Positions 1-64,000 of a DNA stretch of 64,000 nucleotides are shown here, piece after piece. The position numbers and the translations under genes were made by a program. Every line of letters begins with the position of its first letter. Position 1 is the stretch's first letter. Source of the stretch: a virus (lineage: Duplodnaviria > Caudoviricetes); IMG/VR virus record IMGVR_UViG_3300020264_000005, positions 1 through 64,000 of that record. One strand, written 5' to 3'. The notes beneath the pieces are model-generated. The model had not been told where the DNA came from. It saw only the letters and a list, made by a program, of their open reading frames with translations, and ran no database searches.

Positions 1-104
1 ACATCCGTGCTCACATTTCCGAGAGAAAAAAGAATCGGAGCAACAACCCATGTGAGAGAGAGGTGGGATCCCTCTTGAGCCTCCCCTGCTGACGAGTAGG
101 GGAT
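1..104 (+). ncRNA. Structured ncRNA, probably the 3' part of a manA-motif RNA (5' end cut by the window edge)
   Basis: Four stems are visible: CTCACAT(10-16)/ATGTGAG(50-56), TTCCGA(17-22)/TCGGAG(35-40), GAGAGG(58-63)/CCTCTT(71-76), TCCCCTGCT(82-90)-GACG-AGTAGGGGA(95-103). It lies directly 5' of a tRNA, the known context of manA RNAs in cyanophages. Family name is from recall, not a search. Confidence 0.55.
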
Positions 105-112
105 ATTCCCAT

Positions 113-186
113 TCCTCTATAGCTCAATTAGGCAGAGCGGTTGACTGTTAATCAATAGGTTTCTGGTTCGAGTCCAGATGGAGGAG
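113..186 (+). tRNA. tRNA-Asn(GTT)
   Basis: Acceptor stem TCCTCTA/TGGAGGA, D arm AGCTCAATTAGGCAGAGC, anticodon loop CTGTTAA, T arm CTGGTTCGAGTCCAG; no encoded CCA. Confidence 0.95.
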
Positions 187-188
187 TT

Positions 189-293
189 ATGTATAGAACA
201 ACTTATAAAGAACAGATTGGATATATCTACATCTGCATAAAAGAACTGATGAGGATGTACATCATGAAAGATCGGTACACACCTAGCGTATAA
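189..293 (+). CDS. Possible 34-aa hypothetical protein (MYRTTYKEQIGYIYIC...)
   Basis: Open frame ATG189-TAA293, preceded by GGAGG from the tRNA 3' end. Confidence 0.3.
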   Translation: MYRTTYKEQIGYIYICIKELMRMYIMKDRYTPSV

Positions 294-296
294 ATA
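289..296 (+). promoter_or_regulatory. T4-type late promoter TATAAATA
   Basis: Exact gp55 consensus about 40 nt upstream of the giant structural ORF. Confidence 0.8.
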
Positions 297-335
297 AATC
301 CGAGGATAAGTTTACACCGCAGGGTCAGAATAATC

Positions 336-3300
336 ATGCCATTAACACGTCTAGATAACCTTATCAGCAGTAAGACTGGTAAGTATCTTTATGTTTCTCC
401 TGATGATTTCAACGCGACAGATGCGTTATCTAATAGAGGCAACTCCCCAGTAACGCCATTTAAGAGTATTCAGAGAGCATTTCTAGAAATTGCACGATAT
501 TCTTACCTACCTGGCTCAAACAACGATAGGTTTGACCAGTTCAGCATTATGCTGATGCCTGGTATTCACTATATTGATAACCGTCCTGGTCTTGCAGACA
601 CTACTGGCATTGATCCATTCGGTTTTGATCAAGGCAGTAATGCTTGGACTGATAGTAGCATCCTCGATATTTCTAACCCTGATAACGTCCTCTACAAGTT
701 TAACAACACTGAGGGTGGTGCTATCATCCCTAGAGGTTCTTCGCTGGTAGGTTATGACCTTCGCCGTACTGTTGTTCGTCCTCTATATGTTCCTGACCCT
801 GCTGTAACGGAACGTGAGATCCCTCGCTCTGCTATCTTTAACGTAACTGGTGGTTGTTACTTCTGGCAGTTCACCATTAAGGATGGTCAGACCACTGCAG
901 AATCTCCTCTCTACAACTCCCTCGATGGTACTGGTGAGGTTTACTACGATCCTAATGACTTCACTAAGAAGGCACCACCTAACTATTCTCACCACAAACT
1001 AACTGTATTTGAATATGCAGATACTGAGGAACTAAGTCTCTTCTACAGAAAGATTGCTAAAGGTTTCTCACTATATCAACCAACCATTGATGATCCTGGC
1101 GAATTTGATTTCAGAGTCCAAGAGAACAGAATCGTTGGTCCTCTATCTGACTCCAGAGTTATTGAATCTCTGAAGTTAAACGATGCTACGACTATTCCTA
1201 GCATCCCTGCATCTACTTCTGAGATTGAAGTAACCACTAAGGTTGACCACGGATACTTTGCTGGTCAGTTTGTTGCTATTTCTAACACTGAAGTTGATAG
1301 TGTACTTGAGGGTATCTTCCCCATCAAACGCATTGATGAGAACGATCCTCGTAAGTTCACCTATGAAGTAGCAGAGGTTGTTAGTGCAATCGGTACTGGT
1401 ATTGCATCAGGTAATACTATTGATACTGGCACGACTCCTGCACTAGGTGGTAATGCACAGACCCTAGCAGAAGTTGACTCTGTTGAATCTGCATCACCAT
1501 ACGTATTCAACTGCTCCATCCGTTCTACGTGGGGTATTTGTGGTATCTGGGCAAATGGTTTGAAAGCCACTGGTTTCAAATCAATGGTTATCGCTCAGTA
1601 CACGGGTGTTTCGTTGCAGAAGGATGACAGAGCATTCATCCGTTACGACGAGTATTCTAACACTTGGAACCAAGCATCACTAACTGATGCATTCGCTACG
1701 GTTCCTTATCACACCAAGGGTGATTCTTACTGGAAGGATGACTGGAGAAACTTCCACGTTCGTGCATCAGAAGATGCATTCATCCAGAACGTTTCTATCT
1801 TCGCTGTTGGTTTCGCTGATCACTTCCTGATGGAGTCAGGTGGTGACATGTCTATCACCAACTCTAACTCTAACTTCGGTAACACATCTCTACATGCTAT
1901 TGGTTTCAAAGGTTTCGCCTTTAACCAAGATAAGGGTGGTTACATTACTGACATCATTCCACCTAAGAAGATCTCGGATGATGCTGCTAATGTCAAGAAG
2001 ACTCAGTATTATACCATTGATATTCAAGGCACCATTGCTGATGCAAACAACTACACCAAGTTGTTCCTAGGTAGTGATGACATCAAAGATCCACTGAACC
2101 GTCCTGCAGTATCAATCAACGGTTACAGATTGGGTGCTAAGTCTGGTGAGAAACTATATGTAAAACTAGATCCTGCAACTGCTGGCGGTACTGAAGAGTT
2201 CAACGTATCACTAGAACCAACTGGTTTCGTTAAGTATATTGCTGCAGCATCTATCCTTAACCCTTCAGGTTTTGCATACAACAGCACCTATGCTGATGCT
2301 GCTAACTTGATTGAAAGCAACCGTAAGATGATCCAAGAGGAAGTCTTCGGTTATATTATTGAGAAGTTCCCAAGACTTCAGGACATTTCCTATGTCAATC
2401 CTGGCAGAGATCCTAATGCAAACCGTTACAATGATGCTCGTAACCTGATCATCAGTAACAGACAGGATATTGTCAATGATACTATGACTTCTCTTAGTAT
2501 CTTCAATCCTACCTCTACAGTTACTGCTGAAGATGTAGGTGAGATGGTTGATGCAGTTGCAGAAGACCTTAGAGATGGTGGCAACTCCAATACTATCCTG
2601 CTCATTCAGTCATTCTTCAATGGCAGTGGACAACTAAGCAAGTATGCAGGTGAGCAAGAGAATGTCCTCTGGGCAATCAACAGAGCAAGAGATCTTTGTA
2701 AGCAAGCAGTATCTAACCTGCTAGCAGTTAAGGCAGATCTTTATGATCCAGATTCTAACAGTCTGATTGCTCCTTATGGTGGTCTACCTATTGGTACTAT
2801 CACCGCAGGTAAGACTGGTTCACAGGCAGAAATCGATGGTGATACCACTAATGGTGTTACTATTGACCCAGCACAGAAGATTGATCCTGCTTCTAGGTTC
2901 AGAGATACCTACAGACTGATCAATAATAACAGAGATTACATCCTTGATAATGCACTTGCAGAGATTGCAACCTATGATGAGTCTCCATTCTTCTACTTCC
3001 CTGGCGATCCACAAGAGACCAGTCAGTCAAGATTCAAGACTGCATATCGTCTAATCAGACGCAACAAAGCAGGTGCTATTGATGCTGCTATTACTGCTAT
3101 TCAAACTGCTCACCCAGCATTTGTATTCCCAAGTGGTACACCTGACAAGTGTCGTAGAGACCTAGGAGCCTTCATTGACTCACTGGGCATGGACATCTTC
3201 TTGAGTGGTAACCAGTGGACCATCACCTTCATGGAGAAGTATTTTGAAGGCAGCAATACTTGGGTTACTGGTGGTCTCCAAGGTGAAGAAACAGAAGCAA

Positions 3301-6300
3301 TCACTGGTTTCAATGCCGTAAGAGATTATCTTCAGGATGCAGTATCTAACCAACTAACTTCTGGTTATCAGGATCTCAGCGTATCACCTGGCGAAGCAGT
3401 CTATGGTGATGGCAATGGCGATCTTACTAACACAGATGCTAGTGCATGTGCTGACGTTCAGAATGCAATCGCAACTCTAACTTCTATTGTTACTCAGGTA
3501 ATTAGTGATGGCAACCCTGATACTATTAGGAATCCTAATAATCCTAATTTTGTAAACCCACAAGCACGTAGTCTCCAAGCAAATGAGAACAAGTGCCGTA
3601 GAGATATCGGTCACATTGTTGATGCAGTAATGCAAGACTTGTGGTTCGGTGGTAATGCTTACTCTGTCTCAATGGCAAGAGCATACTTCGACCGCTTCGG
3701 TAATGCAATTAGCAATGGTCTAATTGGTGAACAGTCACAAGCAATCACTGCATTCAGACGTGCTGCTGATGTTATCAACTCAGCAATCAACAACAGACTG
3801 TTATTCTGGGATCAGTCAATCACTCTTGATAAGACTGGTGATCCACCAATCGTATCTGATACTAATGCAGACGCACATCGTCTGATCATGAAGAACAAGG
3901 AGTGGTTGGCAGAAGAGGCATACGAGCGTATGCTTGCTAATCCTCTCTACAGTTCTTATGAACCACAAGAGCAGAACACCAAGCAAGATTGTCTAGACGA
4001 TGTTATCAACATCCTTGAGATGATCATGTATGACGTTAAGTTTGGTGGTAACGCTAAGACTTACGACTCTGCAGAGATCTACATTACTAACGTAATGCCA
4101 TTCTTCGGCAGTGAGAAGAAGCGTAAGGAATACACTCCAACTAATGTTACTTACGATCCAGCAACTGGTCTATCAGTCTTCACCATTCCTGGTCATGATA
4201 TGGTTGCTGGCAACTATGTCAGATTTGATGACAACAGTCTGGTCTTTACCTGTGCCATGGATAACAACCAGTCACAGAAGTCTTACCCACGTGCTGGTCA
4301 AGATCCTTTCTCTGGTAACTGGTGTCAGATTGTTGATGCAGATGAATCTAGCATCACCTGTAACGTTGGTGTATCTGGTCCTAACCTAAGCTTTGACCCA
4401 ACCAATGTAATTTACAACTCCACATCTGGAGCGATGGAAATCACCATCGGTGCAGGTCACGGACTTTCCGTTGGCGAAGGCGTGATGATCGCTAACAATT
4501 CCCTCACATTCACTTGTGATCAGGATAACAACCAGACTCAGCATACTTATCCTCGTGCTGGTCAGGATCCTTACGCTGGAAAGTCCTTTACTATTACTGC
4601 AATCAGCACTAACACGATTACTGTTAACGTTGGTGCCGCTGGCACCGCAGCAGGCGTACCACACACCTTCGTCAGTGCTCTCGCTGGTTCTGTAACTCAC
4701 TCCCCACAGTCTGCACACACCTTTATCTCTGCAACTGATAACTGCATTGGTTACGGTCTAGCATCTTCTACCTTCATTGACCCTGAGCGTGATGAAGCAA
4801 GAGAAGTATTCAATCAGGTAAGAGCACTTGTTCCTGATGTACTGAGAAACATTGCTGTTACCAACACTGGTGCTAATACTCTTGATCAGTATATCGATGG
4901 TGCTACTGTACAAGACTGGGATTCTCCTGCATGTGTAAACGTTATCTCTGCAGTACAGTCTAACATCGACACCATTATGCAGGCAATCGGCAACGATCTT
5001 GCTGGTGTTGGTAACCTCAATGGTATCGCACGTACTGTTCCTGCACAACCAGTAGATCTGATCCAGAACGGTGTTAACCAAGGATATGTTGCTGGTAACT
5101 GTTCTGATGTTGTTGCTGCTGTCAACTCACTGATTGATATCACTGTTGAGGCAGTTCTACTAGGCACCCTAGACAATCTCCCATCAGTAGACAATGGTCT
5201 CTGGGATTGTGCTAACGTCCGTAGCAGCATCGAGAACCTGTTTGACATCGCTGTTGATGCATTCTCACTCAGCAACCTCACTAACCTCCCTGTTGTTAAC
5301 AGAGGATCATTCACTAATGATGCTGAGGCATCTAAGTGCTACCGTGACGTTGCATACATCGTTGATGCTGTTGTATCTGACCTTAGACTTGGTGGTAACA
5401 TCAACTCTGTACAGGCAGGTGAAGCATACTACGTTGGTACTAGCAGCAGTCTAACTTATACTCCAACCAACGCTACTTACGATCCAGCGACTGGTCAGTT
5501 CGTCTTGACTGTTCCTAATCATAGTGTTCAGGCTGGTAGATACATCAGACTTGCTGATAATTCATTCACATTCACTTGTGGAATGGACAACAATAAGACT
5601 GAGAAGTCTTATCCACGTCCTGGCATTGATCCATATGCTGGTCAATCCATCCTAGTAACTGGTGTTACTGCAAATACTATTACATGTAACGTTGGCGTCT
5701 CTGGTCCTAACGTAGAGTATACTCCAACCGATGCTTCTTATGATCCTGCTACTGGAGATCTGGTACTAACTATTGGATCCCACTCACTGACTGTTGGTGA
5801 AGGTGTTGTCATTGACGACAATTCATTGACCTTCACTTGTGGTATGGACAATGATCAGGCACAGAAGTCATATCCACGTTCTGGTATTGATCCATTCTCT
5901 GGTCGTTCAATGCTGATCACCAGCAGAACCAGCACGACTATTACTGTCAACGCAGGTGTCTCTGGTCCTAACAAGCAGTTCACCCCAACCAATGCTCAAT
6001 ACAATCCATCAACAGGTGACATGGTTCTCACTGTTGGACAGCATGGTCTAGGTGTTGGTCGCGGCGTTGTACTTGCAGACAATTCACTCACATTCACTTG
6101 TGCTCTGGATAATAACGCAACTCAGCATAGTTATCCACGTCCTGGTACTGATCCATATGCAGGTCAGAAGTCAATCGAAATTACTGCTGTTGGTTCTACC
6201 CAACACACAGTCACCAATGCTCCATACAATGCATCAACTGGTGTTATCACACTAACTGTTGGTAACCACGGATTCAGCAATGGTGATTACATTAAGGTTG

Positions 6301-9300
6301 CTGATGGTTCACTAACTTATACCTGTGATCTAGATGGTAACCTCACCCAGAAGTCTTACCCACGTGCTAACTACGACTATCCATCTGGTCGCTGGATGGA
6401 GATCTCCAATGTAACTGCAAATACTTTTGATATCAACGTTGGACCTTCCTCTTACACTGGCACCCACACCTTCGTAAGTGCTGCTGCAAATGGCATTGAA
6501 CGTCAAGATGGTACATTTACTATCAACGTTGGTGTATCACCTGACACGTCTGCACATACCTTTGTAAGTGCAACTGCAAATGCTGTCTCTCACACCCCAC
6601 AGTCCGCACATACTTTCGTAAGTGCTGGTACTAATTGTGTTAAGCACCTACCACAGGTTGCACATACATTCGTAAGAGCTTCCACTAACGCTCTGATTGC
6701 TGGTGGTTCTCAACTACAGTACATCGACGGTGAGAAGACTGAGACCCTAGCAGCATGGGATTACGTTGGACAGATGGCAACTGCTGCCATGAGGAACTTC
6801 GACTTCCTAGCATACAACTGTACCACTACTGCTGGTAGTGCAATCGTTGATGTTGGTGACACTCGTGGTATTCTGGTTGGTATGCGTTGTGTTGAGTATG
6901 ATGACACTGACATCTCCAACCCAGCATATGTCAATGGTGTTCTACAAGCAGGTGCTCAACCTGTTTACACTACCATTGGACAGAATGTATTCGTTAAGAG
7001 AATCGTCAACAATACTCAGATTGAACTTGGTGTAGAGAACTCTAGATTTGAGTTCGGTCAGACTGTAAATGCAAATCAATCTAGCAGCACCATCGATCTA
7101 TTCTTTGTCTTTGAGAATGGTCAGTGGGCAGACACTCTACCTAAGACTGTAACTGTCGGTCCTGCAAATACTGATCCTGATGTTATCGCTGACACCCTCA
7201 CTGGTAACATCATCACTGATCCTGCTGATCCTAACTTCGGTGAGCAGATTAGAGAGTGTGCTGGTACTGCAAATGCAATCACGACGTTGATTGGTAACAT
7301 CACCACCATCATTAACTCTGGTGTTGGTTCTGTTACTAGACAAGAGCAGACTGCAGACATCTCCCTCTTCTCACAGAGATCAACAGTATTCACCATTAAT
7401 ACTTCTGGTCTAGGTGCATCTAACCCACACAACTTTGAAACTGGTACACCAGTCAGACTGGTCCCACGTCCACGTTTCGATACTGATCTTGGTAGATATG
7501 TTGATGTTGACAAGCGTCTCATCAGACTACCTGACGGATTTGAAACTAACAGAACTTACTATGTAATTGCACCAGGCAGAAAGACACAACCATTTGACTT
7601 CTCCAACACTACGTTCTTCAATGGTAGCGATCAGACTAAACTGATGCTCGCAACCTCAAGAGAGAATGCAGCTGCAGGTATCTTCATCTATGCATCTGAA
7701 TCTGAGAGCATTGATCCTAATGTAGAGATCGATATCTATCAGTTCATCCTCGACGAGAAGTACGATCTACATCGCTACAAGTGTAATCTATCCAACGCTG
7801 TTGTTGGTGGTATTGAGACTGATGTATCTAACGTCTTTGACGTTCCATTCTCTTCAGTAACTCCACAGAAAGTATTCTTCAGAGATCTTGCACCTGATGA
7901 TCTACCAACTGTTGGTCAGACCTTCGCAAGTGATCCTGAAGTTACCGTAACTGATGTTAACGATGCAAACTTCGGTAGACTGAACCCAGTCAAAGAATTC
8001 TTTGCACGTTATCAGACCTCTAAGGTCTTCACGATCCACAAGACTCACGCTGACGCAATCAACAACGCTGATCCTATTCAGTTTACTGCTGGTCAGACTG
8101 ATACGTTCCAAGTCTTCTGTAACAAGCGTAGATCACCTGTTAAGTATGACCCAACATTCAATCAGGGTGTTGCTAATCAAGGCAAGTGGTACATCGAATG
8201 TATCGACGAAGGATCCTCTGGTATTGCACAGGGAATCAAGCAAGAGAACATCTTCTGGAGATTACATCAGGACGATTACTCTGACAGACCTAAGACCACT
8301 GATACGTGGTTCACACGTCTGGAAGATAACCGTGAAGCAGATGATAGAACATACAAACTACGTTATGTCATTCCTTCCTATCTTGAGAACGCAAGAGATC
8401 CTATCAATGGATTCGTTATCAAGACAAGAACTGACGACACTCGTAAGTTAGTACCACAGAAAGTTCTCCTAAAACCAGTTGCTGGTAGTGTATTTGGTGC
8501 TCGTTTCGAGAACCCAGTACAAGCTGGTGAATACATTGGTTACACTGGACCACAGTTCACCCAGTTCGCACTGAATAGTGAGGAAGCATACGATCCTTAC
8601 AGAACTGATCAAACTGGTCAAGGTGTTGAGTATAAGTCATTCGCAAGATTTACCTCTGGTATTCAGGCAACTATCCAGTCTGGTCGTTATGTAGAGGATC
8701 CACTAGATCCTAACATCCAGTACCTAGAACTGACCCTGATTGATCATACTGTTGATGCTAAGAACTTCCCTGGCCTCAAGAATGAGCAGTTCACTACTGT
8801 TCGCATCAATCCACCACAGGGTGGTGAGTGGGTAGTCAATAAGACTGCTAGTATCACTGCTAACCAAGTCGAATGGACTGGTAATTCTTCAGGCATCGCG
8901 AATATCCATGCCTATTACGAAAATGCGGGTTCACATTACCTAATTCTGAAAAATATTCGCGGCGGAAAATTAGAGTTCTCAGAGTTTTATAACACCAGAT
9001 TTACTCAAGGCAGCACATTTGCTGATATGCTTGAGGATCAGGACATGGGTAAATCCCTACCACTCAAGACTCTTATCAAGAAAGGATATCCTGAGTATTA
9101 CTACAAGCAAAATGGTGCTAATGTTTACACCATCACGCCAGGCGACAGAATTCAGGATAGCGCAGGTGTTGAATACTATGCTGCTAGCGTCGAAGATGCT
9201 GGTATTATCGATGATACCTTCTATGTCTTCAACTACGAGACACTACAACGCAGAATCGCTGGTCAGCAAGACGGTATTTACTACCTATCCTGCCTACGCG

Positions 9301-12300
9301 GTAACATCTCACCTCTACCAACTGGTGCAGGTGCAGGTGGCAACTTCCGTAAGTTTAACTTCTCACAACCAGTCAGCAGTCTCTATCCACTGAACTATAA
9401 GAACGATCCTCTTTGGTTCCAGAAGGCAGGTACAACTGCTGCTGAACTTAACCTCGCTGCACAGCAAATTGACCCACCAGCAACATTCTCTGCTGCTGAC
9501 AACTACATCCACGGTCTAGTTAGAACTAACGACTATAAGAACTCTGTAACAAGAGAACTTGTCGAAGATCTTACTAACCAACCAGCATTCATTATTAACT
9601 CTTATAGTGGTGTTAATGAAATTAGAGCACAGGATGGTAACGCAACCTCAGGTTCTGAGGATCGTAGAATTCCAATTGCTGGTGATAGTCTGGTTGTTGT
9701 TGATCAGAAGTATTATGTTGAACTTAGAAGACCATCTATTGCAAGAGCAGGTAACCACACATTTGAGTATCTTGGTTTCGGACCAGGCAACTACTCAACT
9801 GGTCTCCCAGCGCGTCAGGAGATCGTCTTAACTCCTACTGAGGACTTCTACGCCCAAAGTAAGAAACAAGACGCTGGTATCGTCTTCTACACGGGTCTAA
9901 ACTCCAACGGTGACCTCTATATCGGTAACCGTAAGATCAACGCTATTACTGGTGAAGAAACCTTCCTAGAAGCGGCAGTTCTTCAGGATAGTGACGACGA
10001 TGATGAGGATATCGGTAACCTCGTTACATCATTCGATACTCCTGTAACGTTCAACCAGAACATTACAGTTGTTGGTGGTGATGGTTCACAGCAGAACGTA
10101 TTCCAGTCTCCAGTAGTCATCTCCGTTCAGGATAACGACCTAACTGAGACTAGAGATTCACTAATCATCCGTTCTAACGTATCTTCAGTCGATCCTGTAA
10201 CTAATGTACAGCAAGACGAATCACTAGACAGAACTGCATGGTCCTCACCTGGCAACCCAGTTGATGGCGATATCAGAATCAGCAAGAACAGAATTAATGC
10301 TGCAGTCTTCGGATTCAACCCTAGAGGTAAGGGTCAGGCGTATCAGATCCAGACACATATCAGTTCTGGTATTCCTTCTAATATCACACCTAACAACAGC
10401 CCACTAGTTGCTGATGGTGGCACCAGATTACAAACTAACCAGTTCGTAGATTATAACGGTGTACAAGCAGGATCTGGTGACATTCTACTCAAGGGTGTCG
10501 AGGTTGGTAAGACTGGTTCACTTGGTTGGGTCTATGCAAACTACTTCACTGTTATTCCTTCTAACAATATCTTCACGATTGAGTTTGATGGTACTAACGT
10601 AGTTAAACTGACCTTTAAGGATAACCTAGGCGTTGACATTCCTAACTCCACGCTTGGTATCAACTCTGGATCTTCGATCAAACTAACTGGTTACATTAAC
10701 CCACTGCTCAACTCCACTTGGTTGGTATACTCACCAAATGGCGATGCATTTGATCCTGCAAACAACTACGTACACTTCCAAGTCAATAACAATATCGGTA
10801 TTGACACTCTATCTTGGAACGGTGCTGGTGGTGTACTTGATAGCGTAGGTGTTGGTCAACCAACTCCTAAGGTTGAGTTCTCTAATGCTAACTGGAAAGA
10901 GTACGGTGTAGTTGGTGCTGAAGCACTCAGAACTGAAACTGAGAACATTGGTGATTACAAACTTGGTGTTAACACCATTGCACGTACTGACCATGTTGCT
11001 AGCGGCATGGCATTCACCTCAATCGATCAAGAACCTAGAGCAAACCTAGATGTTGTTGGTACTGCATTCATCAGTGGTAAGACTATTGAATCTTACCTAA
11101 CTGAGTCAACTATCCTCAAGACTGAAACTGATCAAGATAATGCATTCTTGGTTGGTGGTGATAGTTCTGATCCAGACGATAGTTCAGTTCTACGTGTCAT
11201 GACCACTAACAATGGTCGTGTTGGTATCAATACTAAGGTAACTGATAGTGTTAACCCACAGTTAGAACTAGACAGAAACTTCGTTGTTGTTGGTAACTCC
11301 AGATTTACTGGCGACTCAATGTTCATGACTGACATTGAAGTCAACGGTGGAGATATTACTACCACTAACAATGCATTCAACTTCGTTAATCAGAATGCAA
11401 ATATTCTGAACTGGGCAAGTGACGGTCAGATCTTCAACCTGATGAATAGTTCTACTGTTCCTCAGACATTCACCATTGGTGGATCTGCACCTACCTCCAC
11501 ATGGTTGATTGCAGAAACTGCAGCAACCAATACTCTCTACTTCGGTAGAAATTCTACTAAGTTCAATGCAGACATTGGTACTGTTGCTGAGTCTAACACT
11601 TCAGAGTGTGACATCAGACTTGGTGGTGGTTTTGCAACCAGTTCACCTGGCAAGTCAAGACTCACCGTTGGTACATTCTACGCTGGATTTAGTGGACAGA
11701 TTGAATTTGGTTCTGGTTATGGAGCTGGCACAAGTTCATCCAGAATCTTCTCTCAGACGAGAGTCGTTAACGCATTCGATGGTACATCTACCAACACTGT
11801 TAACCTTGCAACGAACGCAACCACGTTCACCATGGGTTCAACTGGTGGTACTACAGTCATCAGAAACTCCCTGAATGTCCTTGCTTCTGCAATTGTTGAG
11901 GGTAACATCAGACTAGACGGTGGTCTAAACGCTGGTATTGTTAAGATCGGTAGAGGTAAGTTTGGTACAACTCCTGCTCCACACCTCGTAGGTGGTGTAG
12001 AAAATCCAAACATTGACTTCTACAAGTATGAACCAACTGGCAGAAGAATTGATACCGCTGGTGTAGCACCATGGGGTTCAACTCAGTTCCTAGTTGCTGG
12101 TGGTCAGATTGCATCTATTGACAACATCACCAACAATGGTTCCACTCAGAGACAACCTGGTACTTATCAGTATCTCGATGCAACTACTAGTGGATCTGGT
12201 ACTGGTGCAGCGTTCTCAGTTCTAATCCGCTTCGACTTTACTATCGAAATTACGATTGAGTCTGGTGGTGAAGGTTATGCTGATAACGATACTCTAACTA

Positions 12301-13856
12301 TCACTGATTCGCAACTTGGCGGCGGTGGCGGTGGAGACCTCACCTTCCTAGTCAATGGTGTTAACAGTGCAGGTGCTAACTACTACCTACCAATCACAAC
12401 TCCATCACCAACTGATTTCCAACTTGGCGATCTTCTCCTGATTGATAGAGAGGTTGGTCCTGTAACTTCTGCAGGAGTACCAGTCGCTGGTTATACTCCT
12501 GATGAGTCTAAGTCTGAAATTGTTCAGGTCATCGGTATTGATAACATTACCAATGCAAATGATCCACAAGGTTACAGACTCATTGTTACCAGAGGAATTG
12601 ATGGAACTACATCTGGTACTGATCACCCTGATAACTGTGTTATCGCGAAACTTGACAAGCAATCTAATGCTTCTTACATCACTGGTTCTGACCTAGATGC
12701 TAACGGTGAACTCGATGAACCTCTCACTGGTATTGGCGCTGGTACTGCTGATGTTAATATCGGTGTTGCAGAGTTTGGTGGTACTATTTCCACTCAAGAC
12801 TTCTTCAGACTATCAGCAAGTGAGTTCTGCTCAATTGAGGAACTAATCAGCACCTCACCACAGTCCTTGATCATCAATGATGGTGGTGACCCTGCTGCTG
12901 AAGTATTCAAGGTCGAGTCTACCACTGGCGATACTTACATCTTCGGTGATATTGCTGCTGGATCTGGATTCAATAAGTTCACTGTTGATTCTAACAGTGG
13001 TAACACTAACATTGCTGGAACTCTAACCACTGAGAACACTCTAACCATCAATGGTTCGACTCTCCTACAAACTGAGTTCTTCAGAATCACGAACGGTGGT
13101 GCAACTGGTACTCCACTCAGAACAACCTTAGAAGTTGATACTGCAACTGGTGATCTAACAATCAACGGTGGTAACATCAACGTCTTCGGAACTGATGGAA
13201 CTACTCCAAGACTAACGTTCGTCAACTCTTCTGGTGACTTCACTGTATATGGTTCATTCTCTGCTCTGGGAACTGGAACATCAACCTTCGGTGGTGATAT
13301 CGATGTTGCTGGTGATGCATTCATTCGTGGTGGAGACCTCACAGTATACGCTGGAGAGACCACTGCATATGCAAACGTAGGTGATGAGATCTTCGGTGTT
13401 GATAACAACGGTTCCGTCAAGATTGCTGGCATCAGCAACTACTTCTCCCAGACTGGCGCACGTAAGTGGCTCTATCAGGCAGACTCGGCATTCACTGCTG
13501 AATCAAATGTTAACTACTTCGTCAACTGTACTGGTAATACTTTAATCAGACTTCCTGCATCTCCTGAAATGGGCGATCAGATTAGGATTATAGATATTAG
13601 TGGTAGTCTATCATACAACCAGAGTATGGTTGTAAGAGCACCTGACAATGCTAAGGTTCAGGGTGAAGTTAGCAACACTGGTTCTACTGTTCTTCAGGGT
13701 ATTCCACCTTCAGCATATGCTGGTTATAACGGTGGTGAACTAGTTGTACAGACACCAAATGCAGCGTTCACACTTGTTTACGCTGGTAACTCTACACCAG
13801 ATGGACTGCCTGGCGCACCATCATCACTCATCGGTTGGTATCTCACGGACGTATAA
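336..13856 (+). CDS. Giant (4506 aa) virion structural / tail-fibre-like protein with nested helical and beta repeat domains
   Basis: Uninterrupted ORF after a late promoter; G/T/N-rich fibre-like C-terminal third; C-terminal LPASP..GD.I.IID..G module typical of T4-like fibre/baseplate proteins; 5 helical repeats and 6 SYPR-type beta repeats. Confidence 0.85.
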   Translation: MPLTRLDNLISSKTGKYLYVSPDDFNATDALSNRGNSPVTPFKSIQRAFLEIARYSYLPGSNNDRFDQFSIMLMPGIHYIDNRPGLADTTGIDPFGFDQGSNAWTDSSILDISNPDNVLYKFNNTEGGAIIPRGSSLVGYDLRRTVVRPLYVPDPAVTEREIPRSAIFNVTGGCYFWQFTIKDGQTTAESPLYNSLDGTGEVYYDPNDFTKKAPPNYSHHKLTVFEYADTEELSLFYRKIAKGFSLYQPTIDDPGEFDFRVQENRIVGPLSDSRVIESLKLNDATTIPSIPASTSEIEVTTKVDHGYFAGQFVAISNTEVDSVLEGIFPIKRIDENDPRKFTYEVAEVVSAIGTGIASGNTIDTGTTPALGGNAQTLAEVDSVESASPYVFNCSIRSTWGICGIWANGLKATGFKSMVIAQYTGVSLQKDDRAFIRYDEYSNTWNQASLTDAFATVPYHTKGDSYWKDDWRNFHVRASEDAFIQNVSIFAVGFADHFLMESGGDMSITNSNSNFGNTSLHAIGFKGFAFNQDKGGYITDIIPPKKISDDAANVKKTQYYTIDIQGTIADANNYTKLFLGSDDIKDPLNRPAVSINGYRLGAKSGEKLYVKLDPATAGGTEEFNVSLEPTGFVKYIAAASILNPSGFAYNSTYADAANLIESNRKMIQEEVFGYIIEKFPRLQDISYVNPGRDPNANRYNDARNLIISNRQDIVNDTMTSLSIFNPTSTVTAEDVGEMVDAVAEDLRDGGNSNTILLIQSFFNGSGQLSKYAGEQENVLWAINRARDLCKQAVSNLLAVKADLYDPDSNSLIAPYGGLPIGTITAGKTGSQAEIDGDTTNGVTIDPAQKIDPASRFRDTYRLINNNRDYILDNALAEIATYDESPFFYFPGDPQETSQSRFKTAYRLIRRNKAGAIDAAITAIQTAHPAFVFPSGTPDKCRRDLGAFIDSLGMDIFLSGNQWTITFMEKYFEGSNTWVTGGLQGEETEAITGFNAVRDYLQDAVSNQLTSGYQDLSVSPGEAVYGDGNGDLTNTDASACADVQNAIATLTSIVTQVISDGNPDTIRNPNNPNFVNPQARSLQANENKCRRDIGHIVDAVMQDLWFGGNAYSVSMARAYFDRFGNAISNGLIGEQSQAITAFRRAADVINSAINNRLLFWDQSITLDKTGDPPIVSDTNADAHRLIMKNKEWLAEEAYERMLANPLYSSYEPQEQNTKQDCLDDVINILEMIMYDVKFGGNAKTYDSAEIYITNVMPFFGSEKKRKEYTPTNVTYDPATGLSVFTIPGHDMVAGNYVRFDDNSLVFTCAMDNNQSQKSYPRAGQDPFSGNWCQIVDADESSITCNVGVSGPNLSFDPTNVIYNSTSGAMEITIGAGHGLSVGEGVMIANNSLTFTCDQDNNQTQHTYPRAGQDPYAGKSFTITAISTNTITVNVGAAGTAAGVPHTFVSALAGSVTHSPQSAHTFISATDNCIGYGLASSTFIDPERDEAREVFNQVRALVPDVLRNIAVTNTGANTLDQYIDGATVQDWDSPACVNVISAVQSNIDTIMQAIGNDLAGVGNLNGIARTVPAQPVDLIQNGVNQGYVAGNCSDVVAAVNSLIDITVEAVLLGTLDNLPSVDNGLWDCANVRSSIENLFDIAVDAFSLSNLTNLPVVNRGSFTNDAEASKCYRDVAYIVDAVVSDLRLGGNINSVQAGEAYYVGTSSSLTYTPTNATYDPATGQFVLTVPNHSVQAGRYIRLADNSFTFTCGMDNNKTEKSYPRPGIDPYAGQSILVTGVTANTITCNVGVSGPNVEYTPTDASYDPATGDLVLTIGSHSLTVGEGVVIDDNSLTFTCGMDNDQAQKSYPRSGIDPFSGRSMLITSRTSTTITVNAGVSGPNKQFTPTNAQYNPSTGDMVLTVGQHGLGVGRGVVLADNSLTFTCALDNNATQHSYPRPGTDPYAGQKSIEITAVGSTQHTVTNAPYNASTGVITLTVGNHGFSNGDYIKVADGSLTYTCDLDGNLTQKSYPRANYDYPSGRWMEISNVTANTFDINVGPSSYTGTHTFVSAAANGIERQDGTFTINVGVSPDTSAHTFVSATANAVSHTPQSAHTFVSAGTNCVKHLPQVAHTFVRASTNALIAGGSQLQYIDGEKTETLAAWDYVGQMATAAMRNFDFLAYNCTTTAGSAIVDVGDTRGILVGMRCVEYDDTDISNPAYVNGVLQAGAQPVYTTIGQNVFVKRIVNNTQIELGVENSRFEFGQTVNANQSSSTIDLFFVFENGQWADTLPKTVTVGPANTDPDVIADTLTGNIITDPADPNFGEQIRECAGTANAITTLIGNITTIINSGVGSVTRQEQTADISLFSQRSTVFTINTSGLGASNPHNFETGTPVRLVPRPRFDTDLGRYVDVDKRLIRLPDGFETNRTYYVIAPGRKTQPFDFSNTTFFNGSDQTKLMLATSRENAAAGIFIYASESESIDPNVEIDIYQFILDEKYDLHRYKCNLSNAVVGGIETDVSNVFDVPFSSVTPQKVFFRDLAPDDLPTVGQTFASDPEVTVTDVNDANFGRLNPVKEFFARYQTSKVFTIHKTHADAINNADPIQFTAGQTDTFQVFCNKRRSPVKYDPTFNQGVANQGKWYIECIDEGSSGIAQGIKQENIFWRLHQDDYSDRPKTTDTWFTRLEDNREADDRTYKLRYVIPSYLENARDPINGFVIKTRTDDTRKLVPQKVLLKPVAGSVFGARFENPVQAGEYIGYTGPQFTQFALNSEEAYDPYRTDQTGQGVEYKSFARFTSGIQATIQSGRYVEDPLDPNIQYLELTLIDHTVDAKNFPGLKNEQFTTVRINPPQGGEWVVNKTASITANQVEWTGNSSGIANIHAYYENAGSHYLILKNIRGGKLEFSEFYNTRFTQGSTFADMLEDQDMGKSLPLKTLIKKGYPEYYYKQNGANVYTITPGDRIQDSAGVEYYAASVEDAGIIDDTFYVFNYETLQRRIAGQQDGIYYLSCLRGNISPLPTGAGAGGNFRKFNFSQPVSSLYPLNYKNDPLWFQKAGTTAAELNLAAQQIDPPATFSAADNYIHGLVRTNDYKNSVTRELVEDLTNQPAFIINSYSGVNEIRAQDGNATSGSEDRRIPIAGDSLVVVDQKYYVELRRPSIARAGNHTFEYLGFGPGNYSTGLPARQEIVLTPTEDFYAQSKKQDAGIVFYTGLNSNGDLYIGNRKINAITGEETFLEAAVLQDSDDDDEDIGNLVTSFDTPVTFNQNITVVGGDGSQQNVFQSPVVISVQDNDLTETRDSLIIRSNVSSVDPVTNVQQDESLDRTAWSSPGNPVDGDIRISKNRINAAVFGFNPRGKGQAYQIQTHISSGIPSNITPNNSPLVADGGTRLQTNQFVDYNGVQAGSGDILLKGVEVGKTGSLGWVYANYFTVIPSNNIFTIEFDGTNVVKLTFKDNLGVDIPNSTLGINSGSSIKLTGYINPLLNSTWLVYSPNGDAFDPANNYVHFQVNNNIGIDTLSWNGAGGVLDSVGVGQPTPKVEFSNANWKEYGVVGAEALRTETENIGDYKLGVNTIARTDHVASGMAFTSIDQEPRANLDVVGTAFISGKTIESYLTESTILKTETDQDNAFLVGGDSSDPDDSSVLRVMTTNNGRVGINTKVTDSVNPQLELDRNFVVVGNSRFTGDSMFMTDIEVNGGDITTTNNAFNFVNQNANILNWASDGQIFNLMNSSTVPQTFTIGGSAPTSTWLIAETAATNTLYFGRNSTKFNADIGTVAESNTSECDIRLGGGFATSSPGKSRLTVGTFYAGFSGQIEFGSGYGAGTSSSRIFSQTRVVNAFDGTSTNTVNLATNATTFTMGSTGGTTVIRNSLNVLASAIVEGNIRLDGGLNAGIVKIGRGKFGTTPAPHLVGGVENPNIDFYKYEPTGRRIDTAGVAPWGSTQFLVAGGQIASIDNITNNGSTQRQPGTYQYLDATTSGSGTGAAFSVLIRFDFTIEITIESGGEGYADNDTLTITDSQLGGGGGGDLTFLVNGVNSAGANYYLPITTPSPTDFQLGDLLLIDREVGPVTSAGVPVAGYTPDESKSEIVQVIGIDNITNANDPQGYRLIVTRGIDGTTSGTDHPDNCVIAKLDKQSNASYITGSDLDANGELDEPLTGIGAGTADVNIGVAEFGGTISTQDFFRLSASEFCSIEELISTSPQSLIINDGGDPAAEVFKVESTTGDTYIFGDIAAGSGFNKFTVDSNSGNTNIAGTLTTENTLTINGSTLLQTEFFRITNGGATGTPLRTTLEVDTATGDLTINGGNINVFGTDGTTPRLTFVNSSGDFTVYGSFSALGTGTSTFGGDIDVAGDAFIRGGDLTVYAGETTAYANVGDEIFGVDNNGSVKIAGISNYFSQTGARKWLYQADSAFTAESNVNYFVNCTGNTLIRLPASPEMGDQIRIIDISGSLSYNQSMVVRAPDNAKVQGEVSNTGSTVLQGIPPSAYAGYNGGELVVQTPNAAFTLVYAGNSTPDGLPGAPSSLIGWYLTDV

Positions 13857-13860
13857 ATCA

Positions 13861-15117
13861 ATGCCATTTTACCAAGAAGCAAGAACAATGAAAGGTGCCG
13901 TTATCGGCACCATCATGCCTTGGACGGGAGCACTTAGTGAGATTCCTAAAGGGTGGATCATTTGCGATGGGACATCACCTGACGCAAAAGATTACCCTTT
14001 GCTGGTTCAAGTGATTGGTGATACTTATAATTCAGGATCATCAAACTTAGGAGGAGCATTTCCAGGATATACTGGACAATTTGTTCTTCCTAATTTGCTT
14101 GATGGTAAGTGTTTGATGGATATTGAAGGTTCATACTTCGATGCCTCTACTGGTACAGGTGATGCAATTGATATTGATCCTGATGCAAGAAATTTAATTG
14201 AACCATTTATTGGGGAAAATACTGATAATGGTGTTCCCGTCGTATTCAATGACGTTAGAACTGACGTTGAGTTCACACTTAATGATAGAAATGGTTACAG
14301 TGGTCAGATTACGGGTAACACGATTATTGATGGTACTGGTGAGAAATCAGTCTTTATTGGTGGTAGAAAACTAGGTCACCAACATATTAGAAATCATACC
14401 CATCCTGGCGTATATGAAACAATATTGGAAGCAGATAGAACGAGACCAGGACTTGGTGTTATTCCATATGATAACATCACAGCATCATTCAACTATGCAT
14501 CCATCGACGTTAGAACTGTTGTTCTTGGCATCTCTGGTGGTGACGGTAAGATTGACAAGGTTAGACTTGGTTTGAAGTGGTTCAAAGAGAATGTTCAGTT
14601 AGTAGATAGTGGAAGTTGGGGATCCTTTGGTTCATTTAATGGCACTGGTGGTGGTTCACCTGGCAGAACAGTTATGGGAGCAAGAGGTGAAAACCCACCT
14701 GTTAACTTGTCACCACAGGTTGTAAGACAAACTAGTATTGCAAACCAAGGAGAATACTCCTATGAACAGCTAACTAGTGGTGATGTTATTCCTTACGGTT
14801 TGTTTGGAGTCAATATTACTATTGATGAGGGATTGAGAAACTATTATCCTGATGCTTTATCTTCAGGTAACTTTGGTACATTTGTTAGTAATGTTGGTGC
14901 TGACTGGTTGGATGATAGTATCCAAGCACACGCACATGATCCTTTTACGGTTAAATATGATCAGAACAGTTTAAAACCACAACCTAGATTGACTGCTGAT
15001 GTTAATATTCCTATTAACACTGTATTAGATAACAATAGTAATACTGGCGCACTTGAAATCAGTATGAATACCAGTCAACCTTCATTAACTATCGTGTACA
15101 TCATCCGAGCATACTAA
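13861..15117 (+). CDS. Tail collar-domain protein (short tail fibre-like)
   Basis: IGTIMPW..IPKGWIICDG..YPLL..IG..Y..FVLPNL collar motif; C-terminal QPSLTIVYIIRAY. Start set at ATG13861, just after the upstream stop. Confidence 0.8.
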   Translation: MPFYQEARTMKGAVIGTIMPWTGALSEIPKGWIICDGTSPDAKDYPLLVQVIGDTYNSGSSNLGGAFPGYTGQFVLPNLLDGKCLMDIEGSYFDASTGTGDAIDIDPDARNLIEPFIGENTDNGVPVVFNDVRTDVEFTLNDRNGYSGQITGNTIIDGTGEKSVFIGGRKLGHQHIRNHTHPGVYETILEADRTRPGLGVIPYDNITASFNYASIDVRTVVLGISGGDGKIDKVRLGLKWFKENVQLVDSGSWGSFGSFNGTGGGSPGRTVMGARGENPPVNLSPQVVRQTSIANQGEYSYEQLTSGDVIPYGLFGVNITIDEGLRNYYPDALSSGNFGTFVSNVGADWLDDSIQAHAHDPFTVKYDQNSLKPQPRLTADVNIPINTVLDNNSNTGALEISMNTSQPSLTIVYIIRAY

Positions 15118-16004
15118 TGGCAAATTACGCTAATCAAAAAGCAAAATATGGTGGTATGGTGGGTAGTATAATTATCCATACTACGAGTGGTATTGGATCA
15201 GCAAATGATCCGAATGCTGTCACATTTAGAAATTTGTTGCCTGCTGGATATCTAAGATGTGATGGATCCAGACAGAATGCGAAGGATTACTTAGCGTTAG
15301 CGAGAGTATTGGGTGTTGGTGACGAGTCAAGATTTAAGAAAGAAAATCAAAATTTAAGACCAGAAGATCTTTCTACTGGTGATCTGGGTGAGTTTCAACT
15401 ACCAGACCTAGGATCTAAAGTAATCATTGGTGGTAGAGGTACAGGTTTATATCAGAATGGTATTGTTGATGATGGTACTGTCCAAGCAAATCCAACAACT
15501 AGAGTTGGACCACAGATTGAAGTAATCAGTAATTTTGGAAACAGAATCGAAGCAAATTACATTGGTAATGCAAGGATATCTGCATCTGGAGATCTTAATT
15601 TTATTGGTAATCCCAGATATAATATGGAGAGAGAAACTTCAGAAACTCAGTTAAACATTGATAACTTCCAAGGTCACGCACACCAATCTAACCAGAAATA
15701 TCTAAACTACTCCCGTCAACATGAAACTTCTAGCACGGGTGGTAAGGACTATGCTCAAAGACTAGGAAACTCTGGTGGTGGTAACCAGTTAGCTTTCTCA
15801 TCTGATTGGGAAGGTGAATCTGTACACAAACATAATCTCACACCAACTACAACATATAGTCACAACTTCACTTACGCTTATGATCAGCAAGATGTTGACA
15901 TGAGTGGTGTTTCTGCATATGTTGACGTTGATATTTCTGATGACGAAAAATTAGATCAACTTGTTACACCATTTACCCTAGTAGAGTATCTAATCAAGAT
16001 CTAA
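15117..16004 (+). CDS. Tail collar-domain protein
   Basis: LPAGYLRCDGS...Y.ALA.VLG...FQLPDLG collar motif; C-terminal PFTLVEYLIKI; TAATG coupling. Confidence 0.8.
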   Translation: MANYANQKAKYGGMVGSIIIHTTSGIGSANDPNAVTFRNLLPAGYLRCDGSRQNAKDYLALARVLGVGDESRFKKENQNLRPEDLSTGDLGEFQLPDLGSKVIIGGRGTGLYQNGIVDDGTVQANPTTRVGPQIEVISNFGNRIEANYIGNARISASGDLNFIGNPRYNMERETSETQLNIDNFQGHAHQSNQKYLNYSRQHETSSTGGKDYAQRLGNSGGGNQLAFSSDWEGESVHKHNLTPTTTYSHNFTYAYDQQDVDMSGVSAYVDVDISDDEKLDQLVTPFTLVEYLIKI

Positions 16005-16005
16005 A

Positions 16006-19000
16006 ATGACAAACGATTTCTCGTGGACTAGTAGATCTAACGGAGGACCGCAGTATAACGAAGGTGCCTGGTCCAGTTTCATGAATACTTACAACGTTGG
16101 TGGTACTGATGGACCAACGTTTGGCATTGAAAGGACATATTCTTGGACAATTACATTTAACAACTACGGTAGGCAGAAATTTTGGACTGCTGTTGATGAT
16201 TCTGGTTCTGTTTATATTAATGGCAGTTATCAGTTCAACATGGGTGGATTTAATGGTCAGACATCCAGAACAACGCCAGGATATTTTGCGCCAGGAACAT
16301 ACACTATCAGTGCTACATCTAGGAACTCTGGTGCTGGTCCTTGGGGTATTGCACTAGATTGGTATGGGTATGATCCACCAATTCCAAGTATTAATAGTTT
16401 TACTGCAAATCCCAACCCTATTATCCAAGGACAGTGTACTACTCTATCGTGGAACACTAATTTTGGTAACTTAGGTGGTGGATCTATCAGTGGTATTGGT
16501 AATGTTGGTTTTGATGGCAATGGCAACGGAAGCACGACAGTTTGTCCTACATCAACCACAACTTACACACTAAGTGTTAATAATCCTAATGGTAGTGGTG
16601 TTGCTACATCATCTCAGCGAACTGTAACTGTCTACGTACCACCTCAATTATTCATTACTGCTAGTCCTAGCATCAATATTATTGCTGGTAATTGTGTTCA
16701 ATTATCGTGGTATATCACAGGAGACGGTGATAACCTCGTATGGACCTCTGGAGGCATCACTAACACAAATATCACTAGTAATGCCACAGTATGTCCTGGC
16801 GACACTACAACCTATTCTGGATACGTTACAGGCAACGGTGGTACATCACCAGAGACATCTATTACTATTAATGTCTATCAGATACCAACAATAACAGTAA
16901 ACTGGCCAGGTGCAATTGCATATGATCAGCAGGGTATTGTATCATATACTGCAGAGTATGCGAACACATCTGTTCAAATTACTGCAACATACTATTACTA
17001 TGATTCTCCATCAACAACTGAAGGTCCAATTAATCTAACAGCATCTGGATCTCCATTCTTAAACTTCCCTAACGCATCAGTTAGCAGCACATATAATACC
17101 ACTATACCATACAACAATAGAGGTGCCAAGAGTGTAGAGTATGTAATTGTTGCTCAAGGCAATGGTGGTACAGCGACAGCATCTGCGACGATTCCTATCT
17201 TAATTGATATGACTCCAGATAACCTGAACATTGAGGAGAGCAAAGATAAGATCAAGGAACAAGAACCAATCGTCACACCAGAGACAGATATTCTGTCTGA
17301 GATGTTCTTGGTCGATGATATTGATATCGATGTAGAAATTAAATCAAACTATCCTATTCAGGTAGACTTTAACAAGGATGATAACTGGCAAAATGTAAGA
17401 CAAATTGGTGCTGTAGGTGGAAATAGTATTGCACCACAGTCATTTGATCCAATGCTTGCCGCTGTTCATCTGGAAAATGGCAAACTGACTGTCAAGAATT
17501 CTCATTGGAGACATGAGGCATATGATGTACCTGAAGAACCAACAGAATATATTGCAGAGCCACAAGTAACAGGATCATTCAACTGGAGTAATGGTACTAA
17601 TAGCATAACGATTATACAAGGACAGAGTGCAACTTTCAGTTGGTATCTTGCCAATGGAATTACAAGTGCATCTATCACAAATTATGGTACGTTGAGTCCA
17701 TCAGGATCACCAATATATTATGGCACTAGACAGATTCCTAGATGGTATAAATCAACTCCACCACAAGACCACATGTGTGCTCTAAGTAATCCTGGTGGAT
17801 ATTCATATGAGGGTATACTATGTCGTTTCTTCACTTCAGCAGCGCCAGGAACATTTGGTGGTTTTGATGCAGAAATACCAGGCGTTAAACCAACCAGTGG
17901 ATTGATGGGATATGTGTATCCCCCATGGTACAACGCTCCTGTTCCAACACTAATGGTTTATGAGTATGTTGACTCTAATGGTGGTCCTCCTAATGGTCTT
18001 GGAACCATTTGGACTACATTTTCTGGTGGTGAAGGACCATATAATATATTCATTCAGTCATTTAAGACACCAACACAGGGATATACTGACTATTCTAATG
18101 TATTCTTTAGTGGTAGTGCTAGTGTTTCTCCTTCTTCAACCACAACATATACAATCTCTGGTTCTGGAACTGGTACTTACAGTAAGTCTATCACAGTAAC
18201 AGTATTAGTTCCTCCTACTATTACTTTCACTGTCAGTCCTACGACCACTATTGTTGCTGGTCAAGGTGCAACTCTTAGTTGGAATGTTAATGGTGACGCA
18301 GATACTATTACTTGGACTCAAGGTAATATTAATAATGGAAACTTGAATAGTAGTGAGTATATAAATCCTGGCGATACTACAACATATTGTGCTGTTGCAT
18401 CTGGTATTGGTGGTACGTCACCTAACACTTGTGTTACTGTCACTGTACTACAACCACCAACTGCAACAATAACTTCGCCAGGCACTATTCCTTACAATGA
18501 TAGTAATTTTAATATTGAGTATGAAACAAAGTATGCTACGTCAGCTATTAATATAACACCAACTTATTATTTCCTCGATGGTACTAGTGTAGTTGGAAAT
18601 ATTATTAATATTCCTCCTGCAACATCATCTGATCTTGGTGCCGCTGCTGGAAATACAGATAGAAACGGTGTTATTGATTGGGATACAATTGGTATAAACT
18701 GGGGTAACTTTGGTCCATCTTCAATTGAATTTGTTCTTGTAGCAGAGGGTGCAGGATCACCTGCTTCATCCACTTCTATAACTACAGTTATTATTGACCA
18801 GTCTCCTGCGAATGTTGATATTCCTGAGAGTAAGGATAAACTAAAAGAACAGGAACCAATCGTCACACCAGAGACTGAGATTACAACTGAAAAACTTTTG
18901 ATTGATGATATTGATATTCCTATCGAAATTCATGCAAACTATCCTATCTTGGTAGATAAAAATTCTGGTGGTACTTGGTTGAAAGTAAGACAAACTGGTG

Positions 19001-20670
19001 CTGCTGGTGTTGGTGGAAACTCATTAGATGATGAACCAGTAGAAATTATACATGGTGATCAATTCGATGGACTGGAGAATTCGGTATTTTACAGTGATGA
19101 TCCTAATGAGGAAGCACCATTAATCTCAAAGATTACAAATGCACAGTTAGCACAGTTAATTAACTGTATATCAATCATTGACGAGGTATCACCTAGTGTA
19201 TCTACTCAACAGTCTGACTGGACTGCATTTAGAAATAATTTCCCATACAGAACATTCTGGTTGTTACAGGCAGTTCTACAATCTAATGGTAATGTAAGAT
19301 ATCCACTCAGTAGATTGAACATGCCATCAAACTATTTGAATGATCCATATGCAAATGGTGGTATTCAAGTTAGACGTGATGATGGTAATGCTAACTTCAC
19401 CTCCAGTTGGTTTGATATCTGTCAGTTAGCTGGTCTACCTGATGGTACGTATGTATCATTGTGGATTGATATCTCTGGTAGTATGACATTCTCTACTATT
19501 CAGGCATCTTACAATGAATTCGTGACAGATTGCGCTAACAATAATATTAATATTATTCTTGAGACTAGTGACAGTGGAGAGAGATGGATTCCTGGTCACA
19601 ATAAAAATCTCCCACCAAGTGCTGACTTTAAGATCATCGATGGCAATGGACAAGCTGTTACTACCATTACAGTTCTTGCTGGTTCTGCAGTAACATTGGC
19701 ATGGATCGTATTTGGTGATGTTAATAATCTCGAAATTATACCTGGCGTTATTAATACTAGTAACAGTAATTTCTTCTATGCTAGCACTGTAGTATATCCA
19801 ACACAGGCAACAACTTATATGTTGACCGCAACAGGTCCAGAGGGTGATACCAATAAGTTTGTTCAGGTAAATGTTCTAACACCACCTGAAGTATTCATTA
19901 CTGCTAATCCTGGCACTAGTATTATTACTGGACAATGTACCACACTACAATGGTATGTTACTGGTGATGCTGATCAAATTGTATGGACACAGGGTAACAT
20001 TAATAATGGAAACTTGACAAGTAATGCTCAGGTATGTCCTGGCGATACTACAACATATTGTGCTAAGGCAACTGGTATTGCTGGTGACTCTCCTGTAACT
20101 TGTATTACTATTACTGTATCTCAGTTCCCAACATGTGAAATTTCATCACCTGGTTCTATCCTCTATGGTGACTCTACTTTTGATATTGAATATGAATCTC
20201 AATATGCAAACTCATCTATTACTATAACACCAACATACACTTATTTGAATGGTACTCAGACTACTGGTGCTCAGATTATTATTAATCCTGCCACATCTGC
20301 TGAACTGGGTGGTTCTCAAGGTGCTACTGATAGAGATGGTACTATTGATTGGAGCACAGTTGGTGTTCCATGGAATGATTTCGGACCATATCTTATCAAC
20401 TGGAACATTTCAGTACAAGGTACTGGTGGACAGGCTCAGGATAGCACACAGACAACTGTAATCATTGACCAAACACCTGATAACTTTGCAATTCCTGAAA
20501 CTAAAGATAAGATTAAGGAACAGGAACCTGTAGAGACACCAGAAACAGAAATTCTATCGGAACTTCTACTGGTCGATGGTATCGATATCCCTGTTGAGAT
20601 CAAGTCAAACTATCCTATTCAAGTGGATATAAATGCCAATGACGATTGGCAAGATGTAAGACAGATCTAA
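16006..20670 (+). CDS. Tail fibre/adhesin-like protein made of three tandem units (Ig/PKD-like repeats; lectin-like and vWA heads)
   Basis: Repeated LSW...P..TTTY Ig-like modules; three copies of a KDK.KEQEP...W..VRQ module; MIDAS-like DISGS motif. Confidence 0.75.
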   Translation: MTNDFSWTSRSNGGPQYNEGAWSSFMNTYNVGGTDGPTFGIERTYSWTITFNNYGRQKFWTAVDDSGSVYINGSYQFNMGGFNGQTSRTTPGYFAPGTYTISATSRNSGAGPWGIALDWYGYDPPIPSINSFTANPNPIIQGQCTTLSWNTNFGNLGGGSISGIGNVGFDGNGNGSTTVCPTSTTTYTLSVNNPNGSGVATSSQRTVTVYVPPQLFITASPSINIIAGNCVQLSWYITGDGDNLVWTSGGITNTNITSNATVCPGDTTTYSGYVTGNGGTSPETSITINVYQIPTITVNWPGAIAYDQQGIVSYTAEYANTSVQITATYYYYDSPSTTEGPINLTASGSPFLNFPNASVSSTYNTTIPYNNRGAKSVEYVIVAQGNGGTATASATIPILIDMTPDNLNIEESKDKIKEQEPIVTPETDILSEMFLVDDIDIDVEIKSNYPIQVDFNKDDNWQNVRQIGAVGGNSIAPQSFDPMLAAVHLENGKLTVKNSHWRHEAYDVPEEPTEYIAEPQVTGSFNWSNGTNSITIIQGQSATFSWYLANGITSASITNYGTLSPSGSPIYYGTRQIPRWYKSTPPQDHMCALSNPGGYSYEGILCRFFTSAAPGTFGGFDAEIPGVKPTSGLMGYVYPPWYNAPVPTLMVYEYVDSNGGPPNGLGTIWTTFSGGEGPYNIFIQSFKTPTQGYTDYSNVFFSGSASVSPSSTTTYTISGSGTGTYSKSITVTVLVPPTITFTVSPTTTIVAGQGATLSWNVNGDADTITWTQGNINNGNLNSSEYINPGDTTTYCAVASGIGGTSPNTCVTVTVLQPPTATITSPGTIPYNDSNFNIEYETKYATSAINITPTYYFLDGTSVVGNIINIPPATSSDLGAAAGNTDRNGVIDWDTIGINWGNFGPSSIEFVLVAEGAGSPASSTSITTVIIDQSPANVDIPESKDKLKEQEPIVTPETEITTEKLLIDDIDIPIEIHANYPILVDKNSGGTWLKVRQTGAAGVGGNSLDDEPVEIIHGDQFDGLENSVFYSDDPNEEAPLISKITNAQLAQLINCISIIDEVSPSVSTQQSDWTAFRNNFPYRTFWLLQAVLQSNGNVRYPLSRLNMPSNYLNDPYANGGIQVRRDDGNANFTSSWFDICQLAGLPDGTYVSLWIDISGSMTFSTIQASYNEFVTDCANNNINIILETSDSGERWIPGHNKNLPPSADFKIIDGNGQAVTTITVLAGSAVTLAWIVFGDVNNLEIIPGVINTSNSNFFYASTVVYPTQATTYMLTATGPEGDTNKFVQVNVLTPPEVFITANPGTSIITGQCTTLQWYVTGDADQIVWTQGNINNGNLTSNAQVCPGDTTTYCAKATGIAGDSPVTCITITVSQFPTCEISSPGSILYGDSTFDIEYESQYANSSITITPTYTYLNGTQTTGAQIIINPATSAELGGSQGATDRDGTIDWSTVGVPWNDFGPYLINWNISVQGTGGQAQDSTQTTVIIDQTPDNFAIPETKDKIKEQEPVETPETEILSELLLVDGIDIPVEIKSNYPIQVDINANDDWQDVRQI

Positions 20671-20673
20671 ATA
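20667..20673 (+). promoter_or_regulatory. Late promoter CTAAATA
   Basis: Overlaps the upstream stop codon, about 33 nt before ATG20706. Confidence 0.55.
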
Positions 20674-20705
20674 GTAGGACTGGAATAATATCTGTACTGA
20701 CAGGA

Positions 20706-23700
20706 ATGACGTATTCATACTCAAACACCCCGTTATATGTTTCAGAGGGTGATTATATTCAGTTTAAGTTTAAAGCACCCCCAGCGTGGGACTTTACTCA
20801 GACTATTACTGTACAGATTGGTGACCTAACTCAATTCTGGTTGATTTCGACCATCCCTGAGGATTTCACACCTGATCCATATCCATTAGCACCTGTTGAT
20901 GATGCTGAACTCAACACGATGTACACTTATGCTGATGGATCTAGAGCAGGTGAGAGCATCATTACGATTACAGGACTAACACCAACAACTCAGGCACCTA
21001 TTCAGCTGAGTTCTAACATCATTGGTGATGCATCTAAGTGGTCTTTACGTATTGATTATGATGGTGATGGCAACTGGGATACTGGATGGATTCAGACTAA
21101 TGGTACACAGACTGTAGAGAATGGTGCCAAACTCCAGATCAGAGGAACTACCAGTCAGTTCAATGGTCAAAAACTTAGACTTAACTTGGTTGTTGGTACT
21201 GCAAATGAAGAGTGGGTAGTAACAAACAAACCAGAACCTGCTAACGAACCAGTACCATTCCCAGTATTTACTGACCTAACTGACTTAGAGACAAATACAT
21301 ATGCATACTCTGAAGTTATTAGAATTCAGGGATTGAATGCGCCAGGTCTAATTGCAACTAGTGGTATTGGACAATATGCGCTTTCACCTAACAATAATAC
21401 CACAACAAATTCATTAGGTTTTGATGTATTAGATAATGTTACGTGGACAGGAACCAATGGTACTGTAAATAATGGTGACTATCTGCAGTTAAGGATATTC
21501 ACATCAGGTTCTGGACTGACAGCATCACAAACAGAATTGAGTATTGGTGATATTTCTGGCGGATCAACGTGGACTGTTACCACTGGTCCTAACTTATCTA
21601 CATCACCAAATGCATTTAGTTTTACTGACGTTGCTAATGCTGCTGCAGACGCACTCATAGGATCTGATGAACAACCAAGTGTTGGTATTGGTGGTTTAGG
21701 TGCAGGAGTTGTTGTTCCTGTTGAGGTTGTATCTACAACTGCATCTCTTGTTAGAGTTAAGAAGAACAATGATTCTATTGGTGTATTCCCAACAAATGTA
21801 GAAAATGGTGATAAGTTAACCATTTACTTACAATCAAGTGCAACGTTCGGTGCTTCTGAAGAACTACAGATTAAGGTTGGTTCACGTACTATTCCAACAT
21901 GGACTGTTGTAACTAATAGTGGACCAGATACTAATGCTGCATTCTTACCACCAGCAGATAGAAACAATCAACCACCAGATACTTTTGTTTCCAGTGCTCC
22001 TGTAACTATCAGTGGTATTAACCAACCAATTACTATTGAATCTATCAGTGGATATAATGCACTGATCTCTATTGACTTTGATACACCAGTAGAAGGACCA
22101 AGAACATTTGATCCTGCAGTCAATAGTAGTTTCTATCTTATCATTAAGAGTGCTTCACAGTTGAGTACACCAGAGGTTACACAAATCAAAGTTGGTACTG
22201 GTACAATCAACAACCCATTCACATGGACAGTGACAACATACGCTGTTGCACCACCACCAGCAACTAATCTAGGTAAGTGGTATAGTAATAAGACTGAGAA
22301 GTTTGATGGTTATCCTATCGGCACAGTTCTTCCTGTATTGAAAGTGGGAGCAGCAGCAGGATATGGTAATCTTGATGGACAACTTGGTAGTAGATATGCT
22401 GGATTCATTGAATGTGAAGGTCAGCAACTAGATGCTGATCAGTATTGGGCATTGTTTGATATGATTGGCAATACCTATGGTGGTTCAGGCAGTAAGAACG
22501 TTGACGTTAATGGTGTTGCAACATATACTGGTACGTTTAATCTTCCTGACTACAGAAATAGAAGACTATGTGGTATTGGATTGGTTGATTCTGGTAGAGG
22601 TAACTCTGCATTCCTACCTGTATCTACATCTGGCAAAGGTATCAACGATGTTGGTGCTGAGGGTGGATACTGGTACTTTGATAAAGTTGACTCGTTTGGT
22701 GTACAACCACTGGAACAGATTCAGGGACCATCTACAAGTCAGACAGGACTTAATTCTCAGTTCTTCTCTCTTGGTACTGTGAGATTGCAAGGACTAGAAA
22801 CTGTAGAGGATTCAGTTGGTTTTACTATTTCTGGTCTAGTTACTGCACAGATTGGACCACTAGCATCTATTCCAATTGCAGCACCTGAGCATAACCATGC
22901 ATATATTGCTGCTGTAACTGAAAGTGATGGAGGTGAAGCATTGATTAGATGGGGTCCACCTGCTGGTCGTGGTATGTTTAAAACTGGTGCTAATCCAGGT
23001 CCTACAGAACAAGGCGCTACTAGTATTGGTGACGGAGAAGGATCAGCAGCAAACGCACGTGCAGCATGGGTATCATGGTTGAATAGTTTGGGACAATTCC
23101 AACAGGAATTGAAGGTATATTATGGTAACACATTCTCCATGGAAACGTGGGTTGCTGCTAACTTACCAGCTGGTTATCCAGTTAACGAAGAATATCCTAC
23201 CAATGGATCTACTGACTTCGGTCCAACTGCACAAGACCAGAATGTAACAGTTGACTTCCTAACATGGTGGATCTCACCTGTTTCTGCATATGCTGGTGCT
23301 GTGCTACAACCAACTGGTGCAGGTGGTGGTAATGATTGTGCTGCTGTTGTTGATACACAACCATCAACATTCAGAATTGATCCATATGCTCCTGTTGGTG
23401 GACAGACACTAACACATGCTCACTTATTAACAGAGAGTCCTGTTGGTGATCCTAACTCAGACTTTACTGGTGGTAATGTATCTGGTGTTGGTACATCTGG
23501 CGCACCATTTGGATCTGGTCTAGGTGGTGGTGTCAGTGGATCACTACAAACATTCCAATTGTGGGAGAGAAGAACCATCGACTCATTGTTGCCTGATGGT
23601 GGTAGATGGACTAACAGATCTATTAACGAATGGGCATATCGTCTAACAAATGGTGACGGTTACTGGACAAGTCCTGATGATGAGGTTACAATTGATTGTC

Positions 23701-24140
23701 CTATGACTTATTCTCCACAAGATACTGGTAATCAGAACGGTAGTGGAATGATTCTAAACATCACATTCACACCATATCCTAGTGTTAATGGTGGTAATCC
23801 AGTTGGTGATACCAGATACAGAGTTAACTTGATTGTTAATGCTGGACAGAACTATGAGGTTGGTGATGAACTATCAACTCAATTCTGGAATGACTTTGGT
23901 GGATCTGGTGATATTATGTTTAAGATTACTGCTGTTGCTCCTGCTGGTACTGGTGGTGCTGCTCCTGCTATCCAACTATCATTCACTCAGAGTGAAATCT
24001 TTATGGATATGGAAGAGGCAGAGTTTAAACTTCAGAGTAACTTTAAGAAACCATTCCCTTCTGTTACAATGAGACCACAGCGACAAGTCCCAATCCTCAA
24101 CCCATTCCAGAAGACTAAATACGTTATCAAAGCTTACTAA
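20706..24140 (+). CDS. Tail fibre protein with four N-terminal Ig-like repeats and a collar domain
   Basis: Four P..F.F.D...I.GL-type repeats, then PIGTVLP...GFIECEGQ...Y.ALF..IGNTYGG...FNLPDYR collar motif; C-terminal PFQKTKYVIKAY. Start set at ATG20706. Confidence 0.8.
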   Translation: MTYSYSNTPLYVSEGDYIQFKFKAPPAWDFTQTITVQIGDLTQFWLISTIPEDFTPDPYPLAPVDDAELNTMYTYADGSRAGESIITITGLTPTTQAPIQLSSNIIGDASKWSLRIDYDGDGNWDTGWIQTNGTQTVENGAKLQIRGTTSQFNGQKLRLNLVVGTANEEWVVTNKPEPANEPVPFPVFTDLTDLETNTYAYSEVIRIQGLNAPGLIATSGIGQYALSPNNNTTTNSLGFDVLDNVTWTGTNGTVNNGDYLQLRIFTSGSGLTASQTELSIGDISGGSTWTVTTGPNLSTSPNAFSFTDVANAAADALIGSDEQPSVGIGGLGAGVVVPVEVVSTTASLVRVKKNNDSIGVFPTNVENGDKLTIYLQSSATFGASEELQIKVGSRTIPTWTVVTNSGPDTNAAFLPPADRNNQPPDTFVSSAPVTISGINQPITIESISGYNALISIDFDTPVEGPRTFDPAVNSSFYLIIKSASQLSTPEVTQIKVGTGTINNPFTWTVTTYAVAPPPATNLGKWYSNKTEKFDGYPIGTVLPVLKVGAAAGYGNLDGQLGSRYAGFIECEGQQLDADQYWALFDMIGNTYGGSGSKNVDVNGVATYTGTFNLPDYRNRRLCGIGLVDSGRGNSAFLPVSTSGKGINDVGAEGGYWYFDKVDSFGVQPLEQIQGPSTSQTGLNSQFFSLGTVRLQGLETVEDSVGFTISGLVTAQIGPLASIPIAAPEHNHAYIAAVTESDGGEALIRWGPPAGRGMFKTGANPGPTEQGATSIGDGEGSAANARAAWVSWLNSLGQFQQELKVYYGNTFSMETWVAANLPAGYPVNEEYPTNGSTDFGPTAQDQNVTVDFLTWWISPVSAYAGAVLQPTGAGGGNDCAAVVDTQPSTFRIDPYAPVGGQTLTHAHLLTESPVGDPNSDFTGGNVSGVGTSGAPFGSGLGGGVSGSLQTFQLWERRTIDSLLPDGGRWTNRSINEWAYRLTNGDGYWTSPDDEVTIDCPMTYSPQDTGNQNGSGMILNITFTPYPSVNGGNPVGDTRYRVNLIVNAGQNYEVGDELSTQFWNDFGGSGDIMFKITAVAPAGTGGAAPAIQLSFTQSEIFMDMEEAEFKLQSNFKKPFPSVTMRPQRQVPILNPFQKTKYVIKAY
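24115..24121 (+). promoter_or_regulatory. Candidate late promoter CTAAATA
   Basis: 20 nt upstream of the 2OG oxygenase start, inside the end of the upstream gene. Confidence 0.45.
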
Positions 24141-24141
24141 T

Positions 24142-24831
24142 ATGACTGGCATTCCTGATTATAGACCTCTTGAATTGATGCTTGATCCGAATATCACCAA
24201 AGTCGAATTCAACGACTTTATTGGTGTGTGGCCTAATTTTATGCCACGACCATTGTGTGATACTATCATCAATTATACTAAACGAGTCGCAGATATGGGT
24301 GTGACTGTGAACTATGACCCTGATATGGACCAAGCAGCGGACGATCTTGGTTTACTTGAGGACAGTGAGACTGTATTCAAATCAGAAGAATTTTACGGTG
24401 GTGCTCTCAACAGAAAAGATTTCGCATTTCTGTTGAACTATTCAAATAGAGATCTGGTTACACAAATCAATCAGATTCTTAAATCATGTGCTAAACATTA
24501 TATTAATGAATATCAAGCACTGAAGTCAGTGCCACTGGTATCTACTGATATCAAAGTGCAAGTAACTCCGCCTGGTGGTGGTTATCATTTGTGGCACCAT
24601 GAGGCAGGAGATCTATCACATGCACATAGAGATCTTGTGTGGATGATTTACCTTAATGATATGCCTGATGGTGAGGCAGAGACTGAGTTTTTGTACCAGC
24701 GTAGAAGAATCAAACCAACTGCAGGCACTGTTGTTATCTGGCCAGGTGCATTTACTCACACCCACAAGGGCAATACAGTTCTTACACAGGATAAATATAT
24801 AGTGACAGGATGGTACATCAAAGGTAAGTAA
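24142..24831 (+). CDS. 2OG-Fe(II) oxygenase
   Basis: GYHLWHHE (HxE), WMIYLND..GEAETEF, THTHKGN, KYIVTGW. Confidence 0.9.
   Translation: MTGIPDYRPLELMLDPNITKVEFNDFIGVWPNFMPRPLCDTIINYTKRVADMGVTVNYDPDMDQAADDLGLLEDSETVFKSEEFYGGALNRKDFAFLLNYSNRDLVTQINQILKSCAKHYINEYQALKSVPLVSTDIKVQVTPPGGGYHLWHHEAGDLSHAHRDLVWMIYLNDMPDGEAETEFLYQRRRIKPTAGTVVIWPGAFTHTHKGNTVLTQDKYIVTGWYIKGK
24791..24797 (+). promoter_or_regulatory. Candidate late promoter ATAAATA
   Basis: 37 nt upstream of ORF 24835. Confidence 0.4.
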
Positions 24832-24834
24832 TCC

Positions 24835-25752
24835 ATGGAAGAAAGATCACTACTCATTGAAGCAGACTTTTTGAATGGGTCTTTCAGTGAGGAACAATCA
24901 TCAGCACTATACAGTGCTGGTAAATCTGCTAGAAGATTTAAAGTTGACAAAGAACTAATTGCAAAGTTCTTTGATACTCAGATTGATGAGTTCTGGCACT
25001 CAGATAAAGATAGACTTGAATACTTCCAGTATTTCAGTGATGGTGGATACTTCTGTCAAAGAAGAAAACTTGTGTATGATTTCAAGACTGAATCATCATA
25101 CAGGAAGGTATATTCATTCACTGGTGCTACCTCAGCACAAGCACAAGAACTATTCAAGAAGTGTCAAGATTTCTTCTATGTTGTAAATGAAGTCAAGAAC
25201 CTCAAGGTAGAGGAGAAAGTCAAAGAGATTGATAGTAGTGTTGTCTTCTGGGAGCAGAGATGGCGTAAACTTATCAGACAGAGAAATAATATGCTAGGAC
25301 TATCTGACTGGAGAGTTCTACCTGATATTGCAGAGAGATATGATGGTGAGAAAGCAGACTGGGTTAAGTGGAGACAATGGTTACGTGACTACACTGTACC
25401 TTCACCAACTGATGCTATGTTTGAAGGATCAGGTTTGAAGTATTTTAAATACACATTTGATCTCAAGTTCCCTATCGATCCATCAAATTATAGAAAACTA
25501 TATGATGGTGTAGAGAATCCTCCTGCATTCATGGATGAAAATGATGCTGACCAGTGGGTCAAGCATGACTCTGAAGCAAGTACAGACTTCTGGAAGAGCA
25601 GAGAAGAGAACATGTACAGACTTGCTACTCGTGGTCTACCTGAAAGCAAGAAAGTTACAGAGAATGTTCTACGCCTCATGCGTGAACTAGAGGTAGATGA
25701 CATCATCCCAGTTGATTGGAGTAAGTATCACACTGATGAAAATGAACTATGA
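24835..25752 (+). CDS. Protein with a tail fibre assembly chaperone domain
   Basis: RNNML..SDW..LPD.....W..WRQ.LRD motif typical of phage tail assembly chaperones. Confidence 0.75.
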   Translation: MEERSLLIEADFLNGSFSEEQSSALYSAGKSARRFKVDKELIAKFFDTQIDEFWHSDKDRLEYFQYFSDGGYFCQRRKLVYDFKTESSYRKVYSFTGATSAQAQELFKKCQDFFYVVNEVKNLKVEEKVKEIDSSVVFWEQRWRKLIRQRNNMLGLSDWRVLPDIAERYDGEKADWVKWRQWLRDYTVPSPTDAMFEGSGLKYFKYTFDLKFPIDPSNYRKLYDGVENPPAFMDENDADQWVKHDSEASTDFWKSREENMYRLATRGLPESKKVTENVLRLMRELEVDDIIPVDWSKYHTDENEL

Positions 25753-26237
25753 TACGTGAAATTGATTTACTAGATAATGAACAACTATCATACATCACAC
25801 GATACTTCAAATACTTAGAGTTTGAAGACGGTAAGAAAAGCAATCCAGAAGCAAAGAACAAAACCTGCTCCACAGTATATGGTGGGGTGGGTGCTCGTGA
25901 TCTGAATATGTATTGTGGACAGATCATAGAAAATAAACTAAAATCATTTGCATCAGCACTATCACAGATATACTTTGTCAAGTATGATGTGGGTGGACAG
26001 TATGAAGATCATTACGATTCTAACCCATGTGGTGGTGTTAGACCAGATTATAGTATGACATGTTTTCTCAGTGATGATTATGAGGGTGGTGAGTTAGTCA
26101 TTACAACTGATGATGGTGAGGTAGAAATTAAACTACCCAAGGGTAAAGCAGTAATTTATCCTGGCAATTTACTACACAGAGTTAACATGGTGACCTCTGG
26201 TAGGAGAGATGTATTCTTAGCATGGTTACAAAAATGA
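25749..26237 (+). CDS. PKHD-type 2OG-Fe(II) oxygenase
   Basis: Y..G..Y..HYD, DDYEGGEL, LHRVNMVTSGRR. Confidence 0.9.
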   Translation: MIREIDLLDNEQLSYITRYFKYLEFEDGKKSNPEAKNKTCSTVYGGVGARDLNMYCGQIIENKLKSFASALSQIYFVKYDVGGQYEDHYDSNPCGGVRPDYSMTCFLSDDYEGGELVITTDDGEVEIKLPKGKAVIYPGNLLHRVNMVTSGRRDVFLAWLQK

Positions 26238-26746
26238 GAGAGTTTAAAAAATTCAATGACTTCTTTGATAAAGAATCTCATGAGAAGATCAAGAATGATA
26301 TGCAGCAATCAGGGTGGAAGTTTGGTCATGGATCATATCCGCCAGGTGATCGCAGACGTAGATATCCATTCTGGATCTATGAACTGAAGGACAATCCATA
26401 CTACACTGATTATCTTCTAAATATCATTAAGGAAAAAACCCAGCAAGATTATGAACTATATGATGTGTATGCCAACGGGCATACATTTGGAACACAGGGT
26501 GATTTCCACGTTGACTGGTATGATGAGAGCGAGAGAACATTTCTCTACTACGCTAATGATAACTGGAGACCAGAATATCTCGGTAAGACTATCTTTGACT
26601 TAGGTGGAGATGAACACTATTATTATCTCCCCAAAGGTAACTCTGCTGTTATGTTCAATGGCATGATTCCACACATGTCAGAAGGTTGCTCCAGAGCATT
26701 TACTGGACTACGTGTAACAATTGCTTGGAAACTACTACTCAGATGA
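26234..26746 (+). CDS. 2OG-Fe(II) oxygenase
   Basis: YANG...G.FHVD, FNGMIPH, LRVTIAWK; ATGA coupling sets the start at 26234. Confidence 0.85.
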   Translation: MREFKKFNDFFDKESHEKIKNDMQQSGWKFGHGSYPPGDRRRRYPFWIYELKDNPYYTDYLLNIIKEKTQQDYELYDVYANGHTFGTQGDFHVDWYDESERTFLYYANDNWRPEYLGKTIFDLGGDEHYYYLPKGNSAVMFNGMIPHMSEGCSRAFTGLRVTIAWKLLLR

Positions 26747-27090
26747 ACAACTACAACACCTTCTACTTTGATAATTTCATTGAGAGATATGCTGCTCAGA
26801 TAGGTAAGCCTGTGCTCTATCTAAGATCAACTGGTTGGAATACTAGTTCTAATGTTGATGCTATCAATGCATCATACGCATTGTACAAGGACATTCTGCC
26901 AGGTGATTTGTGGACAGCATTAAAGAACTCAGAGCATGTATTCTGTGAGATTGATGATGATGTTGCTGATACTATGGAGTGGTGTGGTGATAATCTTCCT
27001 GCATCACAGGCATCAACTACAACACCAGAGAATTATATCTTCTATTCTCTTGTTAATGCTGAAGGACAACAACTAGCGAGCAACGAATAA
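26743..27090 (+). CDS. Hypothetical protein
   Basis: ORF coupled at both ends (ATGA, TAATG). Confidence 0.75.
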   Translation: MNNYNTFYFDNFIERYAAQIGKPVLYLRSTGWNTSSNVDAINASYALYKDILPGDLWTALKNSEHVFCEIDDDVADTMEWCGDNLPASQASTTTPENYIFYSLVNAEGQQLASNE

Positions 27091-27968
27091 TGATCTTTAC
27101 AGAAGACTTTAATATCTCTGATAAGTATCGCTTGTCTGATGGTGAGAAAGTAGCAACTGTTGAGATGATGCCAGCAAGGTTTACCATCCTCAAGAGTTTT
27201 GACTACGGTCCTAACATTGATGCTGATACACACGAGGCAATCAAAAAGTATTTTGACTTTAAGCAAAAGCATACAAATGATCCAAACTATGGATTTGATA
27301 ATGATTTGTATGTCTATCACCTAGATGGTGTGTTCCAAGAGTTCTTTTGCAAGAAGTTCTACACATATAGCAGTACAGCAGCAAATCCATACACTTGGAA
27401 ACTATTTGTTGATAGTGTTGGACAACCCAAACTATATCAAACACTAGGTCATATCAATAAACTGACTAGTGTCACTGATTCTACTGTTACCAACTTCAAT
27501 GGTATATCAATTGCACCAGGCGGTGATCTAATCAGCATTAGAGTATATGACTCATCATATGATCTCGATGAACTATCAGATAACGACTTCTTAAGTAGAG
27601 TCAATGAGATTCCTGCTGGTCGTCCTGATATGTGTAGAGGAACAATTGATGTGTATCCTGATAAGGACACGATTACATATCGATTGAACTTTAAATATCC
27701 TAAGTTTTTTGACGATAACTATAAAGGCAAGGGAGTTCTCAGGTATAGTGCAGACACTAGAGAACTTGCTGATTCATACTTGGATCTATTATCACGTGAC
27801 GATGGTGTACAAGTATTGACAGCAGATCAAGTAGCATTCATTCAATCTAAACTACAGGGACAACAATACTTTAACCTTGAGTTTGATGTCAACCCTGATG
27901 GGACAGTTGAAGAAGTGTATGCCTATGTCCAACGTGTCTTTGAATTTGAAGACTTGACAACCCAGTGA
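27090..27968 (+). CDS. Hypothetical protein
   Basis: 292-aa ORF within the operon. Confidence 0.8.
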   Translation: MIFTEDFNISDKYRLSDGEKVATVEMMPARFTILKSFDYGPNIDADTHEAIKKYFDFKQKHTNDPNYGFDNDLYVYHLDGVFQEFFCKKFYTYSSTAANPYTWKLFVDSVGQPKLYQTLGHINKLTSVTDSTVTNFNGISIAPGGDLISIRVYDSSYDLDELSDNDFLSRVNEIPAGRPDMCRGTIDVYPDKDTITYRLNFKYPKFFDDNYKGKGVLRYSADTRELADSYLDLLSRDDGVQVLTADQVAFIQSKLQGQQYFNLEFDVNPDGTVEEVYAYVQRVFEFEDLTTQ

Positions 27969-27982
27969 CCCTCTGATAAGAT
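27954..27982 (+). promoter_or_regulatory. Sigma70-type promoter TTGACA-N17-TAAGAT
   Basis: Consensus -35, 17-nt spacer, ATG 8 nt after the -10 box. Confidence 0.75.
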
Positions 27983-27990
27983 ATCATCAC

Positions 27991-28191
27991 ATGAATAATA
28001 TGATCATGGAAGTGCCTGACGCTGACCAATTGAAGCATCTACAGATACAAGCGATGCTACGTGAAAACAATTTTCCAGAAGATGAATTAAAATATATTGG
28101 TGAACGTGATGGTCAGCACTACTATCTCATAGCAGGTGAGCATGAAGTTCCTGTATCTGACATTATTAGCTGCGATCAAATAACAGAATGA
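27991..28191 (+). CDS. Hypothetical protein
   Basis: ORF directly after the promoter; ATGA-coupled to the next gene. Confidence 0.75.
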   Translation: MNNMIMEVPDADQLKHLQIQAMLRENNFPEDELKYIGERDGQHYYLIAGEHEVPVSDIISCDQITE

Positions 28192-29306
28192 AGAAGAAAA
28201 TAGCAATCGTGGGTGCTGGTAATGCTGGATGCATGACCGCACTTAACTTCGGATACTATGGTAAAGAACTGTTTGAGATCGATATGTATTACGATCCAAA
28301 CATTCCTATTGAGAAAGTAGGACAGTCTACCACACCTGATGTACTGCAGTTGATCTCTGCCAGTATGAATATGGACTGGTGGAACAATGACATTGGTGCA
28401 ACACTTAAACTTGGCATCTTGTATGAGAACTGGGGACAGAAGCAGAAGCATATCTACCACAAGTTCTTCATGGATAGTATTGCATGTCACTTCCAGACAT
28501 CTAAACTATCACAGAAAGTAAGAGAATCACAGTATGTGAATGTTATTGAACAGAAGATTGTTAACCCTGAGGTAGAGATTGATGCTGATTACATTTTTGA
28601 TTGCAGAGGCAAGTCTGAGAATGATTATGAGAACTATCACAGACTCACCAACCCACATAATTCAGCAATTATTGCATTTGCAGATGGAAGGGACGTAGAT
28701 CTAACACATACTAAATGTGCTGCCACACCTAATGGTTGGACATTTGTTATCCCTAATCAGGATAGTATCTCATATGGTTATCTCTACAATGATCTTATCA
28801 CTAGCAAAGAGGATGCTAAAGCAGATTTCCTCGACAGGTTTGATATTGTAGAGAGTGACATTGATGGTTACCTCAGTTTCCAGAATTATATTGCTAAGTC
28901 AATGTTCTATGGTGAGCGTACCATTCTAAATGGTAATCGATTCGCATTCCTAGAACCATTGGAAGCAACATCAACTACATTCTATCGTAATGTTGCTGGT
29001 CATGCATGGGAACACATTGTTGATGGTAAACCAAAGTATGCATGTGACAGTGATGTTTTCAAGTACATGAAACAACTTGAAACATTCATTCTATGGCACT
29101 ATCAGTTCGGATCTGCCTTCGATACTCCATTCTGGGAGTATGCCAAGGGTTTGCCATTCAATCCAGATGCTGATTTCCTCAAATATCGGGATGCTGCCAT
29201 CGAAATGGATTATCCCATGCTAAACTCAAGAGGATTCGCTGGTCAAGAGTATGGCATCTGGCCTCGCATGTCCTTCAAACAATGGCATGAAGGGGTCAAT
29301 CATTAA
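28188..29306 (+). CDS. Flavin-dependent (tryptophan halogenase/PrnA-like) oxidoreductase
   Basis: GAGNAG Rossmann motif, VGQST, TLKLG (position of the catalytic Lys), FDCRG, GWTFVIP, FLEPLEAT. Confidence 0.85.
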   Translation: MKKKIAIVGAGNAGCMTALNFGYYGKELFEIDMYYDPNIPIEKVGQSTTPDVLQLISASMNMDWWNNDIGATLKLGILYENWGQKQKHIYHKFFMDSIACHFQTSKLSQKVRESQYVNVIEQKIVNPEVEIDADYIFDCRGKSENDYENYHRLTNPHNSAIIAFADGRDVDLTHTKCAATPNGWTFVIPNQDSISYGYLYNDLITSKEDAKADFLDRFDIVESDIDGYLSFQNYIAKSMFYGERTILNGNRFAFLEPLEATSTTFYRNVAGHAWEHIVDGKPKYACDSDVFKYMKQLETFILWHYQFGSAFDTPFWEYAKGLPFNPDADFLKYRDAAIEMDYPMLNSRGFAGQEYGIWPRMSFKQWHEGVNH

Positions 29307-29374
29307 GAAATTGTGAGATCTGCCACTTTTGCCCCTCTGATCTACTAAAATAACGGAGTCAGCACTAAAGCACC

Positions 29375-29566
29375 ATGGATTGGGACAAGACAACCAAGCA
29401 CGAGAAACGCAAAGATGCATTCTACATCTTTTACGAGAGTGTCCTCAAACCAGACCATGAATTGCGTGAGGACGCACATGAACAGAAATGTTATCATGAA
29501 TTGCTTGAGTGGCGTGGTGAAATTATTGAGTATCTAGATAAACGTCGTAACGAAGAATTCCAATGA
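29375..29566 (+). CDS. Hypothetical protein
   Basis: ORF, ATGA-coupled to the next gene. Confidence 0.75.
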   Translation: MDWDKTTKHEKRKDAFYIFYESVLKPDHELREDAHEQKCYHELLEWRGEIIEYLDKRRNEEFQ

Positions 29567-29805
29567 CCTCAACACCTGATCAATCCTATGACTACAAAAA
29601 AGAGTATGCAATCCAACGCAAAGATCGTATGCAGGATGCTATCGATGATTACCTCCAAGATGAATCGGTTGACGCCCGAAGAATATATGAGGAGATGCTA
29701 TCTTGCATCGATGATGTGATCCACTATCACAAACGTCATCTTGATCGTGCTCAAGGACTTCGTTCACTGATGCAAGGTTACAGACACATTCCAGAGAGAT
29801 TCTAG
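29563..29805 (+). CDS. Hypothetical protein
   Basis: Coupled ORF. Confidence 0.75.
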   Translation: MTSTPDQSYDYKKEYAIQRKDRMQDAIDDYLQDESVDARRIYEEMLSCIDDVIHYHKRHLDRAQGLRSLMQGYRHIPERF

Positions 29806-29806
29806 T

Positions 29807-30016
29807 ATGGATGAAAAGACCAGACTGCTCATGGCATCAATGCAAATCAACAATGTCATGAAACTCACCCGCGACAACAAGTGGGAGAAGTATTTACATC
29901 AACACCTATCCGTGGTAGAATATGAACTCCAACGACAACTCCACAACATCAACGCAAATGAACGAAGAGGACTTCAAGTCAGCGGTGCAAAACATCCTGA
30001 TGCTGCAGAACAATAA
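29807..30016 (+). CDS. Hypothetical protein
   Basis: Starts 1 nt after the previous stop. Confidence 0.65.
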   Translation: MDEKTRLLMASMQINNVMKLTRDNKWEKYLHQHLSVVEYELQRQLHNINANERRGLQVSGAKHPDAAEQ

Positions 30017-30155
30017 CGATCACAACTTTCAGATCCTGCAAAAGCAAATTGATAACTTGCAGACGCAACTGAATGAACTGAACGATCTTAAGCAGATGTT
30101 CAGACTTCCCAACCCAGCAAATGCAAACAGGAAATTGTTTGATGAAAAAGAGTAA
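29958..30155 (+). CDS. Hypothetical coiled-coil protein
   Basis: MNEEDFKSAVQ..., with heptad-like LQKQIDNLQTQLNEL. Confidence 0.65.
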   Translation: MNEEDFKSAVQNILMLQNNNDHNFQILQKQIDNLQTQLNELNDLKQMFRLPNPANANRKLFDEKE

Positions 30156-30438
30156 TTTTGAATTGCTCCAACCAGTAGAATACCACGGTATCACTGGTTA
30201 TATTGGATTCATTAGTGAGTATTACATCACTATTGTATACAAAGACATCCCATTGCCTAAGAGTGCTAACTCACGGTGGGGTCGTCACTACTGTTCTATT
30301 GTTGTTTACCCTAATTTTTGGAATGAAGTACGCTGTTGTCTGGATGAAGCAGAAAAAGAAGAGCACAAGCCGCCAAGAAGCGATCTTCTACAATTTGGAC
30401 GATGCCGCTCTGTGGGAGCAGCATATAAACAAAACTGA
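30142..30438 (+). CDS. Hypothetical protein (SH3/KOW-like VEYHGITGYIGFI)
   Basis: ORF overlapping both neighbours. Confidence 0.6.
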   Translation: MKKSNFELLQPVEYHGITGYIGFISEYYITIVYKDIPLPKSANSRWGRHYCSIVVYPNFWNEVRCCLDEAEKEEHKPPRSDLLQFGRCRSVGAAYKQN

Positions 30439-30478
30439 GCACGTCAAGACTAACATCATTCCTATTTTCTCAGAGTGA
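30323..30478 (+). CDS. Hypothetical protein (MKYAVVWMK...)
   Basis: ATG30323; stop codon coupled to the start of the next gene. Confidence 0.6.
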   Translation: MKYAVVWMKQKKKSTSRQEAIFYNLDDAALWEQHINKTEHVKTNIIPIFSE

Positions 30479-31032
30479 TGTATCACACTGCGAGTGAAAT
30501 ACTATTGCCACCCAACATGGTTGACTATCTTGACACCAACTCAAAGTTTGGTGATGCATTGATAGTCAGAGATGGTGTAGTGCAGGCATCAACAGTTCGC
30601 TCGACACGTGTATGTTTACGTGATGATAATGATTGGGTAGCACAGTTCTGTAGACACCATGTACAGGTCATCAACGAAGATGTGTACAAATTCCATTTGA
30701 ATGATGGATTTGACTCTGGTAAGTATCAGTATGCACACTACAACGTTGGTGACTACTACTCATGGCATCAGGATAACATCTGGAAACACAATCAGATATG
30801 GGATCGTAAACTATCATTCTCTCTTTTGTTGAATGATGACTACGATGGTGGATACTTCGAGTTTGTTGAACCAATCTATGGTGAAGAACTGACTTGGAAT
30901 ATCACACGTGTGCCCACAAAGGCAGGAACATTGATAGTATTCCCATCAATGATGGCACACAGAGTAACACCTGTCACCAACGGTACAAGGAAAAGCGTCG
31001 TTGGGTGGTGTGTGGGCAGACAGTTCGCGTAG
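30475..31032 (+). CDS. Prolyl-4-hydroxylase-like 2OG-Fe(II) oxygenase
   Basis: YSWHQD, RKLSFSLLLNDDYDGG, FPS.MAHRVTPVTNGTRKSVVGW. Confidence 0.9.
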   Translation: MMYHTASEILLPPNMVDYLDTNSKFGDALIVRDGVVQASTVRSTRVCLRDDNDWVAQFCRHHVQVINEDVYKFHLNDGFDSGKYQYAHYNVGDYYSWHQDNIWKHNQIWDRKLSFSLLLNDDYDGGYFEFVEPIYGEELTWNITRVPTKAGTLIVFPSMMAHRVTPVTNGTRKSVVGWCVGRQFA

Positions 31033-31073
31033 TGTCCACAATTGTGGCACAGCACCCCCAAACCGTGTATATT
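31017..31073 (+). promoter_or_regulatory. Early promoter cassette, copy 1
   Basis: CAGACA-N10-TGTCCAC; right arm starts 35 nt before TATATT. Confidence 0.7.
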
Positions 31074-31096
31074 AAGAGAGTCAAAGCAAGGCACCC

Positions 31097-31333
31097 ATGC
31101 AACTCTTCACTTCCGCCACCAAGATCGACTACTATCCTGTCGGCACTGGCAAGCGTTTCGTTAAGAAAGTCGTCTGGCATCCTGGCTCTGAGTCTGAGAT
31201 GGTCTTCTTCTCCACTAAAGTCAAAACTGAGATGAAGTACGAAGTTGAGAACTACATTGCCAACGGTGCTGTAGTTACTGCCATCAACACTGAAGAGTAT
31301 CAGGGCAAGGATTACTCTCCCGCTGCCTGCTGA
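31097..31333 (+). CDS. Hypothetical early protein
   Basis: ORF directly downstream of cassette 1. Confidence 0.75.
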   Translation: MQLFTSATKIDYYPVGTGKRFVKKVVWHPGSESEMVFFSTKVKTEMKYEVENYIANGAVVTAINTEEYQGKDYSPAAC

Positions 31334-31416
31334 TCACACGTGGCTGCACAGGACTGGGAGACTGGTTCACAGCGTAAGACCACACCCCCTACAAACACAT
31401 TCATCGAGGATTACCC

Positions 31417-32103
31417 ATGGATCTTAACACTTTCAAGCAACAGTATGCCACGATCAAAGCACGTGGTTACATCAAAACCCATCGCAAAGGTAACACTGGC
31501 GTTGGTCACTCTCTCGAACAAGAACTAGGATTGACAGAGAACTGTATCTCTGGTCCTGATCTTGAAGGATATGAACTGAAAGCAGCACGTAAAGGTGCTG
31601 GTGGTAAGCAAACACTGTTCACCAAAGAGGGTGATTGGGTAGTACCCCAAAGAGATTATATTGAAACGTATGGTTTCCCTCACACCACAAAGCAAGGTGA
31701 GTTGAGTGGACAATCTACTGTAACTAAAACTGTCAACAAGCGTGGTCTCCAGATTGTTACCACTGATGACTATTGTGCTGTGTGTCATGGCAACGTTGTC
31801 ATCGTTATGTGGGACTGGGACACTCTGTTGAACGTGTTCGCAAACAAGTTCCCTGCATGTGTGAAGGTATTTGCTGATGTTGAGAAGCGTGATGGTGTGG
31901 AATACTTCCACTACAATGAAGCATACCGTCTCATCAGCACTGATAAGAACCTGTTCCGCACTGCAATAGAGAACGATGTGATCGCTATTGACATTCGTAT
32001 GCGTACACAGAAGAAAATTGGCAAATCTATTCGTAATCGTGGTACTGCATTCCGCATGAATCATGGTAGAATGGAAGAACTATTCATTAAAGAGGAACTT
32101 TGA
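31417..32103 (+). CDS. MvaI/BcnI-family PD-(D/E)xK restriction endonuclease
   Basis: GNTGVGHSLEQELGLTEN...GPD..GYELK..R...TLFTK and C-terminal RNRGTAFR; SD GAGGA. Confidence 0.8.
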   Translation: MDLNTFKQQYATIKARGYIKTHRKGNTGVGHSLEQELGLTENCISGPDLEGYELKAARKGAGGKQTLFTKEGDWVVPQRDYIETYGFPHTTKQGELSGQSTVTKTVNKRGLQIVTTDDYCAVCHGNVVIVMWDWDTLLNVFANKFPACVKVFADVEKRDGVEYFHYNEAYRLISTDKNLFRTAIENDVIAIDIRMRTQKKIGKSIRNRGTAFRMNHGRMEELFIKEEL

Positions 32104-32990
32104 AGGACACTATTCTGTATGGAGACTGTAGAGAGACGCTGCAACAGTTCGCAGCGTCTGGTGTACGCGCTCGTATGTGTGTGACATCACCACCATACTA
32201 CGGTCTCCGTGATTATGGCAATGAAGATGCTCAGATTGGTCTGGAAGAGTCACCCGAAGAGTTCATTCAACAATTAGTTGAAGTGTTTCGTGGAGTGCGC
32301 GATTGTCTCACTGATGATGGCACACTCTGGGTGAACATTGGTGATAGTTATTACAACTATCGATCTGGCAAGGGTCAGGCGCTGCCCAAGCAGTCTATGG
32401 CATCCAGCAATCAAGATCTGCCACAAATACGTAATCCACGTCGTGGCAACAAACTTAAGGGTCTTAAGGATAAAGATCTCATTGGTATTCCGTGGATGCT
32501 AGCATTTGCATTACGTGCTGATGGTTGGTATCTACGTCAGGATATTATTTGGAACAAACCAAATCCTATGCCTGAGAGTATGAAGGATCGCTGTACCAAA
32601 TCACATGAGTATGTCTTCCTCTTGAGTAAGAACCCACGATACTATTTTGACGTGGAGTCTATCAAAGAACCAACAGTTGATGGTTCTAAGATGAAGAGAA
32701 AGAAGAGTGTGTGGACAGTACAACCAAAACCATACAAGGGAGCACACTGTGCAGTGTATCCACGTGAATTGATTGAACCTGCCATCCTAGCAGGCAGTCA
32801 AGAGGGTGACATCATCCTTGATCCTTTCATGGGCAGTGGCACGACAGCAGCAGTTGCAAAATCGATGCAGAGGCACTATATTGGGTGTGAATTGCATCAG
32901 GACTATGCTGATCTGATTCACAAGCGGTTGGAAGAACTCCCTGAGACCCCTCCAGCAGCGTCCACAAGCGTCCTCAACCACTTATCATGA
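32100..32990 (+). CDS. Beta-class N4-cytosine/N6-adenine DNA methyltransferase
   Basis: Motif IV VTSPPY near the N terminus, motif I LDPFMGSGTT near the C terminus; TTG start overlapping the nuclease stop (TTGA); SD GAGGA. Confidence 0.92.
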   Translation: MKDTILYGDCRETLQQFAASGVRARMCVTSPPYYGLRDYGNEDAQIGLEESPEEFIQQLVEVFRGVRDCLTDDGTLWVNIGDSYYNYRSGKGQALPKQSMASSNQDLPQIRNPRRGNKLKGLKDKDLIGIPWMLAFALRADGWYLRQDIIWNKPNPMPESMKDRCTKSHEYVFLLSKNPRYYFDVESIKEPTVDGSKMKRKKSVWTVQPKPYKGAHCAVYPRELIEPAILAGSQEGDIILDPFMGSGTTAAVAKSMQRHYIGCELHQDYADLIHKRLEELPETPPAASTSVLNHLS

Positions 32991-33172
32991 CTGAGACTAC
33001 CAACGTACCACTAACCACCTCACAGATCCGTTTTCTGATGGACGTGCTGATGGGAGCATCATTGGGCATCACCAAACTCCATGCTATACAGAATAATGTC
33101 AACGACAGTGAGGTGTACAACCAGTTAGCAAGGTGTCTACCCAACCCACCAGACCCTACAGAGGACTGGTAA
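32987..33172 (+). CDS. Hypothetical protein
   Basis: ATGA-coupled ORF. Confidence 0.65.
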   Translation: MTETTNVPLTTSQIRFLMDVLMGASLGITKLHAIQNNVNDSEVYNQLARCLPNPPDPTEDW

Positions 33173-33175
33173 GAT
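33118..33175 (+). promoter_or_regulatory. Early promoter cassette, copy 2
   Basis: CAACCA-N10-TGTCTAC; 36 nt to TAAGAT. Confidence 0.6.
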
Positions 33176-33198
33176 TACAAAGTAATCGAGAGACACCC

Positions 33199-33357
33199 AT
33201 GACCACGATCTATCGGATCTCTGCCATCACTCCCGAAGAGGGTAACCACTGCTATGAGGTGCTGGATGAGCAAGAGGCACGTAAGATCCACTCTGATCTG
33301 ATGCAGCGTCAACTCAACGGTGACGGCACCCACTCTGTTAAAGTTCGCACAGTTTGA
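33199..33357 (+). CDS. Hypothetical early protein (52 aa)
   Basis: ATG33199, downstream of cassette 2. Confidence 0.65.
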   Translation: MTTIYRISAITPEEGNHCYEVLDEQEARKIHSDLMQRQLNGDGTHSVKVRTV

Positions 33358-33359
33358 TT

Positions 33360-33533
33360 ATGTTCACTAAAGAAGACAACGATTTCCTTGACTTTCTCTT
33401 CAGCAAACTCACTACACATGTAGACATGGAAGAGATTGATCTCCACGATGATGACACATGCTGTGATCATCTTGAACTCAAAGCGGCAGAACTTGAAATG
33501 ACTGTCGATGAAATGCTCCACGCTGACCTCTGA
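33360..33533 (+). CDS. Acidic hypothetical protein (57 aa, MFTKEDNDFLDFLF...), not in the ORF track
   Basis: Read by hand; fills the gap between its neighbours. Confidence 0.65.
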   Translation: MFTKEDNDFLDFLFSKLTTHVDMEEIDLHDDDTCCDHLELKAAELEMTVDEMLHADL

Positions 33534-33546
33534 TTTAACTAAAACA

Positions 33547-33678
33547 ATGAATGAAGTAATGCTCGACCGCTGGTTGCTCGAACAACTGGATGCCATGGAT
33601 GATGACATGGTAAGGCAGATTGAGAAGGACATGCCAACCGAGGAACTGTCACAGGAGGCATTGGAACTGCTCCCATAA
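33547..33678 (+). CDS. Acidic hypothetical protein (43 aa, MNEVMLDRWLLEQ...), not in the ORF track
   Basis: Read by hand. Confidence 0.6.
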   Translation: MNEVMLDRWLLEQLDAMDDDMVRQIEKDMPTEELSQEALELLP

Positions 33679-33688
33679 GCCCTATACT
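33631..33688 (+). promoter_or_regulatory. Early promoter cassette, copy 3
   Basis: ATGCCA-N10-TGTCAC; 36 nt to TATACT. Confidence 0.75.
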
Positions 33689-33714
33689 ATGTTCATCAGC
33701 AAGGGACACCACCC

Positions 33715-33966
33715 ATGACCACCACCATCGTCAAGCACTCCTTCTACAAGATCGAGATCGACACCGTGGATGCTCCACAGCAACCCATCGTGTACTTCCG
33801 TAAGGAAGGCAAGTGCAAGACTGCCAAGGGCATGGATCGTCAGCACAACCGCATCGTGAACGAGACTGTAGAGGCATGGCGTCCATTCTCCCAGCAGATC
33901 CGCCGCTACACCATCTCACGTGTGCCAGCTGACGTAGTGGTACGTGGGGACATCCGCAAGGCATGA
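33715..33966 (+). CDS. Hypothetical early protein
   Basis: ORF downstream of cassette 3. Confidence 0.75.
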   Translation: MTTTIVKHSFYKIEIDTVDAPQQPIVYFRKEGKCKTAKGMDRQHNRIVNETVEAWRPFSQQIRRYTISRVPADVVVRGDIRKA

Positions 33967-33979
33967 TCCTTGCTATACT
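33922..33979 (+). promoter_or_regulatory. Early promoter cassette, copy 4
   Basis: GTGCCA-N10-TGGTAC; 36 nt to TATACT. Confidence 0.75.
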
Positions 33980-34001
33980 AAGTTCATCAACACAAGACAC
34001 C

Positions 34002-34463
34002 ATGACCACCGCCACCTTCTCTGAATTCTGTGCCACTGCTGAAGCACGTGAGCAAATCGCTGCTAATGCTCTCAAGTATACTCAAATGCTCTGTGAAGCA
34101 CTAGAGCAAGACTTTGTTGAGACTAGCATCAAACGTGCTCAGTTCCTGATGCCTAGCAGTGACAATCCCAAATACTGGGAAGAGCGCATTGCTGAGTACA
34201 AAGCAGGCAAAGATGTGTACAAGTTCAGCATTGTGACTGGACGTAAGTATCACAAGATTGTTCAGACATGCTCTGATGGTAGTAAGTCTGTCCACGCATT
34301 TGTTGACAAGAACACTGGTGAACTGTACAAGGCAGCGTCTTGGAAAGCACCTGCTAAGGATGTTCGTTTCGATCTCCGTATCATCAAAGAGCGTGAGTTT
34401 GTTCTGGAGAACTGTGACTGGGCAGGCGGTTATCTCTACAAGAATGCATATTACGAGGGTTGA
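34002..34463 (+). CDS. Conserved phage hypothetical protein (SVHAFVD..TG..YKAASWKAPAK type)
   Basis: Recognisable widespread phage motif; start set at ATG34002, after the promoter. Confidence 0.8.
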   Translation: MTTATFSEFCATAEAREQIAANALKYTQMLCEALEQDFVETSIKRAQFLMPSSDNPKYWEERIAEYKAGKDVYKFSIVTGRKYHKIVQTCSDGSKSVHAFVDKNTGELYKAASWKAPAKDVRFDLRIIKEREFVLENCDWAGGYLYKNAYYEG

Positions 34464-34488
34464 CACCCTGCCCCATACATAGTACACT
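34460..34488 (+). promoter_or_regulatory. Sigma70-type promoter TTGACA-N17-TACACT
   Basis: Consensus -35 and spacing; no palindrome upstream. Confidence 0.7.
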
Positions 34489-34514
34489 ATAGTTTCACGC
34501 TTCTCTTCTCAATC

Positions 34515-34745
34515 ATGACTGCTCCAACTTTCTATATCGTTGCTGATGGCAATGCGTATGCGATGGATGATGATGGTTATATGTTCGGCGCACCAGTATT
34601 TGAAGATAACACAGTAGACTGGGAATGTTCTTACGAGTTCACTCCTGACGAAGAAGATGTAGAGTATGTTGCACATATGTGTAAGATGCTCCAAGATGTA
34701 AAAGCACTCACCACTGAACACACCCAAGAGGTATTCATCAAATGA
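34515..34745 (+). CDS. Acidic hypothetical protein
   Basis: ORF after the promoter. Confidence 0.75.
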   Translation: MTAPTFYIVADGNAYAMDDDGYMFGAPVFEDNTVDWECSYEFTPDEEDVEYVAHMCKMLQDVKALTTEHTQEVFIK

Positions 34746-34990
34746 ACATGCTTCAAGAGCATATCCGCGAGTACATCAATCCATTCCCTAATAGATACAC
34801 TCGTGGAGATTGGGAAGTGCGCGTCTTGCCGCACGAAGATTTAGATGATGAGGGTATTGAGAAGTATTGGCGCATGTTCAAGAAGTTTCCTAACGACTTC
34901 GCGGCAGCAGCAGTATCTCTCCTCCCTGATGATGTAGAATTCATCGAGTACGACCACCTTGCTAACGTTCTCTTCGCCAAAAAACTATGA
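34742..34990 (+). CDS. Hypothetical protein
   Basis: ATGA coupling, SD GAGGT. Confidence 0.75.
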   Translation: MNMLQEHIREYINPFPNRYTRGDWEVRVLPHEDLDDEGIEKYWRMFKKFPNDFAAAAVSLLPDDVEFIEYDHLANVLFAKKL

Positions 34991-35211
34991 GCAACTACAA
35001 CTTCACCACCGATCCTGAAACTACTGAGCGTATCAGTGCTCAACGTGATGACATTTATGAGTGGGCAGTAGACCGTTTCCGTTATCATATGTCCAATGAT
35101 GACATGGATAGCGCAATGGCACTTGCTGATGAGTTCTTTGAGTGGATGGATCCCAATCAACTAGAGCAAGAAGACACATTGTTTAGTAACTATGACCAAC
35201 TCAGAGAGTAA
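34987..35211 (+). CDS. Hypothetical protein
   Basis: ATGA coupling. Confidence 0.75.
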   Translation: MSNYNFTTDPETTERISAQRDDIYEWAVDRFRYHMSNDDMDSAMALADEFFEWMDPNQLEQEDTLFSNYDQLRE

Positions 35212-35353
35212 TTACGTAATCTCTGATGAGATGCGTGCTCTAATCATTGAATACATGACTGCATGTAACAATCAAGAGCACGCAAAAGCAGAGGGATTGC
35301 TACAACGAATCAAAGAACAAGGAGCAATTGATCATGAAGAACGTACTAATTAG
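35192..35353 (+). CDS. Hypothetical protein (53 aa, MTNSESNYVISDEM...), not in the ORF track
   Basis: Read by hand; fills the gap. Confidence 0.6.
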   Translation: MTNSESNYVISDEMRALIIEYMTACNNQEHAKAEGLLQRIKEQGAIDHEERTN

Positions 35354-36008
35354 TATGTTGATGGGTGCATCACTCACAACAGCAGGTATTGCACTTGCTG
35401 GTGAGGATAAGATCACCAAAGGTTATTACAGCATGGATGCCATGGGTTGTATGCTACTCAAAGAGTGTACAAAAGATGTAGAACGCATCTATTCATCTGG
35501 TGATCTTCGTGCAGCATATCCTGATGCAAATTGGGATGTAGTTGCTGATGAGTTTGACCAGATCATGGTTGCATTTGGACAGATTGGTGTACATGTACAT
35601 CTTGCTGATGAACGATACTTCCCAGTATCACATCGTGGTGTGTACCATACTGTATCCAATCATTTCTATCTCAATCGTGCATACATGTATCAACCACATG
35701 TATTGATGAGTGTTGTACGTCATGAAGGATGGCATGCTGCACAAGATTGTATGGCAGGCACTATTGAAAATAGTATGATTGCCATCATCAAACCAGAGGA
35801 AGATGTGCCACCTATCTGGCAAGAGTTAGTCAAGCGCACATATCCAAAGGCAGCACAACCATGGGAAGCAGAAGCGACATGGGCAGGAAAGACTGAGGAC
35901 ATGACCATGGAAGCACTAGAATCGTGTGCTAGGGGTACTATGTGGACAGATTATGATCCGACCCCACTCACTCGTCAATGGTTAGAGGAGAATGGATACA
36001 TCGAATAG
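35334..36008 (+). CDS. Exported protein with an HExxH metallopeptidase-like motif
   Basis: Signal peptide MKNVLISMLMGASLTTAGIALA; RHEGWHAAQDC and downstream EAEA. Confidence 0.75.
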   Translation: MKNVLISMLMGASLTTAGIALAGEDKITKGYYSMDAMGCMLLKECTKDVERIYSSGDLRAAYPDANWDVVADEFDQIMVAFGQIGVHVHLADERYFPVSHRGVYHTVSNHFYLNRAYMYQPHVLMSVVRHEGWHAAQDCMAGTIENSMIAIIKPEEDVPPIWQELVKRTYPKAAQPWEAEATWAGKTEDMTMEALESCARGTMWTDYDPTPLTRQWLEENGYIE

Positions 36009-36162
36009 GCACATTGTTACAGTACAACAGTGTACTGATAGTGATGATATGTTCATTGAAATCCCTGAGGAGATCACTACTGAACTAAACTGGAAAGATG
36101 GAGACACCATTGATTGGACACTTGATAATGATTGTATAACTATTACCAAAGTCAATGATTAA
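35992..36162 (+). CDS. AbrB/MazE/SpoVT-type DNA-binding microprotein (56 aa), not in the ORF track
   Basis: MFIEIPEEITTELNWKDGDTIDWTLDNDCITITKV fits the swapped-hairpin pattern; SD GAGGAG. Confidence 0.7.
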   Translation: MDTSNRHIVTVQQCTDSDDMFIEIPEEITTELNWKDGDTIDWTLDNDCITITKVND

Positions 36163-36442
36163 TTTCAACAACGATCCTAATGGCATCCAAATCACGTGGG
36201 ACGAAAAAGACCCAATCGAAAGCGTCTTCAACGACTGGTCAGAAGACGACTTCATCAACGCAATCCGCAAAGACTGCTTCTACACTCTCCAAGAATGTGG
36301 AGAACTTGAGTTCTGGGATCCGCAAAGAATCAACAAAGAACTCGACAAAGAAGACTACGACTACAACACCCGTCTCAAAGTCATCGCGCAAGAAGAAGCA
36401 GAAGGAAGAAGAAATAAAGGTAATGAACTCAAGGAAACTTGA
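36155..36442 (+). CDS. Hypothetical protein (I.WD..DP.ES.FN.W...DFI.AI)
   Basis: ORF with globular, acidic composition. Confidence 0.65.
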   Translation: MINFNNDPNGIQITWDEKDPIESVFNDWSEDDFINAIRKDCFYTLQECGELEFWDPQRINKELDKEDYDYNTRLKVIAQEEAEGRRNKGNELKET

Positions 36443-36590
36443 GTTATTCCCTCATCTTAATACTTTCCCTTATCACTTACATGATCTAACAGAAGATAAG
36501 AAGTGCTGGTTTCAATGTGAAGAACATGCTGCTAAGTACATCCGTCGTTATAACTGTAAGTACAAACTCTATCACTACACAGGCAAATGA
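36423..36590 (+). CDS. Hypothetical protein (KKCWFQCEEHA.KYI.RY); frame is open back to ATG36180
   Basis: C-terminal domain looks protein-like; start uncertain. Confidence 0.65.
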   Translation: MNSRKLELFPHLNTFPYHLHDLTEDKKCWFQCEEHAAKYIRRYNCKYKLYHYTGK

Positions 36591-36718
36591 CAGAAGAAGT
36601 AAAAGAACTTCTAAACAAAGCAGCAGAACAACTCAATGGACAACTCTCCATCACCTCAACCCTCAACAGTAGAGGAGAAGAAACCACACGTTACATCATT
36701 ACCGTCGCCCATACCTAA
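36587..36718 (+). CDS. Hypothetical protein (43 aa, MTEEVKELLNKAAEQLNG...), not in the ORF track
   Basis: ATGA coupling; read by hand. Confidence 0.55.
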   Translation: MTEEVKELLNKAAEQLNGQLSITSTLNSRGEETTRYIITVAHT

Positions 36719-36827
36719 TATCCTGTCACTAGTAGTATTATTCATACTAACACTACTAACAATATACGCAGGATACGTACATGGCAACATGCATCTCCTC
36801 ACGACATTGAAGAATGCAAGATCGTAA
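36636..36827 (+). CDS. Small membrane protein
   Basis: Transmembrane segment ILSLVVLFILTLLTIYAGY. Confidence 0.6.
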   Translation: MDNSPSPQPSTVEEKKPHVTSLPSPIPNILSLVVLFILTLLTIYAGYVHGNMHLLTTLKNARS

Positions 36828-37023
36828 TTTCTACACTCATGGTGGACTGCTCCCTATACAATCAGTTAACATACTTCGCCTAATCAGTGAACTAGAAGGA
36901 TCGTATCAACTACTCAAGTATCATGCATTTGATGATGACATGAATACTATTGATGAGATGAAGAAACGATACTACAAACTATACTTCAAGACAGCAAAGC
37001 AAGAACGTGAAAACCTTCACTGA
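36814..37023 (+). CDS. Hypothetical protein
   Basis: ORF within the operon. Confidence 0.7.
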   Translation: MQDRNFYTHGGLLPIQSVNILRLISELEGSYQLLKYHAFDDDMNTIDEMKKRYYKLYFKTAKQERENLH

Positions 37024-37228
37024 AACATCCACCCTACCATATGATAGACATTTCTATCAAGTTAAACTACCTAACCACCATGAATACGCATTCAACTCAT
37101 ACGAAGAACTTAAACACTGGTGGTGGACTACTAACCCTAAAGGAGCAGTAGTAGATGTCATCGATCACGCCTCTTTTCACAACTCTACTACAAACACTAA
37201 ACTATCCTCCCCCAAAGGATTTGCTTGA
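37007..37228 (+). CDS. Hypothetical protein (PYDRH.Y)
   Basis: GTG-start ORF. Confidence 0.65.
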   Translation: MKTFTETSTLPYDRHFYQVKLPNHHEYAFNSYEELKHWWWTTNPKGAVVDVIDHASFHNSTTNTKLSSPKGFA

Positions 37229-37721
37229 TTATGTACATGAACTAAACCCACTACTATCAGTAGAACGTTCAAATAGATTAGGTTATCAATCAAAATCACA
37301 TAAGATCACTCAATTAACACCTGTATTAGAATTCATCGACCAAAACGTATACACTAAAGAACTACGTCATGGTGAAGCATGGGTAAATATCAACCCAACA
37401 GGTGCATACAATGTATCACACATACATCCTAACTCTGATTACACATTCGTATACTACCTAACAGATGATAACTCAACCATCTATCTAACACACCCACACC
37501 TATACGAACAACATAATCATCTACTATCAGTACAACCAGAGGTAAGACAAACATACTCATTAGAGCATTATCATACAATATCACCCAATAAAGGTGACAT
37601 ACTAGTCTTCCCATCATACGTACCACACCATGTAGAAAGCAACAACAAATACACAGATAGAATATCAATCTCATGGAATAGTGATAGCACACGTGTACCA
37701 CGAGTTTGGAGGACTGTATAA
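37155..37721 (+). CDS. 2OG-Fe(II) oxygenase (TIGR02466-like)
   Basis: SNRLGYQS, WVNIN..GAYN..HIHP, FPSYVPHHV, DRISISWN. Confidence 0.88.
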   Translation: MSSITPLFTTLLQTLNYPPPKDLLDYVHELNPLLSVERSNRLGYQSKSHKITQLTPVLEFIDQNVYTKELRHGEAWVNINPTGAYNVSHIHPNSDYTFVYYLTDDNSTIYLTHPHLYEQHNHLLSVQPEVRQTYSLEHYHTISPNKGDILVFPSYVPHHVESNNKYTDRISISWNSDSTRVPRVWRTV

Positions 37722-37897
37722 CATACTACCGCGTCTGTCTATGACTACGTTCTTGAACCATTCTCCCCCCTTGGTGAACATTTTAATTAATCATTAAAAA
37801 AATATACCTAGTACGCTGTGTAGTAGCTCTGAAGTATCTCTAAAGGCACTCCAGAGACGTTGGCTTAGCACCCCAGCACTCGAAAGTCAACAAAGCA

Positions 37898-37957
37898 TGT
37901 GCCAGACCTCAAAGTGGCACAGCGCCCCCTCCAAAACCCTCAGAATCGCGTTATACT
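37898..37957 (+). promoter_or_regulatory. Early promoter cassette, copy 5 (perfect palindrome)
   Basis: TGTGCCA-N10-TGGCACA; 37 nt to TATACT. Confidence 0.8.
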
Positions 37958-38096
37958 ACATTCATGGATTCAGAGGACTTCTCAAAATCCTAAAAAGTCA
38001 AAAAAACGACTTTTTTAAAAACTTAAAAAACTGAGAAAGTTTAATTTCTTAAGTTTTTGCTTTTTTTCCTTTTTAAAACTTCTTATTTAACTCCAA

Positions 38097-38342
38097 ATGT
38101 CTAAAATGTATGACAATTTGATCAGTTCAGCTATTAAAAGCATTAATATCGTTGATAATAGTGTTAAAGTAGTGTATAATAGTAATAAAGACAAAGAATA
38201 TACATTTAACTGTAAAGAAATCGAAGAATTTGAACAAAACCTCTGTAAAGAGTTGATTTCAGTTGAAATGAAGACTGGAGGCAGTGTTGGTAAGTTTCTC
38301 CACAATCAAATTAAAGAGGGAGTTATTGTAGAATCTAAATAA
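38097..38342 (+). CDS. Hypothetical protein (SSAIKSI...Y.F...SVGKF, loosely KTSC-like)
   Basis: ORF after the AT-rich leader. Confidence 0.7.
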   Translation: MSKMYDNLISSAIKSINIVDNSVKVVYNSNKDKEYTFNCKEIEEFEQNLCKELISVEMKTGGSVGKFLHNQIKEGVIVESK

Positions 38343-38376
38343 TCGTTCATTAGTAGATATTAATATCAAAGAGATC

Positions 38377-38535
38377 ATGGGCAAACGTTCATCGAATGAT
38401 CGCAACAACAAGTACAATCAAATAGACGACGATTTTGAAGACTTTGGATACAATGTGAAGAATATTAGGAGGCAGACTAAAAAGAAGGTAACGAAATTCA
38501 AACGAGAAGTCAATGAGTATGATGACACTTATTGA
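38377..38535 (+). CDS. Charged hypothetical protein (52 aa, MGKRSSNDRNNKY...), not in the ORF track
   Basis: Read by hand; preceded by CTAAATA at 38335-38341. Confidence 0.65.
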   Translation: MGKRSSNDRNNKYNQIDDDFEDFGYNVKNIRRQTKKKVTKFKREVNEYDDTY

Positions 38536-38578
38536 ACTGTCCACATAATCCCCCATTCGTCCCGTTAGCGTGTATTGT
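38522..38578 (+). promoter_or_regulatory. Early promoter cassette, copy 6
   Basis: ATGACA-N10-TGTCCAC; 35 nt to TATTGT. Confidence 0.7.
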
Positions 38579-38601
38579 ATACACATTGACGGGATTTTTT
38601 C

Positions 38602-38766
38602 ATGTTCATGCACAGACTGCCCAACGGTAACATCATCATGCACGAAGGATTGCCCCGTGAACTTGCTATCAAACGCATGGAAGATCATGAGCGTTGGTGT
38701 CAAGAACACAGGGAAGAATTAGAGCGTGATTCTCAACAGTTATTCGATGACATGTTCGGTGGATGA
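38602..38766 (+). CDS. Hypothetical early protein (54 aa, MFMHRLPNGNII...), not in the ORF track
   Basis: Read by hand; lies between cassettes 6 and 7. Confidence 0.65.
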   Translation: MFMHRLPNGNIIMHEGLPRELAIKRMEDHERWCQEHREELERDSQQLFDDMFGG

Positions 38767-38809
38767 ACTGTCCACCATTTCCCCCATTGCACACCTCACC
38801 CCTTATAAT
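38753..38809 (+). promoter_or_regulatory. Early promoter cassette, copy 7
   Basis: TGTTCG-N10-TGTCCAC; 35 nt to TATAAT. Confidence 0.7.
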
Positions 38810-38815
38810 AGAAGC

Positions 38816-39064
38816 ATGAACAATTTCACAGACTTCATTGACTACGTTTTCACATTTTATGGAGACGGTGGTCTCTATGATCAAAAAAGGACTAAGGAAC
38901 AAATTGCACTTGCCCTTGTCACTTATCTTGATGAGTGCAATGATCCCTGCATTGACATGGAATGGGGGCACGGTGACAGTCTAGACCGTGAGAGGGTGAG
39001 AGACTACATGAACGACATGTACGGACCAATCCCCGTAGTGGCACAACCAGGATTGAATTGCTGA
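38816..39064 (+). CDS. Hypothetical early protein (GDSLDRERVRD motif), probably leaderless
   Basis: ATG 6 nt after TATAAT. Confidence 0.75.
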   Translation: MNNFTDFIDYVFTFYGDGGLYDQKRTKEQIALALVTYLDECNDPCIDMEWGHGDSLDRERVRDYMNDMYGPIPVVAQPGLNC

Positions 39065-39080
39065 CCTGATCCTGTATTGT
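39023..39080 (+). promoter_or_regulatory. Early promoter cassette, copy 8
   Basis: GGACCA-N10-TGGCAC; 36 nt to TATTGT. Confidence 0.7.
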
Positions 39081-39086
39081 ATACAC

Positions 39087-39302
39087 ATGAACGAAATCAC
39101 ACAGCAACGACCTGCCATGTTCACTATCGAATGTCCCGAGACTGGTGAGACTGAGATGACCAGCAACGAAGAGAGAGCATTTGATCTCTGCTACGCAATG
39201 AGCGAAGAGGAGACCATGTATGCATGCATACGCGATCAGTTCGGAAATCTGATCGGTGAGTATGGTAACATCATGGATGCCGTTGATCGCGGTCTGGTCT
39301 GA
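39087..39302 (+). CDS. Hypothetical early protein, probably leaderless
   Basis: ATG 6 nt after the -10 box. Confidence 0.75.
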   Translation: MNEITQQRPAMFTIECPETGETEMTSNEERAFDLCYAMSEEETMYACIRDQFGNLIGEYGNIMDAVDRGLV

Positions 39303-39358
39303 CCAGTTGACAAGGTGGCACACAGGGGGTTGCAACTCTCCCCCATGTGCTCTATATT
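39300..39358 (+). promoter_or_regulatory. Early promoter cassette, copy 9
   Basis: TGACCA-N10-TGGCAC; TTGCAA-N17-TATATT; 37 nt to the -10 box. Confidence 0.8.
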
Positions 39359-39394
39359 AAAAGAGTCAAACAAATTCACTTCATTTTTCACCAC

Positions 39395-39721
39395 ATGCGT
39401 AAGATCGAAGCACTCATGAACACCGCCATCAAGAACAACACTGATTGGCGCATGAGCAACACCCGAGTTGATAACAACGAAGGTGTGTCCACTGTGTACC
39501 TGCACAACAACAAAATTGCAGAGATCGGTGATGACTTCGTGAAAATCTTTGATGGCGGTTGGCAGTCCAACACCACCAAATCTCGCCTCAATGCTATCAT
39601 TAATGAGTTCTGCAATGGATTCACTGATGGTGTATTTCAAAAGAACTTTGAGTGGTTCGTCATGGATAACAAAGTTGTGCATGATTTCGTGAATGGTTAC
39701 ACTTTCGCTGAATTCGCTTGA
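39395..39721 (+). CDS. Conserved phage hypothetical protein (GGWQSNTTKSRLNA type)
   Basis: Widespread phage motif; start ATG39395. Confidence 0.8.
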   Translation: MRKIEALMNTAIKNNTDWRMSNTRVDNNEGVSTVYLHNNKIAEIGDDFVKIFDGGWQSNTTKSRLNAIINEFCNGFTDGVFQKNFEWFVMDNKVVHDFVNGYTFAEFA

Positions 39722-39728
39722 GTTCACC

Positions 39729-39751
39729 AAGGGGGGCAGATTGTCCCCCTT
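39729..39751. terminator. GC-rich hairpin, probable terminator
   Basis: AAGGGGGGCA-GAT-TGTCCCCCTT right after a stop codon; weak U tract. Confidence 0.55.
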
Positions 39752-39820
39752 AACTATTACAAACCATTCGGCTACTCAATGGCACATTATACCATGCCCC
39801 ACCTTGAAGTGGTGGGGGAG

Positions 39821-39879
39821 GGGTCTCTTAGTGAAGTGTCACTATTAGACCTGTCATGGAAGGCAGCTGCCCTTATAAT
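39821..39879 (+). promoter_or_regulatory. Early promoter cassette, copy 10
   Basis: GGGTCT-N10-TGTCAC; 37 nt to TATAAT. Confidence 0.65.
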
Positions 39880-39902
39880 TAGATCAGTTCACACCACAAA
39901 GC

Positions 39903-40091
39903 ATGTTCGCAGTTCAACCCGCCATCTTCGCTAACTTTGACGAACACGGGGCAGACTATGCATCCACCATCGATGATGCATATGCCATCGCCCGTGATAT
40001 GGGGGAAGACGCCATGATCTGGAAGCTAGGCACACAGAAAGCAATGAAGTGGATTCGTGTGTCAGTTGACGAAGTGGTCACCACTGCCTAG
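39903..40091 (+). CDS. Hypothetical early protein
   Basis: ORF between cassettes 10 and 11. Confidence 0.75.
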   Translation: MFAVQPAIFANFDEHGADYASTIDDAYAIARDMGEDAMIWKLGTQKAMKWIRVSVDEVVTTA

Positions 40092-40117
40092 GCACTGCCC
40101 CATTCATCCCCTATAAT
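40059..40117 (+). promoter_or_regulatory. Early promoter cassette, copy 11
   Basis: GTGTCA-N10-TGGTCAC; 37 nt to TATAAT. Confidence 0.8.
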
Positions 40118-40123
40118 AAGGAC

Positions 40124-40321
40124 ATGAACAACAAACTCACCACATCTGCTGACGGCATCTTCATGCACAGCGCCAATCCCTCCCCTGTCATGCAGGCAGC
40201 AATGGACAGCATCAGAAAACAGATGGCAGCAGAGACAGCATACCGTGAGCGTGTGCGTCAGGGACTGGAACCCGCCCATGGTGGACAGTGGGGATACTGG
40301 AACATCAGTGATCGCCACTGA
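40124..40321 (+). CDS. Hypothetical early protein, probably leaderless
   Basis: ATG 6 nt after TATAAT. Confidence 0.75.
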   Translation: MNNKLTTSADGIFMHSANPSPVMQAAMDSIRKQMAAETAYRERVRQGLEPAHGGQWGYWNISDRH

Positions 40322-40340
40322 CCCATTCACCCCTTATAAT
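40282..40340 (+). promoter_or_regulatory. Early promoter cassette, copy 12
   Basis: TGGACA-N10-TGGAAC; 37 nt to TATAAT. Confidence 0.7.
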
Positions 40341-40367
40341 AAACACATACACAACACAGCAACACAC

Positions 40368-40637
40368 ATGACAGCATCCACCATGACCGAGACCACCACA
40401 TACAACGGTTGGGCAAACTATGAGACATGGAATGCATCACTCTGGATTGGCAATGATGAGTTTCTGTATAACACTGCCAAGGCATGTGTAGAGTATGCAG
40501 AACTCAACGAATCACCCTATGAGAAGTTCATCCGTTGCATGTTCAACTGTGAGAACTATACAACAGGCGATGGCATTCGTTGGGATAATGATAACATCGA
40601 CCAGACAGAAATGATCGAGATGATGGCAGAACTGTGA
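40368..40637 (+). CDS. Conserved phage hypothetical protein (YNGW.NYETWN..LW type)
   Basis: Widespread phage motif; start ATG40368. Confidence 0.8.
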   Translation: MTASTMTETTTYNGWANYETWNASLWIGNDEFLYNTAKACVEYAELNESPYEKFIRCMFNCENYTTGDGIRWDNDNIDQTEMIEMMAEL

Positions 40638-40656
40638 AGCACAGTTAATAACACTT

Positions 40657-40680
40657 AGGGGCAGTAATATGCCCCTTTTT
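40657..40680 (+). terminator. Rho-independent terminator closing the early region
   Basis: AGGGGCA-GTAATA-TGCCCCT followed by TTTT. Confidence 0.8.
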
Positions 40681-40803
40681 ATGTTGGTTAAGGGTCGCCA
40701 AGCGGGTTTCTCAAAAAAGTACCTTCTTTCAAACCTACAAACGTTTCCCAGACGGGGCTAGTTATTGTGTTATAATAAATTTCAGAAACTAAAAAAAATC
40801 GCC

Positions 40804-41379
40804 ATGAAAATTTCTCCAACAAAATTCCCGAGGTACACAGTTGACGATGAAGGGAACGTGTATAGGGATGGGAAGTATTTGAAGAGTCATGATAGGGGGT
40901 TACTCACGCAGAACGGTACGAGGTATCAGGCAGTGAATATCAGCATCTATGATGACAACGGTAAGTTCGTGAGACAGATCAAGTATTATGTGCATCGCTT
41001 GGTTGCCGAGGCATTCATCGAGAATCCAGAGGGACTGCCAGAGGTAGACCATATTGATGAGAATAAGGAGAATAATAATGTAAGTAATCTGAGATGGATT
41101 ACGAGGAAGGGTAATATGGAAAGGACTGGAAAACCCGAAGGGACTATTATCGAGAAAGCAGGAAAGGGAGAGGGTAGAAACCCGTCGAGGTACATTAAGA
41201 AGGATGGAGAGTGGGTATTGATACCTAGTGATCGCCCAGCATGGAACAAGGGGATGAGGAGTGGTGCTCCGAATGGGACGTTAAAGCAATTAAAGAATGG
41301 ACATTGGAAAGTAAAGAAGGATCATGTATGGGTACATGTGAAACAAGCAGAGTATGCCGACTACGGTATCAATAAATAA
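40804..41379 (+). CDS. Free-standing HNH (homing-type) endonuclease
   Basis: YVHRLVAEAFI.NP...PEVDHID.NK.NN.V.NLRW; extended -10 TGTTATAAT upstream. Confidence 0.9.
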   Translation: MKISPTKFPRYTVDDEGNVYRDGKYLKSHDRGLLTQNGTRYQAVNISIYDDNGKFVRQIKYYVHRLVAEAFIENPEGLPEVDHIDENKENNNVSNLRWITRKGNMERTGKPEGTIIEKAGKGEGRNPSRYIKKDGEWVLIPSDRPAWNKGMRSGAPNGTLKQLKNGHWKVKKDHVWVHVKQAEYADYGINK

Positions 41380-41435
41380 ATTTGAAAATGGTTTTTTCAA
41401 AACCTTGAAACGGAAAAAAATTTCCCAGCAAAAAA

Positions 41436-41687
41436 ATGCCTGAAAAAGTCGATTTTAAAAACTACGATGATATCCTTGCAAACTTCGATGCATTCTGTGA
41501 CGAGTTTGAATCGAAGGCATCGGAAGCATATATGAGAGGTGATCAAAATGATGGAAGAGTCACGCAAGCAACAGCAGAACATGGAGAAGGTACTCCTGAA
41601 GTTGTCAGAGAGATTAGAGAGCCTGGAACAGAGGGTAACCCAGTTGGAGCGCCCTACATTGATGTACAGGCGTCCAGCATCGAGTGA
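41436..41687 (+). CDS. Hypothetical protein
   Basis: ORF after ATAAATA (41372-41378). Confidence 0.65.
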   Translation: MPEKVDFKNYDDILANFDAFCDEFESKASEAYMRGDQNDGRVTQATAEHGEGTPEVVREIREPGTEGNPVGAPYIDVQASSIE

Positions 41688-41778
41688 TTATGAATCTCTC
41701 TCAGATACGTTAGACTATTTGCATAACAACGTGGAAGGCATCAAGAAGGACCTAGCACACGTCGCAAGGGTAGTTTAA
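41548..41778 (+). CDS. Hypothetical coiled-coil protein
   Basis: SD GAGGT; TAATG coupling to the next gene. Confidence 0.7.
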   Translation: MMEESRKQQQNMEKVLLKLSERLESLEQRVTQLERPTLMYRRPASSDYESLSDTLDYLHNNVEGIKKDLAHVARVV

Positions 41779-42701
41779 TGCCAGTAGCACTAGTTGCCAC
41801 ACCAGAGGTCATCACAGGTCCTGCGGGACCGTTTCTGCTGCAGCCTGCGCCACAGGTGCCATTGTATCAGGACTCAGTGAGGACTGCACCGAATCCGATC
41901 TTGTATGAGAATATTTCTCCTAGTATGACGATCACTGTGCAGGCAACGGGAGGTTGTCCTTTGCCAGTGTTACCCGAGTTAATCACAAGTGTGTCAATCT
42001 TTCCTGGTCAAGCAACCAACAGTGGTACTGGTTGTAATATTACGAAGTTAGTCGATATTGCTGACAAACCTGTACCGAACTTACCAGACTTTCTGTTACC
42101 TAAGTTTGTTGAACCTTACATTCAGTATGGAGCAATTGCAGGACCACCTGCACCTACGATGTCCTTAGTAGCGCCTCTGAGGGGTCTGTATGGGGAGAAG
42201 TATTTCTATGACTCTGAATACATCTATGCGTCTTACTACCGCAATACGCCGACGTTCGACCCCGTAGACGGGAAAGCGCCGATATCTATCAATAAACAAA
42301 ACAGACTAACATCTATTAACTTGTTAAAAGGCAAGCAGCGAATGCCTTTTGATACGATACCAAAAGATATTAGTGAAATTACAACAGATCTATTCACTGG
42401 TGAAGCAGAACCGATTAATATTGAGAAGTTAGAACCATTAACAATTGGTCAAGCGATTACGACTGGTAGTGATTACATCTATAGTAGTGTACCTGAAGTA
42501 TCATCATGGGTTAAGTGGCGTCCATCATTTATTGAAGTGATGACGTATTATTACCATGTTGTGGTAACACATACATGTCCACCATTTGTAACAATATTCC
42601 AAGGTAGTATGTTAGTACAGAATAACTGGACACCTGCTGCAAATCGCTTAAGTTACTACATAGCATTACAGAACGGATTTTTGGACGATGAAAACCCTTA
42701 A
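41778..42701 (+). CDS. Proline-rich hypothetical protein, probably virion-associated
   Basis: 307-aa ORF directly upstream of PAAR. Confidence 0.75.
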   Translation: MPVALVATPEVITGPAGPFLLQPAPQVPLYQDSVRTAPNPILYENISPSMTITVQATGGCPLPVLPELITSVSIFPGQATNSGTGCNITKLVDIADKPVPNLPDFLLPKFVEPYIQYGAIAGPPAPTMSLVAPLRGLYGEKYFYDSEYIYASYYRNTPTFDPVDGKAPISINKQNRLTSINLLKGKQRMPFDTIPKDISEITTDLFTGEAEPINIEKLEPLTIGQAITTGSDYIYSSVPEVSSWVKWRPSFIEVMTYYYHVVVTHTCPPFVTIFQGSMLVQNNWTPAANRLSYYIALQNGFLDDENP

Positions 42702-42981
42702 ACCAATGAGTCGTTTAGGTGACATTACGACAGGTCACGGTTGTTACGCCCCTAGTGTTGGTGTAACAGCATCTCCAAATGTAATGGTAAACGGTCTACC
42801 TGCTCATAAGGTAGGTGATCCATTCACGCCACACACCTGTGGTAAGGATGTCCACTCAGATGTCGCTGCAATCGGTTCTCCAAAGGTCATCATTAATGGA
42901 TCACCTGCGATGCGTTTAGGGGATGCTCTAGCGCCTCCTGCATTGATGGCAGAGGCATCTTGGACAGTATTTGCAGCATAA
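42688..42981 (+). CDS. PAAR spike-tip protein (T4 gp5.4-like)
   Basis: SRLGD..GH, NGLPAHKVGD, NGSPAMRLGD repeats with His ligands. Confidence 0.9.
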   Translation: MKTLKPMSRLGDITTGHGCYAPSVGVTASPNVMVNGLPAHKVGDPFTPHTCGKDVHSDVAAIGSPKVIINGSPAMRLGDALAPPALMAEASWTVFAA

Positions 42982-42998
42982 GGATTTTGTGGTATAAT
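42970..42998 (+). promoter_or_regulatory. Sigma70-type promoter with extended -10 (TGGTATAAT)
   Basis: TTTGCA-N17-TATAAT upstream of the small basic ORF. Confidence 0.65.
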
Positions 42999-43022
42999 AT
43001 AAGAGTCAATTTTGATTAAACA

Positions 43023-43169
43023 ATGGCAAAAGCAAAGGTTGGTATTAGTGGTGGTGCTTTCGTAGAGAGCAAACCCAAGAAGACTCGTCAAGGAGCGGGT
43101 CAGCACACGAAATATGCATCCACGAGTCGTAATAATGCTAGGAAGCGTTATCGTGGTCAGGGACGATGA
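43023..43169 (+). CDS. Small basic protein (48 aa, ending ARKRYRGQGR), not in the ORF track
   Basis: Read by hand; own promoter; ATGA coupling. Confidence 0.75.
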   Translation: MAKAKVGISGGAFVESKPKKTRQGAGQHTKYASTSRNNARKRYRGQGR

Positions 43170-43849
43170 ATTTAATCTGTAACCTTCCTGCACAAAAAGT
43201 ATGGGTTCGTAAAGAATACTTGCGAGACCATCAGGACGGTCACGGTGAATTTGTTGAGGGCGTCTGGGTATCGGCAAAATCGATACCTGGTCGCGCTTTT
43301 TATTTTGAGACCTTCCTACCGACATATGGTGCAATGTATGATAAATTGCCCATTAGTGCGTTTGTATCATCCCCTGAGATCCCTGTCCCTGACTTGGATT
43401 TGACGAATTTGCAATTTTGGAATTGCATGGATTATGGTGTGATGTGTATCAACAAAGGTTTTGTAACTGGTATGGACTGTGAAGTGTATACTAGAGATCA
43501 TGGTCTAATGAAAGGTCAGTATATCTGCACATTAGACAACTATCATGCAAACCCTGATGTGATAGATAATAATGTTAGTGAGACTCCTCAGGAGCACAAA
43601 TCACATAATTGTATTGTTTTGGAGAACGGTCAGTTTGTTTTGTACCCTAATAATAGGACACGATTCTACGACTTATCTCTTACGCCCGAAGAACCCTTGA
43701 CACCCGACTTCAAAGTGAGTACAATAGTGTACCAAGTTGAAAACGGCACTGACTGGGGTCGTCTTGGGGACACTGATGATTATTTTTGGGAAACTAATGC
43801 TGAACGAAAACAACGGACGGAGACCACAAATGGGAAACAGCAGAGTTGA
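43166..43849 (+). CDS. Conserved hypothetical protein
   Basis: 227-aa ORF with EHKSHN and YPNNR motifs. Confidence 0.8.
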   Translation: MNLICNLPAQKVWVRKEYLRDHQDGHGEFVEGVWVSAKSIPGRAFYFETFLPTYGAMYDKLPISAFVSSPEIPVPDLDLTNLQFWNCMDYGVMCINKGFVTGMDCEVYTRDHGLMKGQYICTLDNYHANPDVIDNNVSETPQEHKSHNCIVLENGQFVLYPNNRTRFYDLSLTPEEPLTPDFKVSTIVYQVENGTDWGRLGDTDDYFWETNAERKQRTETTNGKQQS

Positions 43850-44003
43850 CAAGAGCGAAGACTTTAGGAAGTCAGGTATGACACTCATCACTGAGGTAGA
43901 GAGTGACAAGTATTTGCGTAAAGCAGGTAAGCGGAAAGAGGTACAAGAAGGAGAAATCTTCGACAACCAAGCGGAGTGGGCGGACGGATTCTGTGGCAAG
44001 TGA
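43830..44003 (+). CDS. Hypothetical protein (MGNSRVDKS...)
   Basis: SD GGAG, ATG43830. Confidence 0.7.
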   Translation: MGNSRVDKSEDFRKSGMTLITEVESDKYLRKAGKRKEVQEGEIFDNQAEWADGFCGK

Positions 44004-44009
44004 TAAATA
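44003..44009 (+). promoter_or_regulatory. Late promoter ATAAATA
   Basis: 23 nt upstream of gp25. Confidence 0.7.
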
Positions 44010-44032
44010 GAAACAGCCAATGCTGTGTCTAG

Positions 44033-44425
44033 ATGCCTTCCTTTCAGACATTTAAAGATCTGAGCATCACGTTCAAAAAACACCCTGTATCAGACGATCT
44101 GGTACAGGTGAAAGATAAGGCAGCTATCATTCAATCGATAACTGCCTTACTTTTGACGAATAGGGGAGAAAGACCATTCAAACCAAACCTAGGGTCAGGC
44201 ATTAGAGAGTCGTTATTTGAACCATTGGATTATGCCACTGGAGGTTTAATCAGAGGACAGGTTATTGATTGTATCAATAGATACGAACCAAGAATCGAAT
44301 TAGATAATGTATCAGTTGAACCTGATGAATTAAACAATGGATACAACGTAGAAATCTTCTTTACTATTGTAGGAAGAGATGACGTACCAGAGGCAGTAGA
44401 ATTCTTCTTAGAGCGTACACGATAA
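44033..44425 (+). CDS. gp25: Baseplate wedge subunit gp25
   Basis: LLT..GERPF.P.LGS.I...LFE...INRYEPRI. Confidence 0.93.
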   Translation: MPSFQTFKDLSITFKKHPVSDDLVQVKDKAAIIQSITALLLTNRGERPFKPNLGSGIRESLFEPLDYATGGLIRGQVIDCINRYEPRIELDNVSVEPDELNNGYNVEIFFTIVGRDDVPEAVEFFLERTR

Positions 44426-46221
44426 TGCCTTATACTCAGGTTGCCAACTTAGATTTTGAACAAATCAAAACAGCTCTTAAAGATTACTTAAGAGCACAGT
44501 CGGATTTTACTGACTATGACTTCGAGGGTTCTGCATTAGCGACCATCTTAGACACACTCGCTTATAATACCTATTATACGGCGTTTAACACTAATATGGT
44601 AGTCAATGAACTATTCATTGATTCTGCCACCTTGAGAGACAACGTAGTAGCGATTGCGAAGCAACTAGGGTACAGACCCAAGTCGAAGACCGCACCTACT
44701 GCTTATATCTCTTTTGATGTAAATTATAATCAACAAACAACAGACACAGAACTCCTGCTGAAGAAAGGAACTGGTTTTGTTGCTAACTATGACAATACTT
44801 TGTATCGTTATGTTGTATTGAACGATGCAAAGGCACAAGTATCAAATGGTGTTGCATCATTCACTGACCTTCCTGTAAAAGAAGGTGCATTGATTACTGA
44901 CACTTATACTATTAACGGTGCATCGAAGAACCAGAGATTTGTTCTCGATAACCCAAACATCGATGCTAATACTGTTTCAGTAAAAGTATTCCCTACTGGT
45001 GGTTCATTCAACGAACCATATTTGGTTGCAGATAACATCTTGAATGTAGATGGCAACTCAAAAATCTTCTTCCTTGACGAGATCGAGGATGACAGATACG
45101 AAATCATCATGGGTGATGGCATTCTAGGTAAGAAACTAGAGAATGGTGCTGTCATGGAGGTGACTTATCTGGTCACTAATGGTCCTGCATCCAATAGTGT
45201 ACGTACATTTGTCTTCAGCGGTGTCCTAGAGAACACACAAGGCATCACTCCTGCTGGTTTTAGCACTTCTATCACAAATGTAACACCTGCTGCTGGAGGC
45301 GAAGATCAGGAGACTACAGCGAAGATCAAGTTTAATGCTCCTAAGTCATACGGTGCTCAGGACAGAGCAGTGACTGTAGATGACTACGGTGCTATTGTAC
45401 GTAATGTATATCCTGCTACTAGTGACATCATTGTATTTGGTGGTGAGGATCAAGAACCACCAATGTATGGTAAGGTATTCATTTCATTGAAACCAAAGGA
45501 TGCAGCGTACCTAACGTCTGTTACTAAGAAGCAAATCATTGCAGATTTGAAGAAGTATGTTGTTGCATCAGTAGAACCAGTCCTAATCGACCCTTCTATT
45601 CTGATCATCGAACTAAATAGCAAGATTTATTACAACAGTTTAATTACAGACAAGACACCTGCACAGATTAGAGATGCAGTAATTGGTTCTGTACAGTCAT
45701 ACCTTGACACATCTGACACAGAAAAGTTCAACGGTAAGTTTAGACATAGTAAAGTTGCTGGTGTTATTGACGATACAGATCGTTCAATCAACTCCAACCT
45801 TACTGATGTTACAATGAGAAAGGATTTCTATCCTCAACTCAATTCAACTTTCTATTATGAGATCTGTTTCCAGAATGCATTCGACCTAGAGTGTGATGAA
45901 TCAGTCCTGTCGTCTACTGGTTTTAGAGTTACTGAGTACCCTAATTTCGATGTTTATATCGAAGACAGGGGTGGTAAAATTGTCCTATATAGACTAGACT
46001 CTTCTACTGGCGAAAAAGTAGTCCTAGACGATAATGTTGGGGATATTGATTATGAAAAAGGTGAACTTCAAATGTATGATTTGACTATCATTAAAGGTAC
46101 ATATTTCGATAATCGTATTTCAGTAAGAGTAAAGCCTAGGTCTAAAGACGTTAAGGCACTTCGTGAAGTTTACTTAGATGTAGACGTTGCCAATTCATCG
46201 TTCACTGCATACAAAGAGTAG
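44425..46221 (+). CDS. gp6: Baseplate wedge subunit gp6
   Basis: LDFEQIK..L...FTDYDFEGS..LAYNT; GGED.E...APK...QDRAVT..DY. Confidence 0.95.
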   Translation: MPYTQVANLDFEQIKTALKDYLRAQSDFTDYDFEGSALATILDTLAYNTYYTAFNTNMVVNELFIDSATLRDNVVAIAKQLGYRPKSKTAPTAYISFDVNYNQQTTDTELLLKKGTGFVANYDNTLYRYVVLNDAKAQVSNGVASFTDLPVKEGALITDTYTINGASKNQRFVLDNPNIDANTVSVKVFPTGGSFNEPYLVADNILNVDGNSKIFFLDEIEDDRYEIIMGDGILGKKLENGAVMEVTYLVTNGPASNSVRTFVFSGVLENTQGITPAGFSTSITNVTPAAGGEDQETTAKIKFNAPKSYGAQDRAVTVDDYGAIVRNVYPATSDIIVFGGEDQEPPMYGKVFISLKPKDAAYLTSVTKKQIIADLKKYVVASVEPVLIDPSILIIELNSKIYYNSLITDKTPAQIRDAVIGSVQSYLDTSDTEKFNGKFRHSKVAGVIDDTDRSINSNLTDVTMRKDFYPQLNSTFYYEICFQNAFDLECDESVLSSTGFRVTEYPNFDVYIEDRGGKIVLYRLDSSTGEKVVLDDNVGDIDYEKGELQMYDLTIIKGTYFDNRISVRVKPRSKDVKALREVYLDVDVANSSFTAYKE

Positions 46222-46225
46222 TTAA

Positions 46226-49200
46226 ATGACCGTCAAGACGAAGAGAATTTCAACTCTTATTGAGACACAACTCCCAGAATTTATTACTACTGAGTATGAA
46301 CTTTTCAGTAAGTTCCTACAGAAGTATTATGAAGCTCAGGAGGTACAGGGCGGTCCTTTAGATGTAATCAGCAATCTTCAGAAGTATGCTGATATTGACT
46401 ACTATGAGAAGAATCTTCTCAAGCAAAATGATATTCTAGTATCTAATATTTCAGATACTGACACGACCATTGTCCTGCAGGACGCTACTTCATTCCCTGC
46501 ACAGAATGGTTATGTCAAAATTGATGATGAGATCATCTTTTATGACACTCGCACTGATACAACTCTAGAAGGTTGTGTAAGAGGCGTTAGTGGTAATACT
46601 TCCCTAGGAGACCTATACGAAGGTTCTACCTTTGTCAGCACCAGTGCGGCAGCACATAGCGGCGGTAAGAAGGTACATAACATTAGTAACCTCTTCCTCT
46701 ATGCATTCGTCAAGAATTTTGAGAGTCAGTATCTAGGTTCATTCCCCCAGAAGTACCTTAAGGGTGAAGTAGACAAGAGAACCCTGATCAAGAACATCCA
46801 GAAGTTCTACAAATCAAAGGGTACTACTGCTTCAATCAAGTTTATCTTCAATACTATTGTTGCCAAGGAGATTGACAACAAACCTGAAGTATTCAAACCA
46901 AGAGATTTTACATACAAGGCATCTGAGTCTGACTGGATCAACATCTATTCACTCAAGTGTAAGGTCATCTCTGGTGATCCAAAGAGTTTGATTGGTAAGG
47001 TTATCAGTCAGAGCATGCCTTTTGTTCAGGCAACTGTAGATAACGTCTTTGAAGATAGCAATGCTGACGGCGAAAGAATTTACAATATTGTACTTGCACC
47101 AGAGACTGTAACTGGTAAGTTCGATATTTCCACTAAAACAAAACTAACTGCACCTCTATCTGATGCTGCTGGTGCTGGCGCTAGAATCAATGTTGCTTCC
47201 ACCATGGGGTGGGACAAGTTAGGTTCTGTTCTTATTGGTGATGAAGTCATTGAATTCACTGACAAGAACGTATCTCAGTTTGTTATCTCTAAGAGAGGAC
47301 CAGTTCCAGTAACTTTCCTAGCAGGTAAAGAGGTATACAAACCTTCCCTAATCATTGGTGAGGGTGTTACTCTACTTACTTTGGGTCTGGTGTACAACGT
47401 TGCACCTACGATGCAAGCACCACACTCAGCTGTTGGTGACAAAGTACAAGAGTCTGTTGCTGGTTTCCAAACTGCTGACCCACGTATTGTTGATATTAAT
47501 ACGAATCAGGTACGTTGGAACCTCAATAACTTAGGTCCAGTATCTGCAACCACCAATGCTAACATTCAATCTGCACTGAGTGGTGTATCGACTAACGTCT
47601 CTGCTATTCTAGAAGACGAGCAGTATTACTACATTGCTAGTTCTTCTTATCCTTCTTACAACATTCTAGACATTCTAGAAGTTGACAAACCAGTACAGGA
47701 TCAGAAGCAACTCAGAATTATTCGTAAAGAACCAATCTCAACGACTGAGATTTATAAGACACCCAACAGAGACGTTGGTATCCTCGTAAACGGTGTTCCC
47801 ATCTTCGGTTACAAGGATCCTGAATCCATTCGTTTTGGTGTACTTGAGACTATCAAGGTTACTGACAAAGGAAGAAACTACGCCAATCCACCTTTTGTGT
47901 TGATTGATGGTCTACCTGAAAGAGCAAGAGCATTCTTGATTGGTAATGTTGTTGATCGTATCGAGGTAGCTACTACTGACATCTTCCCACAAACTCCAAC
48001 AATTGAGATCACCTCTGGTAAAGGTGGTAAAGCAACTGCTGTTGTTACTGGTGGTGAAGTCACTAGTATTGTCATTGATGATGCAGGTAAGTATTATTCA
48101 ACTCCTCCCAGAGTCGTAATTAGAGACTTGGCAGGTAAAGGACGCTTTGCTGAGTACACTACTGAAGTTAACACCGCTGGTCAGATTACTGCTATCAACA
48201 AAGTTGCTGGTGGTACACTCTATACACAGAGCAACATTCAAGTTGACATCGTTGCTGTCGGTTCAGATGCTAAAGCAACACCTCTTCTCAAAGAATGGGT
48301 GAAGAACAGGTTTGAGAAGTACAAGGGTGTCATGGATACCCAGTATGGTTTCCTATTCCGTAATTACAACATTGTATTGGACAATGGTTACGGTCAACTA
48401 GGCAATCCAAAGAAACTTAGAGTTGCACTGGGTGATAACTTAGACAGTGCTGATTCAGAACCAGCAACTAAGACTCACTCACCTATCATTGGTTTTGCTT
48501 ATGATGGCAACCCAATCTATGGTCCATTTGGTTACAATGATCCTTTAGATGCAACATCAACTCCTGTTAGAATGACATCTAGTTATTCTCTAGTTGGTGA
48601 CAGGGATCGTGGTCCCAGTATTACAGAATATCCGTTAGGTGCATTCATCGACGACTATAAGTATAGTCATAGAAGTGGTTCATTGGATGAAAACAACGGA
48701 CGATTTTGCGTTACCCCCGAATTTCCAAAGGGAACTTATGCTTATTTCCTTACTATTGATAGCAATCAAGTACCGAAATTCCCGTATGTTCTAGGAGACA
48801 AATTCTACTCTCTACCTGTAGACAGTAACTATAACTCAAACATCAGTCAAGACGATATTCCTAAGAAGTCCAAGCGACTCAATGTTGCTGGCATGCAGGG
48901 TAACGGCGAAGGTCTAATTGCAGAAATTGGTGCAGTTGGCGCTGGTATCCTTGATAGTGTCGAGATTCAAGACTCACACGACAACTTCTCTATTAACAAC
49001 AAACTATACTTTGATAACGTAGGAACCGAAGGAACCAGTGCAGAGGCATTAGTCTCATCTGTTACTGGTGAGAACGTTCAGTATCTTGAGTGTAAAGAAG
49101 ATAGAGTTGTTAAACTGACAACTATCCAAAGTGCATACCTATTTGCTGATGACACTTTAAGACAACCACAATCAGGTGCTTCTGGTAGTATTGTTGGTAC

Positions 49201-52200
49201 TGTCAAGGGAGATACTGTTATTGTTCTACGTAACGTCAATGGCACGTTCGACAATACAGGTACTTTCTCTGCAGACATCAAAACCTTTACTATCACTGTG
49301 GATCAGGATAGTAACTACACGATTGGTGCAGTTCTAAGACTGACTGATGGTGTCAATCCACCATATGCAACTGGTGAAGTTCTAGAGTCTACCAGCAAGC
49401 AGAATACTGTTAAGATCAAGGTTCTCACTGGAGAATGGGTTGTCAATGAAGATTACTTCATCCAGTCCAGCAATCTGTTCAACACGTCTGGTTCAAAAGT
49501 AGTCTCACTCGTATCAATGAGTGATGGACTAGAACCATTTGATGTAAACCAAAGTGTTGCTTTGGTTGAGACTGATGTGAATCATGGTCTTGCTATTGGT
49601 GACGAAGTAACTATTGATATCCGTCCTAACGACACAACTAAGACTAAGAACTATTATATCAGACAAAGACTGTATCAAACTGCAGTTGTTAGAGAACCAA
49701 ACAATAAGAGTAGCATTTCATACAATGGTATTGGTAGATTTACCATTCTAAATGGTGGTGCTGACTATACAGAAGGAACATACACCAATGTTCCTCTTAA
49801 GAATGGATCAGGTACAGGAGCAACAGCAAATATCACTGTATCTGCAGAAGGCATTGTATCAAATGTCCAAATCACTTCTGGTGGAACAGATTATCAAAGA
49901 GGAGACTACCTCACTGTAGAAGATGACGAACTAGCAAGATCTGGTGCTTCTCAGAGCACTGCTAGATTGACGATGTATGTCGATCACTCTGGTGTATCGT
50001 TCAGTGCTGACTCTATTAGAGTTGCAGATCCAAAAGGTTTCTCTGTAAACGACAAACTGCAAGTTGGTAGTGAGATTATGCAGATCACTGCTATCAATGG
50101 CAATGATCTATCTGTAACTAGAGCACTAGAAGGAACAAAGAGAGTAGACCACTACAATGGTGGTATTATTACACTATACAAACCAAGTTATAACTTCGAT
50201 GCTGGTTTCAAGGTTAGCAATACAACAGGTGGTGGAACCATTCTATCATATGATCGTGATACTCAAACTATCACTGTAATCTATGATTATGGTATTGACA
50301 AGATTGCTGCTGATGAACTTATCAACAGCACAACGTTCTTTGATTCTGGTGATCCAAGCAGACTAGTAACACTTGAGAGAGTATCTGATCTAGAATTTAA
50401 GTTTGAGTTCTCTGAAGATAATGAGAACTTCACTCCTAACCCAAATCTAGATTTACAGGAGTTCTACAGATATACATTTGATACATCACACCCTTCACTA
50501 CTAGGAACTAACTTTGATCTAAGTCCAAGTAAGAGTTATAACCTCCTAACCTTAGAAAAACTGAACAGTGCTGCATTGCCTGGTCAAGTTGGATCATTTA
50601 CTGAGGTTAAATTTGGTTTTGGTCCTAGATTGGAAGAAAACAACTATGACAATAAAGTAGGCACGAATTTCACATACTTTTACTACTTTGATAGGAATAA
50701 CAAGGTAAATTCTGAAGGTTCTTTCTTCAAAATTGTAAATGACCCTCTGCAGGGTACAAAGACGCTTTCTTACGTCACCCCTAATCGATTTGTATATGAT
50801 GTACCTACAGAACCACTGTGGGATGGATCAGGTCAAATTACATATACTACCAGAGGACAATTTGCTACTGGTAAAATTCATGAAATTGCCGTAACTAATT
50901 TTGGTGAGAACTACAAGAAGACTCCAAGAGTAATTGGTGTTGATCCAGCACAAGAATTCAGAGCAGAAGCAACTGTTCTCTATGATTCAGAAATTGGTGC
51001 TATTACTACAGTAAGACTTGACAACGTTGGTTCTAATTTCTCCAAACCTGCAGCTGTCATCGTAGATGGTGATGGACAAGGTGCTCTATTTGATGTAACA
51101 CAGAGAAATGGTAAGATCTTCTCTGTTACCATCAGAAGTATTGGTAAGAACTATTCTTATGCACCTAAGATTAAGATTATTGAGACAGATACTAAACTGT
51201 TCCCAATGAGTTCTTCTATTGGTGTACCACAGAGTATCAATATTATTAGAAATGGTGGTGCATACCATTTAGATAAGACTGTTGCATCTAAACTGTCTTC
51301 TCAGACTGTTGTATCAATTGAAGTATCTGATAATATCAAATTCCAGACTGGTGAGAAAGTCACACAGACTGTAAATGGTGTAGAAGTTTTAAATGCTAAG
51401 ATTTCAGAATTCAGACAAGGTTCAAACCTTGTAAAACTAAAAGATATTAATGGTATCGTTAGAGAAGGTGTAGAACTAAAAGGATTTGTATCTAAATCTA
51501 CCGCAAAGGTAAAAGTAGTATTCGTTTCCAAGTTCAACGAAGAAATTACAACCTTCTTTGATAATCTAGGTTACTATAACTCAGATAGAGGTAGACTTGG
51601 TACTGCTAATCAGAGATTGCTTGATAGTTACTTCTATCAGGACTATTCTTATGTTGTTAAGTCCAAGACTTCTATTGAAGAGTGGAGAGACCTTATTAAG
51701 TCTACCACACACCCTGCTGGTTTCCAACTATTCGGTCAGGTTGATATTGAGACTGATGCTCCAGTCGAAATGCCTAAGGAGCAGAACAAGTCTGACTCGT
51801 TCAGTATCATTCAACTATGGGATCCTGCGAAGAACAAGATTACAGTTGAAAGCACCAAGCAAGTAACAACTCAGTCAATCCAATCTGTTAGTGATTACAA
51901 ACTGAGAACTGGTTCTGGTTCTGTTGCAACATCCGAATTCAACTTCAACGAAAGTCGTGCGTTTGAATTCAGGATCTACAACATGACGCCTGGTTTCTAT
52001 GATGCAACTATCAATGCAGGAAATCCATGGTGGATGAAGAATCCATTCGATGGTTATTTTGATAACGATGGAAGATTGAAGGGTTCCGTTCAGTTCCAGA
52101 TCAGGGACATGTTTGATAATCCATTCAATCCAGTAAATGCAGAGAGTTGCTTTGTTACTCTCGATGGTATTATTCAAGAACCACTCAGAGCATATACTAT

Positions 52201-55200
52201 CAGTGGCGATAAACTTGTCTTTGCTCAACCACCTCTGGGTGATAATGAGAAACTAACTGGTCAAAATGTCAATGCTACGAGTTCTTACAATGGTGTTAAG
52301 TTCATTGGTAGAACCTTCTTCTTTAAGGATTCTCAGTACAATAACAGATACCTAAAAAAAGCGAGAAATATTTTCCAGCGTGGGGGTCTATGGATAGACG
52401 CTGCAAATCAAATCGAACAAAATAAAGAGTTTATTATTCAAGAATCTGTAGGGTATGGTAAGGAGACTTATCCATCCTTGGATTGGAGTACAAAACTCGA
52501 TGATTACAGTTTAGACATCGGATATGCACTCGATGCATATGCACATGACATCAGATTTGGTGGAAATACCAAGACTGTTGATTATGCAAAGATTTTCCAG
52601 AAGTCAAAATATATTGCTGACTATAAAACTGAGTCCATCAACATCTTTGAGTATGCTAGAAAACTAGCAAACCTTGCTGTTAGAAATTGGGACCTGTCTC
52701 TACAGTCAGTTCAATATATTACTGGTTCTAAAGAGATGACTGTCGAAGATTCTTCTCGATTGGTTGTCGGCATGCATGTCAGCTCTGGTCGTGGTTTCGC
52801 AATGGGAACCAAGATTGTATCGATTGACTCTTCGACAAAAATCACTCTTTCTGCACCTGCACTTCAAAACTCTGGTGTAGGTGCTGGCGGTGCTCCAGAT
52901 GGAACCACTAATCTAACTGGCACAACCAACGGAACTTTAAACCTACCAACAAACACTGGTGTTGTACCACTAGGAGATCAATTCTCTGTACAACCAGGCG
53001 ATAGTTTGATTGTACCACTATCTTTCTCTGGTATTGAAAGTGCTACCTTCTACATGAGTGCAATCAACACTGGTACGTTTGTTGATGCTTCTAACCTCAT
53101 CTTTGGTAATAAGCAATACATTCAAGAAGAGACTGTTGGTTGGGCAAAAGCAACGTACCCTAGTGTACCATGGAATGAGAATGAAGGCAAGTGCGTTAGA
53201 GACCTTGGATTCCTCATCGACAGAATTGTTTATCACCTCCGTTATGGTGGTAACGAAAAAGTAATTGAGTTTGCACAACTATATTGGACAAAGGCATCTT
53301 ACCCTAACCAAGAACTATTGACTGGTATTGGTGACGAGAAAGATGAAACTCTAGCAGCATTTAACTATGCTAAGGATCTCATGGTCCAAGCAATGAGAAA
53401 TGTTCTTGGCGCTGGCACTTATACATCAGTTTCTCCATTCATTGATCCTGATGTTGCTGCTGACAGTGAGTTCCCATATTGTGTCGAAGTTGAGACTACA
53501 CTCAACACTTATATTGATATTGTAGAAGACATCTTCAACAAAGGTGTTGGTGTTGTTGAAGTTACCAGAGAAAATCAGAATAAGGCAGGTAACTGGACTC
53601 CAATCACCACTTATTCCAATTACAATATTCTCCCTGATAGTCAACTACCATTCTACGAGTGTAACACTGTTGTATCTGCTATCGACAATCTCCATAGCAA
53701 TCTCGAAGATACTATCAATGGTAGTGATGTTGATAAGACAATCCCCGACTTCATTGATGGTGAGAACAGAGAGTTCGATCTACTCTGGGATGATGGATCA
53801 CCAGTTATTACCGAAGAAGATGAGAGATTCTTTGTAACTAGTAATGCTGTACTACAGCAGACTAAGTTCAATGCTGATCATCCTGGCGGTGATTCATATC
53901 ACATCGATAGAACAGTTGTACCAAACAGAATTGTATTCGATGTTGCACCTATCTGGGATCAAGATGCTGGTGCTAAGACTCTAGGTGAACCAACTGCAGT
54001 TGAGAAAGTCGCTATTCTTGGTGTTGGTAACTACAAGAGACTATCTATTGATAGCAATCTAGTTAACAACCAAAGAAGTGGTCCATTCATCATCTTGGAT
54101 CTAGAAGATAACACTGTACAGAATATTGAGTCCAGAGATAACCTCTTGGTCTTTGTTGATGGTGTTCTACAGAAGTATGGTACATCATATACTATCTCAG
54201 GTCCAAACATTTCATTTGAATTCCCAATTACGGAACAAATGAAGGTTGATATGAGATATCTCTATGGTAGAGATGTCGGACAGATCCTCAATCTTTATAA
54301 TTACAACCCAGATCTGTATTATGCACAGGCAGTTGCATCATTTAGATGCACCAGCAATGTTGCTGAGTTTGTAAAAGGCGCATGGCAAGATATCTACACT
54401 GGTTATCCACTTCAGGTCTATCAAACCAGACCTAATAATACCAAGATGTGGATTGGTAATGTTAACAATCTTCTCGTTGATGACTTGGGTGGTGGAGAAG
54501 CAGACATCACATTTGAAGTTAATGGTAACAAATCAGAATTGATGGATGCACCTGTTACTTTCTGTATTGCTAGAAAGTATGCATATGAGATCACACTAGA
54601 CCTTGATTATGACAACTCATCTCTCGTTTATGAAAAGGATGAGTATGGTGGTTTGACTCTAAGAGGTAATGATCAAGCATGGAGAGGGACTATCATCAGA
54701 AAGTCCTACAAGAATCCATTTATTAACCTTTCTAACAACTCTAGAATCAAAGTAGATGGTGAAGATGGTTTCAGAAGAATCAAAGAACTTCCTTCTGTAC
54801 TTAATTCTTCTGAAGAGAGAATTGGTGAGCAGGTTTCCAACTCCTACTATGGTTACGTTAATGTAGAAGCATATAATGGTATAACAAGAGGCGAAGGTCT
54901 TGCAGTTGTTGCTAAAATTGAGAATGGTTCTGTTGTATCTCTAGAATGGAACCAGCGTAGTTATGATCCTATCACCCAACCAACAGCATATCAATATTAT
55001 ACACCACCTATTCTAAACTTTGTACCAAAGAATGGTCAAGGTGGCGGTGCAAGAGGTAAAGTTGTTGTCAGTAAGGGTCAAGTTCTCAGTGTAGAACTGA
55101 CTGATGGTGGATCTGGTTACACTGAAGCACCTGACATTATTGTTGCTAGACAGTATCAGATTCAGAAAGAGAATGACATTGGTGTATCTCTAATTGATCT

Positions 55201-57022
55201 AAGAGTTCAGCAGGAAGTAAAAGTACAGGGTCTTATCTCTAGTTCTACCATTGACTTGCTTGCTAATCAGGTTTCTGGTATCAATACTCTGTCTTCTATT
55301 CTATTCAGAAGTCCAGTTGACGAAGTTAAGGATATCACTTGCCACATCTGGCCTGCTGATCAGCAAGTCAGTGAGGATCTAACTGGAGGAATTGTTGCTC
55401 CTCTACTTAAGATTGCTGAAGCAGCACAAGAGAATGTACCTGTTATCAACACATTCCACAACTTCACTGAAATCAATGGATACATTGATATGGGTGAGAT
55501 TGTTGACATCAGAACTGGTTCTAGTATCTACTACTTGGATGTTGATAGAGTTATCACATCTACTGTACAGTCTGAGATTCCTAATAATGCAATCAGCAAC
55601 ATCAACCACTATCAGAATGCTGCATTCCTCAACGTTCCTCTGGACATTGGCGATACCATTGCATACATTCCAGATACTGAGAAGTTCACTTCAAACGGAT
55701 TCCTCCTCATTGGTGATGAAATTGTTAGATATCTCCGCAAGGGTTCTGATCGTTTCTTCAGTCTCCAGAGAGCACAGCAAGGAACTACCGAGAAGAACTG
55801 GAATGCTGGTACGTATCTAAGACAGATTCCTGATCCATCTGTATCTGTTGCATACGGTGGTATTGCTAAGGTTGAGTCTCAAGCAGTATCCGTTGAGATG
55901 GGTGGTATCGCAAGCGGTTTGGGCGATGGTGAACTCGGACAAGATAGAGTAAGACAGTCACAAGTTCTTACTCCATCTGTAGCAAAACAGCGTGTTGAGC
56001 AACAAATCGAAGTTTCCGTAAGCAGAGACATCGCAGTTGACTCAATTTCCGCGCTTGAGACTCAGGTTAAGTACAAACTTGAGACATTTGCGGTTAATGT
56101 TGTTCCAACTACACTACAGTATAACGCTACTGTCGCTACACAGCAAGTTCAGATACAATCCCTCAACACAATCCAAACTGTTACTACTAAGGTAGAAGCA
56201 GACATTCAGATCAGTGTTGATGTTGACTCACTCAAGAGTCTAGAATTCATCAGAAAGGTAACTGTTCCTTCGGAATACACTGCTACCACTGAAGAAATCA
56301 AGCATAATGCAACTGTTGTTAGTGGCGAACTACAGAAGATTATTACCGAGATCTCTGTATCACGTGAGGCACTAGAGTTACTGATTGTTCCACCTCCTTC
56401 TGGAGCAATCGATGGTTATGAAGAATCAGTATTCTTGACTGATCCTGTTGAGACAAGACTAAATGGATTCGTAGATCTTGATCCTAACACATATCCAGTC
56501 ATCAAACGTGATGGTACTATCATCTACCCACTCAACTCTGTTGCTGGTGTAGGAACTGGATACATCGGTAACTATGTTAAGACTAATGCTGGTCCTACTA
56601 TCGGATCTTGGAACTATGTTGCATTTGACGATGGTACAGCAAATGTCTCTGGATTTACTCTGGAAGACTTGAATAGATTATATCCTGCTCTGACTATCAA
56701 TGACTTTGTTGAAAGAGCAGACTCAAGCTTCACAAAAGCAGGTGATTACTTCAATCTTTCAGTACCATCCATTCAGAATCCACTAGCACTTTCTTCCTCC
56801 ACACAACCAATTGGTACTGCTGGAGTAAATGCGCTAGATATTACAGTCAATAGTACCGTAAACTTCCCTGACGCTGGATACCTGTTCCACGCTGATGGAA
56901 CGGACTCAGGAGTGATTGAGTACACTGGCAAGACTGCAACTACGTTTACTGGTTGTGTTCAATACAGGGGAAGCACTCAGGTTGGCAATGGTGCGGAAAT
57001 CGTGCCGTTCACAATTGACTAA
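46226..57022 (+). CDS. gp7: Baseplate wedge initiator gp7-like giant protein (3598 aa)
   Basis: Lies between gp6 and gp8; N-terminal FL.KYYE and FYKSKGT; DSYFYQDYSYVVKS..HPAG; YHYH-like domain; two nested helical repeats. Confidence 0.82.
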   Translation: MTVKTKRISTLIETQLPEFITTEYELFSKFLQKYYEAQEVQGGPLDVISNLQKYADIDYYEKNLLKQNDILVSNISDTDTTIVLQDATSFPAQNGYVKIDDEIIFYDTRTDTTLEGCVRGVSGNTSLGDLYEGSTFVSTSAAAHSGGKKVHNISNLFLYAFVKNFESQYLGSFPQKYLKGEVDKRTLIKNIQKFYKSKGTTASIKFIFNTIVAKEIDNKPEVFKPRDFTYKASESDWINIYSLKCKVISGDPKSLIGKVISQSMPFVQATVDNVFEDSNADGERIYNIVLAPETVTGKFDISTKTKLTAPLSDAAGAGARINVASTMGWDKLGSVLIGDEVIEFTDKNVSQFVISKRGPVPVTFLAGKEVYKPSLIIGEGVTLLTLGLVYNVAPTMQAPHSAVGDKVQESVAGFQTADPRIVDINTNQVRWNLNNLGPVSATTNANIQSALSGVSTNVSAILEDEQYYYIASSSYPSYNILDILEVDKPVQDQKQLRIIRKEPISTTEIYKTPNRDVGILVNGVPIFGYKDPESIRFGVLETIKVTDKGRNYANPPFVLIDGLPERARAFLIGNVVDRIEVATTDIFPQTPTIEITSGKGGKATAVVTGGEVTSIVIDDAGKYYSTPPRVVIRDLAGKGRFAEYTTEVNTAGQITAINKVAGGTLYTQSNIQVDIVAVGSDAKATPLLKEWVKNRFEKYKGVMDTQYGFLFRNYNIVLDNGYGQLGNPKKLRVALGDNLDSADSEPATKTHSPIIGFAYDGNPIYGPFGYNDPLDATSTPVRMTSSYSLVGDRDRGPSITEYPLGAFIDDYKYSHRSGSLDENNGRFCVTPEFPKGTYAYFLTIDSNQVPKFPYVLGDKFYSLPVDSNYNSNISQDDIPKKSKRLNVAGMQGNGEGLIAEIGAVGAGILDSVEIQDSHDNFSINNKLYFDNVGTEGTSAEALVSSVTGENVQYLECKEDRVVKLTTIQSAYLFADDTLRQPQSGASGSIVGTVKGDTVIVLRNVNGTFDNTGTFSADIKTFTITVDQDSNYTIGAVLRLTDGVNPPYATGEVLESTSKQNTVKIKVLTGEWVVNEDYFIQSSNLFNTSGSKVVSLVSMSDGLEPFDVNQSVALVETDVNHGLAIGDEVTIDIRPNDTTKTKNYYIRQRLYQTAVVREPNNKSSISYNGIGRFTILNGGADYTEGTYTNVPLKNGSGTGATANITVSAEGIVSNVQITSGGTDYQRGDYLTVEDDELARSGASQSTARLTMYVDHSGVSFSADSIRVADPKGFSVNDKLQVGSEIMQITAINGNDLSVTRALEGTKRVDHYNGGIITLYKPSYNFDAGFKVSNTTGGGTILSYDRDTQTITVIYDYGIDKIAADELINSTTFFDSGDPSRLVTLERVSDLEFKFEFSEDNENFTPNPNLDLQEFYRYTFDTSHPSLLGTNFDLSPSKSYNLLTLEKLNSAALPGQVGSFTEVKFGFGPRLEENNYDNKVGTNFTYFYYFDRNNKVNSEGSFFKIVNDPLQGTKTLSYVTPNRFVYDVPTEPLWDGSGQITYTTRGQFATGKIHEIAVTNFGENYKKTPRVIGVDPAQEFRAEATVLYDSEIGAITTVRLDNVGSNFSKPAAVIVDGDGQGALFDVTQRNGKIFSVTIRSIGKNYSYAPKIKIIETDTKLFPMSSSIGVPQSINIIRNGGAYHLDKTVASKLSSQTVVSIEVSDNIKFQTGEKVTQTVNGVEVLNAKISEFRQGSNLVKLKDINGIVREGVELKGFVSKSTAKVKVVFVSKFNEEITTFFDNLGYYNSDRGRLGTANQRLLDSYFYQDYSYVVKSKTSIEEWRDLIKSTTHPAGFQLFGQVDIETDAPVEMPKEQNKSDSFSIIQLWDPAKNKITVESTKQVTTQSIQSVSDYKLRTGSGSVATSEFNFNESRAFEFRIYNMTPGFYDATINAGNPWWMKNPFDGYFDNDGRLKGSVQFQIRDMFDNPFNPVNAESCFVTLDGIIQEPLRAYTISGDKLVFAQPPLGDNEKLTGQNVNATSSYNGVKFIGRTFFFKDSQYNNRYLKKARNIFQRGGLWIDAANQIEQNKEFIIQESVGYGKETYPSLDWSTKLDDYSLDIGYALDAYAHDIRFGGNTKTVDYAKIFQKSKYIADYKTESINIFEYARKLANLAVRNWDLSLQSVQYITGSKEMTVEDSSRLVVGMHVSSGRGFAMGTKIVSIDSSTKITLSAPALQNSGVGAGGAPDGTTNLTGTTNGTLNLPTNTGVVPLGDQFSVQPGDSLIVPLSFSGIESATFYMSAINTGTFVDASNLIFGNKQYIQEETVGWAKATYPSVPWNENEGKCVRDLGFLIDRIVYHLRYGGNEKVIEFAQLYWTKASYPNQELLTGIGDEKDETLAAFNYAKDLMVQAMRNVLGAGTYTSVSPFIDPDVAADSEFPYCVEVETTLNTYIDIVEDIFNKGVGVVEVTRENQNKAGNWTPITTYSNYNILPDSQLPFYECNTVVSAIDNLHSNLEDTINGSDVDKTIPDFIDGENREFDLLWDDGSPVITEEDERFFVTSNAVLQQTKFNADHPGGDSYHIDRTVVPNRIVFDVAPIWDQDAGAKTLGEPTAVEKVAILGVGNYKRLSIDSNLVNNQRSGPFIILDLEDNTVQNIESRDNLLVFVDGVLQKYGTSYTISGPNISFEFPITEQMKVDMRYLYGRDVGQILNLYNYNPDLYYAQAVASFRCTSNVAEFVKGAWQDIYTGYPLQVYQTRPNNTKMWIGNVNNLLVDDLGGGEADITFEVNGNKSELMDAPVTFCIARKYAYEITLDLDYDNSSLVYEKDEYGGLTLRGNDQAWRGTIIRKSYKNPFINLSNNSRIKVDGEDGFRRIKELPSVLNSSEERIGEQVSNSYYGYVNVEAYNGITRGEGLAVVAKIENGSVVSLEWNQRSYDPITQPTAYQYYTPPILNFVPKNGQGGGARGKVVVSKGQVLSVELTDGGSGYTEAPDIIVARQYQIQKENDIGVSLIDLRVQQEVKVQGLISSSTIDLLANQVSGINTLSSILFRSPVDEVKDITCHIWPADQQVSEDLTGGIVAPLLKIAEAAQENVPVINTFHNFTEINGYIDMGEIVDIRTGSSIYYLDVDRVITSTVQSEIPNNAISNINHYQNAAFLNVPLDIGDTIAYIPDTEKFTSNGFLLIGDEIVRYLRKGSDRFFSLQRAQQGTTEKNWNAGTYLRQIPDPSVSVAYGGIAKVESQAVSVEMGGIASGLGDGELGQDRVRQSQVLTPSVAKQRVEQQIEVSVSRDIAVDSISALETQVKYKLETFAVNVVPTTLQYNATVATQQVQIQSLNTIQTVTTKVEADIQISVDVDSLKSLEFIRKVTVPSEYTATTEEIKHNATVVSGELQKIITEISVSREALELLIVPPPSGAIDGYEESVFLTDPVETRLNGFVDLDPNTYPVIKRDGTIIYPLNSVAGVGTGYIGNYVKTNAGPTIGSWNYVAFDDGTANVSGFTLEDLNRLYPALTINDFVERADSSFTKAGDYFNLSVPSIQNPLALSSSTQPIGTAGVNALDITVNSTVNFPDAGYLFHADGTDSGVIEYTGKTATTFTGCVQYRGSTQVGNGAEIVPFTID

Positions 57023-57037
57023 ATAAACGTATAAATA
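57019..57037 (+). promoter_or_regulatory. Tandem late promoters CTAAATA and TATAAATA
   Basis: Intergenic, upstream of gp8. Confidence 0.8.
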
Positions 57038-57073
57038 AATCAGGCACAAACACTACGTCGGAACAGAAAACCC

Positions 57074-58882
57074 ATGGCTGCTATTATCTCAGATAAATTT
57101 AGAATTTTTAATGCGAAGCAATTCCTTGAATCGCTAACTGAAGGCGCTACCGATACTAGCGCCGAAAGAACAAGAATGTACTTCTTTGTGGGTCGCCCAC
57201 AACCTTGGAAGGCATATCTCGAACTCTACGGACAAGCTGGAGGAAACTTCACAGTAGGCAACGAAATTTACGTTGGTACTTATGGATCCACAGCATTCCG
57301 TGCCACTATTGCTGGAGTCCTAGATACCGCTCTTCTTCTTTCCGACGTTTTCCCAAATACCACCTCTACTCCTTCTCTCGGTAGCACCATTCAGGAGACT
57401 GCTGACGGTGGTTCAACTACGACTGGTGTCACTGCCTCAACTGGTGTCTACCGTTATGCAACTGAAGAGATTCCACCTCTTCCACTAGACAACCAGACTG
57501 AGAAACTAAACGTTTACGACGAGATCATCGCAGCAAAGCGTATCGGCAATGCATTCGCAAGAACTGTAATCCGCCGTTACAACTGGGACACTGTTGCTAA
57601 CCCAAGATTCGACATGTGGAAGCCTGACTACTCCGCAACCCCTGCTGGTGGCGGTCAAGTCGGTAAGCAGACCGCAACTGGCGCTGACGCTATTGCTAAT
57701 GCTAAGTTCTACGTAATGAACTCTGACTACGAAGTATTCAAGTGCCTCTATAATGGTGAAGGTCCTGGCAACCTTTCTGGTCAGGATGCTACCGAAGAAC
57801 CAAAGACCTCACTTGGTAACTATAACTCATCAACTGGTCTCTACACTGAGACTTCTGGTGCTGGTTACATCTGGAAGTTCATGTACCAGATGCCAACCGA
57901 TGACGTTCTGAGATTCCTTTCTTCAGACTTCATGCCAATCACCCTGTCAACCGCAGGTTCTACCCGTCAGGCAGTAGAAGGTATTGCAGTTGCTGGTTCA
58001 CTTGACGTTGCTCTAATCGAGAACGCTGGTGCTAACCTACCTGCTTCACAGACTTTCTACACCAGTGTAAAGGGTGACGGTACAGGTGCTGTTGTTGCTA
58101 TCACCACTGATGGTTCTGGCACCATGACCGCTGCATCGATGCAAGCACGTGGTTCAGGTTATACCTATGCTAACGTACTACTCGGTAACGGCAACCTCTT
58201 CTCTGATGCTGGTTTGACGACTCCAGTTGGTACTCCTGCTAACGCAGTTGGTGCTATCGAGATCGTTCTTCCTCCTCAAGGTGGTCACGGTTCCGACCAC
58301 GAACTAGAACTCAATGGTAAGCGTGTGATGACTAACATCCGCCTAACCTACGCAGAAGGTTCTGGTGACTTCCCTGTTGATAACGACTTCCGTAGAATCG
58401 GTATTATCAAGGATCCTCTTAACTACGGTACTACCACTCCTTGTACTGCTGACACCCGTTCAGGTCTCAAGGCAGTTAAGATCACTGGTGCAACCGCAGA
58501 TTACATCCCTGACGAAGTAATCACCCAGACCGTAACTAACGGTACTGCAAAAGGCACCGTTGTTTCTTGGACCTTGGATCAGGGTTCATCAACCGCAGGT
58601 GTACTTAAGTACATCCAAACCGTTGATGCACACACCGATCAGGGTGTTGTAAGAGACTTCGAGAGCAATGGTTCTAACGCTATCTCTGGTGAGTCTTCCG
58701 CAGCAGCAGGTAACGTCGAAACTGGTTACGGCGGTACGCTTCTCGGTTCTACCTTCTCATCAGGTCTTGCAAATCCTGAGATCGAACCTAACTCTGGTGA
58801 CATCATCTATGTTGAGAACAGAAGACTAATCACCCGTGCTCCTGACCAGATTGAAGATATCAAACTAGTCATCGAATTCTGA
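57074..58882 (+). CDS. gp8: Baseplate wedge subunit gp8
   Basis: MAAIISDKFRI.NA, YFFVGRPQPW, VFKCLYN, GYIWKFMY, C-terminal ENR..ITR..DQIEDIKLVIEF. Confidence 0.93.
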   Translation: MAAIISDKFRIFNAKQFLESLTEGATDTSAERTRMYFFVGRPQPWKAYLELYGQAGGNFTVGNEIYVGTYGSTAFRATIAGVLDTALLLSDVFPNTTSTPSLGSTIQETADGGSTTTGVTASTGVYRYATEEIPPLPLDNQTEKLNVYDEIIAAKRIGNAFARTVIRRYNWDTVANPRFDMWKPDYSATPAGGGQVGKQTATGADAIANAKFYVMNSDYEVFKCLYNGEGPGNLSGQDATEEPKTSLGNYNSSTGLYTETSGAGYIWKFMYQMPTDDVLRFLSSDFMPITLSTAGSTRQAVEGIAVAGSLDVALIENAGANLPASQTFYTSVKGDGTGAVVAITTDGSGTMTAASMQARGSGYTYANVLLGNGNLFSDAGLTTPVGTPANAVGAIEIVLPPQGGHGSDHELELNGKRVMTNIRLTYAEGSGDFPVDNDFRRIGIIKDPLNYGTTTPCTADTRSGLKAVKITGATADYIPDEVITQTVTNGTAKGTVVSWTLDQGSSTAGVLKYIQTVDAHTDQGVVRDFESNGSNAISGESSAAAGNVETGYGGTLLGSTFSSGLANPEIEPNSGDIIYVENRRLITRAPDQIEDIKLVIEF

Positions 58883-58903
58883 TTAATAATTCATAACTTT
58901 AAG

Positions 58904-58931
58904 TCCCCCGAGAGATCGGGGGATTTTTTTT
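58904..58931 (+). terminator. Rho-independent terminator
   Basis: TCCCCCGA-GAGA-TCGGGGGA followed by T8. Confidence 0.9.
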
Positions 58932-58938
58932 ATCTCTG

Positions 58939-58945
58939 CTAAATA
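58939..58945 (+). promoter_or_regulatory. Late promoter CTAAATA
   Basis: After the terminator, 34 nt before ATG58980. Confidence 0.65.
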
Positions 58946-58979
58946 TTAGAGACAAGATGCTAGTGTTTGGCGGAGTACG

Positions 58980-61900
58980 ATGCCACAAAAAACTAATCTA
59001 AATGTAAATCCCTATTACGAGGATTTCGACGCGGGTAAAAATTTTTATAAGATTCTCTTCCGTCCAGGATACTCTATCCAGACAAGAGAACTGACACAAC
59101 TACAATCTATTCTACAGAATCAGATTGAAAGTTTTGGTAAGTATGCCTTCAAGCAAGGCGACTTAGTTGTACCTGGCGAAGTCGGTCTTAATACCAAATT
59201 AGATTACGTCAAGTTATCTTCTGTTTCAGAAGTTGCTGTCAATGATGGGCAGGACATCGTATATAAGAAGTATGATATCTCACAACTAGTAGGATCTAGA
59301 CTGAGAGGTCTATCTTCTGGTGTTATTGGTATTGTCTTAGATACTAAGGTTCTAACAGAAACATCTGCAGACACACTCTATGTCAATTATCTAAACAGTG
59401 GTGATTCTAATTCAGACACTACTTTTAGACAGGGTGAAACCCTAGAAGTTATTGATGGTGTTAACACACCTCTACTAGTTGTTGGTACTGATGGTAGCGT
59501 ACTCCCCACCAGTATTCAACTAACTAATCCTGACACTGGCGATGTAACTTCCATCGAAAGTCCAGCAATGGGTTATGCTTCTGCTGTCAAGGTAGAAGAA
59601 GGCATCTATTTCGTCAATGGTTTCTTCGTTCGTAACGAGAAGCAACTTCTTGTCATCGATGATTATTATGATGTACCTTCTGCTAAAGTTGGTTTCTCAA
59701 TCGCTGAAAAGATTGTAACTCCAGAAGAAGACGCTAGCTTATATGATAATTCTATTGGTTCTTCCAATTATACTGCGCCAGGCGCACACAGATTAAATAT
59801 CTCACTAACTCTTAAGAAGTTTGCTCTAAGTGAGACAACTGATAAGAACTTTATTCAACTTATCACCACTTATAAAGGTGCTGTACAGAAGAAAGTCAGT
59901 CCTACTAACTACAGTCTGATTGAACAGACTCTTGCTAGAAGAACGTTTGACGAGAGTGGTGATTATGTTGTCGATAACTTCTCTGTTGATATCAGAGAAT
60001 ATGCACAGAAAGATCGCAACGGTGGACTCTATAAAGAAGATGAGTTCGGTCTATTCAATGGTCTGTCTGAAGCAGAAGCAGACAGAAAGATGATTGCTAG
60101 CCTCGGTTCAGGTAAAGCATACATCAGAGGTTACGAAATTGTTAACAAGGAAACTAAGTACCTTGAAATCAACAAAGCAAGAGAGAGTCTGAGTAGCGAG
60201 AACATCAGAATCAAAACTAAATCTCTTCCAACATACGCCGTTACTAACGTATATGGTAGTGTACCTCTAAACAAGGAAGGCGCAGATCTTACTGCATATC
60301 CATATCTAAACCTTTATGCTCTTGCCAATGACGGTAGTATTGGTGACAACGGTACTGAGTCTGCCTCTGCACATCGTCAGACTGTTAGCAGAAGAGGTAA
60401 AATCTTCTCATCTGATGATGCTGTAAAAACTATCACTTTGAATATTGACAATACTGTCAATACTCTTGCTGGTCTCACCGACGCTAATTTTGAGACTCTT
60501 CTTGGGACTCTGTATTTTGTGAAGACCAGAAACAATGCTGGTGCTGCAACATCTGTTGGTACAGTTCAGTCACTGGCATATGCTAAGGTAAACAAACCAC
60601 TACTAAACTCAAGTGAGAGTTTCCAGTTCCTAGAACTAACCATTACTGGTAAGAAAGATGATCTAGAACTCCTAATGGTTGAATTCGACCTTGGAGATGG
60701 TGGTAAGCAAAGAAGACTATTCCTCACTGATGCAGATGCATCTGCTGATACGAATTCATATGGTTATATTGTTGACTATGGCGAAACTGTCACACCTCTG
60801 ATTGGTAGAGCAAAACCAAATAACTTCTCTCTTAAGAAGAGACCAACTGGTTTTAATTCAGACAGAGACATCATTCTATCACGTGGTCGCCTTGCTGGTG
60901 GTCAAGATGCATATAATGGTATCTTCGGTCTATCGTATTTTGATCCAGAATTCTTCACTAAGCTTATTCTAGATGGAGCACCACAAGCAGGATCTTTTGG
61001 TGTTGGTAAATATGTCTTTGGTCTAGAAAGTGGTGCATATGGTGTAGTCGAAGGTGGTCCTCAGGGTGTATATTCTGTTGGTAAACTACTCTTCGTCAAG
61101 ACTCTATCTGGAAGATTTAAGGATGGTGAGACGATCAGAGATGAAGATTCGGTAACTGCAAAGATTGCCAAAGACAATACCATCTCTCACTTCATTGTTC
61201 ACAATCCTGGCTTGGCATATCCAGACAACTGCACCTTACTTATTAATGGTGTTGAGTTTGATACTTCAGTTGTTGAACTATTCAAGGCAAACAGTGGAGC
61301 ATTCTACAGATGTCTAGTCAATAATAAGAGTGCGCTTTCTGCAACTGAATATGCAGAACCACCTGCAATTACTGTTAAGACTCCTGATGGTGCAGCAGCT
61401 CCTTCTATTGGTGCTGTTATTCTACCTATCATGGTTAGAAATGCAGTAACGACTTATGTACCACAAAACGTCAAGTCACTTGGTGCTGAGTATGGTTCTG
61501 GTAACGAGAATGTCTTTACTGCTGATGTTGTTACCAATGATCAAGCGTTTGCAGAAATTAAGTCTGTTACTGAGTTTACATTCTTCGGATCAAAGGGATA
61601 TAACTTCATTGAATCTACGAGTTTCAATGCTGATGCAAGTCTTCTACTACAACAGGGAGACGTTGTACAATTTGCTACTTCAACTAACCAGATTGTACGT
61701 TCTGTTGTTCAATATGCAACAATCAAAGAAGGTGTATCTAAGACGAGAGTTTATCTAGATAGCGTACTACCTGGCGATGTTGTTAATACTAGTATCACCA
61801 GATTGCGTCCTAGAGTTGAGAACTCCAACCAAGGAACACTTCTCTTCCCAACAGGCAGTCGCCAGATCAAGCAGATTTCTAAGAATGCTGATCAAACAGG

Positions 61901-64000
61901 TATTAAGTATTACTTCCGTAGAGACTTTGTAACTACTGCTGCATCTTCTGGTGGTCTTATTACCTTTGCTGCACAATTAGCATTTGGTACTCAAAGATTC
62001 GCTACGTTTACTGAAGAAAACTATATTGTTACTGTTCTAGATCCAGGCGATGCACCAAACGTACACACTGGTGACATTGTATACATTGACAGAGATGCAG
62101 TAACTATTGCATCTTCTACTGATACTGCTAGTGGTCTAACTGCTGGATCTATTAGTCTAAATCTACCATCAACTTACTTCGGAACTATTCCTTCTAATGG
62201 AACATTCCCCAAACTTAAGTTGACTGCAACTTTGGAAGTTACGGATGCAAAACCAAGAATTAAAACTTCTGTAGAAAAGAGAAGAATTGTTGTTACTTCT
62301 TCTGGTGATAGAGTTATCCCATTCAGAGGAACAAACTATGATTCTGAAGTTGTAGAAGTTCTATCTTATTCTGATGCATACAAACTACTTTATGTTTATG
62401 AGGGTAGTGCAACCAGACCACCTACTGTTGATACTGCAGGTAATCTAATTGAAGGTACTGATGTATCTGATAGATTCACATTTGATAATGGTCAAAGAGA
62501 CACTGTTTATGATGTTTCCAGATTGGTTCTCAAGCCAGGTGCTGAGCAAACTACTGGTCAATTGGTAATTGCATTCGATTACTTCGAGCACTCACAGGGT
62601 GATTTCTGTACTATTGATAGTTACATTCACGAAGCAGGTGTTACTGAGTCCGAAATTGGTTCGTTTGATTCATCTGTACTAGGAAGAGTTAACCTCAAGA
62701 ACGTTCTCGACTTTAGACCAAAAGTAGACACTAATACTACTGTCTCTGGTTTCCAAGATAAGTCTTCACTTTCAATCACCACTAGTTCTTTCGCTGCTTC
62801 TGGTGCTATCATTGCTGCATCACCAGCGTCTGATTCTAACCTTGAGTGGACACTATCATTCAGTCAGATTCAATACCTCGATAGAATCGACGGTGTATTC
62901 TTGAATAAGAATGGTAAGTTTATTGTCAAGGAAGGTAATTCCTCACTCAACCCATCGAAACCAGATCCTGTTGATGATGCAATTCCTCTCTTCTATGCTT
63001 ACATCCCAGCATTTACTAGTGATAGTAAGGATGTAAGAATTACTCCAGTAGACAACCGTCGTTACACGATGCGTGACATCGGTAAACTAGAGAAGCGTAT
63101 TGAGAGACTAGAGTATTATACTACTCTTAGCATTCTAGAGCAACAAGCTCTCAACATGCAAGTTAAGGATGATATCGGTCTAGATCGATTCAAGTCTGGA
63201 TTCTTGGTTGATAACTTTGAAGCACACAAGACTGGTAACCTAGGATCACTAGATTATCAGTGCTCTGTTGACTCACAGCAATCAGTTCTCAGACCACAGT
63301 CCAGAGAAGATTCGCTAATTCTTAAGGAAGTCAATGTCAGAGATGACCAAAGATTCGTTTCTGGATATACAAAGTCTAATGGTGTTGTCACACTACCATA
63401 CACCAGTTTGAATCTGTTGGGTAATGCCGCGGCCTCCAAGACACTAAATCCAAATCCATTTGTTGTTCTTCAGTATGTTGGTGATGCTGATATCACCCCA
63501 AGTATTGATCAATGGTATGATCAGCATACAGAACCTCTGGTTGTTGATACCAACACCGATCTGTATAAGATCTTCCTAGCAAAAACTGAGATCAAGGAAA
63601 GTTTCTCTTCTCTACACAATTCATTCATTGTAAACTGGGTAGGTTCTTCTCCATCATTCACATCAATCAATTCACTTGGTGATGAGAACAGAGAAGCAGC
63701 AAAGACTTCTGTTGTTGGTGCATCTGTCAATAGTTCTTCTAACATCAGTCCACAAAACAATGATGTTGCTAAGGGCGTTCAATCTAAGACTGTAAGAGGT
63801 AACAGTGTTTCTTCTGCACTACAGTTCTTTGCTAGAAGCGTTCCTGTCAAGTTCATTGTCAGAAGAATGAAACCAAATACTACCATCTCGGTATTCCTAG
63901 AAGGTAGAGATATTAGTCGTTGGGTTAACCCTGACCTCCGTTTTACTGGAGTTGCAGGTAATTCACCTTCTGCATTCAATGGCAAAGTAACTACCGACTC
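58980..64000 (+). CDS. VrlC-like (DUF4815-type) large virion structural protein, 3'-truncated; absent from the ORF track
   Basis: Translated by hand at several points: MPQKTNLNVNPYYEDFD...ILFRPGYSIQTRELTQLQSILQNQ, LARRTFDESGDY, RYTMRDIGKLEKRIERLEYYT, DRFKSGFLVDNF. Appears open to the window end. Confidence 0.88.
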   Translation, partial: MPQKTNLNVNPYYEDFDAGKNFYKILFRPGYSIQTRELTQLQSILQNQIESFGKYAFKQGDLVVPGEVGLNTKLDYVKLSSVSEVAVNDGQDIVYKKYDISQLVGSRLRGLSSGVIGIVLDTKVLTETSADTLYVNYLNSGDSNSDTTFRQGETLEVIDGVNTPLLVVGTDGSVLPTSIQLTNPDTGDVTSIESPAMGYASAVKVEEGIYFVNGFFVRNEKQLLVIDDYYDVPSAKVGFSIAEKIVTPEEDASLYDNSIGSSNYTAPGAHRLNISLTLKKFALSETTDKNFIQLITTYKGAVQKKVSPTNYSLIEQTLARRTFDESGDYVVDNFSVDIREYAQKDRNGGLYKEDEFGLFNGLSEAEADRKMIASLGSGKAYIRGYEIVNKETKYLEINKARESLSSENIRIKTKSLPTYAVTNVYGSVPLNKEGADLTAYPYLNLYALANDGSIGDNGTESASAHRQTVSRRGKIFSSDDAVKTITLNIDNTVNTLAGLTDANFETLLGTLYFVKTRNNAGAATSVGTVQSLAYAKVNKPLLNSSESFQFLELTITGKKDDLELLMVEFDLGDGGKQRRLFLTDADASADTNSYGYIVDYGETVTPLIGRAKPNNFSLKKRPTGFNSDRDIILSRGRLAGGQDAYNGIFGLSYFDPEFFTKLILDGAPQAGSFGVGKYVFGLESGAYGVVEGGPQGVYSVGKLLFVKTLSGRFKDGETIRDEDSVTAKIAKDNTISHFIVHNPGLAYPDNCTLLINGVEFDTSVVELFKANSGAFYRCLVNNKSALSATEYAEPPAITVKTPDGAAAPSIGAVILPIMVRNAVTTYVPQNVKSLGAEYGSGNENVFTADVVTNDQAFAEIKSVTEFTFFGSKGYNFIESTSFNADASLLLQQGDVVQFATSTNQIVRSVVQYATIKEGVSKTRVYLDSVLPGDVVNTSITRLRPRVENSNQGTLLFPTGSRQIKQISKNADQTGIKYYFRRDFVTTAASSGGLITFAAQLAFGTQRFATFTEENYIVTVLDPGDAPNVHTGDIVYIDRDAVTIASSTDTASGLTAGSISLNLPSTYFGTIPSNGTFPKLKLTATLEVTDAKPRIKTSVEKRRIVVTSSGDRVIPFRGTNYDSEVVEVLSYSDAYKLLYVYEGSATRPPTVDTAGNLIEGTDVSDRFTFDNGQRDTVYDVSRLVLKPGAEQTTGQLVIAFDYFEHSQGDFCTIDSYIHEAGVTESEIGSFDSSVLGRVNLKNVLDFRPKVDTNTTVSGFQDKSSLSITTSSFAASGAIIAASPASDSNLEWTLSFSQIQYLDRIDGVFLNKNGKFIVKEGNSSLNPSKPDPVDDAIPLFYAYIPAFTSDSKDVRITPVDNRRYTMRDIGKLEKRIERLEYYTTLSILEQQALNMQVKDDIGLDRFKSGFLVDNFEAHKTGNLGSLDYQCSVDSQQSVLRPQSREDSLILKEVNVRDDQRFVSGYTKSNGVVTLPYTSLNLLGNAAASKTLNPNPFVVLQYVGDADITPSIDQWYDQHTEPLVVDTNTDLYKIFLAKTEIKESFSSLHNSFIVNWVGSSPSFTSINSLGDENREAAKTSVVGASVNSSSNISPQNNDVAKGVQSKTVRGNSVSSALQFFARSVPVKFIVRRMKPNTTISVFLEGRDISRWVNPDLRFTGVAGNSPSAFNGKVTTD

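Follow-up and report, generated by a model that had tools for sequence, protein, structure and literature searches.

The giant open reading frame P0001 of a T4-like Synechococcus cyanomyovirus raises the question of how a single chain is folded when four helical segments, each recurring five times, follow one another in an order other than plain tandem repetition. The frame lies in the window, that is, the whole stretch of 64,000 nucleotides analysed here (positions 1 to 64,000 of IMG/VR record IMGVR_UViG_3300020264_000005), and houses the entire module under discussion (Table 1). Its N-terminal 612 aa match PHROG 529 (tail fibre), residues 2303-4506 match PHROG 4527 ('short tail fiber'), and GenBank entries for its relatives are labelled 'short tail fiber' or 'tail protein'. 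P0001 would accordingly be named a predicted fibre or baseplate structural protein, its place in the virion being read from these database annotations. We propose, with a probability of roughly 0.8, that residues 645-2332 form one module of five globin-like homologues of phycobiliproteins (PBPs) inserted into one another, with last-in-first-out closure.

Table 1. Coordinates of P0001 and of the parts of its nested module. Domain assignments follow the bracket parse and the AF2 models.
Feature	Position in window	Strand	Residues	Remarks
ORF P0001	336..13856	+	4506 aa	Houses the whole nested module
Domain 1, A1	2268..2402	+	645-689	Two helices, predicted equivalents of PBP helices A/B
Domain 2, A2-B2-C2	2403..2735	+	690-800	B2 lacks Cys and Arg of CxRD
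Domain 3, A3	2877..3011	+	848-892	
Domain 4, whole	3012..3515	+	893-1060	Sole uninterrupted ABCD unit; KCRRD; Cys at start of helix D
Domain 3, B3-C3	3561..3830	+	1076-1165	KCRRD
Domain 5, A5-B5	3849..4109	+	1172-1258	DCLDD
Beta-repeat insert, B5-C5 loop	4110..4769	+	1259-1478	AF2 strands at pLDDT 80-90
Domain 5, C5-D5	4770..5009	+	1479-1558	One helical domain over model 530..913
Domain 3, closing helix D3	5082..5180	+	1583-1615	Model ranges 209..969, 438..969
Domain 2, closing helix D2	5190..5285	+	1619-1650	>20 globin chains on model 48..1005
Domain 1, B1	5313..5435	+	1660-1700	KCYRD
Beta-repeat array, B1-C1 loop	5436..6704	+	1701-2123	Absent in L003, L025, L046
Domain 1, C1	6705..6815	+	2124-2160	
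Insert, C1-D1 loop	6816..7232	+	2161-2299	Conserved in L003, L025, L046
Domain 1, closing helix D1	7233..7331	+	2300-2332	

Scans with regular expressions and HMMs place the A motif starts at nt 2295, 2430, 2904, 3039 and 3870 and the D motif starts at nt 3447, 4932, 5100, 5208 and 7257, while the B motif lies at residues 735 (without Cys), 938, 1086, 1218 and 1667 and the C motif at about residues 772, 983, 1131, 1483 and 2131. An earlier note on this DNA had listed four motifs in five copies each, and the scans agree with its positions to within about 6 nt. Run on P0001, four segment HMMs return exactly five A, five B, five C and five D (each with E between 1e-8 and 1e-18), in the order AABCAABCDBCABCDDDBCD. 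A stack parser reads this string as five domains with a maximum depth of 4, with domain 2 in the A-B loop of domain 1, domain 3 in the C-D loop of domain 2, and domains 4 and 5 in the A-B and C-D loops, respectively, of domain 3. This is the topology that the earlier note had read from the motif order as an exact nesting, and the beta stretches that it had placed between B5 and C5, B1 and C1, and C1 and D1 were all found.

Could such an order be the debris of partial segmental duplications, the lone A and D segments being linkers or small units and the parse a coincidence, or imposed by the models? AABC does occur twice in succession, the A hairpins of relatives follow a regular 43-aa period reminiscent of a tandem repeat, and AF2 could over-pack helices. 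However, only 969 of the 1.17e10 orderings of the 20 segments can be parsed as nesting (8e-8 for the P0001 string by chance), one of the 969 being plain tandem, and balanced, parsable counts recur in four orthologue architectures and in unrelated members with up to 12 domains. Together with the uninterrupted domain 1 of two relatives and the alignment of globin chains on exactly the bracketed ranges, both described below, these observations make an origin of the order as duplication debris very improbable.

Comparison with relatives bears directly on nesting. In L046 and L047, domain 1 is uninterrupted: A1, 55% identical to that of the window, is followed after 8 residues by B1 (64% identical), and then by C1 to D1 and a collinear downstream region. 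L025 is without domain 4 and without both beta inserts; the beta arrays are absent also from L003, in which B1 and C1 adjoin as they do in L025 and L046. The module of domain 3 around domain 4 stands alone in L029, whereas L023 has 7 domains at a depth of 6 (two more levels) and P0003 has 12 balanced domains at a depth of 10. Orthology followed segment by segment preserves the last-in-first-out order. An alignment in which short and long architectures were combined set paralogous domains wrongly against each other and was replaced by a separate one. Whole-domain gains and losses at the predicted loops, which the earlier note had suggested seeking in homologues, are thus evident in L046/L047, L025 and L023, among others.

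The grammar extends to the wider family. Among 150 representative family proteins, bigrams forbidden by nesting make up 6%, as against 40% in shuffles, and 18 of the 150 pass a strict nest parse as against 0 of 30,000 shuffles. The broad-family segment HMMs detect lone D helices less readily than the family-specific ones do and missed D2 and D3 of P0001, and depths from end-tolerant parses of D-less strings are therefore unreliable.

What, then, is the unit that is nested? The earlier note had described a generic helical domain, and its likeness to PBPs had gone unrecognised. In the predicted structures each unit is a six-helix globin-like PBP fold, a distant PBP homologue and not a plain four-helix bundle, in which segment A corresponds to helices A/B, B to E/F', C to G and D to H. 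The model of domain 4 matches phycoerythrin beta with Z 16.8 (rmsd 2.4 over 144 residues) and PBP beta chains with rmsd 2.4-3.0 over 144-161 residues, and the inner domain of the L029 model reaches Z 16.0; for both, the best 50 matches listed are all PBPs. Foldseek also returned phycoerythrin beta (probability 1.00, TMt 0.75), and a Foldseek search with the 1056-aa model gave zero matches at E <= 0.001. As to the N-terminal X-Y arm of PBPs, most alignments begin at chain residue 25-33, and those that begin at residue 3-8 use a helix from the A hairpin of the parent domain.

Profile searches point the same way. The 60 PDB sequences listed for a profile of 14 contiguous domains are all PBPs (best E 5.6e-4), and in the alignment the family KCxRD coincides with a conserved KCxRD in phycocyanin alpha (CpcA), the aligned cysteine of which we take to be the bilin-attachment Cys84 of standard numbering. 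PF00502 appears below threshold in 8 of the 14 contiguous domains (best E 0.0013, the gathering threshold not being reached). Pfam on the whole of P0001 and on single domains gave no match, a single-sequence phmmer search against PDB sequences returned nothing, and a profile of the outer B-C-D pieces retrieved no PBP from PDB sequences.

The phage domains share with PBP alpha and beta subunits the helix arrangement (Z 15-17, rmsd about 2.2-3.0 over 140-160 residues) and the K-C-x-R-D motif on helix E at the bilin Cys84. By alignment offset, a second cysteine at the start of the last helix would correspond to the beta-Cys153/158 position. In contrast to the subunits, which are free proteins of 17-20 kDa, the phage domains are embedded in a 4506-aa protein, nested and interrupted by beta structure, are 10-20% identical to the subunits and under the Pfam cut-off, and are apparently without X/Y helices of their own. 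Another parallel is the PB domain of ApcE (LCM), likewise a PBP fold within a large multidomain chain and a strong structural match (4xxi_A, Z 12.7-13.3). Full-length ApcE chains match the phage models with Z 11-12. In the matched core about 130 residues are aligned over a stretch of about 198 in the chain, the excess presumably being the PB-loop, which lies between helices B and E, where the A-B insertions of the phage are also placed. However, ApcE is a cellular protein, its single PBP domain carries an insert that is an unstructured loop, and it has no recursive insertion of PBP in PBP. The Cys-less domain 2 finds its best matches in haem-less sensor globins (RsbR N-domain, pXO2-61) and globin-coupled sensors (Z 10.7-11.4), which are cytoplasmic signalling domains without sequence relation to it.

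The closure of the nested domains was probed in an AF2 model of residues 645-1700 (model residue + 644 = protein residue). At pLDDT 68 and pTM 0.46, this model does not fix how the five domains are placed relative to one another. All structures are AF2 monomer models, and because the structural aligner gives just the two end residues of each alignment, closure is deduced from these ranges together with the aligned counts. Narrower structure searches were saturated by the contiguous domain, the nested ones becoming visible only in a wide search. For domain 2, complete globin chains align to model residues 48..1005, that is A2-B2-C2 plus D2, over an 830-residue insert; this range is seen in more than 20 globin matches with Z up to 11.4, for example 3pmc_B (Z 11.4, 122 of 132 residues aligned) and 4uiq_A (Z 10.7, 129 aligned). 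Globin-fold alignments over 209..969 and 438..969 close domain 3, and one over 530..913 closes domain 5. The orthologous two-domain nest of L029, modelled with pLDDT 79 and pTM 0.82, aligns with globins over 4..378 and 5..380. Its outer B-C-D piece matches the contiguous-domain profile (99.6% probability, E 3e-24) in the B-D columns only, so the outer piece is without an A of its own. In the AF2 model of P0001, domains 2, 3, 4 and 5 close over exactly the bracketed ranges; the model covers residues 645-1700 of the roughly 640-2350 for which the earlier note had put forward an AlphaFold check. For domain 1 of the window protein, closure is suggested by the contiguous orthologue.

A different possibility is that the folds are completed across chains by domain swapping in a trimer, or by crossed pairing within the chain, and not last-in-first-out. 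Fibres are usually trimers and PBPs oligomerise, the models were run as monomers only, and the outer A hairpin has, in the two models, its second helix at the position of the PBP X/Y helices, the intersubunit arm used in alpha/beta pairing. However, the linkers of about 8-25 residues (from the innermost A to B, and between successive D helices) suit intrachain last-in-first-out pairing, the contiguous orthologue pairs an A1-type with a B1-type segment and hence the first A with the last B, and the monomer models close confidently. We consider completion across chains or by crossed pairing improbable.

If the five domains are indeed nested, each would have been inserted whole into a surface loop of its parent, either the PBP B-E loop (A-B) or the G-H loop (C-D), and beta-barrel repeat arrays into further loops; in structural alignments of the AF2 model, the unit of the B5-C5 insert resembles the beta-barrel of phi92 endosialidase. 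The chain would run out through the A hairpins and back through the B-C-D parts, every domain closing last-in-first-out. Since the module starts and finishes in domain 1, the nest could constitute a side branch of the fibre, in which whole domains might be gained or lost without altering the connectivity of the trunk. Prediction and comparison support the fold itself, domain 1 as a single unit, the closing of domains 2-5, and gain and loss of whole domains. As for the branched virion appendage envisaged by the earlier note, recursive insertion is supported and a side branch is reasonable; its location in the virion comes from annotations, and its geometry and function we infer.

The cysteines open a further question, that of function. 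Over 629 family domains the motif keeps its Cys in 96%, Arg in 92% and Asp in 98%, whereas a D-helix Cys is present in 19%, and 391 of the 629 have exactly one Cys. In P0001 itself the B Cys is found in four of five domains and the full CxRD in three, domain 2 being without the Cys and Arg and domain 5 having Asp in place of Arg. As Cys-x-Arg-Asp is the best-conserved feature of the family, we tentatively prefer, at rather less than an even chance, the reading that these pockets hold a covalently attached bilin over that of an inert scaffold. In the bolder reading taken up below, the phage T-type lyase CpeT, together with host lyases, might in the course of infection attach bilin from phage or host synthesis to the pockets and, in P0001, to the beta-155-like second cysteines. 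CpeT is encoded in complete relatives, and in a complete S-CAM4-like relative cpeT (bilin lyase) sits 275 nt upstream of the gene orthologous to that of P0001. Neither cpeT nor the bilin reductase family was found in the window's own record, a 95-kb fragment; this is uninformative because the record is 49% complete and begins 335 nt upstream of the giant ORF.

About an even chance is given to the domains being pigment-free scaffold or receptor-binding beads whose cysteines are structural, forming disulfides, or vestigial. All five D helices and four of the five B helices of P0001 have a Cys, the medium around virions is oxidising, domain 2 is without Cys, and we know of no report of pigment in cyanophage particles. 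On the other hand, the Arg and Asp of CxRD, which contact the bilin in PBPs, are kept, and complete relatives encode CpeT, with cpeT next to the orthologous gene in the S-CAM4-like one. In PBP beta chains, tens of angstroms separate the Cys84 and Cys155 sites, which speaks against a disulfide between them. The disulfides between B and D that the earlier note had imagined closing each domain cannot be a conserved role, because the D Cys is rare and most domains have a single Cys.

Bilin-holding pockets lead to a bolder and rather doubtful suggestion, namely that the virion carries covalently bound bilins and that the nested branch is a light-absorbing or light-sensing tail organ. If true, phage cpeT, pebS, pcyA and ho1 would gain a virion target, and virion bilins might underlie the light-dependent adsorption reportedly seen in cyanomyoviruses such as P-HM1 and P-HM2. 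The family, with its conserved chromophore-binding triad, makes two old puzzles accessible to experiment, namely the presence of CpeT and bilin synthesis genes in cyanomyoviruses and the light-only adsorption of some of them, and the same holds for whether virus particles carry pigment.

A literature search found no PBP-like domains in cyanophage virion proteins and no nested insertion in cyanophage fibres, and the nested PBP-fold architecture is apparently undescribed. It shares with discontinuous domains in general the principle that an autonomously folding insert is flanked by segments which together complete the fold of the parent. Known cases are, to our knowledge, mostly one level deep and of unrelated folds, whereas here the same fold would be inserted in itself, to a depth of 4 in P0001, 6 in L023 and 10 in P0003. 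The module would thus be a clear example, found in nature, of one fold being inserted into itself recursively and to a considerable depth, bearing on the folding and evolution of discontinuous domains and on how phage fibres could be lengthened or branched without disturbing the trunk. It would also mean that cyanophages possess a very large family of structural proteins whose building blocks are homologous to the light-harvesting proteins of their hosts; this family comprises 1266 clusters at 50% identity. The segment HMMs also match residues 2057-2498 of the second giant ORF of the window, a different gene with domains of the same family.

The window belongs to a T4-like Synechococcus cyanomyovirus, its nearest records being S-CAM4 and ACG-2014e/i/j (71-74% nucleotide identity). 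The product of its giant open reading frame, P0001, is by annotation a virion (tail-fibre) protein, as the N-terminal 612 aa match a tail-fibre family of PHROGs and residues 2303-4506 a PHROGs family named 'short tail fiber'; as a single-protein query, it had no match in Pfam or PDB sequences. A tRNA-Asn (GTT) gene lies just 5' of the frame (112-187).

The earlier note had read four helix segments, A to D, in five copies each, as five domains nested within one another. A set of HMMs, one per segment and trained on its five copies, places all segments within a few bases of the positions given there and recovers exactly the same string, AABCAABCDBCABCDDDBCD, which a stack parser accepts as a nest of five domains, four levels deep, in the topology originally proposed. 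Such a parse is possible for only 969 of the 1.17e10 orderings of these segments.

It is now apparent what the nested unit resembles. A profile built from 14 uninterrupted ABCD domains retrieved only phycobiliproteins among its best 60 matches to PDB sequences (best E 5.6e-4), with its K-C-x-R-D aligned on Cys84, the residue by which phycocyanin alpha attaches bilin; PF00502 has matches in 8 of the 14 contiguous domains, all of them below threshold. The AlphaFold2 (AF2) model of P0001 residues 645-1700 (pLDDT 68, pTM 0.46), which does not set the mutual placement of the five domains, was matched to phycobiliproteins by Foldseek with probability 1.00. Domain 4 superposes on the beta chains of phycoerythrin and phycocyanin (Z 16.8; rmsd 2.4-3.0 over 144-161 residues of the predicted structure), and phycobiliproteins make up all 50 entries listed for it. 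Segment A maps to helices A/B, B to E/F', C to G and D to H. In domain 2, CxRD has lost its Cys and Arg and reads A-E-D (P0001 residues 731-759, window 2526-2612); phycobiliproteins fit the model of this domain less well than do haem-less sensor globins (RsbR, pXO2-61; Z about 11).

Domain closure was read from the ends of alignment ranges and the aligned-residue counts on predicted structures. Searches restricted to Foldseek's top matches were filled by the contiguous domain in both models. The wide search of the window model yielded more than 20 complete globin-fold chains spanning about 48..1005 with 109-129 residues aligned, such as 3pmc_B (Z 11.4, 122/132 aligned), 3zta_A (Z 11.4) and 4uiq_A (Z 10.7, 129 aligned). 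These chains cover A2-B2-C2 (105 residues) together with the D2 helix (24 residues), so in the predicted structure domain 2 closes across an 830-residue insert. Domain 3 was covered over 209..969 (115 aligned) and 438..969 (B3, C3, D3), and domain 5 over 530..913, bridging its own beta insert. Long-range closure of the kind that the earlier note wished to see tested with AlphaFold appears in the window model for domains 2, 3 and 5, as discontinuous globin folds. Further, a two-domain nest from an orthologue (L029, 391 aa) was modelled with pLDDT 79 and pTM 0.82, and globins align to its predicted outer domain over 4..378 and 5..380; the outer B-C-D piece lacks an A segment, and its match to the profile of contiguous domains (99.6% probability) is confined to the B-D columns. 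Relative to the inserted domain, the parental A hairpin has its second helix, in each of the two AF2 models, where phycobiliproteins have their X/Y helices; given this position, the parent-child pair may mimic the alpha/beta protomer.

Comparison of orthologues revealed the whole-domain insertions and deletions expected at the predicted loops. In loci L046/L047, domain 1 is uninterrupted: A1 (55% identical to that of the window) is followed after 8 residues by B1 (64%), then C1 to D1 and a collinear downstream region. With domains 2-5, the window therefore carries 984 extra residues in the A1-B1 loop, and a beta array of 422 residues separates its B1 from C1. For domain 1 of the window, it is this orthologue that makes closure probable. 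Elsewhere, L025 is without domain 4 and both beta arrays, L003 is without the B1-C1 array, L001 has a C5-D5 loop about 860 residues longer, L023 reaches depth 6 with seven domains, including three nested domain-4 paralogues, and L029 has the 3-around-4 module on its own. Segment-wise orthology keeps the last-in-first-out order throughout.

Disulfides between segments B and D had been suggested to close the domains. Over 629 distinct contiguous domains, CxRD is conserved (Cys 96%, Arg 92%, Asp 98%), the D cysteine is present in 19% and 391 domains contain a single cysteine; the conserved role is therefore not that of a B-D disulfide. What is conserved is the triad of residues that contacts the chromophore in phycobiliproteins. 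The D cysteine (model residue 394) would correspond, by its offset, to about beta-158, where beta subunits have their second bilin site, since model residue 413 sits on chain residue 177. That the domains bind bilin is a tentative and rather doubtful proposition. Complete relatives encode the bilin lyase CpeT; an S-CAM4-like genome has about 275 nt, with tRNA-like sequence, between the end of cpeT and the start of the orthologous giant gene downstream of it. The lyase gene is likewise upstream in L008, L011, L013 and L014, further upstream in L012 and L025, and distant in two other genomes; the window's record begins downstream of this region. T-type lyases act on the beta-Cys153 position (PMC10452541), and some cyanomyoviruses adsorb only in light, possibly via tail fibres (bioRxiv 10.1101/167650).

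The beta repeat unit (about 90 aa, TYxPTxxxYDPxTG...FTCxxDNN...YPR) resembles, in its model, the inserted beta-barrel domain in the endosialidase of phage phi92 (4hiz_A; Z 7.1, rmsd 1.9, 22% identity), as well as the UBA1 FCCH barrel and a phage N4 tail protein, and may be a glycan-binding module.

Coordinates of the giant frame, its repeats and related features
Feature	Location	Residues	Basis or remark
Giant ORF P0001	window 336..13856, +	4506 aa	encloses whole finding
Beta repeat unit	window 4383-4706	P0001 1350-1457	structural search of AF2 model
Other beta repeats	window 4110-4769 and 5436-6704		
X/Y-like helix		model m5c150a944172, 221-241; model meb13209c443c, 24-39	AF2
gp7-like ORF, family region	window 52394-53719	2057-2498	segment HMM matches
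cpeT	L005:3234-3782 (S-CAM4-like genome, G001:17523-18026)	183 aa	PF06206, E 1.4e-41

Literature searches found no publications on phycobiliprotein-like domains in cyanophage virion proteins or on nested insertion in cyanophage fibres. Among 1.84 billion representatives, the domain profile found 1266 clusters at 50% identity, the best 150 being giant metagenomic proteins; the six clusters looked up bear no functional names. Bigrams forbidden by nesting make up 6% in these 150 segment strings versus 40% in shuffles, and 18 of the 150 proteins parse strictly as nests versus 0 of 30,000 shuffles. The metagenomic protein P0003 (2927 aa) has 12 balanced domains at depth 10, laid out as ten consecutive A hairpins at 43-aa spacing and then the matching B-C-D units; P0013, P0046 and P0049 are further extreme nests. 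The chain would run outward along the A hairpins and return along the B-C-D parts, last-in-first-out pairing being the only easy geometry because the linkers are short. The family also includes tandem arrays, P0016 being plain ABCD repeats. Segments of this domain family, arranged A B A B C D, are found as well in the window's second giant frame, which is gp7-like (46226..57022, 3598 aa).
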